From IMG/VR virus record IMGVR_UViG_3300050821_001428, positions 32,001 through 96,000 of that record: a stretch of DNA of 64,000 nt; one strand, 5' to 3'. Source of the stretch: a virus. Under the pieces are notes generated by a model. It did no database searches. It worked only from the letters and a program-made list of their open reading frames with translations, and was not told where the DNA came from. The position numbers and the translations under genes are program-made. Below are positions 1 to 64,000 of the stretch, piece by piece; position 1 is the first letter of the stretch, and every line of letters begins with the position of its first letter.

Positions 1-909
1 CAAGTCCGAATAGTTCTGTTGCAACATGTACCATTCACGCGCTGGCGACTTGGTTTGCGCAATCCTACGAAGATAGTCAGGAGGGACAATCTTTAGCTGT
101 TTAGAATCAAGCAACGGGAAGTTATCAATTACAACATCCTCGGGGTTAATTAACTCTTCGTGCTCCCATACACCAAGGTCTTCATCAAATGACCCTAATG
201 GGAAGGCTTCACCTACAAGCCAGAATTCACGACCTAGTGCGACTAAGAAATCTTCGTATTTTAATTGATTAAGAAATAAGTCTTCATAAATAGCAGTCAG
301 GGCCGGGTCTGATGATTCCAAATGCATTCCCACTAGTGGGAATCTAGTGAAGATATCAATAAGAATAGGGACCAGATAGTGGGTAGCATAATACAGGCGT
401 AACCACTTATGTAGCTTATGACGATGGCCCTCATCAGCTACATTCCAAGGTAGTCCTGATAAGTCCCAATATTCTAACGGATCATAGAAACGTGGGATAG
501 CATTATAGACATCACCACCCATGGCAGATCCGCCACCACCAAGCATTGAGGTTTTAGGATTAAATCCCTGAAACCAGCGTTCGTCCTGAGATGACTTACG
601 GGCTGAACCTGTTCTGGAAGAACCCCGAGGATTACGGCTTTTTCCCATAAGACTCGTTAGGGCCTGATTCTGAGCCGTAATCTTCATAGCCTCCTTGTCA
701 TAATTCTCTGACGTGACGGGACGACCTAGACTTGCAGATATTCCAGCGATATCCTTAGATGCAGCTTCTTTAAGCATCTGGTTGGTTTGCATACCATCGC
801 CATACGCAGAAAGCGCACGATAAGGGTTGTAGGGCAAACCCGGCACTTGATCACGGACAGCTTGAAGCTCCGAGATGAAAGTGTCTTTATCTGAAATATT
901 TTTAGCCAT
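1..909 (-). CDS. Portal protein, N-terminal part (runs off window start)
   Basis: Open frame from ATG at 909 (MAKNISDK...YATHYLVPILIDIFTRFPLVG...REFWLVGEAFPLGSFDEDLGVWEHEELINPEDV). Position downstream of the terminase; motif resembles portals of large actinophages. Confidence 0.7.
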   Translation of the reverse strand, partial: MAKNISDKDTFISELQAVRDQVPGLPYNPYRALSAYGDGMQTNQMLKEAASKDIAGISASLGRPVTSENYDKEAMKITAQNQALTSLMGKSRNPRGSSRTGSARKSSQDERWFQGFNPKTSMLGGGGSAMGGDVYNAIPRFYDPLEYWDLSGLPWNVADEGHRHKLHKWLRLYYATHYLVPILIDIFTRFPLVGMHLESSDPALTAIYEDLFLNQLKYEDFLVALGREFWLVGEAFPLGSFDEDLGVWEHEELINPEDVVIDNFPLLDSKQLKIVPPDYLRRIAQTKSPAREWYMLQQNYSDL

Positions 910-938
910 AAGCTAATTATACCATATTAAATGGAATA

Positions 939-1910
939 TCAGTAGGATCTACTAGGTAGTGAAGATTGCTTTTCGTGAGTAACCGGATCAGTTTGTCCGC
1001 CGTTACCATGCCATGTACCGGGGCCATCTTGTTTGGTGACACCGCCATCGGCAAATCCCGAATCGTCACCCTTAGCGGCAGGCAGGTCTACAGTCTCTGT
1101 GGTCTTCTCGCCAATTTCCTTAGGATCATGACCTTCTTCTGAACGGTTCTTACGCTCAATTGGCTTGGTCACATCCTTTTGCTTTGTAGGCCAACGCCCT
1201 TTGTCCTCATCGCCAAGAACATCCTTCTTGGGGAATTTATGAGCCTTATCTATCTTTGGCTCAGGACCACCAAGATCGGTATTACCGCTTTCACCTACGA
1301 CACGCCAGCTACCCGTATATTGTGGTTGTTGGTGCATCATAGGGTCCATTGCCTGCTCGATTTGATTAGGATCTTGACCAGGAGCACCTAGTGGATTAGC
1401 CGCTTGCGGATTATGCATGGCTGCTGGATTAGCTTCGACTGGATTAGCAGATGGCCCAGTGAACGGAGTTACCGATGGCGCAATCTGTGGCTGTGTTTGT
1501 GGCTGTCCCGTAGTAGGACTTGGCATACCGGGATTAGCACTACGCTCCATACCAGCGGTATGGGCTTCCTTCTGTGCCTCCTGCTCTTCCTCTTCTTCAG
1601 CGGGAGTCTCTGCAAAATTAACTTTCTCTGATACATGATAAGAAGCAATAATAGTTTTCTTAATGTATTCTGGGTGTTCATAACCAACCTCTTCGGATGC
1701 GCTATGAACTAACCAATCAAAATCTTCTTGCACAAGTCCTAGACGAGCTAGGAATTCTTCTTCATTTCTAGCACCGCGCAGGAATTGCCCCATCTTGTCG
1801 GCAACGCGGGTATCAGCTAGTGCCAGAGCGCGACGTGAGGCTACACGCTGATGCGTCTGATCTGCTTCTAAAGATTCAAATAATGAAGGAGTGTCGTACA
1901 TAAACAACAT
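939..1910 (-). CDS. Hypothetical protein, head morphogenesis region
   Basis: 323-aa ORF with P/Q-rich low-complexity middle, between portal and terminase. Confidence 0.6.
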   Translation of the reverse strand: MLFMYDTPSLFESLEADQTHQRVASRRALALADTRVADKMGQFLRGARNEEEFLARLGLVQEDFDWLVHSASEEVGYEHPEYIKKTIIASYHVSEKVNFAETPAEEEEEQEAQKEAHTAGMERSANPGMPSPTTGQPQTQPQIAPSVTPFTGPSANPVEANPAAMHNPQAANPLGAPGQDPNQIEQAMDPMMHQQPQYTGSWRVVGESGNTDLGGPEPKIDKAHKFPKKDVLGDEDKGRWPTKQKDVTKPIERKNRSEEGHDPKEIGEKTTETVDLPAAKGDDSGFADGGVTKQDGPGTWHGNGGQTDPVTHEKQSSLPSRSY

Positions 1911-1919
1911 TTTCCTTGT

Positions 1920-2897
1920 TTAAAGGAAAAGCCCCTCGTCGGTGGCATTTTCCATTGAAGCTTCCTTGACAGAAGCTTCTCTTGCCATGTTTTGCTTACG
2001 ACCAGAAGCTTCCTTCTGACGAGCTACTTCGGTTGCAGCAACATACTGTATACGATAATCGTCAACCTCAGAGCCGACAAAACCGGCTGTCTTAGCTTGG
2101 ACGTCACCTAGAGCAATCTCACGGACTATACTGGCATCCTGTATAGCGCCATCATCAAGCGCCGCTACTAATAGTCGTGGACCTTCTTGCATAATTTTGT
2201 CAAAATCTTGTGATGCCGACTCATTAGCCATGTCATTAGCTATTACTTCTAGCCACGAATCGCTCTTACCAAGACTTGCTTGCTCGACGGCAACATACTG
2301 ACGGGTAGGAACTTCGTAAGCTTCATCGACCGAGGTCAGATACTCTAGTGCTTCTTTAACCTCTAACTTCTCATGATCTGCCGAGAGCGCAATCTTATGA
2401 AGCTGATCTTGCTCCGCTGCCGACTGACTCTCAAGAATATAAGTCTTAGCAGTATGACGGATTTCCTCAAGCTCATTTAGACGAGCGATAAGCCCTTCCT
2501 TATGTGGCGTGTAAATCGCATCAACCTTCTTCTGTAAGTCTTGTACGCGATTCTCTGCTACTGGTACTTCTGCGACATACCGTAAATTAGCACCCTCGCC
2601 GTGGGATACATTGAAGTGGCGAATCTGGCCATTCTGAAAACGTACGGTAATTTCATCATCCCAAAGAGATGCAGTACGACCTAAGATTTCGGCTTGCATA
2701 CCGTTGGGGGTAATAATATGGGTCGCTTGCTTACGAGACTTTTTAGCCTTCTCAGCGCGGAGAGTGTTGAAGTATTCTTCGGCAGTCTCCGCAACCTTGG
2801 CAAAATCTGTACCGTTTGCAACAACGGTACCAGAATGCTTGGCTACGATCTGATCGCCTTCAAATTCATAGGTAGGGAAATCGGCCATGTGTATCAA
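1920..2897 (-). CDS. Hypothetical protein, head morphogenesis region
   Basis: 325-aa ORF; start may be ATG 2888. Confidence 0.6.
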   Translation of the reverse strand: MIHMADFPTYEFEGDQIVAKHSGTVVANGTDFAKVAETAEEYFNTLRAEKAKKSRKQATHIITPNGMQAEILGRTASLWDDEITVRFQNGQIRHFNVSHGEGANLRYVAEVPVAENRVQDLQKKVDAIYTPHKEGLIARLNELEEIRHTAKTYILESQSAAEQDQLHKIALSADHEKLEVKEALEYLTSVDEAYEVPTRQYVAVEQASLGKSDSWLEVIANDMANESASQDFDKIMQEGPRLLVAALDDGAIQDASIVREIALGDVQAKTAGFVGSEVDDYRIQYVAATEVARQKEASGRKQNMAREASVKEASMENATDEGLFL

Positions 2898-2930
2898 TGA
2901 TTATAAGGTGTAATCATCAATATTATAGTG

Positions 2931-5900
2931 TTAGCGTCTACCGCGCGAATTTATTCGATTCCCGCCACCGTTCCTGCGCATACCAATAGATCCTCGCGCC
3001 GGATTGCCGCCAGATCGTTCGGCGCGGGAGCGTTCTATATTACCTTGTGAATAATAATAGCTACCATCAGTGTTCATAGGCATTGGGGCACCATTTGGAT
3101 AATTATTTTGTCCCATACCATACCCTCCAGGTGCGCCGCCGACCACTGATGCTTGAGATAACCGCTCACGCATAGTCTGAATCTGTAGATTACCTAGTAG
3201 TGCCCATACTACATCGATTACAGCATCTGCCATATCCTTGGTTTGTACCGGGCCGAGGTCTTGTTTGTCTACGCGGGGGAATTTACCACTAGTTTGAACC
3301 TGCTGTAAGAACTTTAATTCTTCTTTCGAAGTATAACTGTCGATTTCCTCATCATTTGGAGCATGTACTAATCCTTGATACAAGGCTGTTTTAAATACCT
3401 CGCATTTCTTCCAGTTTAACTCCGCAGTTGTAGGTCGCACATAGACCTGACAAGTAATATTTTCTTTATGTAACCTATCTTGAATATCCTGTAATGGGGA
3501 CGAGCTATTATGACTAATGATACCATTAGCTACAAATAGTTCTGGGCCGGGTACAACAAGATCAAAACAATTTGCCGTAGACTCTACAATTGAATCAATA
3601 CGGAAATATTGTAAATCTCCTTCTCTATTCAACTTGGATCTTTTACCAACATCCTTACGACGGCTAATTTGATCTACAATGGCAGATAGTTTATGATTTT
3701 TTCTATCAGAGCAGAAACCAATCTTTTTATGGAATTCTAGAATGTCTAAACCGAACATTTTGACACGCCATTCTTGCTGAGGGGTGCCCTTATAAGTGCT
3801 TGCCGCCCCATTCCAAATAGTCGAATATATTCCTAAATTTAACAATAACTGTTGAATACCCTTGGCTAATGCAGCGCTTCTGGTACTACATCCCACAATT
3901 TCATCATTGTGTCTGGAATTAACAGCCCAACCATCACCTTCAAAATAAGCCTTTAAAAAGTTTACGATTACTGATTCTGGGGATTGAAAAATAGCCCAGG
4001 GCACCTCTTTGATATAGGAGTCACCAAAGCATCCTAACTGCGTGAACATTTTAGAGATATATCCCGATGCAGCAATTGATCCATACATAGTGTCAATCTG
4101 TCCGCCTTGAGGTGTTGTATTATGCTTTAGTTCATACCTATATGACCAATCGCCCCCAAAGGTTCTCTCTGCCGCATCCTTATACATATCTAAATAGGTT
4201 TTATCTGAGTTACTAAAACATATATTGGATTCATTAACATAACCTTCGGCTGTTAGCGCCCCCAGTATAAATCCAATATCTTCATTTAATTGTGTGGGGT
4301 ACAAACAACCTTTACGCCTAGAATGCTGTCTCTTCCAATCCAAAACAGCATTATAAGCTAATTTTTCGGTATCAAATCTTCCAATTGTGATTTGATGGTT
4401 GTTTTTGGAGACATTCGCAACCCAATGTTGTTTCGTCTCTGGATTATAACTGACACCTACATATTTAGAACTACCAGAGCCAGTTGGGTGATATTTTTTA
4501 ATATCAACATAGTTTGTTGCTGTCACGTTGTTTTTGCGCACAGCAACATAATCACCCTTTTCAATTTCAGCAATTTCTAACCATTCCCACTTATTGGATT
4601 TATGCCAAGGCTTTATTTTGTTCTTACGAACCCAAAGTCTATGGTCAGTGGTTCCTTCTATACTGTATCCAGGTTTGGTTGTAAGGATTCTCGTTGGCAC
4701 ATGACCTCTGTTGTAAATCTCAGTGGCAGTCACTATCCCTTCCATCGTTTGTACTGGTATATTAATAGTTTTGGTTTTACCTACAGGTAATTCGCCAGCT
4801 AGCTCTTTCAGTGTTTTATTACCACCAATGGTTGGAATCAAAGTGTTTTCATTGAGACATTGGTGTTGGTCCATGGTAATTTCGAATGGATGGAAAATCT
4901 TAGCATAAGTAATAATTTCATCAATAATAGGTGCCCAACGGATAACCTTATTTGGCTGCTTAGAAGGATTCCATCGTTTTATTAAATCGAATACGCAGTG
5001 TTCATTATCTAGACCGGTGACCGGATCGGGCAGGTATTCAATGTGTCCAATGGCAAATCCAAATCCAGCGGTGGTAGAAGAAGGGTCCAAGTGGAATTTA
5101 TAACGATGAAAGCCTGTGTTAATACCGACACCATAGTTGGTAGAAAATGGTTCGTATCCCAACACCATGTCTCCATTCGGCTGGCGCACCAAGCCTATTG
5201 GACGACCATTATACATGCGATCTACCATTGATGGATTTAACCAAGCTTCAGAGATTTCAGCAAATTTACCACGACGCTCAACCTTGTAGGTTTCGGGATC
5301 GGCTGCTTCGGAAGCTCGCGCCTGAATAATAGCGGCCTTATCCTCTTGGCTGAATAACGGACGATCCTGTTCATCCACCTCATCGGGATTCCAATCAGGA
5401 GACACTGTAACCATCTTACCGAGCATCTTGCCTCTGGTACGTGGTTTATATTGTGATTTATAGTAACGATATCCTTCAAACAAAGCCCATGATGGTCCTT
5501 GGAATACAAGACGACGAGGATCACCATTGATTCTTTGATCTGCCAGGTCACTATCGTCGCCCTGAAGCTCGATAGTCATTAGGTCTACAGGCCGGGTCTG
5601 ATCAAATGGCATTAGTCCTAATTCATATAGATCGTGAAACATTCCAACCTTAGAATAAGGTGATGAATTAATGAATAATAATCCATCGGTACCGAACTGA
5701 TCGAGCGATGGACCAGCCGCATTATATACCTCACCAGCCGATGACTTGCTTTCACCAGCGATCATGTGGGCAGCCTCATCGATCGTGACACAATTATGCG
5801 TAATAATCATATCATCAGTAACATATAATCCATTCACATTTGAAACCGTAATACATTGTTGTACGGCCTCTCCTATATATTCAACGTTAACAAGAGCACG

Positions 5901-7547
5901 TCGGCGTCTACTATAAAATGCATAAGGTTTTTGACGAAGTAATTTACGTTGACATCTAAACAAAGGATATTGTCTTAAATCACTAATGCATATCTCGTAA
6001 ATTGGCAGAGGGGACCTAATTACCTTATCTTCTACATATGAAATATTAGGACTAATAGGACGAGAATGTATAGTCGCGTATCCTCCTAGACTACGTACTA
6101 ATTCAACTGTATCTAGCGCTAGTTGATAGGACGTTGTACCTAATTTAATTGCTGAATCTTTTGAGATAGTACCGTCTGTATCTAAAAGTCCCTGGAGTAT
6201 AGATAATCTCTCATCAAATGATCCTCGTAAATATTGTTCCGGTATGAATTTATACTGTCCCGAATGTTTAGATAAACCTAATTGGTGAATAGCATTTCGC
6301 ACCTGATTGAGATGCGTAGGTCCGGTTTTTTTATTAGATTTAACAATTCTGAATTGAATAAGTTCATTAGGATTCTGGATTAGTTCGTGACCATCGGGTA
6401 AAGCCTTACGTACTTCTTCGACAATATCGTTATCTAAATTATAAAAAGCTACACCCGATCTTCCTGAGAAGCTTCCATCTCCTAATAAAGCTCCCAATAA
6501 ATAGGGATCTAGCGGTAACTTCTGAGTATCATACTGTATCACTGGTGCTTGGGGAAGTGCCCACTTATAGTAATCGGGCTTATTACCCCCAGCTTTTTTG
6601 GTTAAATCATTTGCAAATTCTAAAATGGTTTTGGTCTTACCTATATGTGTTTTACGAGGTTGATACAATGTCCATAAATGATCTGGCCCACATGTTGTGG
6701 AGGACCCGTCACTCATAGTTACACGATAGGTGGGTTGTATACCTCGCGGATGTATGTGGGTCACATGTTGTGATTTTCCATCAGAACCTATGATTTCATC
6801 ACCTATTTGTATCTCGCCCATAGTGGTCCAACCATATGGGGTAAGAATTTTGGCATCTAGAGGTTGGGCCATCGTTGCCGATCCACGTAACGTACCGGCA
6901 TTAGCTGCTAGAGCATTACCTCTAAGTCGCGCCTGATCTTTTTTAAAAGTCTGTCCTCTAGCTTTGGCTGATGAAATCTCCCTAATATCGGCCGGTGTCA
7001 TAATACGAATCTCTGTTTCAAGAGAATCAGCGATATATGGTTGGAAAGCTTTATTAGACTCGATACGAGCAACCATGTCGGCGTACTGGAACTTCTTTGC
7101 CTGGGATTCCGAACCAGCAATACATGAGAAATATATTTCCTTCTTGCGGTCAATACCGTAGTATTCACCAGGATTACCAAGCTGGAGCGTTGTCCAGAAT
7201 TTATATGCCATTGAAGTGCCGGTGGTAAACCCCTTAGATGCACGTCGCCCGACCGCCATCTGAATCTCACGGAAATGAGGATATCCATGAGATCGTAGAT
7301 AATCTCTACGTTCGCGGATATTAGGGGAGATAGTTATCTCTGATCCGTTGCGTCCCCCGTTGATCCACTCGGTTAGCACATCCTCTTCCGCGCCTGTCAT
7401 TTCCTCTAAAAAGATTAACTTCAAAAGGACTAGCTGACGAGGATAAAGCGCGATTCCGGCATAATCATCAGACTCAGTGAATTCTTCAATACCAACCCTT
7501 TTGGGCGCTAGTTGATCAATGTTATCTAGTAAACCTAATACACTCAT
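2931..7547 (-). CDS. terL: Terminase large subunit with two inteins
   Basis: Walker A-like GRRASKG, Walker B VTIDEAAH, nuclease HLDPSS and terminal KDMADAV; two embedded Hint/LAGLIDADG segments. Confidence 0.9.
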   Translation of the reverse strand: MSVLGLLDNIDQLAPKRVGIEEFTESDDYAGIALYPRQLVLLKLIFLEEMTGAEEDVLTEWINGGRNGSEITISPNIRERRDYLRSHGYPHFREIQMAVGRRASKGFTTGTSMAYKFWTTLQLGNPGEYYGIDRKKEIYFSCIAGSESQAKKFQYADMVARIESNKAFQPYIADSLETEIRIMTPADIREISSAKARGQTFKKDQARLRGNALAANAGTLRGSATMAQPLDAKILTPYGWTTMGEIQIGDEIIGSDGKSQHVTHIHPRGIQPTYRVTMSDGSSTTCGPDHLWTLYQPRKTHIGKTKTILEFANDLTKKAGGNKPDYYKWALPQAPVIQYDTQKLPLDPYLLGALLGDGSFSGRSGVAFYNLDNDIVEEVRKALPDGHELIQNPNELIQFRIVKSNKKTGPTHLNQVRNAIHQLGLSKHSGQYKFIPEQYLRGSFDERLSILQGLLDTDGTISKDSAIKLGTTSYQLALDTVELVRSLGGYATIHSRPISPNISYVEDKVIRSPLPIYEICISDLRQYPLFRCQRKLLRQKPYAFYSRRRRALVNVEYIGEAVQQCITVSNVNGLYVTDDMIITHNCVTIDEAAHMIAGESKSSAGEVYNAAGPSLDQFGTDGLLFINSSPYSKVGMFHDLYELGLMPFDQTRPVDLMTIELQGDDSDLADQRINGDPRRLVFQGPSWALFEGYRYYKSQYKPRTRGKMLGKMVTVSPDWNPDEVDEQDRPLFSQEDKAAIIQARASEAADPETYKVERRGKFAEISEAWLNPSMVDRMYNGRPIGLVRQPNGDMVLGYEPFSTNYGVGINTGFHRYKFHLDPSSTTAGFGFAIGHIEYLPDPVTGLDNEHCVFDLIKRWNPSKQPNKVIRWAPIIDEIITYAKIFHPFEITMDQHQCLNENTLIPTIGGNKTLKELAGELPVGKTKTINIPVQTMEGIVTATEIYNRGHVPTRILTTKPGYSIEGTTDHRLWVRKNKIKPWHKSNKWEWLEIAEIEKGDYVAVRKNNVTATNYVDIKKYHPTGSGSSKYVGVSYNPETKQHWVANVSKNNHQITIGRFDTEKLAYNAVLDWKRQHSRRKGCLYPTQLNEDIGFILGALTAEGYVNESNICFSNSDKTYLDMYKDAAERTFGGDWSYRYELKHNTTPQGGQIDTMYGSIAASGYISKMFTQLGCFGDSYIKEVPWAIFQSPESVIVNFLKAYFEGDGWAVNSRHNDEIVGCSTRSAALAKGIQQLLLNLGIYSTIWNGAASTYKGTPQQEWRVKMFGLDILEFHKKIGFCSDRKNHKLSAIVDQISRRKDVGKRSKLNREGDLQYFRIDSIVESTANCFDLVVPGPELFVANGIISHNSSSPLQDIQDRLHKENITCQVYVRPTTAELNWKKCEVFKTALYQGLVHAPNDEEIDSYTSKEELKFLQQVQTSGKFPRVDKQDLGPVQTKDMADAVIDVVWALLGNLQIQTMRERLSQASVVGGAPGGYGMGQNNYPNGAPMPMNTDGSYYYSQGNIERSRAERSGGNPARGSIGMRRNGGGNRINSRGRR
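3507..4859 (-). mobile_element. Intein 2 in TerL (451 aa) with LAGLIDADG endonuclease and an AP2-like insert
   Basis: Starts CLNENTLI, block B GTTDHRLW, ends ISHN followed by S. Motifs ILGALTAEG and LKAYFEGDG. Confidence 0.9.
5793..6869 (-). mobile_element. Intein 1 in TerL (359 aa, Ala1, class 3-type) with LAGLIDADG endonuclease
   Basis: Starts AQPLDAKILTP, ends ITHN followed by C. LAGLIDADG motifs LLGALLGDGS and LQGLLDTDG. Removal gives GSATM-CVTIDEAAH. Confidence 0.9.
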
Positions 7548-7613
7548 GAAGTCATTAACTACCTGATATTGTTTGTTTTATCGCTTCGTCCCATAAATCC
7601 TGACCGACGAGCA

Positions 7614-8198
7614 TCATGTGTGCGGCGCATTATCACCATCGCTACTTTCCCCGTTAGATTTCTTTTGTCTACGATTAGTTTCATCTTTAATACTGTTGCG
7701 ACGTTTGGTATTGGGGTTGGGTTCATATTTTTCACCCAAGAATGCTTCGCCTCGTTCATTAGCCTTTTTAACCTCATATTCCTTACGCTCATGATCTAGA
7801 CCGTATTTGGCCGACGAGTGGGTATCAAGTGCGCCTATAAGCTCTACTACAGGGGGTTGTCCTTCAAATACCGGAGCCATATCTACAGTAGCGATTAACT
7901 GAAGTTTTTCTGCCAATGTATGATGGAGTTCTGTCTCAAACTGATCAATTAACTTAGCCGCTTCTTCCATTACTTGGGACTCGCTCAGATGGCTGTACGC
8001 GGCGACATTGTTAAATTTATAACGGAACCGCGCCTGCCATTTTTTACTGATAGTTATAATAATTTTCAATGCTTGTTTAATCTCCGTATCTGTTAGATCA
8101 AGAGTTAGATTATCTGAAAATTGCTTTGCGGATCGGATGATACCGGGATCGGTATCGAGCGTAGGTGAAGTTACTGGGTTAGTGGGAAATTCTTGCAT
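7614..8198 (-). CDS. Hypothetical protein
   Basis: Track ORF 7614..8225. The upstream GTG abuts a terminator, so ATG 8198 (MQEFP), 7 nt after TATCAT, is preferred. Confidence 0.6.
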   Translation of the reverse strand: MQEFPTNPVTSPTLDTDPGIIRSAKQFSDNLTLDLTDTEIKQALKIIITISKKWQARFRYKFNNVAAYSHLSESQVMEEAAKLIDQFETELHHTLAEKLQLIATVDMAPVFEGQPPVVELIGALDTHSSAKYGLDHERKEYEVKKANERGEAFLGEKYEPNPNTKRRNSIKDETNRRQKKSNGESSDGDNAPHT

Positions 8199-8225
8199 AC
8201 TATCAATGATATCATATAAAAACAC

Positions 8226-8257
8226 AAAAGGAGAAGAGGTTGTCCTCTTCTCCTTTT
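8226..8257. terminator. Bidirectional rho-independent terminator
   Basis: AAAAGGAGAAGAGG-TTGT-CCTCTTCTCCTTTT perfect hairpin. Confidence 0.75.
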
Positions 8258-8281
8258 AACTTTGTGTATGACTATATTATA

Positions 8282-9193
8282 TTACGAAGTTAAGGCGATG
8301 TTCTGGATGTTACCAGATGAAACTGAAGTAGCCCCACTTGGGATTAGAACATATGCTACTGGAAGCGAGTTACCACCGAATGGGAGTAGACCAGCACCGA
8401 CACCAGCGGTTGTCTGAACAAAACTACCCGCTACGTTTGTACCACCGGTTAGACCAGAAACGTTAATCGATTGATTAGTAATCGGTCCTTCAAGTAGGCC
8501 AGATGCAGTTAATGTTACAGGGCCAGCAGGAAGGGCACTGCCCGAACCTGTTACAGTGCTTGCGGGCAACGCTAGGTAGGAGCCATTAGCAGTTGCAGCT
8601 AAAATAGCTGACGCAACTGCTGACGCTACGGCATTGTAAGCAATTGTCGCAGTAGTGTAGTTGTATCCGTTATAAGTGAATGACAAGGTGAATGTACCAC
8701 CGGTTGGTGTACCAGTAATTGCTACCGTATCAACCTCATATACCGGAGAACCGTTCGAAGCAGGACCGGGAACTACGACGAACGTACCGTCAGATTTCAC
8801 TCTTACCGAGTAGATGACATCGTTCGTAGATAGAGCCGGAACTGCTAAGGTGTTGGTGGTTGCCGCTACCGCTAGCGATGCCTGATCCGTAAATAGACGG
8901 CTAGATAGAGTAAACGCAGCCGTGTTGATCGTTAGACCAGAGCCAGCAGAGACAATACTGTTCGTGCTTGCAATAAGGTCCGACCACTTACTGGTTACAT
9001 TGCCTACCTCAATATATGAGCCAATAGCACTATGACGCTGAAGATCACGACGTGTAGTAGCGCGGCCTAGGTTAGCGTGTAGAGCATGAAATAGACTCTG
9101 GTTGCCCTGGCTAGTACGACCCAGAGCGTCAGGAGAAGCACCACCGATGGTTACTTCTTGCGAGCGATTTAGAGATACAATTGGGATATACAT
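8282..9193 (-). CDS. Putative virion structural protein
   Basis: 303 aa, T/S/G/A-rich. GGTFTLSF...TIAYNA module resembles segments of the baseplate proteins in this window. Confidence 0.55.
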   Translation of the reverse strand: MYIPIVSLNRSQEVTIGGASPDALGRTSQGNQSLFHALHANLGRATTRRDLQRHSAIGSYIEVGNVTSKWSDLIASTNSIVSAGSGLTINTAAFTLSSRLFTDQASLAVAATTNTLAVPALSTNDVIYSVRVKSDGTFVVVPGPASNGSPVYEVDTVAITGTPTGGTFTLSFTYNGYNYTTATIAYNAVASAVASAILAATANGSYLALPASTVTGSGSALPAGPVTLTASGLLEGPITNQSINVSGLTGGTNVAGSFVQTTAGVGAGLLPFGGNSLPVAYVLIPSGATSVSSGNIQNIALTS

Positions 9194-9293
9194 ATATGTT
9201 GATTTCCTTAGAGGGCAATATTTTTATCGGCTGATTCCGATAATCTCTACCCTCATCAATTATTCACTAACGGAGAATTGGGAAAATAATGTT

Positions 9294-9833
9294 CTATGCT
9301 GCTGCTGCTGCGAACCAGAATACATTAATCGATGTGCTTGTTGCTAACGTAATATTGCTAGTTGTAGGATTCACCAGGACGATATTGAAACTGATTCCGG
9401 TTGGCGAGGCGCTAACTGGCATAGCATATAGATTGTAAGTGAAAGAACTACCAGCTTGTACCTGGCCTAGCGCACTAACGGTTGTACCCGAGATAAATGG
9501 CTGGGCAAAAGTAACGCCGAAGGTTGTCACCCCGGTTGATAAACTTACTAATCCCGATGTTTGTGCATTGATAGTCGTTGCTACAGAAGTTGTAAATGAA
9601 GCAAGACCATTTAGCACACCTGATTGAGAGGGATTGATCGCGCCTGTAGATGTAGCAATATGTAACCCGGATAATGAGCCTGGGGTAATACTAGCCCCAG
9701 TGAGTCTGACGCCACGACCAGGGGAGTGATCGTGGTAATCCGTCAGATAAAGGTTCTGCGCGTTAGTCGTAGAACTATAAACATCTTTCTGACTCGCAGG
9801 AGCGGTCAGACCCATATTGGTAGTGCGCCTCAT
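9294..9833 (-). CDS. Putative virion structural / beta-rich protein
   Basis: 179 aa, T/S-rich; VTFAQPF and INVFWFA resemble fibre-tip beta modules. Confidence 0.5.
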   Translation of the reverse strand: MRRTTNMGLTAPASQKDVYSSTTNAQNLYLTDYHDHSPGRGVRLTGASITPGSLSGLHIATSTGAINPSQSGVLNGLASFTTSVATTINAQTSGLVSLSTGVTTFGVTFAQPFISGTTVSALGQVQAGSSFTYNLYAMPVSASPTGISFNIVLVNPTTSNITLATSTSINVFWFAAAAA

Positions 9834-9886
9834 ACACTTTACGTTGTTGTATTAGGAAAAACTTATGAGTCGCGCCTGAAACTAAG

Positions 9887-9955
9887 TAGCGGTAGCAGGA
9901 ATCGAACCTGCGTCTATTCCGTATGAAGGAATTTGCCAACCATAGGCTTACCGCC
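9887..9955 (-). tRNA. tRNA-Met(CAT), elongator or Ile2 type
   Basis: Anticodon arm ATTCC-TTCATAC-GGAAT, T loop TTCGATT, short D arm. Confidence 0.8.
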
Positions 9956-9960
9956 AAATA

Positions 9961-10031
9961 AGCGTCTAGTCAGGATCGAACTGACATACTTCGGGTGGAA
10001 GCCGAATTCTCTACCATTGAGATATAGACGC
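9961..10031 (-). tRNA. tRNA-Gly(TCC)
   Basis: TTCGG-CTTCCAC-CCGAA arm; acceptor GCGTCTA/TAGACGC. Confidence 0.9.
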
Positions 10032-10074
10032 GAAGGATAGCGTGCTAGGTCGTTAACACTTCGCCCACATCATA

Positions 10075-10148
10075 AGCTAAGGGAGAGAATCGAACTCTCG
10101 CAACCATACTTACAAGGTATGTCACCCTACCAACAGGGAGTCCTTAGC
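10075..10148 (-). tRNA. tRNA-Thr(TGT)
   Basis: CATAC-CTTGTAA-GTATG arm; acceptor GCTAAGG/CCTTAGC. Confidence 0.9.
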
Positions 10149-10151
10149 GAA

Positions 10152-10462
10152 TTTTCCTAGCTCCTATTAGCCGCCGTTCTGGTTTATGCTAACATCTGTC
10201 TCGGGTTACCCCGGCCACGGCATTATCCGTAAACGTGGTCTATCTCCACGATGGCTGCCCTCTACCTTGTGACCTTAGTTTCCCTTAGGTCAGCATCTTG
10301 AGGTCATATCATATGCCGACTAGCTAGGTTCAAACGGATTTCCCCTCCCTGATCTAGTCTCATCTTTACCGGCTTGATTAGGGCCGATCCCCTTTCAGGG
10401 ACACGATAAGGCGAACTTCCTCGATGGATTGGTTACCGCCGCGTTAGCTCGGAACTATGAAA
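10152..10462 (-). ncRNA. rnpB: Putative RNase P RNA
   Basis: CR-I GAGGAAGUUCGCC and CR-V ACCAGAACGGCGGCUAAU form P4 with a bulged U. P1 UAGUUCC/GGAGCUA. P2 GCUAAC/GUUAGC preceded by CR-IV-like ACAGAU. Confidence 0.8.
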
Positions 10463-10464
10463 TT

Positions 10465-10911
10465 TTAATACCATCCGTGGGCGTAATGAAATGCAAGTGC
10501 CCTAGAAGGGCTTTTATACCTTTCGGTCACATAGTTACCGAAGCCAATCAATTGTCCCAAAACGGTTTTGGGACTTCCGCCATATGCATAGTATTGCTTC
10601 CAACTAGCAAATTGGGCCGAACCAGCACAACCGCTTTGCGAATTATAAGCATTTATATTGACATCACTTGGTGTTGAACTCGATTCCATATACAATATCA
10701 CCCACGCATCATATACCTCGGTATCATTCCAATGATGACTTTTAGCCACGATATCCATTGGTGATAAAGTCTTATGAGTCTTATGATATCTGTACTTATG
10801 TACATTAGTCTTGTTGACCCATTTAAATGGATGAGTTACATGTTGATGTTGATGATTATTATGAAACGGTGATAATGTAATCGCCGCGATTGTTAGAATA
10901 GTAGCAAACAT
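10465..10911 (-). CDS. Secreted lytic transglycosylase (SLT/Rpf-like C-terminus)
   Basis: Signal peptide, catalytic-like MESS, C-terminal YVTERYKSPSRALAFHYAHGWY like actinobacterial small transglycosylases. Confidence 0.7.
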   Translation of the reverse strand: MFATILTIAAITLSPFHNNHQHQHVTHPFKWVNKTNVHKYRYHKTHKTLSPMDIVAKSHHWNDTEVYDAWVILYMESSSTPSDVNINAYNSQSGCAGSAQFASWKQYYAYGGSPKTVLGQLIGFGNYVTERYKSPSRALAFHYAHGWY

Positions 10912-11042
10912 AAGCCTTCCATCCGTAGATTTTGTCGTACCTTTACTTACCTAGTCACCGATTGGATTCGGCTCTTTATACCTTAGACTCACGGACATCT
11001 ACGGAAGAGTGGAATATACTCCTTTTATTTTATTTTACACCA

Positions 11043-11116
11043 TACTCCCACCAGGACTTGAACCTGGAACCGTTCGCGTATAAGACGAATGCACTAACCA
11101 ATTGTGCTATAGGAGT
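11043..11116 (-). tRNA. tRNA-Ile(TAT)
   Basis: TTCGT-CTTATAC-GCGAA arm; full cloverleaf. Confidence 0.9.
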
Positions 11117-11143
11117 GAGAAACTGGGAGACTGAAATTGTAAG

Positions 11144-11218
11144 AGGGTAGTGTCGGATTCGAACCGACATAGGCTAGGATCACAACCTAGAACATTAGTC
11201 CAATTATGCTAACTACCC
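11144..11218 (-). tRNA. tRNA-His(GTG)
   Basis: CTAGG-TTGTGAT-CCTAG arm. Confidence 0.85.
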
Positions 11219-11229
11219 ACAAGCTACTA

Positions 11230-11300
11230 AGCACCTAGCCGGAATCGAACCGGCGTCTACTGCCTGGCAAGCAGTTATAATACCATTATACCATAGATGC
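11230..11300 (-). tRNA. tRNA-Gly(GCC)
   Basis: ACTGC-TTGCCAG-GCAGT arm. Confidence 0.9.
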
Positions 11301-11304
11301 GACA

Positions 11305-11376
11305 CGCCCTCGGAGAGAATCGAACTCTCGCCCCCGCCATCGGAAAGCGGTGCTCTGGCCGCTGAGCTACAAGGGC
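11305..11376 (-). tRNA. tRNA-Arg(CCG)
   Basis: CCGCT-TTCCGAT-GGCGG arm. Confidence 0.9.
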
Positions 11377-11431
11377 ATACTCGGCGTTTTTATCTATTAT
11401 GAGAACGCCCAAACTCACAGACTATATTTAC

Positions 11432-12028
11432 TTACTGACTACTCTTGATGTCATTGAAGAGCGTCGTAGCATTACCCACCAGCTTTGGACTGTTGGTAGC
11501 ATTGTCCCAAATAGCTGGACCAAAAACTACTCTTACAAAGCCCTCCCAATATTGGGCATACGTCCGACCTGTGCTCGGATCGACACACATGACATAAGTT
11601 CCACTCGATGGTCCAGAGTATACCCCATTTGGGTCCATCTGTGCTAGAACATTACTGCCAGGAACACTGCCATTATTCGGATCACGAACCTGCATTTGTG
11701 GATTACTTAGCTCTGTATCAGATGCAACCGGTGCTCCAATCGATGAACACGAACCCTCTGGGTGAGGATCACCCATGTTCATAAAGAAGGTAGTAGACTG
11801 TACGCCATTAGCCTGGGCTGTCTCAATATCAATCAATTCTTGACGAATTTGAGAATGGGTGAACACGGGAATCGGTTGGTTATTAACTAGATTAAACGAA
11901 TCTTGATTCTGGGCACGCGATTCTCGCTGGGCGGCGGCATTGACATTATTACCTCCACATGCCGTAATTGCCATGGTAAGTACAATTACGATAGGCACAA
12001 CAATCCATCTGGTCTTAAACTTAGACAC
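11432..12028 (-). CDS. Putative lipoprotein
   Basis: Signal peptide with lipobox ITAC. Confidence 0.7.
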   Translation of the reverse strand: MSKFKTRWIVVPIVIVLTMAITACGGNNVNAAAQRESRAQNQDSFNLVNNQPIPVFTHSQIRQELIDIETAQANGVQSTTFFMNMGDPHPEGSCSSIGAPVASDTELSNPQMQVRDPNNGSVPGSNVLAQMDPNGVYSGPSSGTYVMCVDPSTGRTYAQYWEGFVRVVFGPAIWDNATNSPKLVGNATTLFNDIKSSQ

Positions 12029-12030
12029 TA

Positions 12031-12444
12031 TTATTTGGCTCCGGAATAACTTGATGATGGACTCACCGCACCATCAATACAGTTGATATAAATAAATTCA
12101 CTTTGTTGGGCGTTCAACGTTCCGCCATGTGCTTGCTGCGCCAACTCGCACAGTTGGCTCAAATCCGCATATTGTTCCGCCTTTAGAGCAATTACTTCAT
12201 TACCTTGTACGTCTGGGGACTGAATTTGTGCTGTAATGGTTTCAATGTTCTGAAACTGACCATCAATCTCTGATGCGAGATTGGACTGATATCCAATGGA
12301 ATTTCGGATCATCAGAGTTGTACGATTCTCGTTTTGATTGTTAAACCACCAACCAAGTTGCCAACCACCAAATACAATTACAGCAATTATTAGGATTGCT
12401 GTAAACGATCCACCGACAATCACCATCTTTTTAATCTTCTTCAC
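12031..12444 (-). CDS. Membrane-anchored hypothetical protein
   Basis: N-terminal transmembrane helix; abuts the lipoprotein gene. Confidence 0.65.
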   Translation of the reverse strand: MKKIKKMVIVGGSFTAILIIAVIVFGGWQLGWWFNNQNENRTTLMIRNSIGYQSNLASEIDGQFQNIETITAQIQSPDVQGNEVIALKAEQYADLSQLCELAQQAHGGTLNAQQSEFIYINCIDGAVSPSSSYSGAK

Positions 12445-12529
12445 TAATCGTTTACCTTTATTTTAGTTGACCTACACTTCTACAGTGTAGCAGACAAATG
12501 TGATGGCTGAAATGACTGAAAAGTCAAAG

Positions 12530-12602
12530 TACCGGGAGCGAGAGTCGAACTCGCGCACATTAGATTAAAAGTCTACTGCTCTGGCCACTGAGCTACCCCG
12601 GC
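12530..12602 (-). tRNA. tRNA-Lys(TTT)
   Basis: TAGA-CTTTTAA-TCTA arm. Confidence 0.9.
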
Positions 12603-12605
12603 TTA

Positions 12606-12678
12606 AGCCCTTGACAGGAATTGCACCTGCGACACACGGTTTCGTAGACCGACGCTCTCTCTACTGAGCTACAAGGGC
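12606..12678 (-). tRNA. tRNA-Arg(ACG)
   Basis: CGGT-CTACGAA-ACCG arm; T loop TGCAATT. Confidence 0.85.
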
Positions 12679-12731
12679 TGGTTGGAGAGATTAATAGCTC
12701 TCTCCGGGCTATGATTCTTATTCTATCACGG

Positions 12732-13433
12732 TTAGGCTAGAGTTTCAACCCGATCGTAATCGTACTCCGATAGAGAGTATGCACCCTTGGTAGAAAGGAA
12801 CCCTCCTTTTACATGGTCGTGCATAATCTGTGCTTCGTATACCTGTCCTTCTTCTCCCGAAAGGGCTAATTCGTAAATCTTAGGATGCTCTTCCTTTAGT
12901 TCATCTAGCAACTTCTGGGCAAATATACGTTCATGATCCCTTAGATAAGGAACAATGCTCTTCCCGGTACCATCTCCACGGTAATGAAGGTCACGGTGCC
13001 GTCCGACGCACAGAGGAATCGTACAAACAGATCTAGCAGCATAGCTAACGTAGTTATCAAGCTCCTTCATAAGCCATCTAGGGATGAAGTGATGCCTAGT
13101 AATCCGACCTTCACATTCCCATCCATGTATAGCACAGATGCGGCAGGTTGGCTGGATTTGGGACTCGATCTTACGTAATCGGCGGCGTTCAAGAATCTCA
13201 GGAGGAACTACAATAGTATTAGAAGCTAACCTTAGACGAAATAAGACCTGCTTTTGTGTAAGCCCTTCATCCAATAGATCATCTAATTCTGCATCCTCAT
13301 AGTCGGCAAGAAGTTCCAATTGCTCTACTGTAGCCCGACTTTTTTGATCAAACCAAAAGACTTGGTTAGAACGCGGATCATCAAACCAACGAGCGCGAGA
13401 CATGAACTCTCCTTTCCTAAATTCGGGTTGCAA
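12732..13433 (-). CDS. HNH-type nuclease domain protein
   Basis: CRIC...ITRHHFIPR...TIPLCVGRHRDLH; likely start at MSRARW. Confidence 0.65.
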   Translation of the reverse strand: MQPEFRKGEFMSRARWFDDPRSNQVFWFDQKSRATVEQLELLADYEDAELDDLLDEGLTQKQVLFRLRLASNTIVVPPEILERRRLRKIESQIQPTCRICAIHGWECEGRITRHHFIPRWLMKELDNYVSYAARSVCTIPLCVGRHRDLHYRGDGTGKSIVPYLRDHERIFAQKLLDELKEEHPKIYELALSGEEGQVYEAQIMHDHVKGGFLSTKGAYSLSEYDYDRVETLA

Positions 13434-13435
13434 AG

Positions 13436-13508
13436 TACCGATACGGAGAATTGAACTCCGATTTACGCGCTGAGAACGCGCTGTCCTACACCATTAGACG
13501 ATACCGGC
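13436..13508 (-). tRNA. tRNA-Glu(CTC)
   Basis: CGCG-TTCTCAG-CGCG arm. Confidence 0.9.
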
Positions 13509-13856
13509 TTAGGTTGAATTTTTACTACTTTAGGTTCTTCATTAGCTTTCTTAATTTTTACAATCATCATCTACAATTCTATCCAGGGTAGATATATGTA
13601 TCTATAGCCAGATGTACAAGATTACGCCCCTGTTTAGCGCCGAGGGGCAAGGCGGAAGGACATGGCGGTAGCACCCAGCATACACTTATCCTCAGATTAT
13701 CCCCGCCTTTTCCGCACGGCATTAGGGACCATGAATTTCGTTACAGTTACAAGTACTCCCACGGCATACTGCCAGCCGCTCGTCGGATTAAGTTGTAATC
13801 CAATGACCTCTAGGTGGGGTTTCTACATTAATGATTCAATTAACACAAAAAGTTAA

Positions 13857-13930
13857 TACGTTGCCTCGGAGTCGAACCGAGATTTGCCGAATTAAGAGTT
13901 CGGAACTTTATCCATTTAAGTTAGCAACGC
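13857..13930 (-). tRNA. tRNA-Lys(CTT)
   Basis: CCGAA-CTCTTAA-TTCGG arm. Confidence 0.9.
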
Positions 13931-13994
13931 TTATTCCTAGCTACTAGGGGTTGAAGGCTTATTTTATTACTTCGTTAATAAGTACTTTTAAAAG

Positions 13995-14077
13995 TACCCC
14001 AGGTGGGACTTGAACCCACAATCTCTTACGAGCAACCGATTTTAAGTCGGTTTGTTATACCAATTCACAACTGGGGC
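13995..14077 (-). tRNA. tRNA-Leu(TAA)
   Basis: ACCGA-CTTAAAA-TCGGT arm, long variable arm. Confidence 0.9.
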
Positions 14078-14083
14078 GAGAAG

Positions 14084-14154
14084 CTGGAGAATAGGGATTC
14101 GAACCCCAATAGACGGTGCCAAAAACCGTCGTCTTGCCTTTAGACGATTCTCCA
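14084..14154 (-). tRNA. tRNA-Gln(TTG)
   Basis: ACGGT-TTTTGGC-ACCGT arm. Confidence 0.9.
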
Positions 14155-14170
14155 GTGATTTGTAAAATAC

Positions 14171-14461
14171 TTAATTGTTTAGTTTTCCAGGTTCAACGTT
14201 TGTCGTTGTCGCTGAATCTAGTATAGCAACTTCCTGATCAGAGTCAAGCTTTTTTGCGGGTTTGGGGGTTTTGGTTTTTAGCAACAACTCTTCAAGGATA
14301 TCTCGCTGACGCTGATTATACGGTTGGTTCTTAGTATTGAGAACTATAACACGATAATCGGCAGGGACATCTTGTGATTGACTCCATTTAGTCGCCTTTG
14401 CCGGGTCATGAGTTGTGTAACATGACACGCCACTCTTATAAAATACGCTGTAAATCTTCAT
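14171..14461 (-). CDS. Hypothetical protein
   Basis: 96-aa ORF filling a gap between tRNAs. Confidence 0.5.
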   Translation of the reverse strand: MKIYSVFYKSGVSCYTTHDPAKATKWSQSQDVPADYRVIVLNTKNQPYNQRQRDILEELLLKTKTPKPAKKLDSDQEVAILDSATTTNVEPGKLNN

Positions 14462-14502
14462 ATCATATATTATGTACCGAACTTAGGGTTCGCCATATTT
14501 GA

Positions 14503-14577
14503 TTGCCCCTCTAGGGGTCGAACCTAGATAACTCCTGGTTCAGAGCCAGGCGAGTCTGCCAATTCCTCCAAGGGGCA
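14503..14577 (-). tRNA. tRNA-Gln(CTG)
   Basis: CCTGG-CTCTGAA-CCAGG arm. Confidence 0.9.
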
Positions 14578-14583
14578 TTAGTA

Positions 14584-14659
14584 TGGCAGAGACAGGATTC
14601 GAACCTGTGATCTCCTGCGTATGAGACAGGCGGGGACGGCCTTACTCCCCTACTCCGCG
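14584..14659 (-). tRNA. tRNA-Met(CAT), initiator-like
   Basis: CCTGT-CTCATAC-GCAGG arm. 5' CGCGGAG with unpaired C1 (formylation determinant), but lacks the three G-C anticodon-stem pairs. Confidence 0.85.
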
Positions 14660-14717
14660 TCGAGCCAAGTTGATATCGCTCAACTTGGAAAGCGCAAGTC
14701 TGTTGCTAGATTATAGC

Positions 14718-15053
14718 TCAGACCGCATGGGTGCCTTCGACACCACGGGCTTCACGCGCGGTGGTGCGCTCTTGTAACTTATCAAGAGCCTCCCCAAGCA
14801 GTACGAGTGCCTGCGCGTTGTAATCGCAGGCGAACTTGGTTGATTGGTAGAACTCAATCCGGTCGACAGCGGCGGCGATCACGCCCTCTACAAACGCACC
14901 GTTCGGCTCTAGGCGGACCCCGCCGCGCGTGAGCATGTGTTCGGCAAGCGGCCCGTTCTGCCATCCGATCGTAAAGCCGACGCCGTAGGTCGTGCCACCG
15001 GCTGGATTTCCGTCGTCGTCAGTGAAGTGATGGCTCTCGATTGTCTGCAACAT
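14718..15053 (-). CDS. tad1: Tad1-like anti-defence nucleotide sponge
   Basis: WQNGP...NGAFVEGVIAAAVDRIEFYQ..KFACDYNAQAL..LGEAL..LQERT..REARGVEGT follows the Tad1 pattern as recalled. SD AGGAG at 15062-15066; the track's N-terminal extension overlaps a tRNA. Confidence 0.7.
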   Translation of the reverse strand: MLQTIESHHFTDDDGNPAGGTTYGVGFTIGWQNGPLAEHMLTRGGVRLEPNGAFVEGVIAAAVDRIEFYQSTKFACDYNAQALVLLGEALDKLQERTTAREARGVEGTHAV

Positions 15054-15124
15054 CACAGTAACTCCTTTTCTCTCGATTAACGAAATATTGTCAGTATATC
15101 TTTCATCTTGATTGAATTGTACAG

Positions 15125-15208
15125 TGCCGATGGAGGGAGTCGAACCCTCACGTCTGTCAAGACACTGGGATTTGAAGCCAGCATGTATACCAATTTCATC
15201 ACATCGGC
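15125..15208 (-). tRNA. tRNA-Leu(CAA)
   Basis: Loop TTCAAAT with C31-C39 mismatch, long variable arm. Confidence 0.85.
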
Positions 15209-15277
15209 TTGTCTGGTTGCGTGATTTTATCAAGCTAGCATCATATTATTACACGCCATTACCTGCTGCCACGACCA

Positions 15278-15316
15278 TAGCACCACGGAGAATCGAACTC
15301 CGATTACAAGATTGAA
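15278..15316 (-). pseudogene. 3'-half remnant of a tRNA (probably Glu TTC)
   Basis: TTCAATCTTG-TAAT-CGGAG-TTCGATT-CTCCG-TGGTGCTA with no 5' half. Confidence 0.6.
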
Positions 15317-15323
15317 CTATTTA

Positions 15324-15397
15324 TAGCTCCAGCGGGGTTCGAACCCGCAATCTTTTCCTTGAAAGGGAAACGAGATAAACCATTACTCTATGGAGCC
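15324..15397 (-). tRNA. tRNA-Glu(TTC)
   Basis: TTTCC-CTTTCAA-GGAAA arm. Confidence 0.9.
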
Positions 15398-15522
15398 AAG
15401 ATTTTCTAGTACGACCTACAAGTATAGCAGAGGGCGCTCATACAGTGTCAATTTCCGCATCGCTTGTATCTAGGTGCCATATTTTCATCCACAAAGAAAT
15501 ACCACCGACTCTTTTGATGAAT

Positions 15523-15794
15523 TTATCAGGCCGGATTACGACCCTACAACGCTCCAAGGTTTGAGGTTATCGCACGATCCGCCCGGTTCCTGCGCTCCCT
15601 CTTAGTAGGCCCAGATACCCTGGGTTCGGTGCGAGAATTTTGGCCCGGCGTGTTCCGGATCAAGTCTCGCCCGACAGCACTGTGCCGGTTCGTCATGAAA
15701 ATCATGTAGCACATGTGTTGGGCGGCAAGTTCGATAACTTCAAACCTTGGAGCGTTGTAGGGGAAGCTTTTCAAGGCTCGCATTTTCCTGACAA
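15523..15794 (-). ncRNA. Unknown structured RNA with a 31-bp stem and 44-nt identity to the resolvase gene
   Basis: Inverted repeat 15542-15572 / 15732-15762 (30/31), outer 8-bp stem 15523-15530 / 15787-15794. 15686-15729 is identical to 38080-38123. Strand inferred from flanking tRNAs. Confidence 0.7.
15686..15729 (+). repeat. 44-bp exact direct repeat, copy 1 (copy 2 at 38080-38123)
   Basis: CGGTTCGTCATGAAAATCATGTAGCACATGTGTTGGGCGGCAAG is present at both loci. Confidence 0.97.
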
Positions 15795-15796
15795 CA

Positions 15797-15838
15797 GTCC
15801 AGATGAGAGGAATCGAACCTCCACCGGGGGTTAGCCCG
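15797..15838 (-). pseudogene. tRNA 3' fragment (T arm plus acceptor strand)
   Basis: GAGG-TTCGATT-CCTC-TCATCTGGAC with no matching 5' half. Confidence 0.5.
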
Positions 15839-15841
15839 TAA

Positions 15842-15931
15842 CGGAAGGTACGGGGATCGAACCCGTAAGGCACTTTCGTGCTCGTCACTTTTCGAGAGTG
15901 GTCCCATCGCCAACCATTGGGTTGCCCTTCC
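15842..15931 (-). tRNA. tRNA-Ser(CGA)
   Basis: CACT-CTCGAAA-AGTG arm, long variable arm, G73. Confidence 0.9.
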
Positions 15932-16047
15932 AAGAATTCATCATTCATTGCATGTTCATATGTGCAATTTATAGTTGATCTACCGTCAAGTTCGCATGGC
16001 ATAACGGTTTAGTAAACCGCTCCAATACCGTTATGGTTATATTTCCT

Positions 16048-16117
16048 TGGCACCAGTGAGGGGACTTTCACCGCCTATCTGCCCGTGGGCTATTCTAATA
16101 ATTAAACTACACTGATG
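16048..16117 (-). ncRNA. tRNA-like RNA lacking an anticodon loop
   Basis: Acceptor CATCAGTG/CACTGGTG plus CCA, D-like arm, stub GCCC-AC-GGGC, T-like arm. Confidence 0.55.
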
Positions 16118-16120
16118 TAG

Positions 16121-16206
16121 CGGAGGGACAGGGAATCGAACCCTGTGGACGCTCATCACGTTTTATACCGTTTCCAGCGATATTCCTAGCCATTTGGGTT
16201 CCCTCC
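16121..16206 (-). tRNA. tRNA-Ser(GGA)
   Basis: TATCG-CTGGAAA-CGGTA arm, long variable arm. Confidence 0.85.
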
Positions 16207-16649
16207 AAGTGTACGTTCCCGATGACAATTTAACACACTACTTCGCACTTGGCTATTTCTTCAAACAGCATAACTTCAGAGCGTCGAGTCGGGGAGCAGC
16301 ACTGCGTGACGCGCGCGTCCCACCTGCTGCTCGCGGATCATCATCGCGGACGGCATCTCGACGCACGGCAACCGACGACAACGGCTCCTGGGAGCCGTAC
16401 TGATCGAAGAAGCCGATCCGAATGCGCTTCTGGAGCGCACGATCACCGTAGTCAGTCATCAGAACGTGAAGTGTATGCCGTTGTCGGAATCCCGCCAGCC
16501 ACAGCTAGTTTACCAGAACTCATACGCGTAAGCCCTGGTCGAGAATAATATACATCACCGGATTCATATCTACAGTATAGCATATCAGACTAGAGTCGCC
16601 AACTTATGGTGACTCCTCATGCTCCTTCCGCCACAAGGTGGATGAGTCA

Positions 16650-16741
16650 CGGATAGAGTGGGGGTCGAACCCACAAGGGCTTATTCATCCTCGTCGCTTT
16701 TCAAGAGCGATGCCGTCGGCCAACTATCGGCTTGCCTATCC
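16650..16741 (-). tRNA. tRNA-Ser(TGA)
   Basis: TCGCT-CTTGAAA-AGCGA arm. Confidence 0.9.
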
Positions 16742-16746
16742 ATAAA

Positions 16747-16829
16747 AAGCCAGTGTGAGAATCGAACTCACTCCCCGTTATGGGCGATACGTGTTGCAGA
16801 CGCCGGTGTTACCATTCCACCAACTGGCC
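16747..16829 (-). tRNA. tRNA-Cys(GCA) with long variable arm
   Basis: GCGT-CTGCAAC-ACGT arm, U73, variable hairpin CCC-ATAAC-GGG. Confidence 0.8.
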
Positions 16830-16913
16830 GTTATACCCCAATTCCCCAAAAGGGCTGCTGCCGGTCGAGCTAATATTAGCCTTTACCTACTCGGGGTTTG
16901 ATAGGTAGCAAAG

Positions 16914-16986
16914 CTGCTCAGATAGGACTTGAACCTATAACCATCGCCTTAACAGGGCGTTGCACCGCCAATTGTGCTACTGAGCA
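16914..16986 (-). tRNA. tRNA-Asn(GTT)
   Basis: CGCC-CTGTTAA-GGCG arm. Confidence 0.9.
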
Positions 16987-17173
16987 TTGTTATTCCATCT
17001 TCAACTTCCATGTGACAATTTGAACATAATAAAATACATTTACTAGCTTCTGCTCTCATTTTAGCTAATCCAGGGATTTTACCCTTCCATGCTAAATGGA
17101 ACAACTTCGTAGTGGGATCTATATGGTGAAAATGTAAGGCTCTCATACATTTATCATATCCGCAAATCACACA
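16949..17173 (-). pseudogene. 5'-truncated HNH endonuclease
   Basis: CVICGY...LHFHHIDP..K...KCILLCSNCH. An in-frame TAG lies just upstream and the 3' end runs into tRNA-Asn. Confidence 0.65.
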
Positions 17174-17203
17174 GATTGTCCATAAAACCTATGATCCGTT
17201 AAG

Positions 17204-17293
17204 CAGAGGGTAGGGGATTCGAACCCCTGATACACGTCTAAGGTGTATGACGGTTTAGCAAACCGTTCTCGTCAGCCACTTGAGTAACCCTCT
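17204..17293 (-). tRNA. tRNA-Ser(GCT)
   Basis: ACGGT-TTGCTAA-ACCGT arm. Confidence 0.9.
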
Positions 17294-17300
17294 GAGACTA

Positions 17301-17379
17301 CAGTTCGATGACCACTGGTACACAATTAAGGTACGTCAATTTAGCAAACTGATGCAATCGGCCTCTCTGCCAACCTTCC
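17301..17379 (-). pseudogene. tRNA-Ser(GCT) 5' remnant
   Basis: GGAAGGTTGGCAGAGAGGCCGATTGCA-TCAGT-TTGCTAA-ATTGA plus variable arm; T arm and acceptor 3' strand are destroyed. Confidence 0.7.
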
Positions 17380-17383
17380 AATA

Positions 17384-18046
17384 CTATACTTCAATCATTA
17401 CCGGTGAATTAAGCGGTTGGTAACGTGCATCCATTATAGCAACATTCCAAACTTCGGTTTCGCCTAATTCGTAATGGCCGAATCCTTCATGAATATGCCC
17501 ACAAATGACATGCTTAGGTTTAATATCCCTAATCATCATGTCACACTGTGCCGATCCCACATGAGGATGTAGTGCGCTGATAACCTTGTCCGCTACTCCA
17601 TAAGGAGGTCCGTGGGTTATAACTACATCCGTATCGGTATCTACGGCCTTATACTTCTCGCTTAGAGTAGCATTATCTCCGTAAAACGCCCAACCCTTTA
17701 GATTGGGAACCCATGGAATACCATAGAATCGAATATCATCTACAATGATAGCCTCATCCTCAAGATAAGTCCATCCTACATCGTAGGTAGTGTCCTTTGC
17801 ATCACCAAATACTGCGTATCTATTCTCCAGAGCGAAATCATGGTTACCAGCGATTACCAATCGGTGTTTTGCTGGCATTTTCATGGTCCAGTCTGAAAAT
17901 TCATTTCTAATCCAACTAGTACAACGATCGGTATCACGATCGTACCGAATCGGACTAATATCCCCCGCTACCACCAGAATATCGGATTCTGGAACCGCTA
18001 CAGGCAAATAGCCATGTAGATCCGAAAGAGCACAAATTGTTGTCAT
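17384..18046 (-). CDS. Calcineurin-like metallophosphoesterase
   Basis: SDLHG, AGD, GNHD, THGPP and GHIHE motifs. Confidence 0.9.
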   Translation of the reverse strand: MTTICALSDLHGYLPVAVPESDILVVAGDISPIRYDRDTDRCTSWIRNEFSDWTMKMPAKHRLVIAGNHDFALENRYAVFGDAKDTTYDVGWTYLEDEAIIVDDIRFYGIPWVPNLKGWAFYGDNATLSEKYKAVDTDTDVVITHGPPYGVADKVISALHPHVGSAQCDMMIRDIKPKHVICGHIHEGFGHYELGETEVWNVAIMDARYQPLNSPVMIEV

Positions 18047-18057
18047 TTTTCCTTAAG

Positions 18058-18427
18058 TGGACCTGCTCGCATCGAAGCGAGGTGGCCCGTAATCGTCATC
18101 AGAGATTTAGTATAGCATCTTTCTAGGACAAGAGTTACTTCAAGGACAAGCAGAGCTTGTCTCCACCAACTTAGTCTACATCTTAGGGGCGACTAGTAAC
18201 CCCGATTCCTATGCTTCTGTTGACAGGTGCATAGACCCCGTTCTGGCTATTTAAGCAAGAACAGAAAGAACTTCACTTGCACGGATCTCGCTCTTTGCAG
18301 AGAAAGCGCCAGCAGGGATGTTCATAGGACGATATGATTCGCCAGTTAATTGTTTTGCGAGATTTAGGTGTCTCAAAACCGATGCAATTCTTAATTCGTT
18401 TTTACGAGATCGAAACCTTTCAGGCCC
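18058..18427 (-). ncRNA. ssrA: tmRNA
   Basis: 5' GGGCCTGAAAGGTTTCGA; 3' T arm CTCGC-TTCGAT-GCGAG then CAGGTCC-A (G3-U70, Ala identity). Tag frame after TTAACT at 18343-18251. Confidence 0.88.
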
Positions 18428-18462
18428 GTTGAAGAGAGGCAGCTTGTAATTGTAATTTGCTA

Positions 18463-18882
18463 TCATTTTTTACGTTGGTCGATACGTCTACACTCTTTGC
18501 ATTTATGTCTAGGTCTAAATGACCCATCTTTATTTGGCTCAGTATGTAAACTAAAATTATCCACAGGCAAAAATTGCTGATGCCCATGACACCACCACAT
18601 CCCTTCGGGATAATTGTTTTTATGTGGTGCTTGATTTCTTTTAATATTACAATTAAGATGTGAAAATGCAATGTTATCTAAATCCCAAAATAGATCATCA
18701 GGATTTTGAAGCCAAGGGATTTTGTGTTCAACAGATAATTCCTGAGCACACTCAATCGGTTTTTCACATACAAAACAAATATCTCTTCCGCTCTGTTGTA
18801 CAAGTTGGAAAAATATTTGTTTTCTGAGTCGAGCATAGGCAGTTGTAGTATACATACCTAACATGCTACGATAGCGTTCCAA
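18463..18882 (-). CDS. HNH endonuclease (start uncertain)
   Basis: CFVC...LSVEHKIPW...LDNIAFSHLNCN plus C-terminal Zn finger. The in-frame upstream ATG (18903) is followed by AAA TAA. Confidence 0.7.
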   Translation of the reverse strand: MERYRSMLGMYTTTAYARLRKQIFFQLVQQSGRDICFVCEKPIECAQELSVEHKIPWLQNPDDLFWDLDNIAFSHLNCNIKRNQAPHKNNYPEGMWWCHGHQQFLPVDNFSLHTEPNKDGSFRPRHKCKECRRIDQRKK

Positions 18883-18917
18883 AGATTTAGATTCTTATTT
18901 CATCATCTATTATATCT

Positions 18918-19008
18918 ATGGACTATTACATTTCTGTAACTATAACGGTCCTAAGTAGAAATCCTACCTACACGGTAATAGCGTAACATAACTTCGAACG
19001 CTGCCCAT
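18918..19008 (-). ncRNA. Putative small RNA with a loop complementary to 23S rRNA helix 69
   Basis: Nested stems AUGGGC/GUCCAU, UAUUAC/GUAAUA, AUUUCU/AGAAAU. The loop contains the reverse complement of GTAACTATAACGGTCCTAAG (18936-18955). Confidence 0.6.
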
Positions 19009-19024
19009 TTTTGCTACCTCTCAG

Positions 19025-19096
19025 TAGACAGAGAGGGATTCGAACCCTCAACCTCCCGCATGTCAAGCGGGTGCGCTACCATTGCGCTATCCGTCT
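19025..19096 (-). tRNA. tRNA-Val(GAC)
   Basis: CCCGC-TTGACAT-GCGGG arm. Confidence 0.9.
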
Positions 19097-19112
19097 GATT
19101 ACTACTTGTAAG

Positions 19113-19185
19113 TACCCAATCTGTGAATCGAACACAGTCAATAGGGGCATGTAAAGCCCTTGCCGTCCCATCTGGCTCATCGGGT
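19113..19185 (-). tRNA. tRNA-Val(TAC)
   Basis: GGGC-TTTACAT-GCCC arm. Confidence 0.9.
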
Positions 19186-19305
19186 ATGGTGGGCAAGCAA
19201 GCTTTTGAACTACACTTGCCCTTGGCCGCATCCGGGAGGATTTCAACCTCGCCTACAGAACTAAATCGGATGCTTTATTGAGGGTGGGTGGTCCCCCATC
19301 CTCAG

Positions 19306-19377
19306 CGGTTCTAGAGAGAATTGAACTCTCGTATGAGGCTTGACAAGCCCCCGTAATATCCACTATACGATAGAACC
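19306..19377 (-). tRNA. tRNA-Asp(GTC)
   Basis: GGGGC-TTGTCAA-GCCTC arm. Confidence 0.9.
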
Positions 19378-19386
19378 TAATTGTAA

Positions 19387-19457
19387 CACCCCATCAAGGT
19401 AACGCTCCCTGGTCTTCGGGTTTGGAAGCCGACGTTTTGCTATTAAACTAATGAGGT
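19387..19457 (-). tRNA. tRNA-Trp(CCA)
   Basis: Loop TTCCAAA, atypical T loop AGCGTTA, G73. Confidence 0.75.
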
Positions 19458-19839
19458 TTTAAGAGGCCAAGACCATAGGTAATCTACCTTCCAAGCACTA
19501 CCTGGGTCTTAATGACCTACAGTAATAATAAACACTGATCGCACCCCTGAGTAGCAGTCAATAAGGAATTGTCCACATAGTGCCAGCTATATAGGTTTCA
19601 GAGAATACAGCCCTGGCAGGCTAATCTCTTGCGATGGCGAGTTATGTACTGGTCGCCACAGTAAGACTGCATTCGGATTTGAGCCGAAATGCGCTACCCA
19701 TCGTAGCATGCAGCCGAAAAATAAGTAGGCATCCTCTGTTCTAGACCAGAGCCTTTTGGTTATTCTTGAGCGCCTATGTCAAGGTTTTCCATATCTAGGA
19801 CTTTAAACCGACAGAGCTTTTCCCTTGAACCTACTTATA

Positions 19840-19911
19840 AGCCAACTATGAGAGTCGAACTCATTCTTTCTACTTACGGGGTAGACGTGCTTCCGTTGGC
19901 ACTCAGTTGGC
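19840..19911 (-). tRNA. tRNA-Thr(CGT)
   Basis: TCTAC-CCCGTAA-GTAGA arm (C33). Confidence 0.85.
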
Positions 19912-19920
19912 GGCGGGCTA

Positions 19921-19993
19921 TCAGAGATGAGAGATTTGAACTCCCGATAAATGCTCCCAAAGCACTTGTGTTACCAGACTACACTAATCTCTG
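19921..19993 (-). tRNA. tRNA-Pro(TGG)
   Basis: AGTGC-TTTGGGA-GCATT arm. Confidence 0.9.
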
Positions 19994-20226
19994 TTTTGGT
20001 CCCAATGTATCGCCCTATTGGCTTGACGACTCCTAGAACATTGGGACCATAGACCCATACCGAAAGGTATAAAATAGGGCCTATTTCGTTATATAGGTGC
20101 TATATAAGGTTGGGTGGAGAATTACCTCACTCGCTTACTCGCTACTTGTTCGCGACAGGCAAAACCCCAACTTTATACGTGAATTTCGTTGGCAACCTGT
20201 TACTTTCACTTTCTTCTAATGACCCA

Positions 20227-20255
20227 TGGAAGATAAGGGAGTCGAACCCCTTCGC
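20227..20255 (-). pseudogene. 3' half of an interrupted tRNA-Ala
   Basis: AGGGG-TTCGACT-CCCTT-ATCTTCC-A; pairs with the GGGGGAT 5' half starting at 21164. Confidence 0.65.
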
Positions 20256-20294
20256 ACACTAATTAATATCTTAGTCCCCATCATAAATAGATAG

Positions 20295-20371
20295 TGGAGG
20301 ATATCGGATTCGAACCGATGCAAAAACCCACGGTGCAAACGTAGTGCTCTCCCAAACTGAGCTAATCCCCC
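20295..20371 (-). tRNA. tRNA-Ala(TGC)
   Basis: CTACG-TTTGCAC-CGTGG arm, G3-U70. Confidence 0.9.
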
Positions 20372-20388
20372 AAGAAGGATAATAAAAA

Positions 20389-21120
20389 ATGAAAATTAAA
20401 ACTGTTGAAGTTGTTTGTGATGGTTGTGGTCAACTTTTTGACCGATATATAGGCGAAGTAAAACGTTCTCAACGCAAACATATGAAAATGTATTGCGCGC
20501 AATCTTGCACAGCAAGATATCGTGTCCGACCCATTACTATACACGAACCTAATGTAATCTGCGCCCATTGTAATAAAGCATTTTACAAAAACCCCTCATC
20601 TTTGAGTAATTCAAAATCTGGCTTATTCTTCTGTTGTCGGGAGCACAAAGATATATCGCAACGTATAGGTAATTTACACGCGATACGGGAGATAATGCCC
20701 AATCATTATGGAACAGATCCCAATAAAAATATTAATTATAGAAAACTTGCTTTCGATCATTTACCTAATGAATGTGAAATTTGTCAATGGAAGGAATATC
20801 CCAATGTTTTAATTGTTCATCACAAAGATCGAAACAGGAATAATAATGTCCTCGAAAATTTACAAATTATTTGTCCAACACATCATGATGTAGACCATTA
20901 TTTACAAAAGGATGGACGCTTTACAACAGGACGCCGTCATACCGGAATCAATCGCTCTCAAATCAAATGGCCACCCATTCCTTGGCTTTTAGAACGTTCT
21001 AATCAAATTGGAGTCCGTCAGACCGCGCTTGAGATTAATGTATCAGATACTGGTTTACGTCACTATTTACGTAGAAATGGTATTGACCCACCAGATTTTC
21101 GAGGTAGAAAACATACATAA
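20389..21120 (+). CDS. HNH homing endonuclease with Zn-finger N-terminus (inverted relative to tRNA array)
   Basis: CEICQW...LIVHHKDRNRNNNVLENLQIICPTHH; SD AAGGA upstream. Confidence 0.85.
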   Translation: MKIKTVEVVCDGCGQLFDRYIGEVKRSQRKHMKMYCAQSCTARYRVRPITIHEPNVICAHCNKAFYKNPSSLSNSKSGLFFCCREHKDISQRIGNLHAIREIMPNHYGTDPNKNINYRKLAFDHLPNECEICQWKEYPNVLIVHHKDRNRNNNVLENLQIICPTHHDVDHYLQKDGRFTTGRRHTGINRSQIKWPPIPWLLERSNQIGVRQTALEINVSDTGLRHYLRRNGIDPPDFRGRKHT

Positions 21121-21164
21121 TCCTGCGTGCAAAGCAGGTGTGTTCCCATTAGCACTAATCCCCC
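21121..21164 (-). pseudogene. 5' half of an interrupted tRNA-Ala(TGC)
   Basis: GGGGGATTAGTGCTAATGGGAACACA-CCTGC-TTTGCAC-GCAGG, ending exactly at the HNH stop codon. Confidence 0.75.
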
Positions 21165-21168
21165 TAAG

Positions 21169-21241
21169 TACCACCTCTGGGATTCGAACCCAGACTTGTA
21201 CGCTCCTAAGGCGTATGCCTCTGCCGTTGGGCTAAGGTGGC
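21169..21241 (-). tRNA. tRNA-Leu(TAG), short variable arm
   Basis: TACGC-CTTAGGA-GCGTA arm; 73 nt. Confidence 0.85.
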
Positions 21242-21247
21242 TAATAT

Positions 21248-21934
21248 TCAATTTTCAATCTTCGTTACTTTAATACCAAGTTGACCCGCTTGATATCGCA
21301 TTTTAACATAAGTATGAGCGTTTGTCAAGCTTACTCCAGATTTTATCGCACCATGGAGACTTTTATGGTGCTGACGACAAATCGGTACAACATCTTCAAA
21401 TTTTTCATGCCCTAATCTTACATATGTATGGTGATGTAAATCATATGATTCATCCCCACATACGAAACAAAACTTTAATGTTCCACTATTAGCAACATAG
21501 GCTGTTTTAAATTCTTTCCAATGATCCGAATCGAGATATTCTTTATATTCCTCTCTAGTCATTGAGGGTGGACACACAGCTACTTGTGCTGCTGCGGCAC
21601 GCCTGCGCTTTAAGCTTTTTTCATGTACTACAGGAAAAAATGCTAATTTTTTAGCACGGGTAGTGTGTCTACGCCTGCTGCGATTCTTCATTTTACTTAC
21701 TTGTAAAGGGCTTTTATATGGATGTTTGGAGATTTCCTCCAAAACTAACATACGTAGTTCTTTAGGCACATCCATAATATCTACATGAATCATACATGTA
21801 GATTCACGATACAGCGAATCTACATGCTTTGGAGCAAAAATCACCAAGGGACGCTCGCGCCCGCATGTTTTGCAATATTTGCTTTTCTTAGTAGGGATAA
21901 ATGATTTACTCATAATCAAAATTCCTATGCTCAT
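21248..21934 (-). CDS. HNH endonuclease
   Basis: YLDSDHW...CFVCG...DLHHHTYVRLGHE..EDVVPICRQHH. Confidence 0.75.
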   Translation of the reverse strand: MSIGILIMSKSFIPTKKSKYCKTCGRERPLVIFAPKHVDSLYRESTCMIHVDIMDVPKELRMLVLEEISKHPYKSPLQVSKMKNRSRRRHTTRAKKLAFFPVVHEKSLKRRRAAAAQVAVCPPSMTREEYKEYLDSDHWKEFKTAYVANSGTLKFCFVCGDESYDLHHHTYVRLGHEKFEDVVPICRQHHKSLHGAIKSGVSLTNAHTYVKMRYQAGQLGIKVTKIEN

Positions 21935-22009
21935 TTAAGGAATCGAACCTTACTGTCATAAAGATACGGATTTACAGTCCGCTACCAACACCAGTTGGAC
22001 ATAATGAGC
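21928..22009 (-). tRNA. tRNA-Tyr(GTA)
   Basis: GCGGA-CTGTAAA-TCCGT arm. Confidence 0.9.
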
Positions 22010-22161
22010 TAATTTGAATTGAGAATCTGTGCTCGGCGCGACCATAGTAATTTGTGGAATACACCCACCCAGAGGGGAATTGACCACTATCACAGACCAT
22101 AACCTCAATCCTATGTTTTCTTTCTGACTCTAGTTTAGCACATCGCTTCACCTTTATCAAA

Positions 22162-22234
22162 CACCCACTGAGGGATTCGAACCCCCAATCTAGACCTTAG
22201 AACGATCTTGCCTTATCCATTGGGCTAAGTGGGC
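22162..22234 (-). tRNA. tRNA-Arg(TCT)
   Basis: AGATC-GTTCTAA-GGTCT arm. Confidence 0.85.
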
Positions 22235-22303
22235 TTATGTCTTCCAACGTTCAACAAGTATAACACACTGCTCTACAAATAACAAGAGCCAGATTTTCAT
22301 CTG

Positions 22304-22339
22304 GCCCCTACGATAACAATTGATGTTTATCGTAGGGGC
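22304..22339. terminator. Strong hairpin (terminator or processing stem)
   Basis: GCCCCTACGATAA / TTATCGTAGGGGC 13-bp inverted repeat. Confidence 0.5.
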
Positions 22340-22459
22340 TTACGAGGCGAAAGCACCCTTAATAGGTAGTTGCACTTCGTAATTAACTCTGGTTAAAACT
22401 GTCATCTTACTAATTGTATAGTAAGACTCAAATAAAAACTAAACACATTGGCAAAATTT

Positions 22460-22705
22460 TTATCTATAATATTTTACACACATTCCATCAAACACAAGGG
22501 TACCAAGTGGGTCCCCTTCTGTAGTTAGATTTATAACACCATCGATAGTGATAAATTTTCCTGCGTTTATCAACTCCGAAGCGGCAATCATTAGTCTAGC
22601 TATATCTTCTATATCGTCTCGATCTAGAGGCACCGGTGTAGTCACATCGGGATATACATTGGGATATAATATAATAGGTGCTTCTGTCATTGTATGATCT
22701 AGCAA
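22460..22705 (-). CDS. Hypothetical protein
   Basis: 81-aa ORF in operon context. Confidence 0.5.
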   Translation of the reverse strand: MLDHTMTEAPIILYPNVYPDVTTPVPLDRDDIEDIARLMIAASELINAGKFITIDGVINLTTEGDPLGTLVFDGMCVKYYR

Positions 22706-22715
22706 TTCTTCACTT

Positions 22716-23161
22716 TCAAAAGTTTCTGTTGTGTTTATAGGGACGGTTTCGATTCTTCTCTAGCTTAGCAGATATCTCTCTATCAATATCGACTTCGTTT
22801 AGATATGCGTAGTCTAGCATACGGATCAACACATCTGCAACTTCTTCATCGTGTTCTGCTAGCGAAGCTTCGATTGTTTCAATAATCTCCGATATAACCA
22901 AGAGCAACTTGACATTATGATAAGCCCGATCATTAGGTTGCACCATACGATCCAGATTGGGAGTAAAATTAGGATTTTTACGAAGAGCTTCAAACCCTTG
23001 GACAATGATACTAAATCTGCCAGACATAGCTGTGCCGTAATGCATACATCTTCTGGGAGGTCTTCGTGGAATCCGTGATCATCATTAATCTGGCCGATTT
23101 CTTCTGCTAATCGGCCCAACGAGGAATCTCGCAATATTTGTACTGCTCGACTCCTCCTCAT
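22716..23161 (-). CDS. MazG-like nucleotide pyrophosphohydrolase, split by a -1 frameshift
   Basis: N-part (INDDHGFHED) and C-part (SEIIETIEA...EEVADVLIRMLD...KLEKNRNRPYKH) lie in overlapping frames. Confidence 0.75.
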
Positions 23162-23346
23162 GCCAACATTTGCCCATGATCTTTACATTTATACGTACCA
23201 TCTTTGAGCACCCGTAGATTCTTGCCACACGAATGATAATTATGATCATCCGGTCCTATGTTAGCCATACAGGTACGTCTACTGCTTACTTCGTCGTAAA
23301 TTACATACGCTAGGGGAGTACCGTCGACGGCTGAATAATTTTTCAT
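23158..23346 (-). CDS. Small hypothetical Zn-binding protein
   Basis: 62 aa, C..C..CxxH; directly after a consensus promoter. Confidence 0.55.
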   Translation of the reverse strand: MKNYSAVDGTPLAYVIYDEVSSRRTCMANIGPDDHNYHSCGKNLRVLKDGTYKCKDHGQMLA

Positions 23347-23354
23347 CGCTAGAA

Positions 23355-23383
23355 ATTATAGCACTCCCCTAGATATCTGTCAA
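23355..23383 (-). promoter_or_regulatory. Sigma70/SigA consensus promoter
   Basis: TTGACA-17 nt-TATAAT with extended -10 TG. Confidence 0.85.
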
Positions 23384-23389
23384 GCTAGA

Positions 23390-26300
23390 TTATAAGATTT
23401 CGCATCCTCCATTAGCACTACACGCTAATTCTTGTGAGCCTGTCGTATAATCCTCACTCTCGTACAAGGTTAGCAGGTTCCAATCAATCTTGGATGGCAT
23501 CTCGTTTACTAGTTCAAGGTATGTATCCCGATCAATCTCTTGATAAGGTGCCTGTTGGTAACTACCATTATCAAATGGTAGGAAACTAACACCAGACATC
23601 TTATCAAAGTGGTTATATACAAAGACACCTACCTCGTCCCACTCGTTATCACGTACATATACGGTGATTGATGGCTTATGCTCGCACCAATGCTCCGCAT
23701 AAGCCAACCATAGTTTCAACTGATCTATAGCTGTAATATCATTACGGAGAATAGCACGATCTGGTGACTTGATAGGATATGAAAATACCATAGTCTCATC
23801 TGGCTTCATTACATCGTCTTCAGTTGGGATACCTTGCATGTATAGGAACTGGGAGATAGGATCAATCTTATTACCGCGATTGGTACGAATATAGTATTCG
23901 GAGTAGCGTGGGTGAATGCCCGATGCTGCATCCACTAGCTGTGATACGGTCCCACTGGGTTTACAACAGGTGATTGCGGTTGATTGGTTGATGCCAAGTA
24001 ACCTGGCCCATTTTTCGTTCTCTTCGATCGCGCATTCCTGTAGATAACCCAGACGCTCCGCTAGATCAGGATCATTATGATCTGATAGCAATGGGCAATC
24101 CATGATCCCTGTAATAGATACACCGAGTAAGCGTTCTTCTTCACAGTTCTCGCGCCACTTGTCCGACAAGTAACGGAAATCTGTAAATGTACTCTGAATA
24201 GTTCCGACTATGGTAGCTAATCTAACCTTCTGTTCTAGGGTTTGATTAGTATCGTCATGCCTTGCTACTACTTCGGACAGATTACACATCTGTCTATCTC
24301 TCAAAATGATTTCTGAATTGTGAGCAAAAATACCATTGGCATCAAAGGCATGAACATCCGATACTTCAGCGTCCCACACTTCGCCCACACGTACAAACTC
24401 AAATGACTCCATTGCGGATTCAAAGCGCTTCTCATAAAAGGTCGTAGTAGCCACAATATGCTTTAGCTGAGCCATCTTCTTAAGATGGGAGAACCCCACG
24501 CGCTGGGCATATACCTCGATATCACTTGAAGAAATTACCAACCGCCAACTAGCCTTGGTTGGGTATTCGCGTGATCCCCCCCGACCATCTGGCAATACCG
24601 AGACACCCTTGTCCTTTGCTCGATAAATACGCGATTTGATACCTAGACGCAGTAACATACGCTGTATAGCCTTAAGATCGGTCAGATCAGACTGGCTTAA
24701 GCGAATAGACCATCCCTTAGTTGCATTACCTTCGATATGACCATCAGCATCGAACAGGCCACGCAAGAATCCTTCATGAAAAGCCGAAGAAGTAAGCTCT
24801 ACGTCCTCATTGATATGCTTATTACCCCAATCCATACCAAATTTCTGAGGTAGTCTACCGATAGACATGCGCCTATAGAGTCTGCAATCTCCGCAGCCAT
24901 TCCAATCCGAACGATGCGGTAATTCATCACCAGCTATACGAGCCGTCTCCGCGATACCCACGCTGCCTTGATCGTTGTGCCAGGTCTTCACCTCGCCTCT
25001 AGCCCCGGTGCGAGGGTTTATGAAATTACCATCGCCTAAGAATAGCCCCAATAGATACCCTTCATTCCATGTACCATCCCCTCTCCATGAGAGCATCCCA
25101 TGATTCTGAATAAGCACAAGGTCGTCCGATGTTAGATGCTGTGCTTCCACCCAACCACGATTAGAGGTCTTGATGCGATGTTCTGGTGTAAGTTCAAGTT
25201 CGTAACCAGCCTTCAGAGTAAGGCGATAGATTTCTCCTTCACCGCTAACCCATGACCCATGCGGGGCATCGTATTCTCTGCCGGTGACCAGCGCCTTGAA
25301 TGGAATATCTAGCAAAGAATCGATACGACGAGGACCATCTATAGTCATGATAATAGTATCTGGAGCAAGACAGCATGGATTAGTCCCGAAGGCATAATTG
25401 GCATCGCGCCTAAAATTGCGACGTGCTTGTTCTTGCATACCTGTACGATTTATGATACCACGTTCGCCGGATTGAGAATCCCGCAACGATTGCCATTCCC
25501 GAGCGAATATATCAAGAGCCGGGCGACCATCCCATACCGCACTATTATTAGCTAGACGATATTCCGGATGGTCTATCCACCATTCTCCCTGCTTAGCATC
25601 GCGCATATCTAGATCATCCGGATCAGATAGCGAGATGAGAGCAGCACGACGGACACCGCCTACTACTACGATATCACCAATCTTGCACATGATACCGTGA
25701 CATTCAAGAGAAGTTAATTTGCGCCCTTGAGCGTCCTTGAAGATGCTAACAACGTATTGAAATAAATCCGTTAGTGGTTCTGGACCCGATGCGCTACCTC
25801 CGAATGTTTTAAGCCTAGAACCCGCAGGACGAACGAGGGATACATCCCAGGTAGGTATGCCTCCCTTATATAACTCACTGATCAATTGACGTAGGGCTGT
25901 GGCCCAACCAATCTTAGAATCCTCTACGACGATAGTCAAATTAGAATTCTGTAGGTAAGGAATTTCTGGCAATCGGTTTGTGTAACCTCTCTCAACCGAG
26001 AATCCCACCCCGGTACCGCAGCACAGGATATATAGGGCTTCATCAAAGGCTTCAATGCGATTAATAGCCAGGTAGGAACAATTATACCCAGCGACATTAT
26101 CTCTTTCAAGGGCTGGTCCCGCCGTTGTCATAGCCCGCATAGAGGGCATGATCTCTAAACCCAAAATTTTCCCTGTAATGCTTTCGCTAACGTCCTCCCA
26201 AAGACTTGGATCAATCCCTAATTCACTTATCTTACGTGTAAGCTGATTTACATAACGATCTACAGTTTCGTTCCAATGCTCTCTACGTTCTAAATCATAG

Positions 26301-26404
26301 TCCCAGCGAGCATACTTGGTCTTATGGATTTGCTGCTGATATAAGGTCGGTAAAACATGCTGATCTACATCATTTTTCTCTAAATCTATACTACTTACTT
26401 CCAT
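23390..26404 (-). CDS. nrdJ: Class II (B12-dependent) ribonucleotide reductase with intein
   Basis: MPSMR, GYNCSY, GGVRRAA, TNPC/SEI, KPSGTVS and C-terminal ELACSANGGCEI. Confidence 0.92.
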   Translation of the reverse strand: MEVSSIDLEKNDVDQHVLPTLYQQQIHKTKYARWDYDLERREHWNETVDRYVNQLTRKISELGIDPSLWEDVSESITGKILGLEIMPSMRAMTTAGPALERDNVAGYNCSYLAINRIEAFDEALYILCCGTGVGFSVERGYTNRLPEIPYLQNSNLTIVVEDSKIGWATALRQLISELYKGGIPTWDVSLVRPAGSRLKTFGGSASGPEPLTDLFQYVVSIFKDAQGRKLTSLECHGIMCKIGDIVVVGGVRRAALISLSDPDDLDMRDAKQGEWWIDHPEYRLANNSAVWDGRPALDIFAREWQSLRDSQSGERGIINRTGMQEQARRNFRRDANYAFGTNPCCLAPDTIIMTIDGPRRIDSLLDIPFKALVTGREYDAPHGSWVSGEGEIYRLTLKAGYELELTPEHRIKTSNRGWVEAQHLTSDDLVLIQNHGMLSWRGDGTWNEGYLLGLFLGDGNFINPRTGARGEVKTWHNDQGSVGIAETARIAGDELPHRSDWNGCGDCRLYRRMSIGRLPQKFGMDWGNKHINEDVELTSSAFHEGFLRGLFDADGHIEGNATKGWSIRLSQSDLTDLKAIQRMLLRLGIKSRIYRAKDKGVSVLPDGRGGSREYPTKASWRLVISSSDIEVYAQRVGFSHLKKMAQLKHIVATTTFYEKRFESAMESFEFVRVGEVWDAEVSDVHAFDANGIFAHNSEIILRDRQMCNLSEVVARHDDTNQTLEQKVRLATIVGTIQSTFTDFRYLSDKWRENCEEERLLGVSITGIMDCPLLSDHNDPDLAERLGYLQECAIEENEKWARLLGINQSTAITCCKPSGTVSQLVDAASGIHPRYSEYYIRTNRGNKIDPISQFLYMQGIPTEDDVMKPDETMVFSYPIKSPDRAILRNDITAIDQLKLWLAYAEHWCEHKPSITVYVRDNEWDEVGVFVYNHFDKMSGVSFLPFDNGSYQQAPYQEIDRDTYLELVNEMPSKIDWNLLTLYESEDYTTGSQELACSANGGCEIL
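24317..25372 (-). mobile_element. Intein in NrdJ (352 aa) with LAGLIDADG endonuclease
   Basis: CLAPDT...LTPEH...LLGLFLGDG...LRGLFDADG...FAHN followed by S. Confidence 0.92.
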
Positions 26405-26580
26405 CTTTATCCTTTACTTCGATCGGGTTTTTCTTTCTTAGTGATGATTATCTTCGAGAAAAATTCGGTCGATAAACGTTACTGTCAAAGTCTTTTGGGT
26501 ATGTCCAAAGTGTATCAAGCTAAAGGGATAAATTCAGCTTGACAAGATCAAAATAATGTGCTATTCGCGCGCGTACGCGA

Positions 26581-26716
26581 TATAGTTTTATTATTATTTA
26601 GTTTTTAGTTTTTTAGTTTTATTATTATTTAGTTTTTAAGTTTATAGTTTTATAAATAATTTAACTTCTTACTTAAGTAAGAAGTTTATTAAATAACCCT
26701 ACGGGTTATTTATTAT
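26581..26716. repeat. AT-rich repeat and palindrome tract at the strand switch (candidate origin)
   Basis: TAGTTTTATTATTATTTAGTTTT twice; palindrome AACTTCTTACTTAAGTAAGAAGTT; hairpin AAATAACCC-TAC-GGGTTATTT. Confidence 0.5.
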
Positions 26717-26778
26717 ATCACAGAAAATTAAAGGAGGGGGGTGTGGGGGGACCAATTTTCTGTGCTACAATTTCTAGA

Positions 26779-27096
26779 ATGATTCGTACTGCCCAACATT
26801 GCATCTCTGGGGAGCCTTTCTTCGATCGGTATGCGCCTTCGGAATCAACTCCGGGACAGTTCTACACGGTGCGAATCAACTTCGTTGGAGATCCATCCGA
26901 TCAATGGACATGTACTTGTCCCTCATTTGCTTATCGAGGTAACTGCAAGCACATCAAGATGATGGCGGGCTTTAACATTTGTCACTGGCACGAACTTGTG
27001 CATCAAGAGACACAGACAGAGCAACAGAAGATAGATCATATCTGCCCGGGATGTGGTAACATGACCGTAGACGAATTGGAAGATGATGGCACCTAG
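26779..27096 (+). CDS. SWIM zinc-finger protein
   Basis: WTCTCPSFAYRGNCKHI; ATG 26779 lies 7 nt after TGtGcTACAAT. Confidence 0.7.
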   Translation: MIRTAQHCISGEPFFDRYAPSESTPGQFYTVRINFVGDPSDQWTCTCPSFAYRGNCKHIKMMAGFNICHWHELVHQETQTEQQKIDHICPGCGNMTVDELEDDGT

Positions 27097-27751
27097 ACAA
27101 CCAAACCTAACAAAAATTACTAACGCATTCGAACGTGCATATAATAGTGCGGAGAAGGCTAGTCAGCGCAAAGTGGTAGCGCAAGCTAAGTTCTTCTCGG
27201 CTATCGATCAGGTACTTGAGGGCAAAGTACGCAAACAACAGTTGGTAGACTTGGAGGACTCAGGATATGACGGGGACGATCCTGTCTCCTTTATCAGTCG
27301 ACAGTATCCTGGTTGGCGTCTAGTCAGCGTTAATGATGATGGTCTTCAGGCTGTTATCGAAGAAGATCCTAAGTTTATGAAGTTCTCCTTCGTAAATAAG
27401 GAGAATTCCAGAGTTTATCAGCGGACTAATACTCAGGCCGGTAGCTCATTAGATAATGAACGACTGCGTGAAGAGAATCCAGAGCTTTGGGATCAAGTCA
27501 CTACATGGCCAGAGCCATGGTATACCTTGATATATGAATTTGCTATAGCTACGGCAGCGACGACCCAAGAAGAATTGGAAGCCGAACTAGATAAGTACCT
27601 AAAGGCACAAGGTATGCAGCGCATTCTTAAAAGCCCCGAAGAATGGTCAGACGATGAATTCAAAGCTATCTCTAAATATATTATCCCGGGTTCTATTTCT
27701 ACCCGTATAATCAAGCCACGGGACGCTACTGATAAGGACATTGCTCTATGA
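27083..27751 (+). CDS. Hypothetical protein
   Basis: 222-aa ORF in operon. Confidence 0.6.
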   Translation: MMAPRQPNLTKITNAFERAYNSAEKASQRKVVAQAKFFSAIDQVLEGKVRKQQLVDLEDSGYDGDDPVSFISRQYPGWRLVSVNDDGLQAVIEEDPKFMKFSFVNKENSRVYQRTNTQAGSSLDNERLREENPELWDQVTTWPEPWYTLIYEFAIATAATTQEELEAELDKYLKAQGMQRILKSPEEWSDDEFKAISKYIIPGSISTRIIKPRDATDKDIAL

Positions 27752-28380
27752 AACTATTTAAGATAGCTATCTTGGGAGCACCCGGAGCGGGTAAGACCAA
27801 GGTTGCTCGGAAGGTAGTACAGCTTCTACAGGACCCGGAACCTAAATGGATAGTTGTTGACGGATATGTCAATCAAATGATAAAGCAGACTGGTATTCAG
27901 TTCGGGGCTAAGTCTAACTTCCCACAGAATCTATCGGTGATTACCACAAGATGGACCAAGGAAGCCGAAGCTTATAATAAGGGATTAAGTTCAATCACCT
28001 GCGGTAGTATTTATGAATCTATATTATACTCAACATTTGCCACCATGTTTCGCTCGCCAGATGAACAACAGATTGTACGCGATCAACTGTTCAATAACGT
28101 TATGATGCAGGCTCTTGGCGCGATCGAGGGAACGACGTATGATTATGATGCTATGTTCTTCATCCCGCTAAATCCTAAGGTCGCAAAAAATGCTGAAGGT
28201 ACTTGGGATAAGGTCATAGATGCTAAACTACCTGAAGTGCTTGAAGCCTTCCAGAAGAAGGTTATATTACTTGATGAGAAGACAGACACCGCCAAAGCCG
28301 AAAGTATTGTAGAGGTTATAGGAAAATTCCATGAGTTTTACACCAGTCTCATTACCACGAATGACGAACAAACAGTATGA
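27748..28380 (+). CDS. P-loop nucleotide kinase-like ATPase
   Basis: IAILGAPGAGKT and YDAMFFIP. Confidence 0.65.
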   Translation: MKLFKIAILGAPGAGKTKVARKVVQLLQDPEPKWIVVDGYVNQMIKQTGIQFGAKSNFPQNLSVITTRWTKEAEAYNKGLSSITCGSIYESILYSTFATMFRSPDEQQIVRDQLFNNVMMQALGAIEGTTYDYDAMFFIPLNPKVAKNAEGTWDKVIDAKLPEVLEAFQKKVILLDEKTDTAKAESIVEVIGKFHEFYTSLITTNDEQTV

Positions 28381-29176
28381 ATACGTTGAAGATCAGGCAG
28401 CACGCCGTAATATCTCATTCAATGTATGTCCTACGTGTGCATCAAAGCGGACGGAGATCGTTATTGATGGCAAGCACACCGAAGAATATGATTGGCCAGA
28501 AGACGCTACCTTTAAGCTAAATGGTGTTGAGTGGGCTTGCCACTGCAACGATCAGATTAACCTACTACGCCATTATATATTAGCCGATATTCCTAATGGA
28601 TATTGGCGTCTAGGTGAGAAGGAATATTGGGGCGATCCTAATGCGCTAGCGAAGGTAAAGGATTACCTAGATAACTGGGATCAATATAAATTGAACGGTT
28701 TTGGTATCGAGCTATACTCACCTCGGATGGGTGTGGGCAAAACAATGCTTGCGAGTATGCTAGCTAAGTGGCTCGTACAGAAGGGTGAGCGAGTCATGTT
28801 TGTACCTTTCAAGGACATTCTTGGCTTATATAAGTTACATGAGGACGAACGCTACGCAATCCTAGATCGTCTACGTAGCACTCCGGTATTGATTTTGGAT
28901 GAAGTTAGGGCTGGAATTAGCGATGCTCAGCACGCTTACATGGCGGGTGAGCTTGAGGATCTGCTACGCTTCCGTACAAGCGGAAGTGCTGTAACTATTG
29001 TTACAACAAATCTAACCCCCGAACAGCTTGACGAAGAGTATCCACGATGCTTCTCTCTGCTATCAGCTAAACAGTTGCCTATTGAGGTTGACGGCGACGA
29101 TGCCCGTAAGAATGGTAATAAAATGTTGGTAGATATCGAATTGATTAAGATGGGCGAAATTCGCCCAATAAATTAG
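28331..29176 (+). CDS. DnaC/IstB-like helicase loader
   Basis: GVGKT, VLILDEV, TIVTTNL; N-terminal Cys motifs. Confidence 0.85.
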   Translation: MSFTPVSLPRMTNKQYEYVEDQAARRNISFNVCPTCASKRTEIVIDGKHTEEYDWPEDATFKLNGVEWACHCNDQINLLRHYILADIPNGYWRLGEKEYWGDPNALAKVKDYLDNWDQYKLNGFGIELYSPRMGVGKTMLASMLAKWLVQKGERVMFVPFKDILGLYKLHEDERYAILDRLRSTPVLILDEVRAGISDAQHAYMAGELEDLLRFRTSGSAVTIVTTNLTPEQLDEEYPRCFSLLSAKQLPIEVDGDDARKNGNKMLVDIELIKMGEIRPIN

Positions 29177-29183
29177 GACTATA

Positions 29184-30434
29184 ATGAACACGACTGAGAT
29201 ATTTGCGCTGGACCTTGAGGAAGAGTTACTGGCGCATTTAGGTTCACCCGATAGTTGGATGGTGATTAATGGCGAAGGCGTAACATCTGAACTAATTAAT
29301 GATCCTATAGTGGCAGAAGTATTTGAATGGCAGAAGAATCATATTCGTGAGCACAAGCAGCCCGCAACTATTCCCGTACTTGAACATCAATTTCCCGACC
29401 TACGGATTGAAGAACCCCAGACGGCGATCGGTGACCTTCTAGATCGTTTGCGCGAGCAATATTCTAAGAATCAACAGCGTAGGAAAATTACTAAAATTGT
29501 AGAATTACAAAAGAGTAATCCTCTTGCCGTACCCGATTACCTTGTGCGTTCGGGTCGAGAGCTTAAGACAGTGCTACAGAAACGCGGCGAGGTTTTTGGC
29601 ACCGGAGATATTGATCGTGCGCTTCATGCTTATGAAGCGCAGGTATTACGTGGTCCTGGTGCTTCGCTAGGTTGGAAAGAATTGAATGGATTTTTCTATG
29701 GTATGCGTGGGTTAAACGCTGTCATCGGAGCACCTAAGACTGGAAAGTCATGGGTGCTTGTGCAAATTCTAGTAGATAATATTCTTGAGGGTCACGTCAC
29801 GCACTTGCATTCGTTAGAATTGCCAGCGGTTGAAACCGATATGCGTGTGCGTTGCGCAGCAGCAGATGTACCTTTCTGGAGGTATATTCGCAACTGTCTA
29901 TCTCCTGAGGATAAGGAGAAATTACGCACAACTAGTGAATTTCTAGATGATACGGGCTTATATCGTATCATTAAGCCACCCGCAGGGAAACGGGGTATTG
30001 ATGAGATTGTCAATAGCTCGCGGGATAATGGGGCAGACGTAATCCTCATCGATCAGCTACAATATGTAGAGTCGGAAGACGGAGTAAACCTCGGATCACA
30101 CAATGCCACCGGTATGTATTGGAAGGTACTAAATAAGGCGCGGGATTACACCGACGAGGGACCAATCCTATACGCACACCAATTCAACAGAGCAGCCATG
30201 AATTCCGATACCATGCCATCAATGGAGATGGCAAAGGGTTCGTCTTCTATCGAAGAGACTGCTACACTAGCATTAGGCATATGGGCCAACAGAGATATGC
30301 GCCGTTTAGGCCAACTAGAGATTGGCGTATTATGTGCGCGTAACCATGAACACGCATCATGGGAGATTCAGGTCGAACGCAAATACGGGTGTAGCTTGAA
30401 TATTACTAGGCGAACTGACTTAGATGAAGAATGA
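29184..30434 (+). CDS. DnaB-like replicative helicase
   Basis: GAPKTGKS, SLEL, ILIDQLQ, HQFNR, SSSIEE. Confidence 0.85.
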   Translation: MNTTEIFALDLEEELLAHLGSPDSWMVINGEGVTSELINDPIVAEVFEWQKNHIREHKQPATIPVLEHQFPDLRIEEPQTAIGDLLDRLREQYSKNQQRRKITKIVELQKSNPLAVPDYLVRSGRELKTVLQKRGEVFGTGDIDRALHAYEAQVLRGPGASLGWKELNGFFYGMRGLNAVIGAPKTGKSWVLVQILVDNILEGHVTHLHSLELPAVETDMRVRCAAADVPFWRYIRNCLSPEDKEKLRTTSEFLDDTGLYRIIKPPAGKRGIDEIVNSSRDNGADVILIDQLQYVESEDGVNLGSHNATGMYWKVLNKARDYTDEGPILYAHQFNRAAMNSDTMPSMEMAKGSSSIEETATLALGIWANRDMRRLGQLEIGVLCARNHEHASWEIQVERKYGCSLNITRRTDLDEE

Positions 30435-30630
30435 CGGTCGTAGATTAAATGTACCACCGTGGGTATCGGACCCCGATCTAGTCGCGCCCTGCTTATGCGG
30501 TGAGGAATTTGACCCAGACAGCTATTATATTATCGTTCAAGATCCATATACGAACCTCAAACGTTGGTTTCATCTAACATGCTTACAAGACATGCAAGGC
30601 TTTTTCTTTGACATCGAAAATGAAGATTAG
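30424..30630 (+). CDS. Small hypothetical Zn-binding protein
   Basis: CxC...HxxC; overlaps both neighbours. Confidence 0.5.
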   Translation: MKNDGRRLNVPPWVSDPDLVAPCLCGEEFDPDSYYIIVQDPYTNLKRWFHLTCLQDMQGFFFDIENED

Positions 30631-31711
30631 ATACTATGAATTCGTAGATGATATTGATCTTGATGCTCTATACGAAGCAATCGGATTTGATCCCCTAGTA
30701 AATATAAAGGACAATGACATTGGGCATTGTCTATTTCCAGACAATCATTCCCATGGCGATACAACTGGTAAATTTGCTATTCATCGCGGCAAGAAGATTT
30801 ATAATTGCTATAAGTGTGGTGGAGGGTCGCTACTATCCTTGATAGTAGAATTATATGGGTGGACCGTGGAGGAAGCTACCCGTTATTTACGTACATTTGC
30901 CATCGGTGATACTCGGAGCGATTCTGAATTTGCAGATCATTTGATGAAGATGTTGGGATATCAGGGAGAGAAACCATATCCTATTCCATACTTCAACGAA
31001 CGTGTACTTGATAAATTTGACGGGCCAGTCGACTACTTTAGGCGCAGAGGTATCTCTAATGAAGTAATCAATGACTGTCGCCTATGTTATTCAACGGAGG
31101 TAGTTAGAACAGCACCGATTAGGATGCGTGATAATGAATCCGTGAAAATCGATACGGACTATGTAGGTCCGGCTGCAATTTTCCCACATTTTTGGAAGGG
31201 CCGTCTTGTCGGATGGCAATCACGATGGATTGATTATCCAGATCCTAATCAACACCGACATACAGATGACACATTTCCCAAGTGGCTACCTAAGTATACG
31301 AATACTAGCTCATTTCCAAAGCATAATTCAATATATAATTATGACTGGTGCTTAACACAGAGCGATAAGATAGTAATCTGTGAGTCGGTGCCAACGGTAC
31401 TATTTTTGCGATCTAATGGTATACCTGCTATAGCATATTTTGGCGATGCACCAAGTCAAGAACAGTTAAAGATGTGTCGTCGTTTTACCCAAGGTGTAAT
31501 CTTAGCTCCCGACAACGACAGTAATGGTGATAAACTACTTATTAGTGCTACTAACGCGCTTCAAGACTTTATTGATGTGTGGCACGTACCCAAGGTTGGT
31601 GCGTCCCATGATGATCTAGGGACATATGCAGACTATGAAGATGGCCCACAACTTGTAAAGGAGCATTTAGACCTAGCTGAATTATCATATCTAATACCTA
31701 GCTATTACTAA
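30608..31711 (+). CDS. DNA primase
   Basis: CHC2 Zn finger (CLFPDNH...CYKC), PKYTN, TOPRIM ICES...APDND. Confidence 0.88.
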   Translation: MTSKMKIRYYEFVDDIDLDALYEAIGFDPLVNIKDNDIGHCLFPDNHSHGDTTGKFAIHRGKKIYNCYKCGGGSLLSLIVELYGWTVEEATRYLRTFAIGDTRSDSEFADHLMKMLGYQGEKPYPIPYFNERVLDKFDGPVDYFRRRGISNEVINDCRLCYSTEVVRTAPIRMRDNESVKIDTDYVGPAAIFPHFWKGRLVGWQSRWIDYPDPNQHRHTDDTFPKWLPKYTNTSSFPKHNSIYNYDWCLTQSDKIVICESVPTVLFLRSNGIPAIAYFGDAPSQEQLKMCRRFTQGVILAPDNDSNGDKLLISATNALQDFIDVWHVPKVGASHDDLGTYADYEDGPQLVKEHLDLAELSYLIPSYY

Positions 31712-31738
31712 CAAACCGTAAGATAATAGTTAGACTTC

Positions 31739-31861
31739 ATGTTCACCAAGACCGCTGATATTCCAACTTCCTCTGCAAAGATTGTCCCTCATGATGATCC
31801 CCAGGTTAAGAAGATCAAGGAAGATTTATCCTCGGGCAAGAAAATCAAGAAGTCACTGTAA
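31739..31861 (+). CDS. Possible 40-aa basic peptide
   Basis: MFTKTADIPTSSAKIVPHDDPQVKKIKEDLSSGKKIKKSL; codon style resembles the SSB gene. Confidence 0.3.
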   Translation: MFTKTADIPTSSAKIVPHDDPQVKKIKEDLSSGKKIKKSL

Positions 31862-31926
31862 CTAAATAGCATACCTGTGCTATAGTTTATTCATCGACTC
31901 TATATGAGTCACTATTAAAGGATAAT

Positions 31927-33006
31927 ATGCCTAATTTCAATAAGGACGCCGCTAATCGCGGTAATGAAGTAGTCGAGCGTGGTACCGGAGGCGGTAATTT
32001 CCGTCCATTCCTGTCAAAGATTTACTGGAAGGAAGCGGATGATAGTCGTTTCATCCTGATTCTCAATCCACTTGAGGAAATTGTACGTTTGAAGTTTCAC
32101 CCTTTCGTAGAAACCGACGAGGGTGGTCGTGATATTATTGCCCGTACCGATCCTGGTATTGGTGAGCGCGTAGATCCGATTGAGGATAGTTGGGGTTATA
32201 CCCCCCGTGTCACCGATCTTATGATCGCCGTTGAGCTTGAGCCTATTTACGAGACTAAGATCGTCAATAAGCGCGAGCGTCAGTCGGTTACTGGATTTGG
32301 TGTAGTAACGAGGACTATCGAACGTCGTATTCGTGACGAAGCCGGTGAGCTTACTGATGATAAGGAAGAGGTTGAGATTCCGATTGTAGGATATATCACT
32401 CAGTCACCCTTCAACTTTGGTAATCTACTCAATGCTTATGAGAATAACGAGAACCCAATCCACTTGACTCCTTTCAAGGTGACTCAGGTTGGTGCTGGGT
32501 CTGGGAAGACATATAGCTTTGACGGCTATCCGGATGCTACATTCGATTTGACTAATCTATTCGAATACATTGAGAATATCTCATATGTTAGCGATCCAGA
32601 TGAGTTGATTGATCTTATTGATGGTCTAGAGCAGGAGGATGCCGGTGTAGTTATCGGTCAGTACCTGCTTGATCTGAAGATTAATGAGCTTGCAGATCCG
32701 GAATATTATGACGAGATTTTCAAGGCTATCACTAAGCCTTCTCGTTTTCAAAAGGAAACTAAGTCAGATAGTAAATCTGCCAGACCTAAGCGTTCTTCAC
32801 AGCGTGCTACTCCTGTAGCTAAGACTGTTGTGTCGGATGATGAGGGAGATGTAGATGACGCACCGGATATAGATGACACTCCAAGTGTTTCTAATAAACC
32901 CGTAGCACGCTCTCGTAAGCCAGGGGAGTCTAAGAGCAGTCCTTCCTCTGCGCGTACAAAGCTTGAAGAACTCAAGGCTCTTCAAGCTATCAAGGCCGCT
33001 GCATAA
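31927..33006 (+). CDS. Putative single-stranded DNA-binding protein
   Basis: Position in the replication module, own promoter and SD, disordered acidic/basic tail. Confidence 0.55.
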   Translation: MPNFNKDAANRGNEVVERGTGGGNFRPFLSKIYWKEADDSRFILILNPLEEIVRLKFHPFVETDEGGRDIIARTDPGIGERVDPIEDSWGYTPRVTDLMIAVELEPIYETKIVNKRERQSVTGFGVVTRTIERRIRDEAGELTDDKEEVEIPIVGYITQSPFNFGNLLNAYENNENPIHLTPFKVTQVGAGSGKTYSFDGYPDATFDLTNLFEYIENISYVSDPDELIDLIDGLEQEDAGVVIGQYLLDLKINELADPEYYDEIFKAITKPSRFQKETKSDSKSARPKRSSQRATPVAKTVVSDDEGDVDDAPDIDDTPSVSNKPVARSRKPGESKSSPSSARTKLEELKALQAIKAAA

Positions 33007-33025
33007 TCGCTCTAGTTGATATCAT

Positions 33026-33063
33026 ACCTATGATCCACCTGTGATGGGTGGATCATAGGTTTT
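33026..33063 (+). terminator. Rho-independent terminator
   Basis: ACCTATGATCCACC / GGTGGATCATAGGT followed by a T run. Confidence 0.8.
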
Positions 33064-33085
33064 ATCAGTCATCATTAGAGGTTAA

Positions 33086-33559
33086 ATGTCGCATAAATCA
33101 ACCGAGCAGCCACAAAATTGGGCGCTTTATACCGATGGTTCAAGCGACTCAAGGGATAAGTCCGGAGGTTGGGCTTGGGTAGCATTCGACGCTTATCAGG
33201 GAGAGATGTCTGATAGTGGCGGAATAATGGGTACTACCAATAATCGTATGGAAATGACAGCCTGGATTGAGGGTTTACAAGAGTTATTCCTCTTATTTGG
33301 CGCATGTCGTGTTATAGTGTACTCTGACAGTGAATATGTCGGGCTAGGCGCGATGGATCGCGGTCGGCACCGTAATAAAAATAACGATTTGTGGAAACAA
33401 TTAGATCAGATCATTGACAACCATCTTTATGTGGAGTTTAACCACGTTAAGGGACATAAAGATGATGTAGTCAATAATATTGTCGATGTCATGGCGGGGA
33501 ACGCAAGGAAACAATACCGAGATGAGCATAAAGCATATGAACCCAGCCCCATTGCATGA
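33086..33559 (+). CDS. rnhA: Ribonuclease HI
   Basis: YTDGS, TTNNRMEM, SDSEYV, HVKGH, N..VD. Confidence 0.92.
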   Translation: MSHKSTEQPQNWALYTDGSSDSRDKSGGWAWVAFDAYQGEMSDSGGIMGTTNNRMEMTAWIEGLQELFLLFGACRVIVYSDSEYVGLGAMDRGRHRNKNNDLWKQLDQIIDNHLYVEFNHVKGHKDDVVNNIVDVMAGNARKQYRDEHKAYEPSPIA

Positions 33560-36500
33560 TCACTCTATGTGGTCGCAGCTTGACGGTTGGTCTACCCCTG
33601 AGGAAATGGCACAAAGAGCCGTCCAGATTGGAGCGTGCGGCTGCGGCATCAGCGACCACGGCAATGTCGCCGGGCACCTAGAGTTCGCAAAGGCTACTCA
33701 TAAATATGATATCAAGCCTGTTTTTGGCGTCGAGCTATATCACGGTCTTAAACCAGTGCATGATAAAGAACGCGATCAGGCACACCTGATCGCCTTTGCA
33801 CAGAATGACGAGGGATTACGTAACCTATGGCGTCTGGTCAACCAGACTGGACGCAATGATCACTTCCACCACGTAGGTCGTGTGTTTTGGGATGACCTAG
33901 AGAAGTATAAAGATGGGATTACATTCACATCCGCATGTGCCCTTGGCTTAGTTCCTCGTGAGATTGTTAAGGGTAACTACGATTCGTTGAATCGTTATCT
34001 AGATATCCTCCGCGACAATTTCTTCATTGAAATCAGCACATATCCTGGTGATGCTGTCTTTAAGGACAAGGATAGCGAGCATGGTATATCTATGCGTACA
34101 TATAATGAAGCTCTGGTTGATATTGCTCATGAGCGCGGTATCCCTATCGTTTATGGAGATGATGGGCACTACTCATCTCCAGACCAATTTGTATTCCATG
34201 ACGCTTACTTAGCGCGACAGACTAATCAATCTGTTTATACACCTATTGAAGATCGCACGATGTATCACCCACCAAACGCGGTAGTGATCAAAGATATAGA
34301 TATGATTTATGAAAATCTTTCGTATCTTCCTGTCGCTGTGATCGATGAGGCTGTCAATAATGCTAATGTTATTATTCAACGCGCATCTGCGCAATTGCCC
34401 GAGATTCGCAGACACCTGCCTGTATACCTTCCGTCCACTTCGCCTTGGGTGACAGAAGAACAGAAGCAGCTATCGCCTGAAGAGCTATTTATTAATCTGG
34501 TAACAGACGGGATTCATGCACGATATGGAGACACGCCTTCGGATGCGGTCTGGGAACGAACCTTCTATGAGGTCGAAACACTAATCCGTGACGGTATTCA
34601 CCATTACTTCCTCATGGGTTGGGATGAGATGAAGATAGCTGATGAATTAGGCATCGAACGTGGCCCTGGGCGTGGTTCAAGCGGCGGGTCTATCGTCGCT
34701 TATGCCCTGAGTATCACTGATGTATGTCCCTTGCACTATGGGCTTATTTTTGAACGTTTCTGGAACTCAGGTCGTGTAGATGGCTTCCCCGATATCGACT
34801 CGGACTTCAGTCGTGCAAGACGTGGCGAGATGATTGAAGCATTACGCAAGCGTTGGGGCAATGATAGAGTCGTTGCTATCGGTACGACTGGTTATCTCAA
34901 GCCTAAGGCCGTTATTGATAAGCTATCTGGTGCCTGCGAAATCACTTATAAAGAAGTCGACGAGCTAAAGGGGATCGTAGGTCGCACAACTAAGATCGAA
35001 ATCCTTGGTCATGAGCAGATCGGTTGGAATCCGGATCTAGAACCCGGCAAGAAATATTATGTTAAGGATGACGTAGGCGAGGATATTATCCAATGGATCA
35101 ATGCCGACCCAGAACGTGCTGATAAGCGTGAATATTTTGTATTAATGTGTGAGGCTACCTGCTCTCGCGTATCGCAGTACGGCGTTCACGCATCTGGCCT
35201 AGTGATTAGCGATGTTGATACCGATTCCGAGCTACCTGCCCAAATTCGCGGTGGTAAGGATGGCGTACCCGCGACGATGTTTACAATGTCTGACGTAGAT
35301 AAACGTATGTTTGTTAAGCTAGATATTCTCGGTTTACGAACCCTTGACGTTCTTGCGTATTGGAAGAATGCCATGAAGGATGGGCATGATATCGATATTC
35401 AATGGTCAGGTCTTGATCGTCAAGACCATCCGGACGATATGTGGAAAATGATCCATCAAGGATTTACCGCCGGTATCTTCCAAGTCGAAGATGGATACGG
35501 GCGTCAGCTATGTAAACGAATGCTACCAAATTCTATTATGGATCTTGCGGTGATTGGTGCTTTAAACCGACCTGGACCGATCCAAGCTGGTATTCCAGAC
35601 AACTATATAGCCAGACGTAATGGCGAGCAAGAGGTTAGTTATCCGCACCCAAGATTTGAAGAGCTAATGGCCAAGCATCTTGATAATACTTATGGATTGT
35701 GGTGTTTCCAAGAGCAGATTATTAACTACTTTAATGAACTTGGTTACACCAAGAGTGAGTCGGATGCTATTCGTAAGATTATGGGTAAGAAAAAGCCAGA
35801 GCAGATGGATGCTGTACGAGATGGCGGAGATGAGTGGGAGGGTCGTGGGTATCTGCATATGGCGGTTGAAGCGGGTATCCCTCTAGATATTGCCGAGCGC
35901 ATCTGGGAAGATCTTGAGGGCTTTGCTGATTACTGTTTCAACCTGTCTCACTCTGTCGTATACGGAGTGATTACGTTCCGTACAGTATTTGCTAAATACT
36001 ATGGTGCTCCTGAATTCTATGCTGCGGTGATTCGCTCGCTTGTACCTTCTTCAGAAGATGGTGATTCTAAGAAAAAGACTTCTAGTGGCGATAAACGTAA
36101 GAAGATGCTTCCTGTTATTGTTCAAGAATGTCGTAGGTTAGGTATCGATATTCAGCCGCCCGATATTAGATACTCTAAGGGGTATACATATGCCGAACAA
36201 GGGTCGGTCTACCTCGGATTTAGTGAGATTAACACCGTTCGTGCTAGCGGTAGCTATATCGTGGAGTTGCGAGATAAACACAATCTAGACATCTCAACAT
36301 TCGAAAATTTCCAAGCATCATTTAATGCTTATAATGATAGTTGGAATGCTTCCAAAAAAGCAGCTATCAAAGCGGGAATCGGTGAGGACTATGCCAGTAT
36401 CCGTTCGCCTAAGCAGAGATTAGGTGCTAAGAAAATTGTAAACCTAGGCCGGGTCGGTGCTTGGAATAACATTGTCGGTATGACGCATTCTATGACAGAA

Positions 36501-36914
36501 CAACAGGAGATTGAAGAAGAACTCCTTGAATGTGTGCTTACTGATAACTCACTAGAAATTCTAGAATCTAACTTAGAGCGTATTAGCGAATGTGATGATT
36601 ATGCCGATGTGCTAATGTCATGGGTGGATAAGGCATATGACGTGGAAGACCCGAATAGTTACATTGATTATATGCTCCCTGGGGTGATTACTAATATTGA
36701 TGAGAAAATTGCTCGTAAAAGCGGCGAACCTTTTGGTATACTTACAGTTACATATGAAGAAAATGAAATTGAATTTATCGTGTATGCTACGTTATGGAAG
36801 CGGGTTAAGCCGAATTTCAAGATACGCACACCGGGGATCTTCGAAATTCGTCAGGGTCCCGATACGCAATGGGGTCCATCGTATGTATTCAGAAACGGGA
36901 GCATTTTAAAGTAA
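33522..36914 (+). CDS. dnaE: DNA polymerase III alpha subunit
   Basis: PHP domain (HDHSMWS, SDHG), GRGSSGGS, FPDIDSDF, KLDILGL, YCFNLSH; start uncertain (33480-33537). Confidence 0.93.
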   Translation: MSIKHMNPAPLHDHSMWSQLDGWSTPEEMAQRAVQIGACGCGISDHGNVAGHLEFAKATHKYDIKPVFGVELYHGLKPVHDKERDQAHLIAFAQNDEGLRNLWRLVNQTGRNDHFHHVGRVFWDDLEKYKDGITFTSACALGLVPREIVKGNYDSLNRYLDILRDNFFIEISTYPGDAVFKDKDSEHGISMRTYNEALVDIAHERGIPIVYGDDGHYSSPDQFVFHDAYLARQTNQSVYTPIEDRTMYHPPNAVVIKDIDMIYENLSYLPVAVIDEAVNNANVIIQRASAQLPEIRRHLPVYLPSTSPWVTEEQKQLSPEELFINLVTDGIHARYGDTPSDAVWERTFYEVETLIRDGIHHYFLMGWDEMKIADELGIERGPGRGSSGGSIVAYALSITDVCPLHYGLIFERFWNSGRVDGFPDIDSDFSRARRGEMIEALRKRWGNDRVVAIGTTGYLKPKAVIDKLSGACEITYKEVDELKGIVGRTTKIEILGHEQIGWNPDLEPGKKYYVKDDVGEDIIQWINADPERADKREYFVLMCEATCSRVSQYGVHASGLVISDVDTDSELPAQIRGGKDGVPATMFTMSDVDKRMFVKLDILGLRTLDVLAYWKNAMKDGHDIDIQWSGLDRQDHPDDMWKMIHQGFTAGIFQVEDGYGRQLCKRMLPNSIMDLAVIGALNRPGPIQAGIPDNYIARRNGEQEVSYPHPRFEELMAKHLDNTYGLWCFQEQIINYFNELGYTKSESDAIRKIMGKKKPEQMDAVRDGGDEWEGRGYLHMAVEAGIPLDIAERIWEDLEGFADYCFNLSHSVVYGVITFRTVFAKYYGAPEFYAAVIRSLVPSSEDGDSKKKTSSGDKRKKMLPVIVQECRRLGIDIQPPDIRYSKGYTYAEQGSVYLGFSEINTVRASGSYIVELRDKHNLDISTFENFQASFNAYNDSWNASKKAAIKAGIGEDYASIRSPKQRLGAKKIVNLGRVGAWNNIVGMTHSMTEQQEIEEELLECVLTDNSLEILESNLERISECDDYADVLMSWVDKAYDVEDPNSYIDYMLPGVITNIDEKIARKSGEPFGILTVTYEENEIEFIVYATLWKRVKPNFKIRTPGIFEIRQGPDTQWGPSYVFRNGSILK

Positions 36915-38036
36915 ATGAGTAATCTTAATAAACTTAAAGAAGTATATGCTAGACGCTATGGTAATGAATACGTAAACGTAGATGGCAAGAAATATAGTCT
37001 AGATGTAGTGCCAACAGGATCGCTAATGATGGACTATAAAACCGGTATTGGCGGGTTCCCCTACGGAGGGACCGTTGAGGTATTTGGAGGTAACCGAATC
37101 GGCAAGAGTTCGGCAGTATTATATCCCGTCCTTGGCAATGTGCAAAAGCAGGGGAAGATCCCCGCTCTTATTCAGGTAGAGCCGCGCTTTCGTACAGAGG
37201 AAGATAAGGAATGGGCACGTCGTATTGGTGGGTTTGATCCTGATAATGCCCTGATCCTTGAACCCGATCATGCTGACGAGGCATTCGACATGCTCAGAGA
37301 CTTAGTGTTTGATGACGTGGTACAGTATATCGCCATCGACTCACTTGGCGCATTAGGTAATAGAACGAGTGCCGTCAAGGACGGTAAGCCTAAAGCTTAT
37401 GGTATTTCTGGTGCTGTTACTTCGGTTATGAATGATATCTTACCGCGCTTACATAAGAACAAGATAGGATTGCTGGTATTAAATCAGCAACGCCAAACCG
37501 GGCAATATAATGGCACTACTATGTACGACTCTCCTGGTGGGGAGGGTTTACATCACAATATGATGATGCGTATTCAATTAAAGCCCAACGGTAAACAGCG
37601 TTTTAACGCGACCGTTGATGGCGACACGGTATTGGTAGGACGAGATGTCAAAGCAGTATTCGTAAAGAATAATCTATCTGAGTCACAAGAGAAGACAGCT
37701 ACTTTTAATTTCTTCTTTATCGAGACAGATAAATACGGCATTGGTATTGATAAGGCTGGTGATGTTGTTAATACGGGCGTGCTGACGGGTGTTATCAAAA
37801 GGTCTGGTGCCTGGTATACACATCCAACATTCCCTAAGATCAAGAGCGGCGAGAGTAAAATCAATGGCGTAGATGCAACGGGAACATTTTTGGTTGAAAA
37901 TCCCGATGCTTATCAACAGGTTCGCGCCGAGGTGTTAGAGTCGATGGTTCGTAAGGAACTTAATGCGAAGGCGAAGCTACGCGATATTAAGCACGCCAAT
38001 GTATCGGTAGAAGCGGATACGGACGAGGATGAATGA
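36915..38036 (+). CDS. recA: RecA-like recombinase
   Basis: VPTGS..D...GIGGFPYG, GKSS, IAIDSL, LNQ, PGGEGL. Confidence 0.88.
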   Translation: MSNLNKLKEVYARRYGNEYVNVDGKKYSLDVVPTGSLMMDYKTGIGGFPYGGTVEVFGGNRIGKSSAVLYPVLGNVQKQGKIPALIQVEPRFRTEEDKEWARRIGGFDPDNALILEPDHADEAFDMLRDLVFDDVVQYIAIDSLGALGNRTSAVKDGKPKAYGISGAVTSVMNDILPRLHKNKIGLLVLNQQRQTGQYNGTTMYDSPGGEGLHHNMMMRIQLKPNGKQRFNATVDGDTVLVGRDVKAVFVKNNLSESQEKTATFNFFFIETDKYGIGIDKAGDVVNTGVLTGVIKRSGAWYTHPTFPKIKSGESKINGVDATGTFLVENPDAYQQVRAEVLESMVRKELNAKAKLRDIKHANVSVEADTDEDE

Positions 38037-38048
38037 ATAGACTGAGTA

Positions 38049-38411
38049 ATGGCTCATAGAGGGACTAAAAAAGAGCTATCGGTTCGTCATGAAAATCATG
38101 TAGCACATGTGTTGGGCGGCAAGCGTAGTAAGTCGTCGGGGGCATCTGTAACCGATAAGGGCGATGTTCGCGCTAATGACCTTGTTATAGAGTGTAAAAT
38201 GACAATGGGTCGCCTACCTACTTTTATAAGACAATTTGAAAAGGTTGCATCAGAAGCGTATGAAGAAGGGTTAACGCCCATGATGACACTTCGGTATTAT
38301 GATCCCGTTAGTATCATCTCTGATACTAACGGTTGGATAGATATAGCTGTTATGCTTTTGGGTGACGCCGGTGAACGAGAGGAAATATTTTATGCCGATA
38401 AAATTCGATAA
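38049..38411 (+). CDS. Holliday junction resolvase (PD-(D/E)XK)
   Basis: HE..VA..LGG...SGA....KGDV.....IECK. Confidence 0.75.
   Translation: MAHRGTKKELSVRHENHVAHVLGGKRSKSSGASVTDKGDVRANDLVIECKMTMGRLPTFIRQFEKVASEAYEEGLTPMMTLRYYDPVSIISDTNGWIDIAVMLLGDAGEREEIFYADKIR
38080..38123 (+). repeat. 44-bp exact direct repeat, copy 2 (codons 11-25 of the resolvase)
   Basis: Identical to 15686-15729. Confidence 0.97.
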
Positions 38412-39252
38412 GGATCAAAACAAAGCTATTAATAAGAAGGCTTATAACAGGGCCAACGCCGGGTCCACCGGATACCATAAGACCATCTTAGCTAATCAGT
38501 TAGATGAAGCTTTCAAACGTTTTAATGGTGATTTTGAATTTATTTATGAACCGAAAAAGAGTGATCAAGGTTGGCATCCGAGCGGTGACTGTTTACCTCC
38601 GGTGAGTTACCTATGGGGCAAGGCGTATGCTTCTTTGCATCCTGAGACAGCTACGGTACCGGGAAAGGATCTAAGCCACCTTAATAAGATTTTTATGGTA
38701 GGCCATTATTGGCACCAGATCATTCAGCATATTATCATTACAGAATGTTGGGCAGCACCTTCGGCTATTGAAGGTATTGGTTATCGCACATGGGATGATG
38801 AGGGTGAGTATATTTACACCGTGGGGAGTCACGCTGACCAGAGTCAGGTTGACACGGCACATAACAGCAACTACGAGTCTGTCAAGCCGTTTCATTATGT
38901 ACGAGGCCAAGGCGATGTAGCCCCTCTGATTATGTCTAGCTGGGCGGGACTTGTGGATATTAAGACGATGAATCCGGATGACTTTAAACGAGGGTTATTA
39001 CAGTCACGGTTTGCTAATAAATATTTAGCGCAAATCAATATATATATGGACCTATTTGATCTAGATCAAGCATTAATTCTGGCTGTAGATAAGGGTTCTT
39101 CTGCGTTTGCCGAGTATACTTTTGTCAGAGATCAAAAGCTTATCGATCAGATTTATACTAAGTGGGAAAGAGTTAGTTGGTTACTCGATCATGATCAAGA
39201 GCCATCATCATTAGATGATAATATGTTTGAACTATATATAGGAGATGAATAA
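38392..39252 (+). CDS. Cas4/RecB-like exonuclease
   Basis: HPS, GHYWH, GQGD, VDIKT, QINIYM; start may be upstream at 38362. Confidence 0.75.
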   Translation: MPIKFDKDQNKAINKKAYNRANAGSTGYHKTILANQLDEAFKRFNGDFEFIYEPKKSDQGWHPSGDCLPPVSYLWGKAYASLHPETATVPGKDLSHLNKIFMVGHYWHQIIQHIIITECWAAPSAIEGIGYRTWDDEGEYIYTVGSHADQSQVDTAHNSNYESVKPFHYVRGQGDVAPLIMSSWAGLVDIKTMNPDDFKRGLLQSRFANKYLAQINIYMDLFDLDQALILAVDKGSSAFAEYTFVRDQKLIDQIYTKWERVSWLLDHDQEPSSLDDNMFELYIGDE

Positions 39253-39680
39253 TGTTAGAGACATATCAAGCAGAGACTGATTACCACACAATACTCTGGT
39301 ATCAGGCCGGACCCATGAGCAAAATCGACAAATTTAATATTCCGGCATTCTTAGCAACACAGACGGACCTAAGAGATCGTGGTTATACAACACATCTACC
39401 AGCCGATCTGGACGATCCCGAGATTGTTGCTGAGCTACTAGCATCTGATGGTTCTCCTAGTTCTAGCGTCCTTACATGGGGCGAATGTCTAGCTGCCGAC
39501 GTAATCCTAATCAGTGATATATGTGGGGGTGTAGCGGTGATGACAGGATGGGAAAATTCTAGAGGTGCGTGCTTAGAAACATTCACGGCTAGATTGCACG
39601 GTAAACCTGTGGTATATACAGATACCATGCTTCCTGTTTCTTCCCAAACACTGATTGACGCCTGGGGCCAGTGGGCATAA
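39252..39680 (+). CDS. DUF4406 / nucleoside 2-deoxyribosyltransferase-like protein
   Basis: YQAGPMS..FNIPAF and GWENSRGACLE. Confidence 0.7.
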   Translation: MLETYQAETDYHTILWYQAGPMSKIDKFNIPAFLATQTDLRDRGYTTHLPADLDDPEIVAELLASDGSPSSSVLTWGECLAADVILISDICGGVAVMTGWENSRGACLETFTARLHGKPVVYTDTMLPVSSQTLIDAWGQWA

Positions 39681-39705
39681 TATTGTAACGCTATCTCTGA
39701 CATAA

Positions 39706-40089
39706 TTGGAGATGGGACAAAGACTCTGGATCTGTAAAAGACAAGTAGACAAGATCAAATGTGGCCATGTGAACCCACGGCGCTTACAGCTATGTGAGAA
39801 ATGTGGGAAGCGTAGGCCAGCAACGAAGAAACCAGCACATATGGCTGTGCTGTCCGAGGTTACATACGAGCAATGTGTTGAGCGTTGGGGCGAGAAGTGC
39901 GGAATCTGCGGGGTGACTCGTAAACCGGGCGCTAGACGTTTAAATCGTGACCACTCACATATTGATGGAACCCTAAGAGGACTTCTATGTACCCGTTGTA
40001 ACCGCGCCCTACATTCGTATATGGATTTAGAATGGATAGAGAATGCCGCAGCTTACCTGAGACGGGCTACGAAAGATATCGATATTTAA
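39706..40089 (+). CDS. Endonuclease VII-family protein
   Basis: CGICG...LNRDHSH..G.LRGLLCTRCN. Confidence 0.85.
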   Translation: MEMGQRLWICKRQVDKIKCGHVNPRRLQLCEKCGKRRPATKKPAHMAVLSEVTYEQCVERWGEKCGICGVTRKPGARRLNRDHSHIDGTLRGLLCTRCNRALHSYMDLEWIENAAAYLRRATKDIDI

Positions 40090-40151
40090 TAGATTAACTT
40101 ATTTATTGATCATATGATATACTAACATATACAGGTTAAGTATATATAAAA

Positions 40152-40571
40152 ATGACAACAAATAAAAAAATCCCTCGTACTATTTACAAGGAAGAACTAC
40201 CACCACATCGATTCCTACGCGAAATTCTTCGACATTATCTTGAGTTTCGTGACTACGTAGCTCAGGGGAATGATCACGTAATTGAACATAGTTATTTGGT
40301 GAAAGATCCAACAGGGCGCTTAAAGAAGGTTACTATGTCCTTCTCATTCTGGGATCTCCATAGAGGGATTAACGAATTACCTCCCCGTAAGAAGGAAGCC
40401 TTATTCTACAATATTATTCTGGATAAGAAACAGAAGGATGTCGCAGAGATTATGGGTATCAGTACCGTATCGGCTGGCCAGTATTGCGATTTGGGACTCA
40501 AGTCGATTGTAGACCAATTCTACGAAGGTGGCAAGTCTATTATGTCTGAGGTGTATCTAGATGAAAAGTAA
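40152..40571 (+). CDS. Sigma-70 region 4-like HTH protein
   Basis: LPPRKKEAL...QKDVAEIMGIS..S. Confidence 0.75.
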   Translation: MTTNKKIPRTIYKEELPPHRFLREILRHYLEFRDYVAQGNDHVIEHSYLVKDPTGRLKKVTMSFSFWDLHRGINELPPRKKEALFYNIILDKKQKDVAEIMGISTVSAGQYCDLGLKSIVDQFYEGGKSIMSEVYLDEK

Positions 40572-41286
40572 TCTACTTGACGACTTTACAGAAGAGCCGG
40601 AAATTACAGAAGAATCCGAAGAGTTACTAACTCTCTCCGATGACGAAGAAGAGATACACGATACAGACGTTGATGAAGACCGTTGGGTACCCAGGTGGAA
40701 ACGTTCTAATTGCCCTAAGAGTACCACCGGTCATAGTGCGATTAAGGATCACATCGCTGCTAAGTTCGGTCGTACCGAATATGTGTGTGAACATTGTGCT
40801 AAACGTAATTGGACGCCATCTGAGCTTGAGTTTATTGCCGATAGTATATTACGAGAGGATTCTAACTCAGAACTCTGCCGTGAATGTTGGAAAGATACTC
40901 CCGAGTCTCTGCCATATGGCAGAGAGACAGGACACACGGAATGGCAATTACAGAAGGATGAGAATGGTGACGCGCTACTCAATGAAGCCGGGGAAGCTGT
41001 TTACGTAGGATATCCAGAACTTACATGTACCAACGGACACAGGTGGTACAAGGGAGAAGGACCGCGTAGAAATATTAATGGCGTAAATCCTATTCTATTT
41101 GAATCTCATATATATAATCGTAAGCGCCGAGAGATTTATTCCGAAGCAGGGGTTCCTGATCCGGCCTATACTATGGATCGTTGGGGCAAGCATCCGGTTG
41201 CTGGTTTATATATTAGGACTAGGCCAGATGGTCGTAAAACCAACTCGCCCGCCCAGCGAGCATCTGGTTCAGGATTCTACCGTTAA
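40561..41286 (+). CDS. Hypothetical Zn-finger protein
   Basis: Acidic N-terminus, several CxxC/CxxxH motifs. Confidence 0.6.
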   Translation: MKSNLLDDFTEEPEITEESEELLTLSDDEEEIHDTDVDEDRWVPRWKRSNCPKSTTGHSAIKDHIAAKFGRTEYVCEHCAKRNWTPSELEFIADSILREDSNSELCRECWKDTPESLPYGRETGHTEWQLQKDENGDALLNEAGEAVYVGYPELTCTNGHRWYKGEGPRRNINGVNPILFESHIYNRKRREIYSEAGVPDPAYTMDRWGKHPVAGLYIRTRPDGRKTNSPAQRASGSGFYR

Positions 41287-41319
41287 TGGACTAATGATAG
41301 AAACGATAACTTAATTATT

Positions 41320-42162
41320 ATGAAAGAAGAATTTCAAAAGAAAGTTGATGAACTACTAAGTAAAGAAGCTGCAAAGGAAGCAGCCCAGCAGGAGACAAAT
41401 GCTTTACAGGCTGTATCTGGTGACGAACGCGCCCATCGCCAAGCGATTAAGCAATCACGTTCGGTGCAAGGTATGGAGAAGAAATGGCAAGATCAGGATC
41501 GAGCCGTGCTTGCCGCTGCTATTGCAGCTAATGCCCCTCCTGTAAAATCTGAAGGACGTTGTACAATCTGCCAGTCGTCCCACCGTTTGTGGGTAGAACG
41601 CCAACTGATTCGTGGCATAGCGTATACGGCTATTGCTAAATCCATCCCAGGTGTTAACGTAGACACCTTCCGTAGAGCTTTACCAAAGCATTACAAGGAG
41701 CATATGGATCTGGAAGGTGCTCAGGTCCGTGCTATCCTAGAAGAAGAATCTGATCTACTCCAGCAGAATTACGAAGAAGGCGTAAAGGGCGCATTCACCT
41801 ATCGAGCCGCGTTAGATGTCATGATTCGTAAAGGCTATAGTGATGTATTGGATGACATTACAACGGTTGAACCCAAGGACATCATCAAGTTCATGGAATT
41901 AGCTGATAAGATGAATGGTGCATCCGCTACACGTATGGTAGAAGAAGCCCGAGCAGCGGTTAACATCTTCATGGAAGCTATCCGTAATGTATTTACGGAT
42001 AATTTAGATAGAGATATGGCCGATTTTCTCTCTGCCGGTATTGTTAAAGAGGTTAAGAGACTTCGTGAACAGAATGAGCTAGAAGCTCAAATCGAAGATA
42101 ACATGAGGCAGCTACCTAGTGTCAAGTCAGCAAATAATAGTAACACCGCAACTCCTGAATAA
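41320..42162 (+). CDS. Hypothetical Zn/HTH protein (possible small terminase)
   Basis: CTIC...YTAIAK...HYKEH followed by helical region; function is a guess. Confidence 0.5.
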   Translation: MKEEFQKKVDELLSKEAAKEAAQQETNALQAVSGDERAHRQAIKQSRSVQGMEKKWQDQDRAVLAAAIAANAPPVKSEGRCTICQSSHRLWVERQLIRGIAYTAIAKSIPGVNVDTFRRALPKHYKEHMDLEGAQVRAILEEESDLLQQNYEEGVKGAFTYRAALDVMIRKGYSDVLDDITTVEPKDIIKFMELADKMNGASATRMVEEARAAVNIFMEAIRNVFTDNLDRDMADFLSAGIVKEVKRLREQNELEAQIEDNMRQLPSVKSANNSNTATPE

Positions 42163-44044
42163 GATCGAAGAGTCATCAGATGCAGAGCAAGCGCAATGGC
42201 TATTTCTAGTACAGAGTACAGAGTTCAAGGGATATTGGGAAGTCCATGGTCTTAATCAGTCATTCTTCTTAGATCTTGCAGATTTAATTGGTCCTTTTCG
42301 CCTCGTATCACCTGTTACCATAACTGAATTCATGGCAGAAGCCGGGGAATGGGGATATCAAGTCGCCTTTATGGAAGACCCCGCAGATATTCTAGTCGCT
42401 TATGAATATCTAAAAGAAAAACCGGATATTTCATTACGGTCTACCCTTGAAGGTAATGTTCAAGGGTTTCTACCCTGGCAGATCACCGGGTATAACAAGC
42501 TGATTCGCAATGAAGAAATAAGGGCCGGATTCTTTGTGTGGGCAACTGGGTCCGGCAAAACGGCAGCTATGGCATCTGCTATCAAGCACCATCAGATGGG
42601 CGAACATCGATTTAATCTGGCGTTTTGTGTGGTGAAATCTCATAATAAGATCGATACGCAGCGTAAGTTGAAATCGCTTGGTGATATAGATAGTATTATC
42701 GTTGACGGATCAAAGAAACAGCGCCAGAAGATTTATCAGATGGTAGAAGATCAGTCACAAGCGGACTCGTCTATTGTTTTGATTCTTAATTATGAGAAGA
42801 TTAGGGAGGATTATGAAGATATGATCCCCCTGGTTACCGATGCTAACTGTCTATTTTTCTGGGACGAAGCGCCAACAAAGTTGGCCAATCGGGGCACCCA
42901 GTTATATAAGGCAACCAAGAAGTTGTTATATAAGACATTTCCCAGTAAACCTCGGGCTAAATGGATGCGCCACTGGGCGCTTACAGCTACGCCGATAGAG
43001 AATTCACCCGAAGACTTATATAGCGTGGGTAATTTAATGAAGCCGGGTATTCTTGGTACATTGCGCGAATTCTACGACAACTACGGAGAGAACGTTAATT
43101 TCTTCACTGGTAAATACGACACCTGGAAGAATCTTGAGGGACTTGAGGCTAGGATTCAATTCATGACACACCGGGTATCTAAAGATGATCCACAAGTTAA
43201 AGCAAAGTTTCCAAATGTCGTTCCTCACCCGTTAACAATTGATTGGAACCCAAAACATTTCTCTATATATAATAATTTGACAGGAAAGGCTAAAGATTTA
43301 CTTGAGGATGATCTGGAATCGGTGAATATTTTGGCACTTATACAGATCATGCAGATGATGTGTGATGCCCCGTCAATGATCGCTACATCAGCAGATAACC
43401 GGAAGGTATTTTATGATATGGTCAGCCGCATAGATGATGGAGGTTTGTTACCTCCAGCCCGAGGTTCGGATATCGCTCTTATGCTAATAGAGTTATTAGG
43501 AGTAGATAAATTCACAAACGTTGGGCATTCTAAACTAGATACATGGGGAGATATTATCATTAATAAACATCCTACGGAGAAAATAGTTACACACTCTACT
43601 TGGTCGGAATATATATTCCCTATTTGGGAGGAATATCTGTCTCACCACAATGTCAGCTATGTTGTATATAGTGGGAATTCTAAAGATAAGCAAATAGCTT
43701 TAGATGAGTTTCGGACCAACCCCGAGATTCGATGCTTTTTAAGTGGAGATGCCGGTGCAGATAGTATCGATATTTCTGAAGCATCGGTAGGAATTAACTA
43801 TAATATTCCTTGGAAATGGACTACCTTACAACAACGCGAAGGCAGGCGTGATCGTGTAAATTCGCTTCATAAGCAGATTCATACCTACACGTTGACGATG
43901 CCATTCTCAGTGGATGAACGTAAGCTAGATATATGTAATCGGAAATATGCATACCACGAACAATTATTTGATGGTAAAGCCCAAGATGAAGCTATTAGTG
44001 CCAGCCTGACTTACGAAGAGCTTACGTATCTGATGTTCGGTTAA
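42119..44044 (+). CDS. SNF2-like helicase
   Basis: TGSGKT, WDEA, LTATPIEN, QREGRRDR. Confidence 0.85.
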   Translation: MSSQQIIVTPQLLNKIEESSDAEQAQWLFLVQSTEFKGYWEVHGLNQSFFLDLADLIGPFRLVSPVTITEFMAEAGEWGYQVAFMEDPADILVAYEYLKEKPDISLRSTLEGNVQGFLPWQITGYNKLIRNEEIRAGFFVWATGSGKTAAMASAIKHHQMGEHRFNLAFCVVKSHNKIDTQRKLKSLGDIDSIIVDGSKKQRQKIYQMVEDQSQADSSIVLILNYEKIREDYEDMIPLVTDANCLFFWDEAPTKLANRGTQLYKATKKLLYKTFPSKPRAKWMRHWALTATPIENSPEDLYSVGNLMKPGILGTLREFYDNYGENVNFFTGKYDTWKNLEGLEARIQFMTHRVSKDDPQVKAKFPNVVPHPLTIDWNPKHFSIYNNLTGKAKDLLEDDLESVNILALIQIMQMMCDAPSMIATSADNRKVFYDMVSRIDDGGLLPPARGSDIALMLIELLGVDKFTNVGHSKLDTWGDIIINKHPTEKIVTHSTWSEYIFPIWEEYLSHHNVSYVVYSGNSKDKQIALDEFRTNPEIRCFLSGDAGADSIDISEASVGINYNIPWKWTTLQQREGRRDRVNSLHKQIHTYTLTMPFSVDERKLDICNRKYAYHEQLFDGKAQDEAISASLTYEELTYLMFG

Positions 44045-44847
44045 TCACCAAGATATGCCGGTGTAAACGGGGCACCTAAGGAGTCGTATAGCTCCCCAAA
44101 TACAATAGGATGAGTAACGTGGTATACATTGCCATCGATATCAACAGCCGTTAGTGTCACCTGTACTTCGGTCGGCGCGGCCAAGCTACCGTCAGAGTAG
44201 TTTAAAGTTCCCGTATACCAATATTGCGTTTCAACTAGTGGTCCCTCTGCTTCAATACCATTCCCTAGATCCCAGTGAAAACTTACTATATTAGCGCCCT
44301 TACTGCTAGGTTTACCTTCCGTTAATGTATCCATAGCATCAAAGGTTACATTAGTAGCTGTAAAAGCCGAAAGTGGTAATTCAAGAGTAATCCATCGAGG
44401 ATCATATATATCTGTACCGCTCGTAAATGTCTGATTAGTGCCGCCACTATATCCATCGATCACAAAGCAACATTCAAATGTATTGCCGGATATAGCTGCT
44501 GCCCCACCGCTTGTAATAGTGTAACCGATTAAGGCCCAGTGTGTCGGTCCTGTGCCAATGTATAGAGTCCCGACAGGGATAGGATATTGCCATTTTGGTA
44601 CCTCAAATGACGTACCGGCCAAATTAGAGCCACCTCCACCGACAAAGGATGATGCATCTGCTACTGTGATTGTGAATGGCGTAGACTTACTAGAAGGAGT
44701 AGTAAACCCGGTTATTGTAGATAATCCGTAAGGTACGGTAAATTCCCCAATCGTGGTTTCTAAGGGAGTGAGTATGCTAGCGGATCGCCAAGAGAAATCT
44801 ACTGGCGAGTTAATCAGTGGTGCAGGAATATGGTTGATAATAGGCAT
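44041..44847 (-). CDS. Virion protein with PKD-like domain
   Basis: IVSFHWDLGNG...VTLTAVD. Confidence 0.6.
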   Translation of the reverse strand: MPIINHIPAPLINSPVDFSWRSASILTPLETTIGEFTVPYGLSTITGFTTPSSKSTPFTITVADASSFVGGGGSNLAGTSFEVPKWQYPIPVGTLYIGTGPTHWALIGYTITSGGAAAISGNTFECCFVIDGYSGGTNQTFTSGTDIYDPRWITLELPLSAFTATNVTFDAMDTLTEGKPSSKGANIVSFHWDLGNGIEAEGPLVETQYWYTGTLNYSDGSLAAPTEVQVTLTAVDIDGNVYHVTHPIVFGELYDSLGAPFTPAYLGD

Positions 44848-44861
44848 TGTGAATTTATGAA

Positions 44862-46691
44862 TTATAAACTAAGAAGGGTCGTACCATACCCTCTGTTATT
44901 AAAGTTATCGACAACCGCTGCCGTTGCGTAGTATTGACCTATATCGGTGGCACCCTGAGTATATGTGTATATCCGTGTAGTATTAGGCTCCCCTTGAATC
45001 CATTGATCAAATGCATATCCGCCATCACCAAATGACCATTCAATATTATAGATGGTGCCTGTATCAGAAGTAATATCTGCGGTGAACATAAATGTGTCAC
45101 CACCAAGAGATGTAGCCGTGACGGTTATATCTGACGATGGAATTACTATAGGATCGGTTGTATCAGCTACTATGCGACCTAGTTGGGCGTAATTAGGAAC
45201 TACGGTATAACCATTGTAAATCTCAGCATCTTGTTGAAGTGCCTGGGCACGCACCTGGAGTGCATATCCCGGTTGATCGAATCTGATTCCCGAATTGTTA
45301 GCATTCACCGTACTACTAAATGGTACCCACGGAGCTAAATCCTTTATATAAGGATTATTGTCTGTAACGCGCCCGGACCAAGATACCGCCTCCGATGTAA
45401 TTTGTAAATTATCAATCCATGCGGTAGTAGCTCCACCACCAACGTAGAGCACGGCGAATTTATACAATCCCGATGGGATAAGTCTGTTAATAGGAACGGG
45501 TGTGGACAAAATAGTATTAATATTCTCGGTGAGAACAAACGGAGTTACATTAGGATTCACCAGTACGCTAATCACACCATGATTCCACTTATTAGGGACA
45601 ATTGAAGGTAGTTGCAGCGGTATACCATATCCTTGTTCGTTAATCAATAAACCAATGAAGGGGTTTAGTGTATTAGCTATCGCGCTGGATTCAATCCATA
45701 TATCAAAGCTGGCACTGATAGCATTATAATCTGTAATTCCAGATATATCATCTCCAATTGGAGTAAGAGGTTGGGTAGTCAACCCTTGAAAAGTCTCCGT
45801 AGCTGCGCTTTGGCCAAATACTATTCTAGAACTTTGGCCTGTCGTAGTGCGTCCCGAATCCAAAGTAACAGTAGGTGTTATGCCGTCTGAACTAGTGACC
45901 GTCATGAATGGAGGATAGAATAATTGTGTAGGAGGGGTATTCTGGGCGTATAGCTGGGCACCGATAACTGGCGTGTGACTATTAAAGGTATTAGACTCAA
46001 ACTCCGCAAACATGGTGTGATATGGACGTAGCGAATATACTGCCGCACCGGTATCCAAGGTATTTACGTTGATTCCCACATGGCCCGGGATACGACAGAA
46101 TACAGATGTATCTTTAATAGGCGCGGATGTAAATACCGGGGCATCAAGATACCCCTGGTTGTTAAACGGATATATAGATACTTCAATTGTCTCATCATCT
46201 AGTATCGCATATAGTAAGTAATTAGTATTAGGGTTTAATTCAGACGTATGTAAGATATCGCCACTTACCAAGGTGTTGTATTGATAAACAATCGGGCTGG
46301 TACTATTGCTTAGCGATATTTGGTAACCTATGATTCCATCGAAATCTCCCCATTGAAGATTTACTTGAATATTGAAGGCATTAGGTGCTGGGGTACCCTG
46401 TAGACTAGGAGGCAATGTATCGTTACTAGCTAGTGCATATCCATCAAGGGTACCAACTAATTGATTATTGAGTGTGGCTTCGGTCACCGGTACATTCTCA
46501 TTGCCACGAAGATATAATGTAATATTATTACGATTTATTTGGGCACCGCTATTAAATTTAATGCCAATAGTAGAGTTTATTGGTTGTGGATCATCAACGC
46601 CTGGACTATCGGCACTAATCCATTCTACCCCACCTGTATTTGTTATGCCACTTGGCCAGACCTTGGTGATAGGAACATTAACTGGAGGCAT
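44862..46691 (-). CDS. Minor tail protein with PKD-like domain
   Basis: Beta-rich, WSFGDG motif. Confidence 0.6.
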   Translation of the reverse strand: MPPVNVPITKVWPSGITNTGGVEWISADSPGVDDPQPINSTIGIKFNSGAQINRNNITLYLRGNENVPVTEATLNNQLVGTLDGYALASNDTLPPSLQGTPAPNAFNIQVNLQWGDFDGIIGYQISLSNSTSPIVYQYNTLVSGDILHTSELNPNTNYLLYAILDDETIEVSIYPFNNQGYLDAPVFTSAPIKDTSVFCRIPGHVGINVNTLDTGAAVYSLRPYHTMFAEFESNTFNSHTPVIGAQLYAQNTPPTQLFYPPFMTVTSSDGITPTVTLDSGRTTTGQSSRIVFGQSAATETFQGLTTQPLTPIGDDISGITDYNAISASFDIWIESSAIANTLNPFIGLLINEQGYGIPLQLPSIVPNKWNHGVISVLVNPNVTPFVLTENINTILSTPVPINRLIPSGLYKFAVLYVGGGATTAWIDNLQITSEAVSWSGRVTDNNPYIKDLAPWVPFSSTVNANNSGIRFDQPGYALQVRAQALQQDAEIYNGYTVVPNYAQLGRIVADTTDPIVIPSSDITVTATSLGGDTFMFTADITSDTGTIYNIEWSFGDGGYAFDQWIQGEPNTTRIYTYTQGATDIGQYYATAAVVDNFNNRGYGTTLLSL

Positions 46692-49032
46692 ATGTATCCC
46701 ACCATCCCTGATTAGTTAATGTAAAATCATTCACACTAGCATTTATCATGTCAATACCGGTTTCTGTGTATACGGTCGAATCTCCTACGACTTCTCCCTG
46801 ACTACGTAGAAATACTATATTATTCATTCCAAAGAAATATGCCTTATTGTCGGCTATAGTAGCCTGCTTCTCCATGTAACCGTGGCGACATGTATAGAAG
46901 AAGTACATATCCGGAGATAACAGTTCGCCAAGAATACTGTCTCGCTGAAGCGATGATACGGTAGTAATCGCAGGATATGTTGGTGGTGCCGCTTCAGTTA
47001 CTTGCTGGGCACCATCTATGACATTATTTATTTGATTGGCGGATATTGCACCGATAATAGTGGTGGTATCCGCCTGCACACCAAGCGCATCTTGATATGG
47101 AGACACCGTTAGGTCTATCTGCCCAAGGGTGGTATTATCCAGATTAGAGCTTGAAGAAGTAGAGTAAATAGTGGGCGACGGGACAGATGGTATCACCGGC
47201 GATTGTTGGAGATCACTAAGATCCGGGGTATATAAGGTCGTGAGCGAATCGCTTTGTACTACTACTTGATCAGTGTCCCAAGTAGGGTAATCTACTTGGG
47301 AGAAGAAATAATTCTGCACCCAACTAGGGAACGTCTTGTAATTAATTGGCAACTGGAAGGTGCCAGGATCATAAGGTTGCATCTGAGGATTCGTTAATTC
47401 TATTTTGATATATGCAGCCCCAATAGGCTGGGGTAATACTTGGGTTTCATTGCCGAAATTGCTTGTAAGGGATGCGGCCCTAGTCCACAATTTGTTCTCC
47501 CAATCATCTGAGGTCACAGGGGTTGCATCATTGCCGTTATTATCGTTAGAATAGTATATATTATAGTGTTGATTAGGAAAGATGGGATTGAGGACTAAAG
47601 CATCAACTACTATAGGATCGTCTGAAATAGGATTTGTAATAATCTGAACCGAGGATGAATCGCCAGGTTGACCTGCCCATTCACAATCAGCAGAGTCACC
47701 ATCAAAATAAGCAGTTGGTAATACGGTATCTTGGATTACACATATTCCATCAATATACATTGTTATATTCTGGGTACTAGATGAAGCACTATAACCTGTC
47801 ACGGTAACCCTAACGAGGGTGGCTCCGACAGGTGCCGGTGCGATTAGCGAAGCTAGCTGATTGCCTCCGGGGATAGCTTGGATAGTGCCAATTGAACTGG
47901 AAAGATATACTGGTGAATCCACAGTTCCCGAGTACCAGTCGTATTGTAAAACACCATAAGCGTTAGGTGGCGAAGCGCCCCAACTGATATTAGCGAATCC
48001 GGAATAATACAATCCACCTGTTACCGGAAGTAATTCATTAGTATATGCCTGGATATAGCTATGGGCTGCGACGGTATTAGCACTTAACTCTAATAGCTGA
48101 ACACCAGTTGATGCTGGGATTGTGGTTGTGGCATTTATTACAGAGAAATTAACTATAGAACCTGATGCCAGGTTATAATCCCATGTAGATGGTGTGCCGA
48201 GTACGTCGTATTCAAAACTCGGATCTGGAACAATATTCGTTTGTCCATTTTGAGATCCATTTTGGGATCTTCGCATATCGAAATATAAACTAGCAACAGC
48301 GTCCGAAGCGGGGAGAGCAGGACTCATCCAGTAATTCCCGATACCTCCGATATTTACCTGTGAAGCATTAATATTACTCACCGGGGTAGTTAGCACAACC
48401 GATCTATATGGATTATTCAAGAAATCCGTCCCGCTATCTCCCGCTAGACTTAATACCCTGAAATTACAGGATACGGGTTCGTTATCACTAGATAATGATG
48501 TTATCATATTTTGTGAGTATGGTGATGCTTCAAGATTCGTTACGATAAATCCTTGAATACGGTTATCGTATCCGCCGGTTCCTAGATGGAAGAATGGGAT
48601 ATAATCGATATCCGTACACTCTAGCTGTATAATCCAGATATTATTGATCGTGTCTGTAGTCACCGGTATAGCCTGATCAAATATAATATCGAACCAGACC
48701 ATACCGCTCTTAGATGCACCCTGGGTAGTGCCACTACCAACCTCGGTTATTTGGGATGTTACATTACCTACACCAAACACCGGTTGGGTAACGTATCCAA
48801 TCGTCCAGTTAAAAGCCGCAGTAGTTGTATCTGTGATATGGGTTAATATTTGGAACCCACTAATATCGGGGATACGTTGTTCGGCAGGGTTGGAGCCACG
48901 CGCATACCCATCTGGAAGCATGAAAGTTTGGCAAATTACACTGCTATCAGATGCATCCCATACGTGATCATAACCATAATTATAGTCAATGCTAATGCTA
49001 GAGTAGTCTCGACTTATGATATTCACATACAT
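46678..49032 (-). CDS. Minor tail/baseplate protein
   Basis: NIVPDPSFE CBM-like insert, YFDGD motif; lies in the tail operon. Confidence 0.6.
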   Translation of the reverse strand: MYVNIISRDYSSISIDYNYGYDHVWDASDSSVICQTFMLPDGYARGSNPAEQRIPDISGFQILTHITDTTTAAFNWTIGYVTQPVFGVGNVTSQITEVGSGTTQGASKSGMVWFDIIFDQAIPVTTDTINNIWIIQLECTDIDYIPFFHLGTGGYDNRIQGFIVTNLEASPYSQNMITSLSSDNEPVSCNFRVLSLAGDSGTDFLNNPYRSVVLTTPVSNINASQVNIGGIGNYWMSPALPASDAVASLYFDMRRSQNGSQNGQTNIVPDPSFEYDVLGTPSTWDYNLASGSIVNFSVINATTTIPASTGVQLLELSANTVAAHSYIQAYTNELLPVTGGLYYSGFANISWGASPPNAYGVLQYDWYSGTVDSPVYLSSSIGTIQAIPGGNQLASLIAPAPVGATLVRVTVTGYSASSSTQNITMYIDGICVIQDTVLPTAYFDGDSADCEWAGQPGDSSSVQIITNPISDDPIVVDALVLNPIFPNQHYNIYYSNDNNGNDATPVTSDDWENKLWTRAASLTSNFGNETQVLPQPIGAAYIKIELTNPQMQPYDPGTFQLPINYKTFPSWVQNYFFSQVDYPTWDTDQVVVQSDSLTTLYTPDLSDLQQSPVIPSVPSPTIYSTSSSSNLDNTTLGQIDLTVSPYQDALGVQADTTTIIGAISANQINNVIDGAQQVTEAAPPTYPAITTVSSLQRDSILGELLSPDMYFFYTCRHGYMEKQATIADNKAYFFGMNNIVFLRSQGEVVGDSTVYTETGIDMINASVNDFTLTNQGWWDTYASS

Positions 49033-51269
49033 TACGCGGCTGAGGTAAATGAAACCCCAAAACTGTTCGCAACACGGCCTATACGCAGGTTTCTAACCTC
49101 GATGCTATAAGCCGCCTGATTGCTGCCGATTTGGAAAGGCTCGCCTTGCGATGTGCGGGTAAATCCGATACGGATATAGCGTGAATAAATCATAGTATCG
49201 AGTGCATTAGTAATCGGTAGATACACAATCGTCCATGGATTGGTGTTAGATGCAGAATAAGATAATGAAGTGACACTTGGCAAGATTGTCGATATCTCTG
49301 CATCTATAAACTCTCGACTATTTGGCTGATCTAGAGATTCATAAGCCACTGAAATAGAGTATGGTTTGTTAGTAGCTTCAAAACATATGAAATTCACTGG
49401 TTGTGTAGATCCAAGATCAATCTCAAGATAATCTGTACCGGTTGCCCGTTCATATGAAGACCAGAAAGGACCGCCAGTCAGCGAGTTGTAATTAACTCCG
49501 GGTAAGTTTAAATATGATGTTGGATAAGTATCATTAATCAGTGTCACCAAATCATTTGTCACCGTAGTTATCAGAGGTTGATTCGGTTGGATAGCCTCAG
49601 CATACATGGGCTGATATATCGTTGAGCTATCCTGATACTGGGATAGCATGGGATACAGCAGTTGTTGTACCTGATTAAATTTGCCTACATGGGTATCATA
49701 ATATGAAGCCCAAAAGGGCTGAACGGATGCGGCTTGTGGTGTGTTATAATTAGGATCGACAAGCGCACCCTCATTATACGCTACGATATCAAGGATATTG
49801 TGAAAATTAGTATACTGACTCTGATAGCCGCCAGACAATTGTGGCGCTTCATGCTCTATATCTGGTTCTATCCAATTGGTTATATTATCGGGGGATGGCC
49901 AATTAACAGCCGGGTTACCAGTCACATAAGGTTGTACCGTGACATAAGCCTGATCAGCGAAATAAGAGCTTGGTGATTGACGTGTGTATAAGCTCTGTCC
50001 ATCAACGACAGATATTAGAGATGTTTGGGGACGAAGAATATCCACCGCCTCCAACATCAATGCCAGGTCAGCCTCGGCAAAATTAATCCCTAACCCATCG
50101 ATATCTGTGCCCGCTATACCTACATCAACAATAGGGGTAGTCGCCGGGGTAAGGCCCGACGATCCGCTCGTTACATCGGCTATGGTCTTGATAACCAATG
50201 ACCCAATACTGGTATTAGCAAGTTCCCCGGTAAAGATCACCTGGATAGGTTTATAAGGCAATGGACCACCTAGACAAACTACATTTTGTAATCCGCCGAT
50301 AATAGGCAGTACACCAAGTGCTTCACGTACTGTGTCAGCCGTGGCATTATAAGGGATTGGTGCTGTCTCAGCGCGACTAATAGATATTCCTCCGGTAAAT
50401 GTGGCACCGGTTGTGTATACGGGGTTTGTAGTTATAGTGTGACTACCGAGGATAGCTGTGCATGTCCACACGTTACTTGGATTACCGCCGTCGATATTTG
50501 GGCCATAAAACCAACCATTAGCTGAGAACAATTTGCTATTGGGGACAGTGACCGTACCATCAGCATTAAATGTCATAGATATTTTGGAGGTTACGAAAGG
50601 TGGCCCGATAGGAACAATGATTGTAAATTCCCCACTAGTAGGAATAGTCGAGAACTCAAATGTCTGTGCTACATTTTGAGGTATATTATTACGAGGTATG
50701 AGGACAACTTCATCTAAACTATCAGTAGATCCCAAATAAGGTAAGCGAAGGGGCGCATCTGTGTACTGATCGACTAATGCCTTGTAATTCTCTATTGCCT
50801 CGACGTTCTGCCCTAGTCCCGAGGATGCGGTTAGAGAAATACCTAAAACACTACCACCTGCGCGAACCGCCTGAATCCATAAACGGGCGCGGTTGCGGAA
50901 TGAGGCATCTGCTGCTAGTATTTGCGCCCTTTGTGCCACCGGTAAAAGTTGCGCCTGGGCGTCCCACAAGTATGATTCCTCAGTTAGACGCTGAAAACCA
51001 AACGCACCTGTATATAAGGCATCTAGATTAGCATCTGTAATATTACCTGCTTCGGTCTGAAGACGTTCAAGAAAGTATGACTCTTCAAGTAGTCCGGCAC
51101 CAGCCGGACCTAGCAATGCATACATCAGGATCGATAAATGCGAATCTACAGATTTGTTATAAACCGCATCCGGGAAATTACTAAGGAATGTAGAACTATT
51201 CGAAGCCCCATTCAGCGCATCGATAAAGAAACTTTGGTCGATTATGTTCGTAAGAATCGGCGCAGACAT
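49032..51269 (-). CDS. Baseplate wedge protein
   Basis: LDALYTGAFGFQR...DASFRNR, directly after baseplate J. Confidence 0.6.
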   Translation of the reverse strand: MSAPILTNIIDQSFFIDALNGASNSSTFLSNFPDAVYNKSVDSHLSILMYALLGPAGAGLLEESYFLERLQTEAGNITDANLDALYTGAFGFQRLTEESYLWDAQAQLLPVAQRAQILAADASFRNRARLWIQAVRAGGSVLGISLTASSGLGQNVEAIENYKALVDQYTDAPLRLPYLGSTDSLDEVVLIPRNNIPQNVAQTFEFSTIPTSGEFTIIVPIGPPFVTSKISMTFNADGTVTVPNSKLFSANGWFYGPNIDGGNPSNVWTCTAILGSHTITTNPVYTTGATFTGGISISRAETAPIPYNATADTVREALGVLPIIGGLQNVVCLGGPLPYKPIQVIFTGELANTSIGSLVIKTIADVTSGSSGLTPATTPIVDVGIAGTDIDGLGINFAEADLALMLEAVDILRPQTSLISVVDGQSLYTRQSPSSYFADQAYVTVQPYVTGNPAVNWPSPDNITNWIEPDIEHEAPQLSGGYQSQYTNFHNILDIVAYNEGALVDPNYNTPQAASVQPFWASYYDTHVGKFNQVQQLLYPMLSQYQDSSTIYQPMYAEAIQPNQPLITTVTNDLVTLINDTYPTSYLNLPGVNYNSLTGGPFWSSYERATGTDYLEIDLGSTQPVNFICFEATNKPYSISVAYESLDQPNSREFIDAEISTILPSVTSLSYSASNTNPWTIVYLPITNALDTMIYSRYIRIGFTRTSQGEPFQIGSNQAAYSIEVRNLRIGRVANSFGVSFTSAA

Positions 51270-54200
51270 TAGTTGATTACTGGTCTATAAAATGTGTTCT
51301 CGGCGCGTGTCTGAGCAATCAAACCTGGCAACGTGTCGCCTGCAACCATACCCATTGGTAAGGCGGGAAGCTCGTCATCCATTAGAAAGAAATCGGTATT
51401 ATATAGATATATACCCTGGGAAATAGTATTCAATACAGTAGGTACAACTGGCTGTGGGGGAGTAACAACCCCGCCAGTTGTCAATATCCCTGACGGGACT
51501 CCACCAGCTATAGTGTTACACCCTGTAAACGTTGTGCTTGTTGTACCTGTATAAGAAATTACAGCGATACCATTACCAGTCTCAACATTGATCGTTCCGG
51601 TCGTTGGATATGCGGGTGATACGGTAGTAGAGGCAACGTTTAGCACACCGGACCCGGTAAAGGTAGATACATCAATATTATTAGATCCGGACGCCACGGT
51701 AGTCGCGGGAGTAGCGTAAGTAACCAGATATTGCGTGTATGGATTAAGAGTATCCGGAGATCGATATAGCTGTGTGACTGTAACCCCATTTTGATATGGC
51801 AATGCAAAACTTTCTATTACCGTGTTGATTGCAGTTTGTATATCCGAAGCTGAGGCCGTGTAAGATATAGGATTGGTTGTAAATGTCCCTAGCACGCTAT
51901 CATTCCATGTTAATCTGTAATTATCGGTTGAACCGAAATTAGCCCCGGTGACCTGGAGGGTAAAGGATGCTTTGTTAGCCGATGAGTATGGGGCATAACG
52001 GTCTGTTTGAACCCCAGCTAGAGGATTTCCGTTAATATCGGTTTCAATCACTCTAATCTGATTTGGTGGAGTAGGTAGGTCATTGCTCCAGCGTACATTT
52101 TGCACACCAGATACGGCACCAATCTGCTCCAAGATGCTAGATAGCTGTACAATCGTTCCAAAATACTGATTATTAAGATAATTAGATAAGGTTGACGTGA
52201 TAGCTGACTGCACACCGGCAGCGCCAGCATTTTGTGCGTACATTAAGGTAACGTCAAATTTGAAATAACGTATCTTAGCACCATGCGCCAGCACATCTGT
52301 AGTTACAGGAGATTGTGCGTCATAGGTCGCCTGCATATTGATGATATTCGCATCGTTGGAATAATTATCTACTTCAATAGGAAGTTTACTCTGACCATAA
52401 TTCATCACCGTAGATGTGCTATCCCCACCGGGTAGATATCCGGAGTTGTCGATAGGTGGTGTAGTTTGATTGTCGCCCCAGAATTGATAGGACCATTCAA
52501 TACCATCCCGGCCTCTAATGCTATTAGCTAACTCATCGATTTCATGGACTAACCAATAATGTACGTCCAAGAAGAAGGTTGCGCCGTCTGGTCCTGTAAT
52601 AGAAGCTGGTAAGCTTGTGATAGGGGGATTGAAAAGAGGGGTCCAGTGATTACCAATGTTAGGACGACGCTCGGGTTCGCCATCTCTACGGAAATTATCT
52701 ACATAAAACGGACTAGATGTCGTGTTAGTAAAGATTGCAGTCAGCGGGTTCGTGCTAGATGATGGGGGCATGAATACGCACGATGTCTGCTGGGGATTAG
52801 ATCCATTGACGTATACATCAATACAGTTATTAAGATTAATATTTAGATTATTACGTGATGCCGTCGAGACATAGCGGAATTCAGACTGGATCACTTGGCC
52901 AGGGGTAAGGGTCTGCACGGTGATTAGATTATCTGCTGGGTTAACTATTTCTGAATTAGTTACCCATTCCCCAGTAGTCGTATCAAATAGTCTTGTGTAT
53001 TGGCCAGTAGCGACATCAATAACGCTATTGATATTAGTAAACGTGAAATTAGGACGTTCTTCCGTATCGGTGGGAATTAGGTAGATCGGGTATCCAACAA
53101 ATGTCTTAGCTGTTCCACCATACGTCGGGACTGTGTTACAACCCGTAAACTCCGGTGTATACTGACCGCCACTCGTATTGATATCGATGTTTGTATAAGT
53201 GACCGTGTACCAATTAAGATCACTAGCATATAGGTATAAAGATCCTGAGGTTGGGAAACCTGTGGTGGATTCTACCGGTATTGCGAAATTAGTCCCGTTT
53301 AGCGAAATCTCGCCCGTAGAAGGAGGGCCAGCCGCAGTAGTCACATGTTCGCGCAACGCATCTCCTTGTAGGAGAGGTGGGGTATTATATGTATAATCTA
53401 CATCCTGTTGGTAGTAGTAGGTGCCCGTACCATTATCAGAAATAAATGTAGGAATAGAAGTGAAAAGATTCTTTGCGTACGGAATATCGGATAGTGCCGT
53501 GGTCCATAAACCACCGGCACTTGCGCCAGCGGTCATCGCTTGAATATTCCCATTGATCAATTGGATAGAGCTATTAACAATCCCTGCATCATCGGCGTTA
53601 GGGACTTGGATATATTCGATAAATGTAGATTGTTGACCAATACATACAGCTTTGGTAGTAAATGCCCCTGCAAGAGCTACTGCTAGATATGAACTGGTTG
53701 TACCAGATAGGTTGCGCGCCCATGTGTTCTGGAAACGCGATTTAAAGATATCATCATCTTCCGGATCTAATCCATTTGTAATCGCCGTAGGATTAGATAC
53801 CGATGAAACTCCTGCGGGGATTGTCCCTACAAACTGATTTAAGGCACCAGCAGGAACGTTTGTCGCAACACCAGCGGTAACGGCCTGCACTGGTACAGGG
53901 GCGCTAGCGGTTTCGCCTTGGGCAATTGTTCCCGGGGAGGATGTAGAGTATTGTACGGTTGTCGGGCTATTAGTATTAACACCATTAGCTTGAATTACCA
54001 ACCCTTGTGAGATAGTAATGTTAGTAGGGGCGGGGGATGGCCGTCTAAACACAACATAACCCTGGGCGGGCGTAGCCTTCTGGCGTTGCATACCAAAATT
54101 AGCTGTAAATTGATCAAGTTGGGAGCCGACCTTTGAGTTAATATTCAAGGCGTTAGATAGCCCCGTCATGTTTACTTGGCTAGCGGCAAGCGTCTGGGCT

Positions 54201-54319
54201 ACAGACGAGAACATCTTGTATTCTGGACTTCCAACCGCGCCACTAAAGCTAGGATCAAGCAAGCGGGCTTGTACTATCATCTGGTTTAGCCAGTCGTCTG
54301 CTGTTAATACGATAGACAT
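51269..54319 (-). CDS. Baseplate J-like protein
   Basis: LDQFTANFGMQRQKATPAQG, AVTAG..TNV.AG, GLDPEDDDIFKSR. Confidence 0.85.
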   Translation of the reverse strand: MSIVLTADDWLNQMIVQARLLDPSFSGAVGSPEYKMFSSVAQTLAASQVNMTGLSNALNINSKVGSQLDQFTANFGMQRQKATPAQGYVVFRRPSPAPTNITISQGLVIQANGVNTNSPTTVQYSTSSPGTIAQGETASAPVPVQAVTAGVATNVPAGALNQFVGTIPAGVSSVSNPTAITNGLDPEDDDIFKSRFQNTWARNLSGTTSSYLAVALAGAFTTKAVCIGQQSTFIEYIQVPNADDAGIVNSSIQLINGNIQAMTAGASAGGLWTTALSDIPYAKNLFTSIPTFISDNGTGTYYYQQDVDYTYNTPPLLQGDALREHVTTAAGPPSTGEISLNGTNFAIPVESTTGFPTSGSLYLYASDLNWYTVTYTNIDINTSGGQYTPEFTGCNTVPTYGGTAKTFVGYPIYLIPTDTEERPNFTFTNINSVIDVATGQYTRLFDTTTGEWVTNSEIVNPADNLITVQTLTPGQVIQSEFRYVSTASRNNLNINLNNCIDVYVNGSNPQQTSCVFMPPSSSTNPLTAIFTNTTSSPFYVDNFRRDGEPERRPNIGNHWTPLFNPPITSLPASITGPDGATFFLDVHYWLVHEIDELANSIRGRDGIEWSYQFWGDNQTTPPIDNSGYLPGGDSTSTVMNYGQSKLPIEVDNYSNDANIINMQATYDAQSPVTTDVLAHGAKIRYFKFDVTLMYAQNAGAAGVQSAITSTLSNYLNNQYFGTIVQLSSILEQIGAVSGVQNVRWSNDLPTPPNQIRVIETDINGNPLAGVQTDRYAPYSSANKASFTLQVTGANFGSTDNYRLTWNDSVLGTFTTNPISYTASASDIQTAINTVIESFALPYQNGVTVTQLYRSPDTLNPYTQYLVTYATPATTVASGSNNIDVSTFTGSGVLNVASTTVSPAYPTTGTINVETGNGIAVISYTGTTSTTFTGCNTIAGGVPSGILTTGGVVTPPQPVVPTVLNTISQGIYLYNTDFFLMDDELPALPMGMVAGDTLPGLIAQTRAENTFYRPVIN

Positions 54320-54781
54320 TTAGCCACCCACACTCGATGTTAGTAGTGATGTGCCAGAACCGGTTGTTAATGTCGCGGTCATATGTACCATTGTTTCTAC
54401 TTGTTGAATATTAATATTTGAAACACCTAGTAATGCCTCACCAGCGGTCAGTGTGGAAGATCCGTAGGTCGAGAGATCATTCTGGTTACGTTGAACCTGT
54501 AGCATTTGATAGTTCTGACAAATACGTTGAATTTCAGCCTGAATCATAGCGGCTACATCCTGATCGTTATTACTACCAATTAATCCATGGTAAACATTAC
54601 CATCGGCATCAATTCCGCCTTCGATGATAGACCCAAAATTAGGATCATTATAATCTGTACCTAGGGGTTCAAGAATGCAGCAAGACAGGTCTTGCACAAG
54701 TTTGTTTGCACCTGTTACGGTATTCAAACCCTTTGGGCCGTAGGAGATATCTCCATTAGATATTGCTAGTGACCAACTCAT
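54320..54781 (-). CDS. gp25-like baseplate wedge subunit
   Basis: KLVQDL...EPLGT...PNFGS. Confidence 0.7.
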   Translation of the reverse strand: MSWSLAISNGDISYGPKGLNTVTGANKLVQDLSCCILEPLGTDYNDPNFGSIIEGGIDADGNVYHGLIGSNNDQDVAAMIQAEIQRICQNYQMLQVQRNQNDLSTYGSSTLTAGEALLGVSNINIQQVETMVHMTATLTTGSGTSLLTSSVGG

Positions 54782-54811
54782 TCAATGATTACACTTGTGT
54801 AGTAGTAAAAA

Positions 54812-55735
54812 TCATGAACCGTGGACAATAAACCAATTGACAACGCTTACCGGAGGTAGAATATTCATAGGGGTACTGCTACCCACCGAGGAAGTGATAG
54901 CCTCCCCGCCATAATGCGAGACACCGTTTAAGGGAGGTGAGTTGCTATCTCCCCCTAGCCAGATACTAGTTGTGTCACTACCATGGCTGATATCTAATCC
55001 GGTAGTATGCGTGTGGCTCGTTATCTCCGATGTTAGCTGTACATGAGATTGCTCTCCACCCGGGCCATATACCGGTTCGTTACCAATATCCCAAGTAGTT
55101 CCGTGGTCAGCATCGCTAACACCAGCGCCCAAAGGTACACGTCCGGTAAGTTTAGGCACCCTTAGACCACTTCCAGATTTATACGCCGGGTGAATATTAG
55201 CGAATAGATTAGGGTAATCTGTCTCGGCGTTAGGGTAGAACTGTCCATCGCATAATAGGGCACCTGGGTAAGTAGCCGTCGCAGCCGGGACTAACGCCCC
55301 TGGTCTAATTGGCATCAATTGTGTAACAACACCCGCATGAGAGTAAGCTAGATTTTCTCCGTTAAAAAATATCTCAAAGTCAACATTGTTGTTATCGGCG
55401 TCGGGGATACTACCAACGACCGCCACCTTACCCGTGTCTGAGTTTAGAACTAAATCACCTTGGTCGTAATCTGTAAAGGAATTCGCCGCAGCCGTCTGCT
55501 GGGGAAATAATCCATCCAAATACCAAGACCCGTTATATTGAATAACCATCCATGTTTCCCCAACCACCGGCCAACGAAAAGCAGGGGAGATATTATATAA
55601 ACAAATCTGGATGGCTTTACCGGATTTGATAGCGCCTTCGATGATAGGCGCGGGCGCTCCGATTGACGTTGTAGCATTAGGATCAACCGTGGTTATTACG
55701 CATGTGTATCTAATTGTACCCGATTGTATAGCCAT
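54812..55735 (-). CDS. Baseplate spike / tail-collar domain protein
   Basis: P.VGETW N-terminus; LLCDG..Y...YPNLF...VPKLTGRVPLGAG collar motif. Confidence 0.7.
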   Translation of the reverse strand: MAIQSGTIRYTCVITTVDPNATTSIGAPAPIIEGAIKSGKAIQICLYNISPAFRWPVVGETWMVIQYNGSWYLDGLFPQQTAAANSFTDYDQGDLVLNSDTGKVAVVGSIPDADNNNVDFEIFFNGENLAYSHAGVVTQLMPIRPGALVPAATATYPGALLCDGQFYPNAETDYPNLFANIHPAYKSGSGLRVPKLTGRVPLGAGVSDADHGTTWDIGNEPVYGPGGEQSHVQLTSEITSHTHTTGLDISHGSDTTSIWLGGDSNSPPLNGVSHYGGEAITSSVGSSTPMNILPPVSVVNWFIVHGS

Positions 55736-55762
55736 ACTAATTATGTTACTGATCCGTAGATT

Positions 55763-58630
55763 TTAGCCCCGAATAATATGGTGGCCACCGCCGCCTTGCG
55801 CTGGCTTTTTCGGTGTTTTAGGAGGCTTAACTTGGGCATTGCCCGCATCCTGAACCGGCTCACCTAAGGCAGCAACCATATTAGGCGGTAGTCCGGTTTC
55901 ACTAGAGGAAAACCCCTTCATGATACTCGGGGAATTAAGCTGTGCCGTTGTCGTGAAACCCGATGTGTAATCAAAAGTATGAGTTACTTGATTCACATAC
56001 ATCATCAACCCATGTGATGGGAATCCGATCTTCCCTCCCGGGAAGATTTCCGGCATAAAGGTAAAATCAAAATGAGATTCAAACTGATTAGACCAAGCTT
56101 TCATGAAAAGCTGATAAGCCATAAACATTTCGAATACACCGGAGCGCACCATTGGATATTCTTGGACATAAGGTCTGGCCCCATATCTCTTAATGAAATT
56201 CAAAGCGTCTTTGGTTCCCATTACCTCACCGAGTCCAGATTGATCTGTACCATTTTCGATTAGACCCGGAGATTGAAATGCGTTAAACACTGTAATAGTA
56301 CCGGCTGAGAATAACTCATTTAACATTGAGTCGTTGATAGGATATGTATTATCTCCGATTGCGTATACATGGGTAGCTAGAGAATCATCTGAGATATTGA
56401 TTGTACCGCTAGTAATTTCGATATCATCAACATACCAATAAGGATCATGGTGGCCCATTTCGCCAAAATAATCTGGGTAAAACGCATAGAATGACCCATC
56501 GGGCAAGCTCATAAACTCACGCATAGATGCCTGGCATACCTGTTGGATAAATGGCAATAGCGATTGATCATGCATCAGACCCTTGCCTTCTGAGCCTAAC
56601 AAGATAGCGACGATAGAATCTTGAATTGAAGGGAAATCAAGACTCTGCGTAAATGCCTCGGCAGAGGTCTGACTAATCGTATTACCGCTATTACCACCTC
56701 CATCACTACCACCACCCGACGCATCGTTAATCGTCGTTGATCCCGCCGCTATATCCAATCTATATTGGGCATTAGGGGTAAGAAAGGATGCGGGAATATG
56801 ATAAGGTTTATATCCTTGATCTGATCTAGCATACAATGGATTACTATCTCCCTTAGATAACCATCGTGGACCATTGCCAGGTGCGCTGCCATCCGCAGTA
56901 CCCCAATAATACCCTTTGGTACCTCCAATACGCATAAAAATATGCTCCCCAGGATTATCCCAAATAGTTATTGACTGTGATGAGTTATCAACATTAGGTA
57001 CTAATATCCCTTTCTCAATTAATGCATGAACAAGTCTTGAGTCGTTGGGCACCGAACCAGCAGGTAATAATCCATCATACAATCCCGCCGCATATAATAC
57101 AGCAGCAACCGATCCCGAACAATCATATCCCTTTCCGGGAGTCCCCCCGTTTTCTCCCGATGTGCCGATAGACGGGACGCCGACTTTGGTATGACCTCCG
57201 CCCCAAATATACGGATATTTTTCGTTAGCAATAGCATTCGCGGCCTGTACTATCACATCGTAAGTACTAGTAATGGTATCCCCTAGAGCGTTAACATTAC
57301 CTAACCCATTGGAGTTCATGTATTTAGCTAATGGGCCTGAAAGAGTAAATTTCTTTGTTTTATCTGATTTGGACGCTCCGGGTTTACTGCCATCCTTATT
57401 ATTTGATGAAATTCCTTGTCCGTATTGCTTATATACTTGCTCAGCATGTTGCTGACGCCCTTTCAAATTTAATGCCGCCTGGGTTGAGGGCGAATTTTTG
57501 GCCTGGCCGTCTTCAAATCCTATCAAAAATGTAAATGCTGCCTGGGATGGGGTACCGGCAGAATTCAGTTCTGCAATCAGAGCAGAAGACATGTGATTAT
57601 ATATATATAATATCTGACCATTTAGCGTGGTTGGATCTTGTCCATGGTTTTTGCACCACTGAATCAAATCAGCATATAAACCGACTCCATTAGCATAGCT
57701 GTTGGTAAACTGGGCAATGCCGTAACCCACGCCCTTTTGTCCTAATTGGGCTGTAGTATCCCCTATTTGGACGGTGGTGGGGCTGAGTGTAGAATCTTCT
57801 ACGAGAAAATTACCCATCATGCCAGAGGCTGCTATCTCGGTTAAACCAAGGCTTGTTAATCCATTGAAAATCTTCTGTGCATTGGTATTCCCCGTGAGCG
57901 AGGGATTCATGGCTCCGTTTCCTGAACCCTGTCCGTTAGCGCCGAGCATCATCGTAAATACCTGCTGTAGTTCTGTAGCCGCAGCGGCATCCAATGTATC
58001 CATCGCATTCATAAGCGTCAGGACACGATTAACGATACCATTAGCGCCTTGTGGCAATGGCTCGATCCAGATGTCGCCATCATCCCATTGGCCTACGTCG
58101 TACAACAATCCCCAGAGTAATCTGGAGATACTACCATCTTCCAGTTTTGCCTTATTCTGCTTAAGATTTTTAGCATTAATACCTGACGCAGAGATAATTG
58201 AACCTTGTCCGGTATTGATCCATCCATACTTCTCAAAGAACGAAATCATAAATGGTAACGATGGATCAAAATATGAATATAACAAACGTTTCAAAGTACA
58301 TGATGCTTGTAATTGGATAACGGCGGGCTGAAGTTGTAGATAAGGCGTCTGATCTAGATACCCTGTGAAGACCCTGACCGGAAATCCGGCGATACGCTCC
58401 ATATAAATCGTAATGGGGTCTTGGGGATGGAACGCAATACCATTGCTAGGGGTAGTAAAAATCTTATCCGGGTTACGCAATACCAAAGTAGCCGTAGACA
58501 CCTGACCGATATTACGTTCGATTTCGCCAGATACAATAAATGGCGAAATATCTAGCGTTACATTCTGCGCGTTCTTAGTATAAGCATAAACTTTTGGTGA
58601 ATAAACCAGGCGGTTAGGCATTACCGCCAC
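55763..58630 (-). CDS. Baseplate hub with tail lysozyme and NlpC/P60 peptidase domains
   Basis: GMMGNFLVE...GYGIAQFT (lysozyme-like); PYIWGGGH...YDCSG...H (NlpC/P60). Confidence 0.8.
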   Translation of the reverse strand: MAVMPNRLVYSPKVYAYTKNAQNVTLDISPFIVSGEIERNIGQVSTATLVLRNPDKIFTTPSNGIAFHPQDPITIYMERIAGFPVRVFTGYLDQTPYLQLQPAVIQLQASCTLKRLLYSYFDPSLPFMISFFEKYGWINTGQGSIISASGINAKNLKQNKAKLEDGSISRLLWGLLYDVGQWDDGDIWIEPLPQGANGIVNRVLTLMNAMDTLDAAAATELQQVFTMMLGANGQGSGNGAMNPSLTGNTNAQKIFNGLTSLGLTEIAASGMMGNFLVEDSTLSPTTVQIGDTTAQLGQKGVGYGIAQFTNSYANGVGLYADLIQWCKNHGQDPTTLNGQILYIYNHMSSALIAELNSAGTPSQAAFTFLIGFEDGQAKNSPSTQAALNLKGRQQHAEQVYKQYGQGISSNNKDGSKPGASKSDKTKKFTLSGPLAKYMNSNGLGNVNALGDTITSTYDVIVQAANAIANEKYPYIWGGGHTKVGVPSIGTSGENGGTPGKGYDCSGSVAAVLYAAGLYDGLLPAGSVPNDSRLVHALIEKGILVPNVDNSSQSITIWDNPGEHIFMRIGGTKGYYWGTADGSAPGNGPRWLSKGDSNPLYARSDQGYKPYHIPASFLTPNAQYRLDIAAGSTTINDASGGGSDGGGNSGNTISQTSAEAFTQSLDFPSIQDSIVAILLGSEGKGLMHDQSLLPFIQQVCQASMREFMSLPDGSFYAFYPDYFGEMGHHDPYWYVDDIEITSGTINISDDSLATHVYAIGDNTYPINDSMLNELFSAGTITVFNAFQSPGLIENGTDQSGLGEVMGTKDALNFIKRYGARPYVQEYPMVRSGVFEMFMAYQLFMKAWSNQFESHFDFTFMPEIFPGGKIGFPSHGLMMYVNQVTHTFDYTSGFTTTAQLNSPSIMKGFSSSETGLPPNMVAALGEPVQDAGNAQVKPPKTPKKPAQGGGGHHIIRG

Positions 58631-59534
58631 CTCCTAATGTTGAGATAACATTGTTAGTAGCGCCCGCAACCGACTGTAGAGTCTTAACGTTATTCTTTTC
58701 GTTCTGCTTAGTAAGCCAGTTTTGTGATTTAGTTCCGTGAAGCATAGCTAGCCATGTCTGGGTTGGTTTCTCAAATGCTTCTGATTCTGTGAATAACGGG
58801 CTACGAAGCATCTGAACGACAATGAAATGCGCCGTCCACGTTGGACGATGATTACCTGCTTGGTGACTGCGGGATATGGTGTCTATATACCCCAGGCACA
58901 TAATTTTGCCATGTCCGCCTACAATGTTCTGATTGTAAGCATGTGGAATTGGTTTTTCATTATTGATTTCAAGCGTTACCTTGCGACCATCGGTACGCCC
59001 ACCTTCCGGAACCGTACCGATACTACGCGCTAGATAAAATTGCACCAAATCTGGCGTTCCACTATGATTGATCAATGCATTATGCTGAGACATGTGGATA
59101 TATTCGGTCAGCGCCCCATAATGCGCTGTGCTATAACATTGCCCTTGAATAGTAAATGATGGTATAGTGATATTATGTGGATAAAAATCTCTAGTCTTCT
59201 GAGACTGAGCGGTCGTTCCTGAAATCCCTAAATCAATTTTAAGGTCATTAACGAATAATGGTACATAGTATTCGGAATTACAGAAATTAGCGTTAGCGTG
59301 TTTTAGGAGATTCCTCCAGCGGTTCTGATAGGCTACTTGGCTAGCCCTTGCATCATAACCGCTGTTCCAGTCTTGGGAAACCGGCGCGAGCTGACCGTTA
59401 GGCCATTGTTGGTATGTAAATCCCAACGCCCCCGGTCCTATAGTTGAAGCAAATTCCGATGAGGGAAGGGTATCATCCCAAAGCTTGATTGATGGGTTAT
59501 TCCAGTTGTATGGTATCGCTGGTGGTTTAGCCAT
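58614..59534 (-). CDS. Tail/baseplate protein
   Basis: 306-aa ORF in tail operon. Confidence 0.55.
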   Translation of the reverse strand: MAKPPAIPYNWNNPSIKLWDDTLPSSEFASTIGPGALGFTYQQWPNGQLAPVSQDWNSGYDARASQVAYQNRWRNLLKHANANFCNSEYYVPLFVNDLKIDLGISGTTAQSQKTRDFYPHNITIPSFTIQGQCYSTAHYGALTEYIHMSQHNALINHSGTPDLVQFYLARSIGTVPEGGRTDGRKVTLEINNEKPIPHAYNQNIVGGHGKIMCLGYIDTISRSHQAGNHRPTWTAHFIVVQMLRSPLFTESEAFEKPTQTWLAMLHGTKSQNWLTKQNEKNNVKTLQSVAGATNNVISTLGGGGNA

Positions 59535-59536
59535 TA

Positions 59537-60361
59537 TTAACCCTTCTTAGGTTTGGTCGGAGTCTTTTTCTGTTGAAGCGAGTTATGAGTCGCATTTTGA
59601 TTATTCTTACCAAAATTAGGCTGTGAGCCAACCGCACCAACTAAGCTGGAGAAATCACCCTTCATATACGCTGGGATAAGAGAACTATAATAATCGGCCC
59701 ATTTAGATGCTTGTGCTTGGGCCGCTGAGTCGGACTGATCGCCAGACTGAAAGGGATTGGTATTCGGGTTGTTAGAATGAGGGCTAATATTACCGGTAAG
59801 GCTAAAGGTTCCAATCTGCTTGGCCGAACCGCCATCTAGGGTTGAGCTAATATCCTTGATAGCTGCTGCCTTTATGCCATCCTTAATCACAGATAAATCT
59901 GGTGAATCATCAATAATATGCGCTTGTAATTGCCATTGTGGGCCTACCATACCTGTTTGATAACCAAACCCCGGGACTGATTTAGGATAAATAGCGAATT
60001 GCCAATTACGAGTTGGATATGAACAGATCATTGGCTCTAGATTATAAGATTCATTTGGCGTAGGAGATTGAGCCTTACCTTGGGTTGCGATAATTAGGTA
60101 TCTAGAGAAAAACTTATAAATATGCTCTAATTGTTTATATGTAGCACAAGTACCAGTCATCGTTAGATCATCAATATATACAGATAAAATCTGCACAACT
60201 TCTCCACCATAAGTAGGATAAGTTTGGGTATTGAGTCCATATGCCCATTGAGCTTCATCAATACCGTTATCTATAGTTAATGATCCAAGATACTTATGCG
60301 AGAATCTTATAGTATTAGTAAACCCATGGTCCTTATTTTTATGTGGAGAAGCTGTTGTCAT
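59537..60361 (-). CDS. Tail/baseplate protein
   Basis: WAYGLNTQTYPTYGGEVVQILSVYIDDL; follows the tape measure gene. Confidence 0.55.
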   Translation of the reverse strand: MTTASPHKNKDHGFTNTIRFSHKYLGSLTIDNGIDEAQWAYGLNTQTYPTYGGEVVQILSVYIDDLTMTGTCATYKQLEHIYKFFSRYLIIATQGKAQSPTPNESYNLEPMICSYPTRNWQFAIYPKSVPGFGYQTGMVGPQWQLQAHIIDDSPDLSVIKDGIKAAAIKDISSTLDGGSAKQIGTFSLTGNISPHSNNPNTNPFQSGDQSDSAAQAQASKWADYYSSLIPAYMKGDFSSLVGAVGSQPNFGKNNQNATHNSLQQKKTPTKPKKG

Positions 60362-60364
60362 TGT

Positions 60365-62452
60365 TTAGTAGGCGTAGGACTGGGTGGCTGGATGATATGG
60401 CTGAGTACTTCCTGTTGGGTGATCATTCAACCCCGCCCAAGCCTTACGATGTATAACGTCGGACTGATCGCCACCGACTTGGTTCTTCTTTATATTAATA
60501 GGCGTTCTTCCTGCATTAGACTCGCGCTTGCTTTGTGATGGTCCCTGCACAATCTGAAGAATCCTGGCGGCCTGAGGTGTTAAACCAACGGTTACGTTTG
60601 TCGCATTTATCTTGTTATCCTTGCCGCCACCGCCGATACCTGATAAATATCTATCTGTCTGATTTAGACGATCTTTCCAATTCTTGTCATTACTTAGTTC
60701 CCGAATATGTTTAGCACTAATTCCTGCTTCGCGCAAGGCGGGGATGACCTGGGCATTCCAATCTCTGTTCAATGTTTCTCGGTTAGCACCTGTTACTTGT
60801 CCATGACCGGCCTTTCTAGCCACCTGGAAGGCGTCCCACATACCAATGCCATTGGTAGACGATCCTAATACTTCCTCGGCAGCAGCGACATGGGAGTATC
60901 GAGTATCTTCGCCAAGCATACGTTGTACTACGGACTTACTAATACCTAACATTGAGGCTATCTGTGCGGCCTCCATCTCAGAACCATTGCGGGTTCTTAA
61001 AGACGTACCATCCTTACGTGAGTACGTATCGTAATTAATGCTCTTAAGACCTTGATTTAACATTCGGACAGCTTGTAACGTCGTGCTAGTGAATTGCCCG
61101 CCACCCATGCTGCCAAGACCAGATGGCAAAACACCCTGACCGAGAGCTAGACCTTGTACAATTGGAGATTGTGCCAATTGAGCAGCCACATGAGGGTCCA
61201 AGCCGGTAGCTTCTGTGAAGCCCGTTACCGTACCGATTGATTGCGCTAATCCTGATCCCATGTTTGCTAATGCCTGTGCCGAATCAGCTACAGAGCTACC
61301 AAATGTATTAACAGATTCTTTCGCAGCGCGAGCCTGGACATCCATATTGGAAAGAGCATCCGCTAACTGGGAAGCTGATGTGCCACCATTACGTAGAGCC
61401 GGGTCAAATTGACCTAATGTTTCGGCAGACAAACCTGGCATTTTAGAAATCAAAGGCCCCATAAAATTCTTAGCTATTGTTGTCGCATCTCCACCAGGGG
61501 TAGACCATGGTGTAGGCGCGACATTAGGGGCAAATCCTTGATTCAAAATAACATCAAGCATCGACTGTGCTTGATTGCTAGTCAGACCTTGACCCGTGCC
61601 AAAGTTGACTAGATCCCTGCCGGTAAGGTAGTTCTGTAATGCCAGAGCGCCCATACCGATGCCTTGAGCCTGGCTGATATCTCGCGTAAATAGTTGATGA
61701 CCTAAAATAGCATTGCCACCCGCACCAGGGCCATATCCAAATGTCTGTCCGATAGTTGCCTGGGTACCTAGCCAATCATCAATGTGACCAACGCCTTTTC
61801 CTACCGACGATAGAATTTGAGATGCACCTTGTGCTAACCCCGGCGTTAGAGTTCTATCACCAAATTTTATACCTTGCGCGACAAGATTATTATGGGCATC
61901 GTAGACCATTTGACCATAATTATCACTAGTTTTATCCTGATTCGTATAATCAATAAATTGATTGGTAAATCCCTGCCCGAAACCTCTACTTAGATTGCCT
62001 ATCATCCCCGGGCTAGTGGCGTCCGTCATGTTCTGACCAACATTAGATGCCATATTTAGATTTTGTTGGAGATTATATGAACCCAAACGCCATCTGCGGT
62101 AAAACTGTGGTCCGCCCTCACCAATCTGAGCGGCGGCGATCACCTGACCGAGATTATCTCGGTCATCATCAATATTTTTTGCTACAGTAGCCGGATCACT
62201 TACGGCAATATTCTTCTCGTTACCCAGACTAGGTATACTCGTCGGCATACTCTGTCTAGCTTGTCTAATCGAAGCGGCAGCATCGGCAACATTGGTCGAG
62301 AATCCATTTGTTTGTATTGCCATTTGGACAGCCGAAGCAGAATCATAAGTACCAACGTTAGGCGACACTCTCTGTTCCGTATAGAACTGATTTAGTTGTG
62401 AAATCTGCGTTGTTAAACTCTGCAACGCATTGACTAGCTGATCATCTGGCAT
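60365..62452 (-). CDS. Tape measure protein
   Basis: 695 aa, G/A/Q-rich helical; follows the tail chaperone. Confidence 0.65.
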   Translation of the reverse strand: MPDDQLVNALQSLTTQISQLNQFYTEQRVSPNVGTYDSASAVQMAIQTNGFSTNVADAAASIRQARQSMPTSIPSLGNEKNIAVSDPATVAKNIDDDRDNLGQVIAAAQIGEGGPQFYRRWRLGSYNLQQNLNMASNVGQNMTDATSPGMIGNLSRGFGQGFTNQFIDYTNQDKTSDNYGQMVYDAHNNLVAQGIKFGDRTLTPGLAQGASQILSSVGKGVGHIDDWLGTQATIGQTFGYGPGAGGNAILGHQLFTRDISQAQGIGMGALALQNYLTGRDLVNFGTGQGLTSNQAQSMLDVILNQGFAPNVAPTPWSTPGGDATTIAKNFMGPLISKMPGLSAETLGQFDPALRNGGTSASQLADALSNMDVQARAAKESVNTFGSSVADSAQALANMGSGLAQSIGTVTGFTEATGLDPHVAAQLAQSPIVQGLALGQGVLPSGLGSMGGGQFTSTTLQAVRMLNQGLKSINYDTYSRKDGTSLRTRNGSEMEAAQIASMLGISKSVVQRMLGEDTRYSHVAAAEEVLGSSTNGIGMWDAFQVARKAGHGQVTGANRETLNRDWNAQVIPALREAGISAKHIRELSNDKNWKDRLNQTDRYLSGIGGGGKDNKINATNVTVGLTPQAARILQIVQGPSQSKRESNAGRTPINIKKNQVGGDQSDVIHRKAWAGLNDHPTGSTQPYHPATQSYAY

Positions 62453-62473
62453 ATCATATATTAAAGATGCGCC

Positions 62474-62502
62474 TTGACAAAAAATCTCTCATGGCGTAAC
62501 AT
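62474..62502 (+). promoter_or_regulatory. Sigma70/SigA promoter, leaderless
   Basis: TTGACA-17 nt-TAACAT with ATG 6 nt downstream. Confidence 0.65.
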
Positions 62503-62508
62503 ATAGAC

Positions 62509-62844
62509 ATGAGCAGATACGCTCCCCGTGATAAAGCAGTAGAACAATTATATCAAGAAATGAACCGACCGAATCAGAGTCGAAGCGAAGACATCTTCGA
62601 CTTTATCATTGCAGGCGGAATGATTCTGAGTATTATTCTGGTGCCGCCTTTTAATGTGATCTTTGGTCTGGCGCTTGTCGTTAATACCTTTCGGTGGGCA
62701 TCTCAAAAGTTGAAAAGTCGAAAGGCGCGTCGTCTGGCAAGAAAGGCGCTGGTAAGAAAGGCGAGGCTAAAGGTTGAGGTTGATCAAATTCGCCAGGATC
62801 AGGCGCGGTTTGCTGTGGAACAAGAGCGTCTAAACCGTCCATAG
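62509..62844 (+). CDS. Small membrane protein, antisense to tail operon
   Basis: Two hydrophobic helices plus basic tail; has its own promoter. Confidence 0.65.
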   Translation: MSRYAPRDKAVEQLYQEMNRPNQSRSEDIFDFIIAGGMILSIILVPPFNVIFGLALVVNTFRWASQKLKSRKARRLARKALVRKARLKVEVDQIRQDQARFAVEQERLNRP

Positions 62845-63205
62845 CCTCCCATTCATCCATCATCGACCATAGTTCGTTAAGGTCGCTGGGCTGATAGAAG
62901 TTCACACCACTTGGATCATCATCAACGGCGTCACTTGGCAACTGCTGTGGTTCGAATAAGCGTTGATATAGGTATGGGTCTACTACGCCAATAGACGTAG
63001 CAAAAATGCGCTGCTTGAAGTTCTCTTCGCGTTCAGCGACAACAGACTTGTCATCCCATCTCTGTAGATGCGAGACTAGGATTCGTTGGAAGGTAGAGAG
63101 GGCGGGATACCCGTATTCATCGCGCCTGTCAAAGACTCCGATTCGTTCAAGATATCTTCCAAATCCTGCAAGAACGCTGGCTGCGGACTCGTCTGTTGAG
63201 ATAAA
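62681..63205 (-). CDS. -1 frameshift extension of tail assembly chaperone (GT-like)
   Basis: The -1 frame is open from the slippery site (FISTDESAASVLAGFGRYLERIG...) to the stop at 62681. Confidence 0.7.
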   Translation of the reverse strand, partial: FISTDESAASVLAGFGRYLERIGVFDRRDEYGYPALSTFQRILVSHLQRWDDKSVVAEREENFKQRIFATSIGVVDPYLYQRLFEPQQLPSDAVDDDPSGVNFYQPSDLNELWSMMDEWEAMDGLDALVPQQTAPDPGEFDQPQPLASPFLPAPFLPDDAPFDFSTFEMPTERY

Positions 63206-63666
63206 AAATTTAGTTGCTCAACCGCCTTGGTCGCCTTGAGTTCCAGTATTTGATACTGATACCATAGATATTCTATAGTAGGCTCGTACCAACCGTCGTC
63301 CTTATTACTAATGAAGTTTAGACGACCTTGAACAAAGTCTTCTATATTAGGTCCAATAGAATCGCAGAAATCGGACCTACCGTCAACGTGCGTCAACGCC
63401 GCTGCGACATGAGCATTACGCCAAATCTTGTCGGCTATTATAGTATTACGATAAGGCTGAATAACCTGGGCGATTGCATAATGGTATTCCGGACGCAATG
63501 TTTGCAATCCAAATGTGTGTCCTGATAATTTAACAGTTTCCGTGACACGACCTAGATATGCTACACCCTCGATTATATGCTGTACCGCAGGGGTGAATAG
63601 CCGAATAGGGTCTATCGTATCGTCTTGCTTCTGACCTTGACTTTGCTCTGGCGTTTTATCCGCCAT
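63076..63666 (-). CDS. Tail assembly chaperone (G-like)
   Basis: Between tail tube and tape measure; slippery site at 63202-63211. Confidence 0.7.
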   Translation of the reverse strand: MADKTPEQSQGQKQDDTIDPIRLFTPAVQHIIEGVAYLGRVTETVKLSGHTFGLQTLRPEYHYAIAQVIQPYRNTIIADKIWRNAHVAAALTHVDGRSDFCDSIGPNIEDFVQGRLNFISNKDDGWYEPTIEYLWYQYQILELKATKAVEQLNFLSQQTSPQPAFLQDLEDILNESESLTGAMNTGIPPSLPSNES

Positions 63667-63692
63667 ACTTGACTACTTTCCTTTGTTGATAT

Positions 63693-64000
63693 TTAAACGC
63701 CGTTACGAAGAGCTAAGGCTGAATTAGTAGAGCCTTGCCTCGTAGAATAAGTATAGTTAACCGTAATTTGCTTTACGATTTCCAATGTGCCAACCTGAAT
63801 AGTTTCATCGTCGCGCACATCGGTAATAGTGCAACCGTGATATTGAGTGTATCCAGATCTAGCGGGACCACCTATGCCTTGCATATTAGGAATCTGACGA
63901 ATATATTGTACGATACTCATTTGGGATGGTGTCGCTTGAGCCTGGGCAATTACCACATCTAGAATATCTGAAGCATTTTTAAAGATACCGCCGCCAGTGA
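63693..64000 (-). CDS. Tail tube protein, C-terminal part
   Basis: YHGCTITDVRDDETIQVGTLEIVKQITVNYT; upstream of the chaperone; runs off window end. Confidence 0.65.
   Translation of the reverse strand, partial: TGGGIFKNASDILDVVIAQAQATPSQMSIVQYIRQIPNMQGIGGPARSGYTQYHGCTITDVRDDETIQVGTLEIVKQITVNYTYSTRQGSTNSALALRNGV

Follow-up and report, generated by a model that had tools for sequence, protein, structure and literature searches.

A probable RNase P RNA, reduced and divergent, within the tRNA array of a phage

RNase P RNA is regarded as one of the hallmark ribozymes of cells. Naturally reduced versions of it exist, among them the Mycoplasma-type minimal bacterial RNase P RNAs (RPRs) and the type T RNAs of Pyrobaculum. 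Plastid RPRs are described in one paper (PMC4264200) as defective without protein. Phages, in the textbook view, rely on the enzyme of the host, as T4 does for the processing of its pre-tRNAs (review PMC11143913), and in a historical review of RNase P from 2024 they appear solely as sources of substrates. The tRNA clusters of phages also carry other non-coding RNAs, such as tmRNA and GOLLD (PMC6582537); the paper concerned deals with host RNase P RNA and with the phage-derived GOLLD and Sar RNAs. Among about 8.4 million full texts, which do not include subscription journals, we came across no account of an RNase P RNA encoded by a phage or any other virus; broader searches yielded only papers in which rnpB figures as a host gene.

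Here we describe a 311-nt stretch of DNA from a soil phage that, judging from its sequence, is very probably a homologue of RNase P RNA. We favor the reading, to which we assign a probability of about 0.7, that it is a reduced, divergent RNA derived from bacterial type A and carried by the phage in a co-oriented tRNA array. That it is also an active pre-tRNA-cleaving ribozyme seems likely, albeit with less assurance. Like tmRNA and GOLLD, it is a large structured RNA that lies among phage tRNA genes and in their orientation. Its fold and function would be unrelated to theirs, and Rfam finds neither of the two in the candidate stretch at E <= 10. We found no earlier description of a family of shrunken, altered-core RNase P RNAs in many large phages, such as the one to which we assign it. 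A viral family of this kind would extend the translation-related functions of large phages by a ribozyme.

The locus and the parts of the RNA

The stretch of DNA analysed here (the window, 64,000 nucleotides) comprises bases 32001-96000 of a 144-kb IMG/VR phage record that is ~90% complete. Its genes include those for a DnaE-type polymerase, a DnaB-like helicase, ribonucleotide reductase, terminase and baseplate proteins. A 1538-aa ORF (2931-7547, minus strand) matches terminase large subunits and also has stretches resembling HNH endonucleases and primases/helicases, a composition suggesting that inteins or homing endonucleases have been inserted into the terminase gene. ARAGORN and Rfam place 30 tRNA genes, all on the minus strand, at 9886-22234. 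An encoded 3'-CCA is missing from 29 of them, and the base at -1 is A in 13, C in 11, U in 6 and G in none.

The RNase P-like RNA (10152-10462, minus strand) is co-oriented with this array and sits between tRNA-Ile and tRNA-Thr. It is ORF-free and homologous to L099/G003 and ~54 other RNAs; on both strands, no ORF of at least 30 aa occurs within 10150-10428. The gene for tRNA-Thr(UGU) (10075-10148, minus strand) follows immediately downstream. Upstream, an orphan ORF of 148 aa (10465-10911, minus strand) has its stop 2 nt ahead of the RNA. This ORF has zero relatives among 5.8 billion proteins, and its PHROG matches are weak only, one being to a transglycosylase C-terminus (E 4.6e-5). Scans for promoters and terminators gave background level only.

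The elements of the RNA, all on the minus strand, are given below in window coordinates, RNA position p being window position 10463-p. The ends are closed by P1, in which UUUC-A-UAGUUCC (10451-10462) pairs with GGAGCUA-G-GAAA (10153-10164) in 7+4 bp (UAGUUCC/GGAGCUA and UUUC/GAAA); the helix ends 4 nt ahead of tRNA-Thr, and it is found at the same place, with differing sequence, in nearly all members of the family described below. An unbiased search for the best duplex recovered P2 as the 7 bp between GCUAACG (10442-10448) and UGUUAGC (10188-10194). The 5' strand is followed by the family's conserved CGC, its region agreeing with the family consensus GAnCnnnCGC, and the 3' strand comes directly after J18/2. 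In a constrained fold, P3 is a hairpin of CGGCGG/CCAUCG with an 8-nt loop and one C.A mismatch (10422-10441), and three relatives (L155, L148 and L167) have CGGCGG/CCGUCG in the same place.

The catalytic core is assembled from a CR-I variant, GAGGAAGUUCGCC (10410-10422; RNA 41-53), and from CR-V with J2/4, ACCAGAACGGCGGCUAAU (10166-10183; RNA 280-297). RNA positions 46-54 and 287-294 supply the 5' and 3' strands of P4, with the pairs A46-U294, G47-C293, U49.G292, C50-G291, G51-C290, C52-G289 and C53-G288. One of U48/U49 forms the bulge, and the distal U54xC287 is mismatched. Beyond P4, the P5 strand UAUC (10405-10408) pairs with GAUA (10307-10310), a helix that reads CAUC/GAUG, CACC/GGUG or CUGC/GCAG in relatives. 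P5 encloses a remodelled specificity-domain region (10311-10404) of three stems: a hairpin capped by GAAA (RNA 62-75; loop 67-70), a second hairpin, and a third stem that holds the homologous block CGUUUGAACCUAGC. Its topology is the same in L099 and L144.

The 3' half of the RNA retains further landmarks. The 3' strand of P5, J5/15 (UGA) and the 5' strand of P15 (CCUC) are contiguous at 10300-10310, and GAUA-UGA-CCUC aligns without gaps to GAUG-UAA-CCUC of L155. P15 itself is CCUC/GAGG with AAGGUA; its GGUA loop, L15, and 3' strand GAGG (10259-10266; GGU at RNA 197-199) agree with the Rfam block CGGGUaggccGCU. Immediately before J18/2, in the place of P18, the constrained fold has the hairpin CGGG-GUAA-CCCG (10202-10213), and relatives have a tetraloop hairpin there as well (with GCGA in L099 and L097). 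The CR-IV-like junction J18/2, GAGACAGAUG (10193-10202), includes AGAUG; the family block AGAnA/GAUG is nearly invariant, and the Rfam consensus is AGAugAAUG. Thus P1, P2, P3, P4, P5, P15, the P18-like hairpin and J18/2 follow one another in type-A order, and in constrained folds the layout of the candidate is that of L099 and L144. An unconstrained fold is mildly better than those of shuffled sequences (z = -2.3).

What the original prediction had said of the fold stands. CR-I and CR-V do pair into P4 with a bulged U, an 8-bp helix on the minus strand; P1 and P2 close correctly and lie in canonical order; CR-I does deviate from the typical GAGGAAAGUCC; and the specificity domain is indeed divergent, with CR-II and CR-III not recognisable in it. 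The placement of the RNA inside a tRNA array was likewise borne out by the 30 minus-strand genes that surround the locus. The tmRNA that the prediction mentioned was not: within the window, neither ARAGORN nor Rfam at gathering score finds one.

A family of related RNAs in phage tRNA arrays

Rfam is silent on the candidate. At gathering score, cmscan of the window returned tRNAs only, and a scan of a 461-nt stretch at E <= 10 returned nothing RNase P-like. Across the phage's own genome, the bacterial type-A model RF00010, whose gathering score of 100 bits the candidate does not reach, found fragments of 6.9 and 5.1 bits (the better one on a tRNA), and RF00011 had no match. A check against the Rfam RNase P models, which had been proposed along with the original prediction, was therefore negative for this copy. 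By the criterion given with that prediction, this silence looked like refutation, and the matter was therefore left to be decided by whether the RNA is conserved in relatives. Direct routes to such relatives gave nothing: there was no match for the 894-nt gap by blastn against GenBank phages, for the exact pattern of the candidate alone, or in a DNA search of five related records, and anchoring on a single polymerase protein or on the 148-aa ORF retrieved nothing.

The polymerase of the phage has many relatives of 45-79% identity, the closest of which (79%, 68% and 65%) are on Logan contigs. Alignment of polymerases against IMG/VR led to G003, a complete genome of 160,765 bp with terminal repeats and a polymerase identity of 47-50%. 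Its RNA of 302 nt aligns to RF00010 over model positions 1-367 with 38.6 bits (E-values of 8.7e-12 per genome and 7e-11 when searched against the whole of Rfam). This alignment places P1/P2, a clean P3, CR-I, J18/2 and CR-V, with the specificity domain largely collapsed. The RNA is flanked by tRNAs on both sides, and its downstream neighbour is tRNA-Thr(tgt), as in the window. The two RNAs have in common the unusual GAGGAAGUUCG and six more blocks, all at near-identical positions. Among 50 more distant DnaE phages, RF00010 had 0 matches.

The CR-I and CR-V blocks common to the candidate and G003 furnished a search pattern: GAGGAAGUUCG, then 203-233 nt, then CAGAAnnnCGGCUA, with complementary bases at the variable P4 positions. 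The candidate carries this signature, and two of its three variable P4 pairs form. By arithmetic, the 22 bases and their spacing are expected by chance ~2e-7 times per 64-kb window, although the pattern was partly derived from the candidate, whose 22 bases are thus no independent evidence. Scanning IMG/VR gave 24 loci (20 real), and scanning metagenomes with a tightened pattern gave 51 (47 real). After deduplication the family comprises 55 distinct RNAs of 284-314 nt on phage or metagenome contigs, the candidate included. Its members have in common P1-P5, P15 with a GGU loop, a P18-like hairpin, J18/2 and CR-V, as well as the altered core of P4. In 185,579 species genomes we found no cellular copy at the 203-233-nt spacing; the four matches there (L172-L175) are on short MAG contigs, have non-complementary P4 bases and were set aside as chance. 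Because this genome scan was restricted to that spacing, full-length bacterial RNAs with a GAAGUUCG core may exist. A second search pattern produced chance matches to coding sequence, except for G003.

Scored with RF00010, the members form a continuum: 189, 178, 134, 63, 54, 49, 44, 42, 38.6, 28, 27 and 24.6 bits. The two best reside in phages of 332 kb and 177 kb and align through P1-P12 and P15-P18, missing only P13/P14. By blastn, the best member matched nothing among GenBank phages save a Salmonella rnpB in a mis-filed record. The remaining tested members are undetected by RF00010, including the candidate's nearest relatives (L144, L155, L148 and L167). About half of the family is thus invisible to Rfam, which implies that viral genomes are under-annotated for RNase P RNA. 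At 39 of the member loci tRNAs are present, and they are co-oriented with the RNA (33/33, 32/32, 29/29 and 27/27, for example), the single tRNA of L088 being the exception. The carriers span several lineages: among seven complete genomes, a close DnaE is found in G003 only, two have a distant one, and four have none.

In the family, P4, P5 and P15 covary. In gapless Rfam alignments, GAGGAAGUUCG / nnnCGGCUA replaces GAGGAAAGUCC / CCCGGCUUA position for position. Three P4 pairs are swapped compensatorily (A-U to G-C, G-C to U.G, and C-G to G-C), and neither the bulged U nor the length of the helix is changed. The P4 partners were identified from the established E. coli structure. At the variable distal pairs, 55/55, 54/55 and 48/55 members are paired, with 4-6 standard pair types at each. 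Further, unbiased duplex searches recover P1 and P2 in most members at fixed positions and with very different sequences. A strict layout of P5, a 3-nt J5/15, P15, GGU and P15' is present in 37 of the 55 members, compared with 9.5% of shuffled interiors; in the candidate the layout is realised by UAUC/GAUA, UGA, CCUC/GAGG and AAGGUA.

A formal count of pairs in P4, P5 and P15 was made on a 46-member alignment from which the candidate was excluded. Cells were paired at 94.6%, compared with 72.6% in shuffles and 32-46% with slid partners, and the covariation score was 0.533, compared with 0.135 in shuffles, none of 500 of which reached it. By helix, pairing amounts to 98.6% in P4, where three pairs covary, and to 96% in P5 and 81-86% in P15, both with covariation. 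The search pattern itself fixes five of the eight P4 pairs, which are hence uninformative, and the signal derives from the remaining eleven pairs.

Since the family had been gathered with a pattern partly derived from the candidate, we built profiles from the interiors between CR-I and CR-V with the candidate left out. Using nhmmer, the candidate's interior ranks first in the 64-kb window, with E 0.25 for a whole-family profile and 0.032 for a subfamily profile. A covariance model of ten subfamily interiors, which is mostly sequence and has five pairs corresponding to P5, finds a single significant match in the window: 10183-10392 on the minus strand, over the full model length, with 18.6 bits and E 8.1e-5. 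The next-best match has E 0.11. The E-values of this model are rough, owing to a shortened calibration.

These results bear on the simplest alternative, that RNase P-like motifs co-occur by chance in a non-functional spacer. The failure of the Rfam models to see the candidate is what such a coincidence would predict. Against it stand the syntenic homologue in G003, the covarying family, the independent match of the interior model and the very low chance expectation of the signature. We consider this reading effectively refuted. The original prediction of a phage-encoded RNase P RNA is, by the same token, supported by the G003 homologue, the family of ~55 RNAs, covariation and the interior match.

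Weak points, transcripts and possible function

The candidate does have weak points as a member of this family. Three changes count as helix-weakening: the C.A in P3, the U x C mismatch at the distal end of P4, and a J2/4 that reads CCAGAA in place of the near-invariant ACAGAA. Its specificity domain is without two motifs that L097 and L092 display, ACAGAAA and GGGUGAAA. The mismatches, the CCAGAA variant and the want of a recognisable CR-II or CR-III keep two rival explanations alive.

According to the first of these, the RNA does descend from a phage RNase P RNA but, in this phage, is no longer catalytic and persists as a spacer in the array. Decay of this kind would account for its undetectability by Rfam, for the mismatches in P3 and distal P4, for the A-to-C change in J2/4, and for an interior similarity to relatives that is modest (E 0.03 to 8e-5). 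However, the core helices and single-stranded motifs are all intact and in register, and the change in P5 relative to the relatives is compensatory (UAUC/GAUA versus CAUC/GAUG). Roughly half of the family is equally invisible to Rfam, including L155, L148 and L167, whose helices are flawless, and L122 combines the same CCAGAA variant with a perfect P4. We therefore judge a decayed relic to be improbable, and continue to favor a reduced RNase P RNA.

The region is represented in RNA libraries. Identical contigs from a 2018 soil metatranscriptome tile 10170-10597, with neighbouring genes patchily covered, and a contig from a soil RNA library (10447-10597) bridges the end of the 148-aa ORF and the start of the RNA. 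A leaf-litter metatranscriptome contig matches 10213-10282 (70 nt, from L15/P15 to P18) with three differences and then diverges; a related RNA thus occurs in the RNA library of a second habitat. The presence of the candidate region in these libraries is compatible with its transcription, but is no proof of it.

We propose that the RNA would be transcribed together with the tRNA array and freed by the processing of the tRNAs. The position of the G003 RNA between tRNAs, and of the candidate's P1 end 4 nt from tRNA-Thr, suggests this mode of release, in which the 3' end of the RNA would arise when RNase P cuts at the 5' end of tRNA-Thr. Once free, the RNA would fold into its catalytic core, borrow the host's RnpA, and cleave the 5' leaders off the phage's 30 pre-tRNAs. 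The outcome would be that host RNase P capacity is supplemented or replaced during infection. As the original prediction has it, the RNA might also mature a tmRNA or tRNA-like RNAs. The gene for the protein subunit, rnpA (PF00825), is absent from the ~90%-complete phage genome and from five complete genomes of the family, so the original remark that no rnpA is seen here holds across the whole ~90%-complete genome. An active enzyme would consequently need the host protein or act alone. Further, with only one of the 30 tRNA genes encoding CCA, the GGU loop would meet CCA-less precursors unless CCA were added first.

These last features can be turned to a second rival explanation, in which the RNase P fold serves another job. 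The RNA might be a decoy that captures pre-tRNAs or the RnpA of the host, or else a ribozyme whose targets are now other RNAs encoded in the array island, its changed P4 reflecting the new role. The lack of rnpA and of encoded CCA would suit such a role, as would the remodelled specificity domain and the replacement, throughout the family, of three pairs of a normally invariant P4 core. Yet the substitutions in P4 are compensatory and leave both its bulged U and its length as they were, and the J5/15 A, the GGU of L15, J18/2 and J2/4 are all retained. The association is, moreover, strictly with tRNA arrays, and equally short canonical-core copies in the arrays of other phages suggest the same job. 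We hold a change of role to be slightly less probable even than a decayed relic.

If the candidate is the RNase P RNA that we favor, a broader scheme may be entertained, although we advance it only tentatively. Large phages of many lineages might have a clade of minimal RNase P ribozymes to themselves, with three pairs of the supposedly universal P4 helix replaced. These RNAs would be cut from the array transcript by tRNA processing and act with host RnpA, giving the phage a tRNA maturation that is independent of the host ribozyme or insulated from it. Should this be true, such an activity could matter, for example, in infections during which the host's RNase P is in short supply, shut off or under attack.

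Comparison with known RNase P RNAs

The reduced cellular and organellar RPRs offer one point of reference. As in those RNAs, elements of the specificity domain have been lost or have shrunk in the phage family while the core is kept, and dependence on protein is likely to be stronger. The Mycoplasma-type, Pyrobaculum type T and plastid RPRs are, in contrast, products of cellular or organellar genes. To our knowledge, no naturally reduced RPR has this set of P4 substitutions or lies inside a viral tRNA array. With the phage family, dozens of "minimal" RNase P RNAs of ~300 nt made by nature would become available.

Closer in setting are 12 IMG/VR contigs (L176-L187) on which RNase P RNAs of 274-307 nt with the canonical core, GAGGAAAGUCC / GGCUUA, lie in tRNA arrays. 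Seven of the 12 pass RF00010, with 101-203 bits, and four are near tmRNA; one contig, L183, also carries a group I intron. These copies resemble the altered-core (GUUCG) family in being short and in lying inside co-oriented tRNA arrays, and differ from it in having kept GAGGAAAGUCC / GGCUUA. They are visible to anyone who runs Rfam on viral contigs, whereas the divergent half, the candidate among them, is invisible.

The nearest described relative is the bacterial type-A RNase P RNA (RF00010), exemplified by the M1 RNA of E. coli. The order P1-P2-P3-CR-I/P4-P5...P15 GGU, P18, J18/2, P2', CR-V/P4', P1' is common to both, the GNRA-type P18 loop and the bulged U of P4 are kept, and members of the phage family reach 134-189 bits with the type-A model. 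The phage RNAs are nonetheless shorter, at ~300 nt versus ~350-400, and P13/P14 are missing even in the best of them. They are phage-encoded inside tRNA arrays, and the candidate falls below any useful Rfam threshold. Their specificity domain is remodelled, and their core reads GAGGAAGUUCG / CGGCUA where the bacterial one reads GAGGAAAGUCC / GGCUUA. Because compensatory pairs have here replaced supposedly invariant positions, the family amounts to an experiment of nature on P4, the active-site helix of the type-A ribozyme.

Follow-up and report, generated by a model that had tools for sequence, protein, structure and literature searches.

A stem-enclosed element in a phage tRNA array carries an exact copy of part of the phage's own resolvase gene

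Among phage RNAs that act by base pairing on the phage's own messages, OOP RNA of lambda promotes RNase III-dependent decay of cII mRNA, and OOP, like sar of P22, has long, perfect complementarity to an mRNA of its own phage (PMC12197685). OOP and sar are read opposite the locus that they target. A review describes small RNAs encoded in trans as pairing through short and imperfect stretches, and those encoded in cis as pairing through long and perfect ones (PMC12197685). The C4 RNA of phages P1 and P7 is processed from a longer transcript and represses a gene of its own phage by base pairing; it is ~77 nt long, with three stem-loops and two short loops (a' and b') that act at a ribosome-binding site (PMC5320573). 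The element described here shares with OOP and sar a long, perfect match to a gene of its own phage, but it is not encoded opposite that gene: the copy lies 22.4 kb away, in a tRNA array, inside a folded frame of ~270 nt. Compared with C4, it presents one perfect 44-nt block drawn from within a coding region, and no family in Rfam, C4 included, matches it at gathering or E-value thresholds.

Anatomy and setting of the element

The window analysed is a stretch of 64,000 nt, bases 32001-96000 of the 144,267-bp record of a soil phage (44.8% G+C, ~90% complete). On its minus strand is an array of 33 tRNA genes, interspersed with several HNH genes, and on its plus strand a replication operon encoding DNA polymerase III alpha, RecA, a 120-aa resolvase and a Cas4-like exonuclease; an endonuclease VII-family protein is encoded as well (39706-40089). 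Related phages, all uncultured, reach ~170 kb and show gene synteny, and cultured phages are only distantly related (RecA ~28-30%). The distant similarity of its RecA to those of mycobacteriophage and Rhodococcus phage makes an actinobacterial host probable. Those lineage-specific ORFs that were checked comprise an AAA+/metallopeptidase pair, a glycosyltransferase, HNH proteins and unknowns. A 108-aa gene within the array (14718-15044, minus strand) belongs to a very large family (766 hits, most with PF24729, which we take to be Acb2/Tad1-like) and is represented by a contig in RNA run X2, introduced below. Just upstream of the array, a 36-nt near-perfect palindrome (22304-22339) has short words in common with the ends of the element's long stem and is probably a terminator or processing hairpin.

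The element occupies 15523-15794, between tRNA genes that all lie on the minus strand. Its positions 15686-15729 are identical to 38080-38123 over 44 nt, as a direct repeat with a sharp break at both ends. The matching stretch corresponds to codons 11-25 (bases +32 to +75) of the resolvase ORF (38049-38411, plus strand, downstream of recA), and all 44 bases agree, third codon positions included. An exact repeat of this length is expected by chance ~1e-16 times in 144 kb, and this copy is the sole dispersed, non-repetitive repeat longer than 20 nt in the genome, the other long repeats being low-complexity or collagen-like. Two nucleotides beyond the copy begins one arm of a long stem, an inverted repeat formed by 15542-15572 and 15732-15762 in which 30 of 31 positions pair and the exception is a G-U on the plus strand. 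On a minus-strand RNA, 15732-15762 would be the 5' arm and 15542-15572 the 3' arm. An outer stem joins 15523-15530 to 15787-15794 (seven of eight pairs Watson-Crick, the remaining one a G-U on the minus strand). Between the first long arm and the copy lie an inward continuation of the arm (15573-15584), two small hairpins (15589-15609 and 15610-15624) and a long interrupted hairpin (15626-15674) with GCGAGA/TCTCGC and CCGG/CCGG stems. The original prediction, made from the letters alone, had named the exact self-copy and its abrupt ends, the near-perfect 31-bp inverted repeat, the outer 8-bp stem and the inner hairpins, and each of these proved to be present. Folding z-scores against shuffles are -8.5 (plus) and -9.2 (minus) for the whole element, a moderate -2.8/-3.9 for the 159-nt interior alone and a modest -1.3 to -2.6 for the scaffold without the copy.

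The copied gene is that of the phage Holliday-junction resolvase, as shown by a match to PHROG 2002 (E 2e-12). Pfam Hjc matches are weak and occur in 4 of 17 homologues; residues E15, D39, E48 and K50 are invariant among the homologues, and no solved structure was found to match the resolvase profile. The PD-(D/E)XK assignment made beforehand is thus supported. Relatives without the element conserve the copied codons at the protein level, which makes the gene the source and the copy in the array the derivative.

The scaffold appears tailored to the sequence that it carries. The 18 nt adjoining the copy (15668-15685) repeat 16 of its bases in inverted, degenerate form, with 15 matches and two 1-nt insertions, and sequester 15709-15724. 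A match this good to the adjacent 25 nt was equalled by 30 of 20000 random and 70 of 20000 shuffled 44-mers, and against the whole scaffold by 274-338 of 20000. The long stem, too, runs on in register into the copy, 15573-15584 being complementary to 15720-15731 at 8 of 12 positions, including a 6-bp helix with the copy end. The pairing energy between scaffold and copy was reached by 1-3 of 500 random 44-mers and by 6-15 of 500 shuffles. The inverted-copy and pairing tests were chosen after inspection of the sequence, but they agree in direction. Pairing beyond chance between the scaffold and the copied sequence argues against a swappable guide; the element is probably a dedicated structure built by local inverted duplication, rather than a frame for exchangeable inserts. 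Supposing that the degenerate inverted copies were exact at the outset, selection or gene conversion would be needed to explain why they decayed while core and stem stayed perfect.

Relatives, strand and neighboring RNAs

The nearest relative identified shares 78% identity in a cluster protein and 65% in the resolvase; there, tRNA-Phe and tRNA-Ile(GAU) fill the slot of the element, and homology resumes on both sides. A tRNA-Phe is present in all 14 of the near-complete related clusters scored, and also in L146-L148, yet none was recovered from the array of this phage even by a relaxed search. No homologue was found in ~20 related tRNA clusters, and no related cluster contains a long inverted repeat with a similar spacer. 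Fourteen related genome records, eight of them with arrays of more than 10 tRNAs, contain no comparable self-copy or stem, and the longest exact match between the resolvase locus and the tRNA cluster of the same relative is 17 bases (n=10 pairs). Three relatives (L006-L008) are represented by tRNA clusters fetched through a cluster gene. In another relative (L001), a block at 15062-17679 in genome coordinates, which includes a DNA methyltransferase-like gene, is apparently of higher G+C as judged by eye from its ORFs, which suggests a recent acquisition.

Searches for homologues of the scaffold were similarly empty. Blastn with the element returned no match among phages and plasmids, nor among 39 related records, mostly fragments; all relatives searched share at most 90% identity with this phage. 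Arm and hairpin patterns run against IMG/VR found no homologue, the two hits being chance matches in coding regions, and a 20-mer of the arm found none in GTDB. Searching with gapped arm-pair patterns produced 41 viral and 24 bacterial hits, approximately the number expected by chance; the four with longer pairing proved to be unrelated REP-like palindromes, and in one Aquirufa REP 16 of 18 nt agree with the arm, 10 of them dictated by the pattern. A single-sequence covariance model, an insensitive tool for which the window is the only positive control, found nothing in 61 sources or 30 records. The original prediction had proposed looking for scaffold homologues with a variable self-matching segment, and for further scaffolds in the same genome. 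The databases and relatives listed above yielded no homologue, and this genome no second copy. The element thus appears confined to this lineage and, being a singleton, provides no covariation or conservation evidence.

As to strand, the genomic context favors minus. The best upstream promoter, a predicted sigma70-type consensus match at 16602-16574, is on the minus strand ~780 nt upstream, with no predicted minus-strand terminator before the element, and no plus-strand promoter is predicted within 1 kb upstream. Given the strand of the tRNAs and of this promoter, an RNA from the element would be antisense to the resolvase mRNA. The wobble pairs had been said to leave the strand unsettled, and so they do: four non-Watson-Crick positions, within the long stem and interior, form G-U pairs in a plus-strand RNA, and two in the outer stems do so in a minus-strand one, a count that is biased because some interior helices were defined from the plus-strand fold.

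The array contains further unusual RNAs. In the minus-strand direction, the element is immediately preceded by an ancestral tRNA-Ser (15803-16046) that has been split by an insertion of ~160 bp bounded by a 6-bp direct repeat (16002-16007 and 15839-15844), so that its 3' half is now 15803-15844 and its old 5' half has an ACT anticodon. The insert carries a different, intact tRNA-Ser(CGA) at 15841-15932, which default ARAGORN missed. Next to it, 16050-16117 (minus) resembles a tRNA, with a T-loop of GUGAAA type and a reduced anticodon arm; L043 has a fuller tRNA-like version in the same place (5214-5285). A small element at 18918-19008 (minus), presumably carrying the complement of 23S rRNA helix 69, is, in contrast to the element with the 44-nt copy, conserved in the two closest relatives (L043 1581-1642, L044 6360-6375), where its 16-nt core is exact and its flanks diverge, and it may be the more robust RNA family in the array. 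Minus-strand tmRNA-like (18060-18420) and RNase P-like (10158-10457) RNAs fall below Rfam and ARAGORN thresholds in this genome, although they have counterparts in relatives and ARAGORN calls the tmRNAs of L043 and L044.

Explanations of the element

Our tentative preference, with a little less than an even chance of being right, is for a young, lineage-specific antisense RNA that is co-transcribed with the tRNAs, pairs perfectly in trans with the mRNA of the resolvase and brings about its cleavage by RNase III. The element would have begun with the capture of 44 nt of the gene, around which local inverted duplications would then have built stems. Transcribed with the tRNA operon, the RNA would be released by tRNA processing and by RNase III cutting of the 31-bp stem. 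Two 6-nt stretches of the copy, predicted to be unpaired on the minus strand, would serve as toeholds that zip into a 44-bp duplex at +32 to +75 of the resolvase frame, with a predicted net binding of ~-43 kcal/mol after both partners open. A duplex at this position is too deep in the coding sequence to block initiation, so RNase III cleavage would be the route, as with OOP RNA on cII; the 44-bp duplex and the 31-bp stem are both long enough for this enzyme. The outcome would be less resolvase, or later resolvase, during recombination-dependent replication, which should be tolerable since the phage also encodes the endonuclease VII-family protein.

Several observations speak for this antisense RNA: the perfect 44/44 core and the 30/31 stem stand beside inverted copies that differ (8 of 12; 15 of 16 with two insertions), and the element has displaced a tRNA-Phe that all scored near-complete related clusters possess. 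The scaffold-copy pairing energy, the folding of the interior relative to shuffles, the predicted binding to the mRNA with its toeholds, and the minus strand of the flanking tRNAs and best promoter also favor it, as does, weakly, the presence of the interior in an X2 contig. Other observations weigh against it. The element is a singleton; the copy, in part sequestered, lies within a closed loop and would need processing; the internal wobbles favor plus, on which the RNA would be sense, and the two outer ones minus; and known trans-encoded small RNAs usually pair over short, imperfect stretches (PMC12197685). Of the original proposal of a scaffold plus a guide acting as a trans antisense repressor, the antisense part survives as the best single explanation; the exchangeable guide, with no second scaffold and no homologue bearing another guide found, is not supported.

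The main rival, somewhat less likely, is that the element is a non-functional rearrangement scar. In a rearrangement-prone tRNA array, repair or template switching would have deleted tRNA-Phe and tRNA-Ile and pasted in foreign GC-rich DNA together with 44 nt of the resolvase gene; snap-back synthesis would account for the inverted repeats, and a recent event, or gene conversion mediated by the RecA that the phage encodes, for the preserved identity. The element's uniqueness to this genome, the split tRNA-Ser next door, the HNH genes in the array, the modest folding of the scaffold alone and the disagreement of the wobble pairs on strand all fit such an accident. A very recent origin, however, leaves unexplained the differing inverted copies beside a near-perfect copy and stem, and no such scar occurs in the other related genomes. 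Nor was a source of the scaffold or arms found elsewhere in the genome, the best match being reached by 11 of 300 shuffles; derivation of the scaffold from an inverted tRNA was likewise rejected (best score reached by 26 of 200 shuffles).

We consider it unlikely that the functional product is a plus-strand, sense RNA, either standing in for the copied segment of the resolvase mRNA (decoy or target mimic) or serving as a retron-like template from which a host reverse transcriptase makes antisense ssDNA that might also write the sequence back into the resolvase gene. The four internal wobbles favor plus, and the plus-strand order of arm, hairpins, copied segment and arm resembles that of retron ncRNAs. 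In addition, the resolvase has Leu at position 22, within the copied stretch, where 16 of 16 homologues have Phe or Tyr, and its Val21-Leu22 (38109-38114) replaces a Leu-Phe pair that is invariant in the seven closest homologues. The Leu22 difference alone is not significant, and although the copied window is the one most diverged from the close clade (-0.14), a second resolvase window diverges nearly as much (-0.12) and the signal is not significant. Against a sense RNA also stand the lack of a reverse transcriptase in the genome (PF00078 is absent from the 90%-complete record, and a motif scan gave no plausible YxDD protein), the lack of an Rfam match, and the want of a plus promoter within 1 kb for a transcript that would oppose the tRNA operon. 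Four further readings of the locus were tried and set aside: a C/D-box or K-turn RNA (box C-like and box D-like words occur on plus, but with no canonical flanking stem and no Nop protein), a mimic of 16S helix 24 (an 11-nt match, against an estimated ~0.5 expected), a plus-strand peptide in frame with the resolvase piece (the frame is open, but a convincing start or promoter is absent), and the 152-codon minus ORF 15544-16002 as a gene (no family).

There is also a small chance that the element is the first example encountered of an RNA-guided or RNA-templated system not yet described, by which a phage writes a piece of its own gene into a folded RNA and a host or unassembled protein then uses it to silence or rewrite that gene. 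Under RNA templating, the RNA copy may have changed the gene itself, giving Leu22 in place of an otherwise invariant aromatic.

Still less probable is an orphan guide RNA with an exchangeable guide, whose protein partner would be supplied by the host or encoded in the ~10% of the genome that is missing. The sharp ends 2 nt from the stem and the layout of guide plus hairpins would suit it, as does the incompleteness of the record. In the 90%-complete genome, however, no TnpB/Cas12f, Nop-domain protein (Nop/Tas), Y1 transposase or Ro60 (TROVE) was detected by searches whose controls were positive; the RRXRR search for IscB is uninformative, as its controls were blank too. Neither this genome nor its relatives hold a sister scaffold with another guide, the scaffold is tailored to its insert, and a nuclease with such a guide would cleave a gene of its own phage. 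Guides of TnpB, IscB, bridge and TIGR RNAs are, moreover, shorter than 44 nt. The original prediction had offered a guide for an RNA-guided protein and a retron/DGR-like template as further readings, and had proposed looking for reverse transcriptase or RNA-guided nuclease genes elsewhere in the genome; with none of these (reverse transcriptase, TnpB/Cas12f, Nop) found, both readings have lost support.

An assembly artefact, the outcome that would have undone the original prediction, deserves hardly any weight: the contig is metagenomic and Logan DNA run X1 may be the same sample, but in the separate assembly of X1 the 44-mer forms its own unitig with both flank pairs and the two contexts at equal depth, an RNA run from a different study (X2) has a 151-nt contig (15583-15733, one difference) across the scaffold-copy junction, the resolvase reading frame runs intact through the repeat and keeps its homology there, and the copy is enclosed by stem arms. 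The X2 contig, of depth 2.5, about one read long and unstranded, could be DNA carry-over and gives no more than a hint of expression. Recombination between the two direct copies (15730-38123) would excise a 22.4-kb circle with half of the tRNA array, ribonucleotide reductase, AT-rich repeats (26581-26690) and the replication genes through recA; no joint from such an event was seen in run X1. An invertible switch between the arms was also considered and rejected, no joint being present in X1 (depth ~9, hence low power).

Comparison with described RNA systems

Retron msr-msd regions resemble the element in that terminal inverted repeats, here the 31-bp stem, enclose hairpins, in an order that fits on plus; unlike a retron, this genome has neither reverse transcriptase nor effector, and we found no literature describing a self-gene copy in a natural retron. 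The template repeats of DGRs are likewise non-coding copies of part of a gene in the same genome. Here, in contrast, reverse transcriptase and Avd are lacking, the 44-nt copy comes from the 5' end of the gene, and the copies are identical, with no adenine-specific differences. Stand-alone OMEGA (TnpB/IscB), TldR and TIGR RNAs share the folded RNA, the guide-like segment and a location remote from the effector. The element's guide is, however, internal, 44 nt long and self-targeting, in a genome where no TnpB or Nop-domain protein was found. Where OMEGA and TldR RNAs have a conserved scaffold with a variable terminal guide, the element has no homologue, and the repeated dual-spacer units that accompany the Nop-domain protein of TIGR-Tas do not occur in the genome.

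Bacterial Y RNAs (YrlA) have a long stem formed by the 5' and 3' ends (PMC4201824), as does the element. They differ in their Ro60 partner, absent from this genome, and at this locus a YrlA match, an exact GNCGAAN(0-1)G motif at the 5' arm and a tRNA-like domain are all missing. Ro60 (TROVE) genes do occur inside the tRNA arrays of some relatives (L146 11910-13388, L148 11979-13385), with no YrlA match found near them. MITE- or REP-type elements are a poor fit as well, the element being single-copy, with no duplication at its ends and no Y1 transposase in the genome.

By the features tested, then, the element falls outside OOP, C4, retrons, DGRs, OMEGA, TIGR and Y RNAs, and no description matching it was found in the literature. 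Since it is known from a single genome and lacks a partner protein, the element gives no indication so far of a programmable tool or of a widespread system. A functional element would capture the birth of a regulatory RNA through the copying of a piece of its own target gene, would mark tRNA arrays as ready-made expression cassettes for such RNAs, and would hint that a lytic phage gains by restraining its junction resolvase. Encoded in trans yet complementary without a mismatch, it would also fall outside the customary division into cis and trans RNAs (PMC12197685). By analogy, such an RNA would act like OOP, through a long perfect duplex and RNase III, and be arranged like C4, processed and trans-acting.

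Follow-up and report, generated by a model that had tools for sequence, protein, structure and literature searches.

The tRNA array of the phage studied here encodes, between a tRNA gene and the tmRNA gene, a conserved RNA that folds and is about 90 bases long. Its least variable bases are complementary to helix 69 and its neighbour in the 23S rRNA of the host. Because it is the least variable bases that form this complement, the phage probably grips the large ribosomal subunit of its host by means of RNA. Judged from sequence, pairing of the RNA with 23S rRNA in some form is likely. Our main reading, with a probability of roughly 0.6, is more specific: the RNA would pair with free or immature 50S subunits and keep them from joining 30S subunits. 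The features of the locus are listed below, with positions in the window, i.e. the whole stretch of 64,000 nucleotides that was analysed.

18918..19008, minus strand: small RNA with closing stem, arm 1, arm 2 and an exposed anti-helix-69 strand; same fold in homologues L301-L303 and L305 (z about -5)
18936..18955, minus strand: exact 20-base complement of 23S 1910-1929 (duplex -33 kcal/mol)
18936-18950, minus strand: 15-mer complementary to 1910-1924, invariant in all homologues (homologue alignment)
18952..18970, minus strand: arm 2 hairpin, with a different stem sequence in each homologue
18958-18963, minus strand: GAUUUC, the invariant tip of arm 2, complementary to 23S ~1935-1940 (loop 70)
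18980..19002, minus strand: arm 1 hairpin AGCGU/ACGCU, nearly invariant
18987-18998, minus strand: arm 1 loop bases, with 12 possible pairs to 23S helix 62 (~1686-1697), suggestive only
19003..19008, minus strand: 5' strand of the closing stem, partner 18918-18923 (6 pairs here)
19024..19096, minus strand: tRNA-Val(GAC), directly upstream of the element; a tRNA-Val precedes every homologue
18463..18882, minus strand: HNH endonuclease gene, free-standing, inserted in this genome alone and outside the system
18057..18430, minus strand: tmRNA, missed by ARAGORN; its ends pair, and the same tag reading is called tmRNA in L304 and L305

The identity of the plus-strand 20-mer at 18936-18955 with 23S rRNA 1910-1929 (E. 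coli-type numbering), which an earlier note on this DNA had reported, is exact. The 20-mer occurs once in the 144,267-base phage genome and is the longest exact match between this genome and 23S rRNA; the next has 14 bases, and the longest matches of ten shuffled genomes had 13-17. Within a minus-strand array of 30 tRNAs, the 20-mer follows tRNA-Val(GAC) at a distance of 68 bases. The flanking tRNAs and the tmRNA all share this strand, as noted earlier, and in this genome the element is followed by the HNH gene and then the tmRNA.

The phage is an uncultured 144-kb myovirus of the Bxz1 type, and is actinobacterial. The mycobacteriophages Myrna and Phabba have capsid proteins with 54% identity to that of this phage, and a 72% relative is a provirus in Candidatus Solirubrobacter pratensis. 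Based on these relatives, we infer that the host is probably an actinobacterium outside the Actinomycetia. Helix 69 occurs in Actinomycetota in three versions at 1921-1922 (GG, CA and CG), and the element best fits the GG version, with a duplex of -39 kcal/mol versus -33 and -29 kcal/mol for the other versions. E. coli has the same helix 69 as the predicted target.

Homologues were reached through the metallophosphoesterase gene downstream of the tmRNA, which led to Logan contigs from four sequencing runs. They belong to two other phage lineages, L301-L303 being one and L305 the other (elements at L301:297-413 and L305:2249-2364), and amount to only three distinct homologous sequences. Runs SRR33270693, SRR14320033, SRR25885106 and SRR29078117 identify samples that contain this phage or those of L301 and L305. 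The claims made here do not draw on G052, G082 and G122, which are unpublished genomes. In each homologous locus the gene order is tRNA-Val, element, tmRNA and metallophosphoesterase. No gene separates the element from the tmRNA directly downstream, the element starts at most 2 bases from the end of the tRNA, and it stops about 5 bases short of the tmRNA. Between this genome and L301, identity is 81% in the core of the element, but 60% in the tmRNA and 57% in the metallophosphoesterase gene. The invariant columns comprise AGCGUUC, GAAGUU, GUUACGCUAUU, GAUUUC and the 15-base complement of 1910-1924, and no box C/D or H/ACA motif flanking the complement is found among them. A BLAST search of the element against cultured phages matched only rRNA contaminants and a tRNA. 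A metagenome scan with the flanks of this copy returned just two mitochondrial-type rRNA contigs, and no Rfam family matched the element at gathering score in the window or the homologues. Since the motif is absent from more distant capsid relatives (0 of 33 records, 0 of 7 near-complete ones), the element is dispensable in the wider group, which speaks against the main reading.

The fold differs from the one drawn in the earlier note. The three nested stems proposed there give -5.3 kcal/mol, versus -22.2 kcal/mol for the best fold. The outer stem, AUGGGC/GUCCAU, does have a counterpart in the homologues, but the two inner stems, AUUUCU/AGAAAU and UAUUAC/GUAAUA, have none, and therefore the complement does not fill a 21-base loop. 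Instead, 15 of its bases are exposed, while the first 5 belong to the stem of a hairpin. This arrangement of closing stem, arm 1, arm 2 and open strand is seen in L301 and L305, which fold much more stably than shuffled sequences (z -5.0 and -5.6). Although the closing stem changes its sequence with each lineage, its pairing is kept, with 6 pairs here, 14 in L301 and 13 in L305, the latter two including one G-U each. The arm 2 stem likewise has 7, 6 and 4 pairs in the three lineages, with differing sequences that pair throughout. The isolated element of this genome folds no better than its shuffles (z -1.4). Speaking against the main reading, its best computed fold hides the complement, the mean unpaired probability of which is 0.37, versus 0.65-0.68 in the homologues.

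Helix 69 forms bridge B2a of the ribosome and is a contact of the ribosome recycling factor. Computed on a naked 23S fragment, net binding from the folded state is -15 kcal/mol for this copy and -8 kcal/mol for L301. A two-part duplex is predicted for this copy, L301 and L305, with 15-20 pairs to helix 69 and its foot, followed, after a gap of about 5 bases in the target, by a further 5-11 pairs near 1930-1941, among them those of the invariant GAUUUC tip. In L301, this extension pairs via G-U wobbles. Translation in E. coli is blocked by a peptide nucleic acid (PNA) directed at helix 69 (Kulik et al. 2017, as cited in PMC12828698). Loop 70 is required for the subunits to associate, and two toxins of an actinobacterium, MazF-mt3 and MazF-mt6, cleave it (PMC5408214).

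A third contact may involve the loop of arm 1, for which 10-12 pairs with helix 62 (~1686-1697) are possible; the target is conserved between one proteobacterial and one Solirubrobacter 23S rRNA, and helix 62 is the best or second-best rRNA site for this loop in two homologues. However, 6% of all 8-mers are present in the rRNAs and shuffled loops did equally well in 9 of 60 and 18 of 60 trials, so that this contact is suggestive only. The core of the possible helix-62 complement, GAAGUUAU, is found in three non-coding RNAs of the array (window 18995, 16277 and 15741, minus strand), and three of its eight genome copies fall within 3.3 kb.

From these features, a course of events can be proposed. 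The small RNA gene would be co-transcribed with the phage tRNA array, and processing of tRNA-Val and of the downstream RNA (the tmRNA in the homologues) would free the element, with 3' processing of tRNA-Val setting its 5' end and the closing stem shielding its ends. The 15 exposed bases would then pair with 23S 1910-1924, and the GAUUUC tip of arm 2 would seed the pairing with loop 70, upon which arm 2 would open, giving a computed total of about 25-27 pairs over 1910-1941 with the 5-base gap. Arm 1 might provide a second grip, on helix 62. Because pairing opens helix 69, the target is presumably a free or still-assembling 50S subunit, which, once bound, would be kept from 70S formation. A likely use would be to withhold or redirect part of the host 50S pool during the takeover of translation. 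The outcome of binding is the weakest step, since a phage that supplies tRNAs and a tmRNA gains nothing obvious from blocked ribosomes.

The same consideration lends some weight to a different outcome of the same pairing, in which the RNA would protect free or immature 50S subunits at helix 69 and loop 70 from host toxins or defence nucleases, or act as a chaperone of this late-folding region, and then be released. All conservation evidence fits this equally, the phage otherwise invests in live translation (30 tRNAs and a tmRNA), and the arm 2 tip with its extension covers 1935-1941, in the loop 70 that the two MazF toxins cut (PMC5408214). However, the release of a duplex of 15-27 pairs, in which helix 69 is opened, would be difficult, and the most conserved block lies over helix 69 rather than the known cut site. 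We consider such a protective role unlikely.

Somewhat less likely still is a role for the opposite strand. A plus-strand RNA could be a sense mimic of the 50S interface, made up of the helix-69 tip, loop 70 and a UUCG-capped helix 62, and decoy proteins that bind or cleave these sites. This idea is kept in consideration because the plus-strand blocks are colinear with the rRNA and C(UUCG)G is present on the plus strand of L301 and L305. Furthermore, bases at 1908-1909 could pair in a helix-69-like manner in all three homologues, and this copy has a weak promoter-like site at 18886-18913 (9/12) and five T at its ends. The earlier note had held that the element cannot fold as a mimic of helix 69. 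In fact the plus strand allows a tip of four pairs, although an unstable one (-0.9 kcal/mol, pairing probability below 5%). In addition, this copy lacks the G that would close the UUCG loop, and no such promoter was found on the opposite strand in the homologues, where the site would fall inside the tmRNA. No Ro60 (TROVE) gene is present in this genome or five relatives, and Rfam matches to YrlA were far under the cut-off and fell on tRNAs.

On the tRNA strand, the stems contain five G-U pairs and one A-C; counted by strand, five G-U pairs favour the tRNA strand versus one for the other, and five of the six non-Watson-Crick stem pairs would become mismatches on the plus strand. The tRNA strand is also the one along which the array's strong promoters point. 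Taken together, the G-U bias and the promoter direction favour an RNA that is antisense to 23S rRNA. No promoter or terminator of its own was found at the element, which in the homologues is bounded by tRNA-Val and tmRNA.

An antisense relation to helix 69 is not restricted to this locus. Exact scans of viral contigs revealed the complement outside an rRNA context at 93 loci in 47 distinct contexts, a count that includes one real rRNA gene and about three likely chance matches. In a pattern control, helix 69 gave 62 viral matches versus one, beyond its design record, for helix 11 at similar specificity. The scaffolds of this family are unrelated, and are found directly after capsid stop codons, at the 3' ends of ribonucleotide reductase genes, or as free-standing genes with promoter and terminator; the lineages are many but are not independent counts. 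In those cases where the strand can be read from a co-directional gene and a terminator, it is the transcribed one that carries the complement. A second block, TCGCTAC (anti 1930-1936), which was not part of the search pattern, is invariant in 13 sequences, and lies in the loop of a stem with all eight pairs covarying. Changes are allowed at the two bases opposite 1921-1922, positions that also differ among actinobacterial rRNAs. Five cultured Vibrio phages carry a 24-base complement with two G-U wobbles plus the second block. In cultured Vibrio phages, at L179:2501-2580 (HQ634156) and L180 (OR472329), the two-part anti-helix-69/70 element sits behind a small ORF. In cultured staphylococcal phages of the Sextaecvirus type, the complement is to 23S ~1928-1949 and again includes two G-U wobbles; at L267:1501-1530 (OM373549) and L268:1501-1530 (PQ358086) it lies behind a promoter-like site. 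This wide family on other scaffolds, together with the syntenic conservation and the strand evidence, supports the antisense-to-23S reading that the earlier note had put forward.

A broader version of our reading is possible but doubtful. The RNA may clamp three sites of the 50S subunit that face the 30S subunit (helix 69, loop 70 and helix 62), and may be one of many independently built phage scaffolds that control ribosome joining by RNA alone, while in related phages an RNA against the 16S tail takes its place. The slot before the tmRNA is occupied in three capsid relatives by a structured RNA with GGTGATCCAG (L199 c10500-10629 in G005, L200 c13047-13289 in G009, and L293 in G008), which complements the 3' tail of 16S rRNA with 14-15 pairs (about -37 kcal/mol). 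There is no obvious gene behind this RNA, and none like it was seen in the array of the present genome. Right after tRNA-Val(GAC), L200 (c13200-13289) and L199 (c10570-10629) also have hairpins that resemble degenerate tRNAs and carry a UUCUAGA loop (amber anticodon).

A scan for the pattern of the scaffold returned one tRNA-linked match, in G002, and otherwise chance matches. The G002 RNA (L198 c7785-7878) occupies the same slot, and is tRNA-shaped with an 8-pair acceptor, a short anticodon arm and a 26-base T-loop. It shares the closing-stem sequence of the element (colinear blocks in 5 of 5000 shuffles, local alignment in 101 of 5000), but a model built from the true homologues misses it and it has no anti-helix-69 strand, and it was rejected as a homologue. 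Its loop resembles sense 23S helix 11, matching two rRNAs at 18 of 20 positions, but this likeness was not confirmed, as none of 301 genomes matched within one mismatch.

The HNH gene is a mobile neighbour of the element. As stated in the earlier note, an HNH ORF (18463..18882) follows the element, and it passes the Pfam cut-off. The adjacency in this genome, and the fact that the 20-mer makes up most of the I-CeuI site, speak for the suggestion of that note that the RNA guides this nuclease to cleave rDNA or rRNA, here of the host. This is very improbable, because the element and the gene are not inherited together: at the three homologous loci the RNA lacks an HNH neighbour, and where homologues of the HNH gene occur in other tRNA arrays, the element is missing. 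No partner gene of HNH size is common to the ~47 other contexts of the family. The protein is small (133-139 residues), with an HNH match only, whereas nucleases of the IscB/HEARO or Cas9 type have several hundred residues with RuvC and HNH domains, versus 139 residues here. Those systems also combine a variable guide with a constant scaffold, while here the would-be guide is the constant part, and wobble-type changes and a strand bias would be senseless for a DNA target. Free-standing HNH genes of phage tRNA arrays, such as Myrna gp144, explain the neighbouring ORF without relation to the RNA. More HNH-like ORFs, with weak or no Pfam matches, occur in this tRNA array (window 12732-13433, 16949-17170, 20389-21120 and 21248-21934).

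Finally, a chance match, captured rRNA debris, an engineered I-CeuI site or a chimeric assembly has a negligible probability despite the metagenomic origin of the record, given that the full 26-base I-CeuI site is absent (the match ends at 1929 and natural homologues keep 15-16 bases), that gene spacing across the element is identical in two other public assemblies, and that homologues from four other sequencing runs conserve the element better than the tmRNA.

Phages are known to take over translation with proteins and tRNAs. To our knowledge, the known targets of trans-acting base-pairing sRNAs are mRNAs or other sRNAs. The element resembles such bacterial and phage sRNAs in being a short structured RNA with an exposed seed for a target RNA in trans and tolerance of G-U pairs, and its conserved seed, complementary to a target RNA, sits in a varying scaffold. 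It differs in its predicted target, the functional core of mature 23S rRNA, and in its location in a tRNA array, where no promoter or terminator of its own was found; within the phage genome the 20-mer is unique, and it matches 23S rRNA. SprF1 of a Staphylococcus aureus prophage (PMC8158120, PMC10579593) offers a parallel as a prophage small RNA that binds ribosomes and attenuates translation. It is, however, a type I antitoxin whose purine-rich 5' end acts on initiator tRNA binding, no long 23S complement is described for it, and no toxin gene pairs with our element. In Helicobacter pylori, a natural antisense RNA to the 23S-5S precursor is known (PMC6582327), but this RNA is host-encoded, acts in cis on the precursor leader and directs RNase III, while the element is viral and would act in trans on mature helix 69-70. 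The PNA of Kulik et al. (2017, as cited in PMC12828698) shares the target but is man-made. A natural anti-helix-69 RNA was not found in the literature searched, which covered a minor part of the subscription papers, nor is a trans-acting viral RNA against mature 23S rRNA described there, and the function proposed here is read from sequence. If true, base pairing of a natural RNA with the catalytic-side core of 23S rRNA would represent a new route of takeover. Nearly all bacteria have this target, which has also been proven as a site for antisense drugs, and an evolved RNA of 60-110 bases that reaches helix 69 could, if true, become a tool for ribosome assembly and an antibacterial lead. With the versions that cultured Vibrio phages carry (PWH3a-P1 on V. 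natriegens), a laboratory model for testing the idea is already at hand.

The array contains further RNA features. Window 15686-15729 is an exact 44-base copy of 38080-38123, which lies in one of the phage's own genes (38049-38411), and is antisense to it on the array strand; the copy is located within a long inverted repeat (15542-15584 with 15720-15762). A structured RNA at window 16207-16580 (minus strand) follows a promoter-like site of its own (16579), and 16280-16460 forms an island of 64% G+C in a genome of 44%. An RNase P-like RNA at window 10158-10457 (minus strand) is missed at the cut-offs by ARAGORN and Rfam, as is the tmRNA. The latter has an internal promoter-like site at 18114, which is kept in L300, L301, L304 and L305. 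Outside the array RNAs, the ribonucleotide reductase at 23390-26404 appears to contain an intein. The tRNA array of a close relative encodes a GOLLD RNA (L305:504-941, 170 bits).
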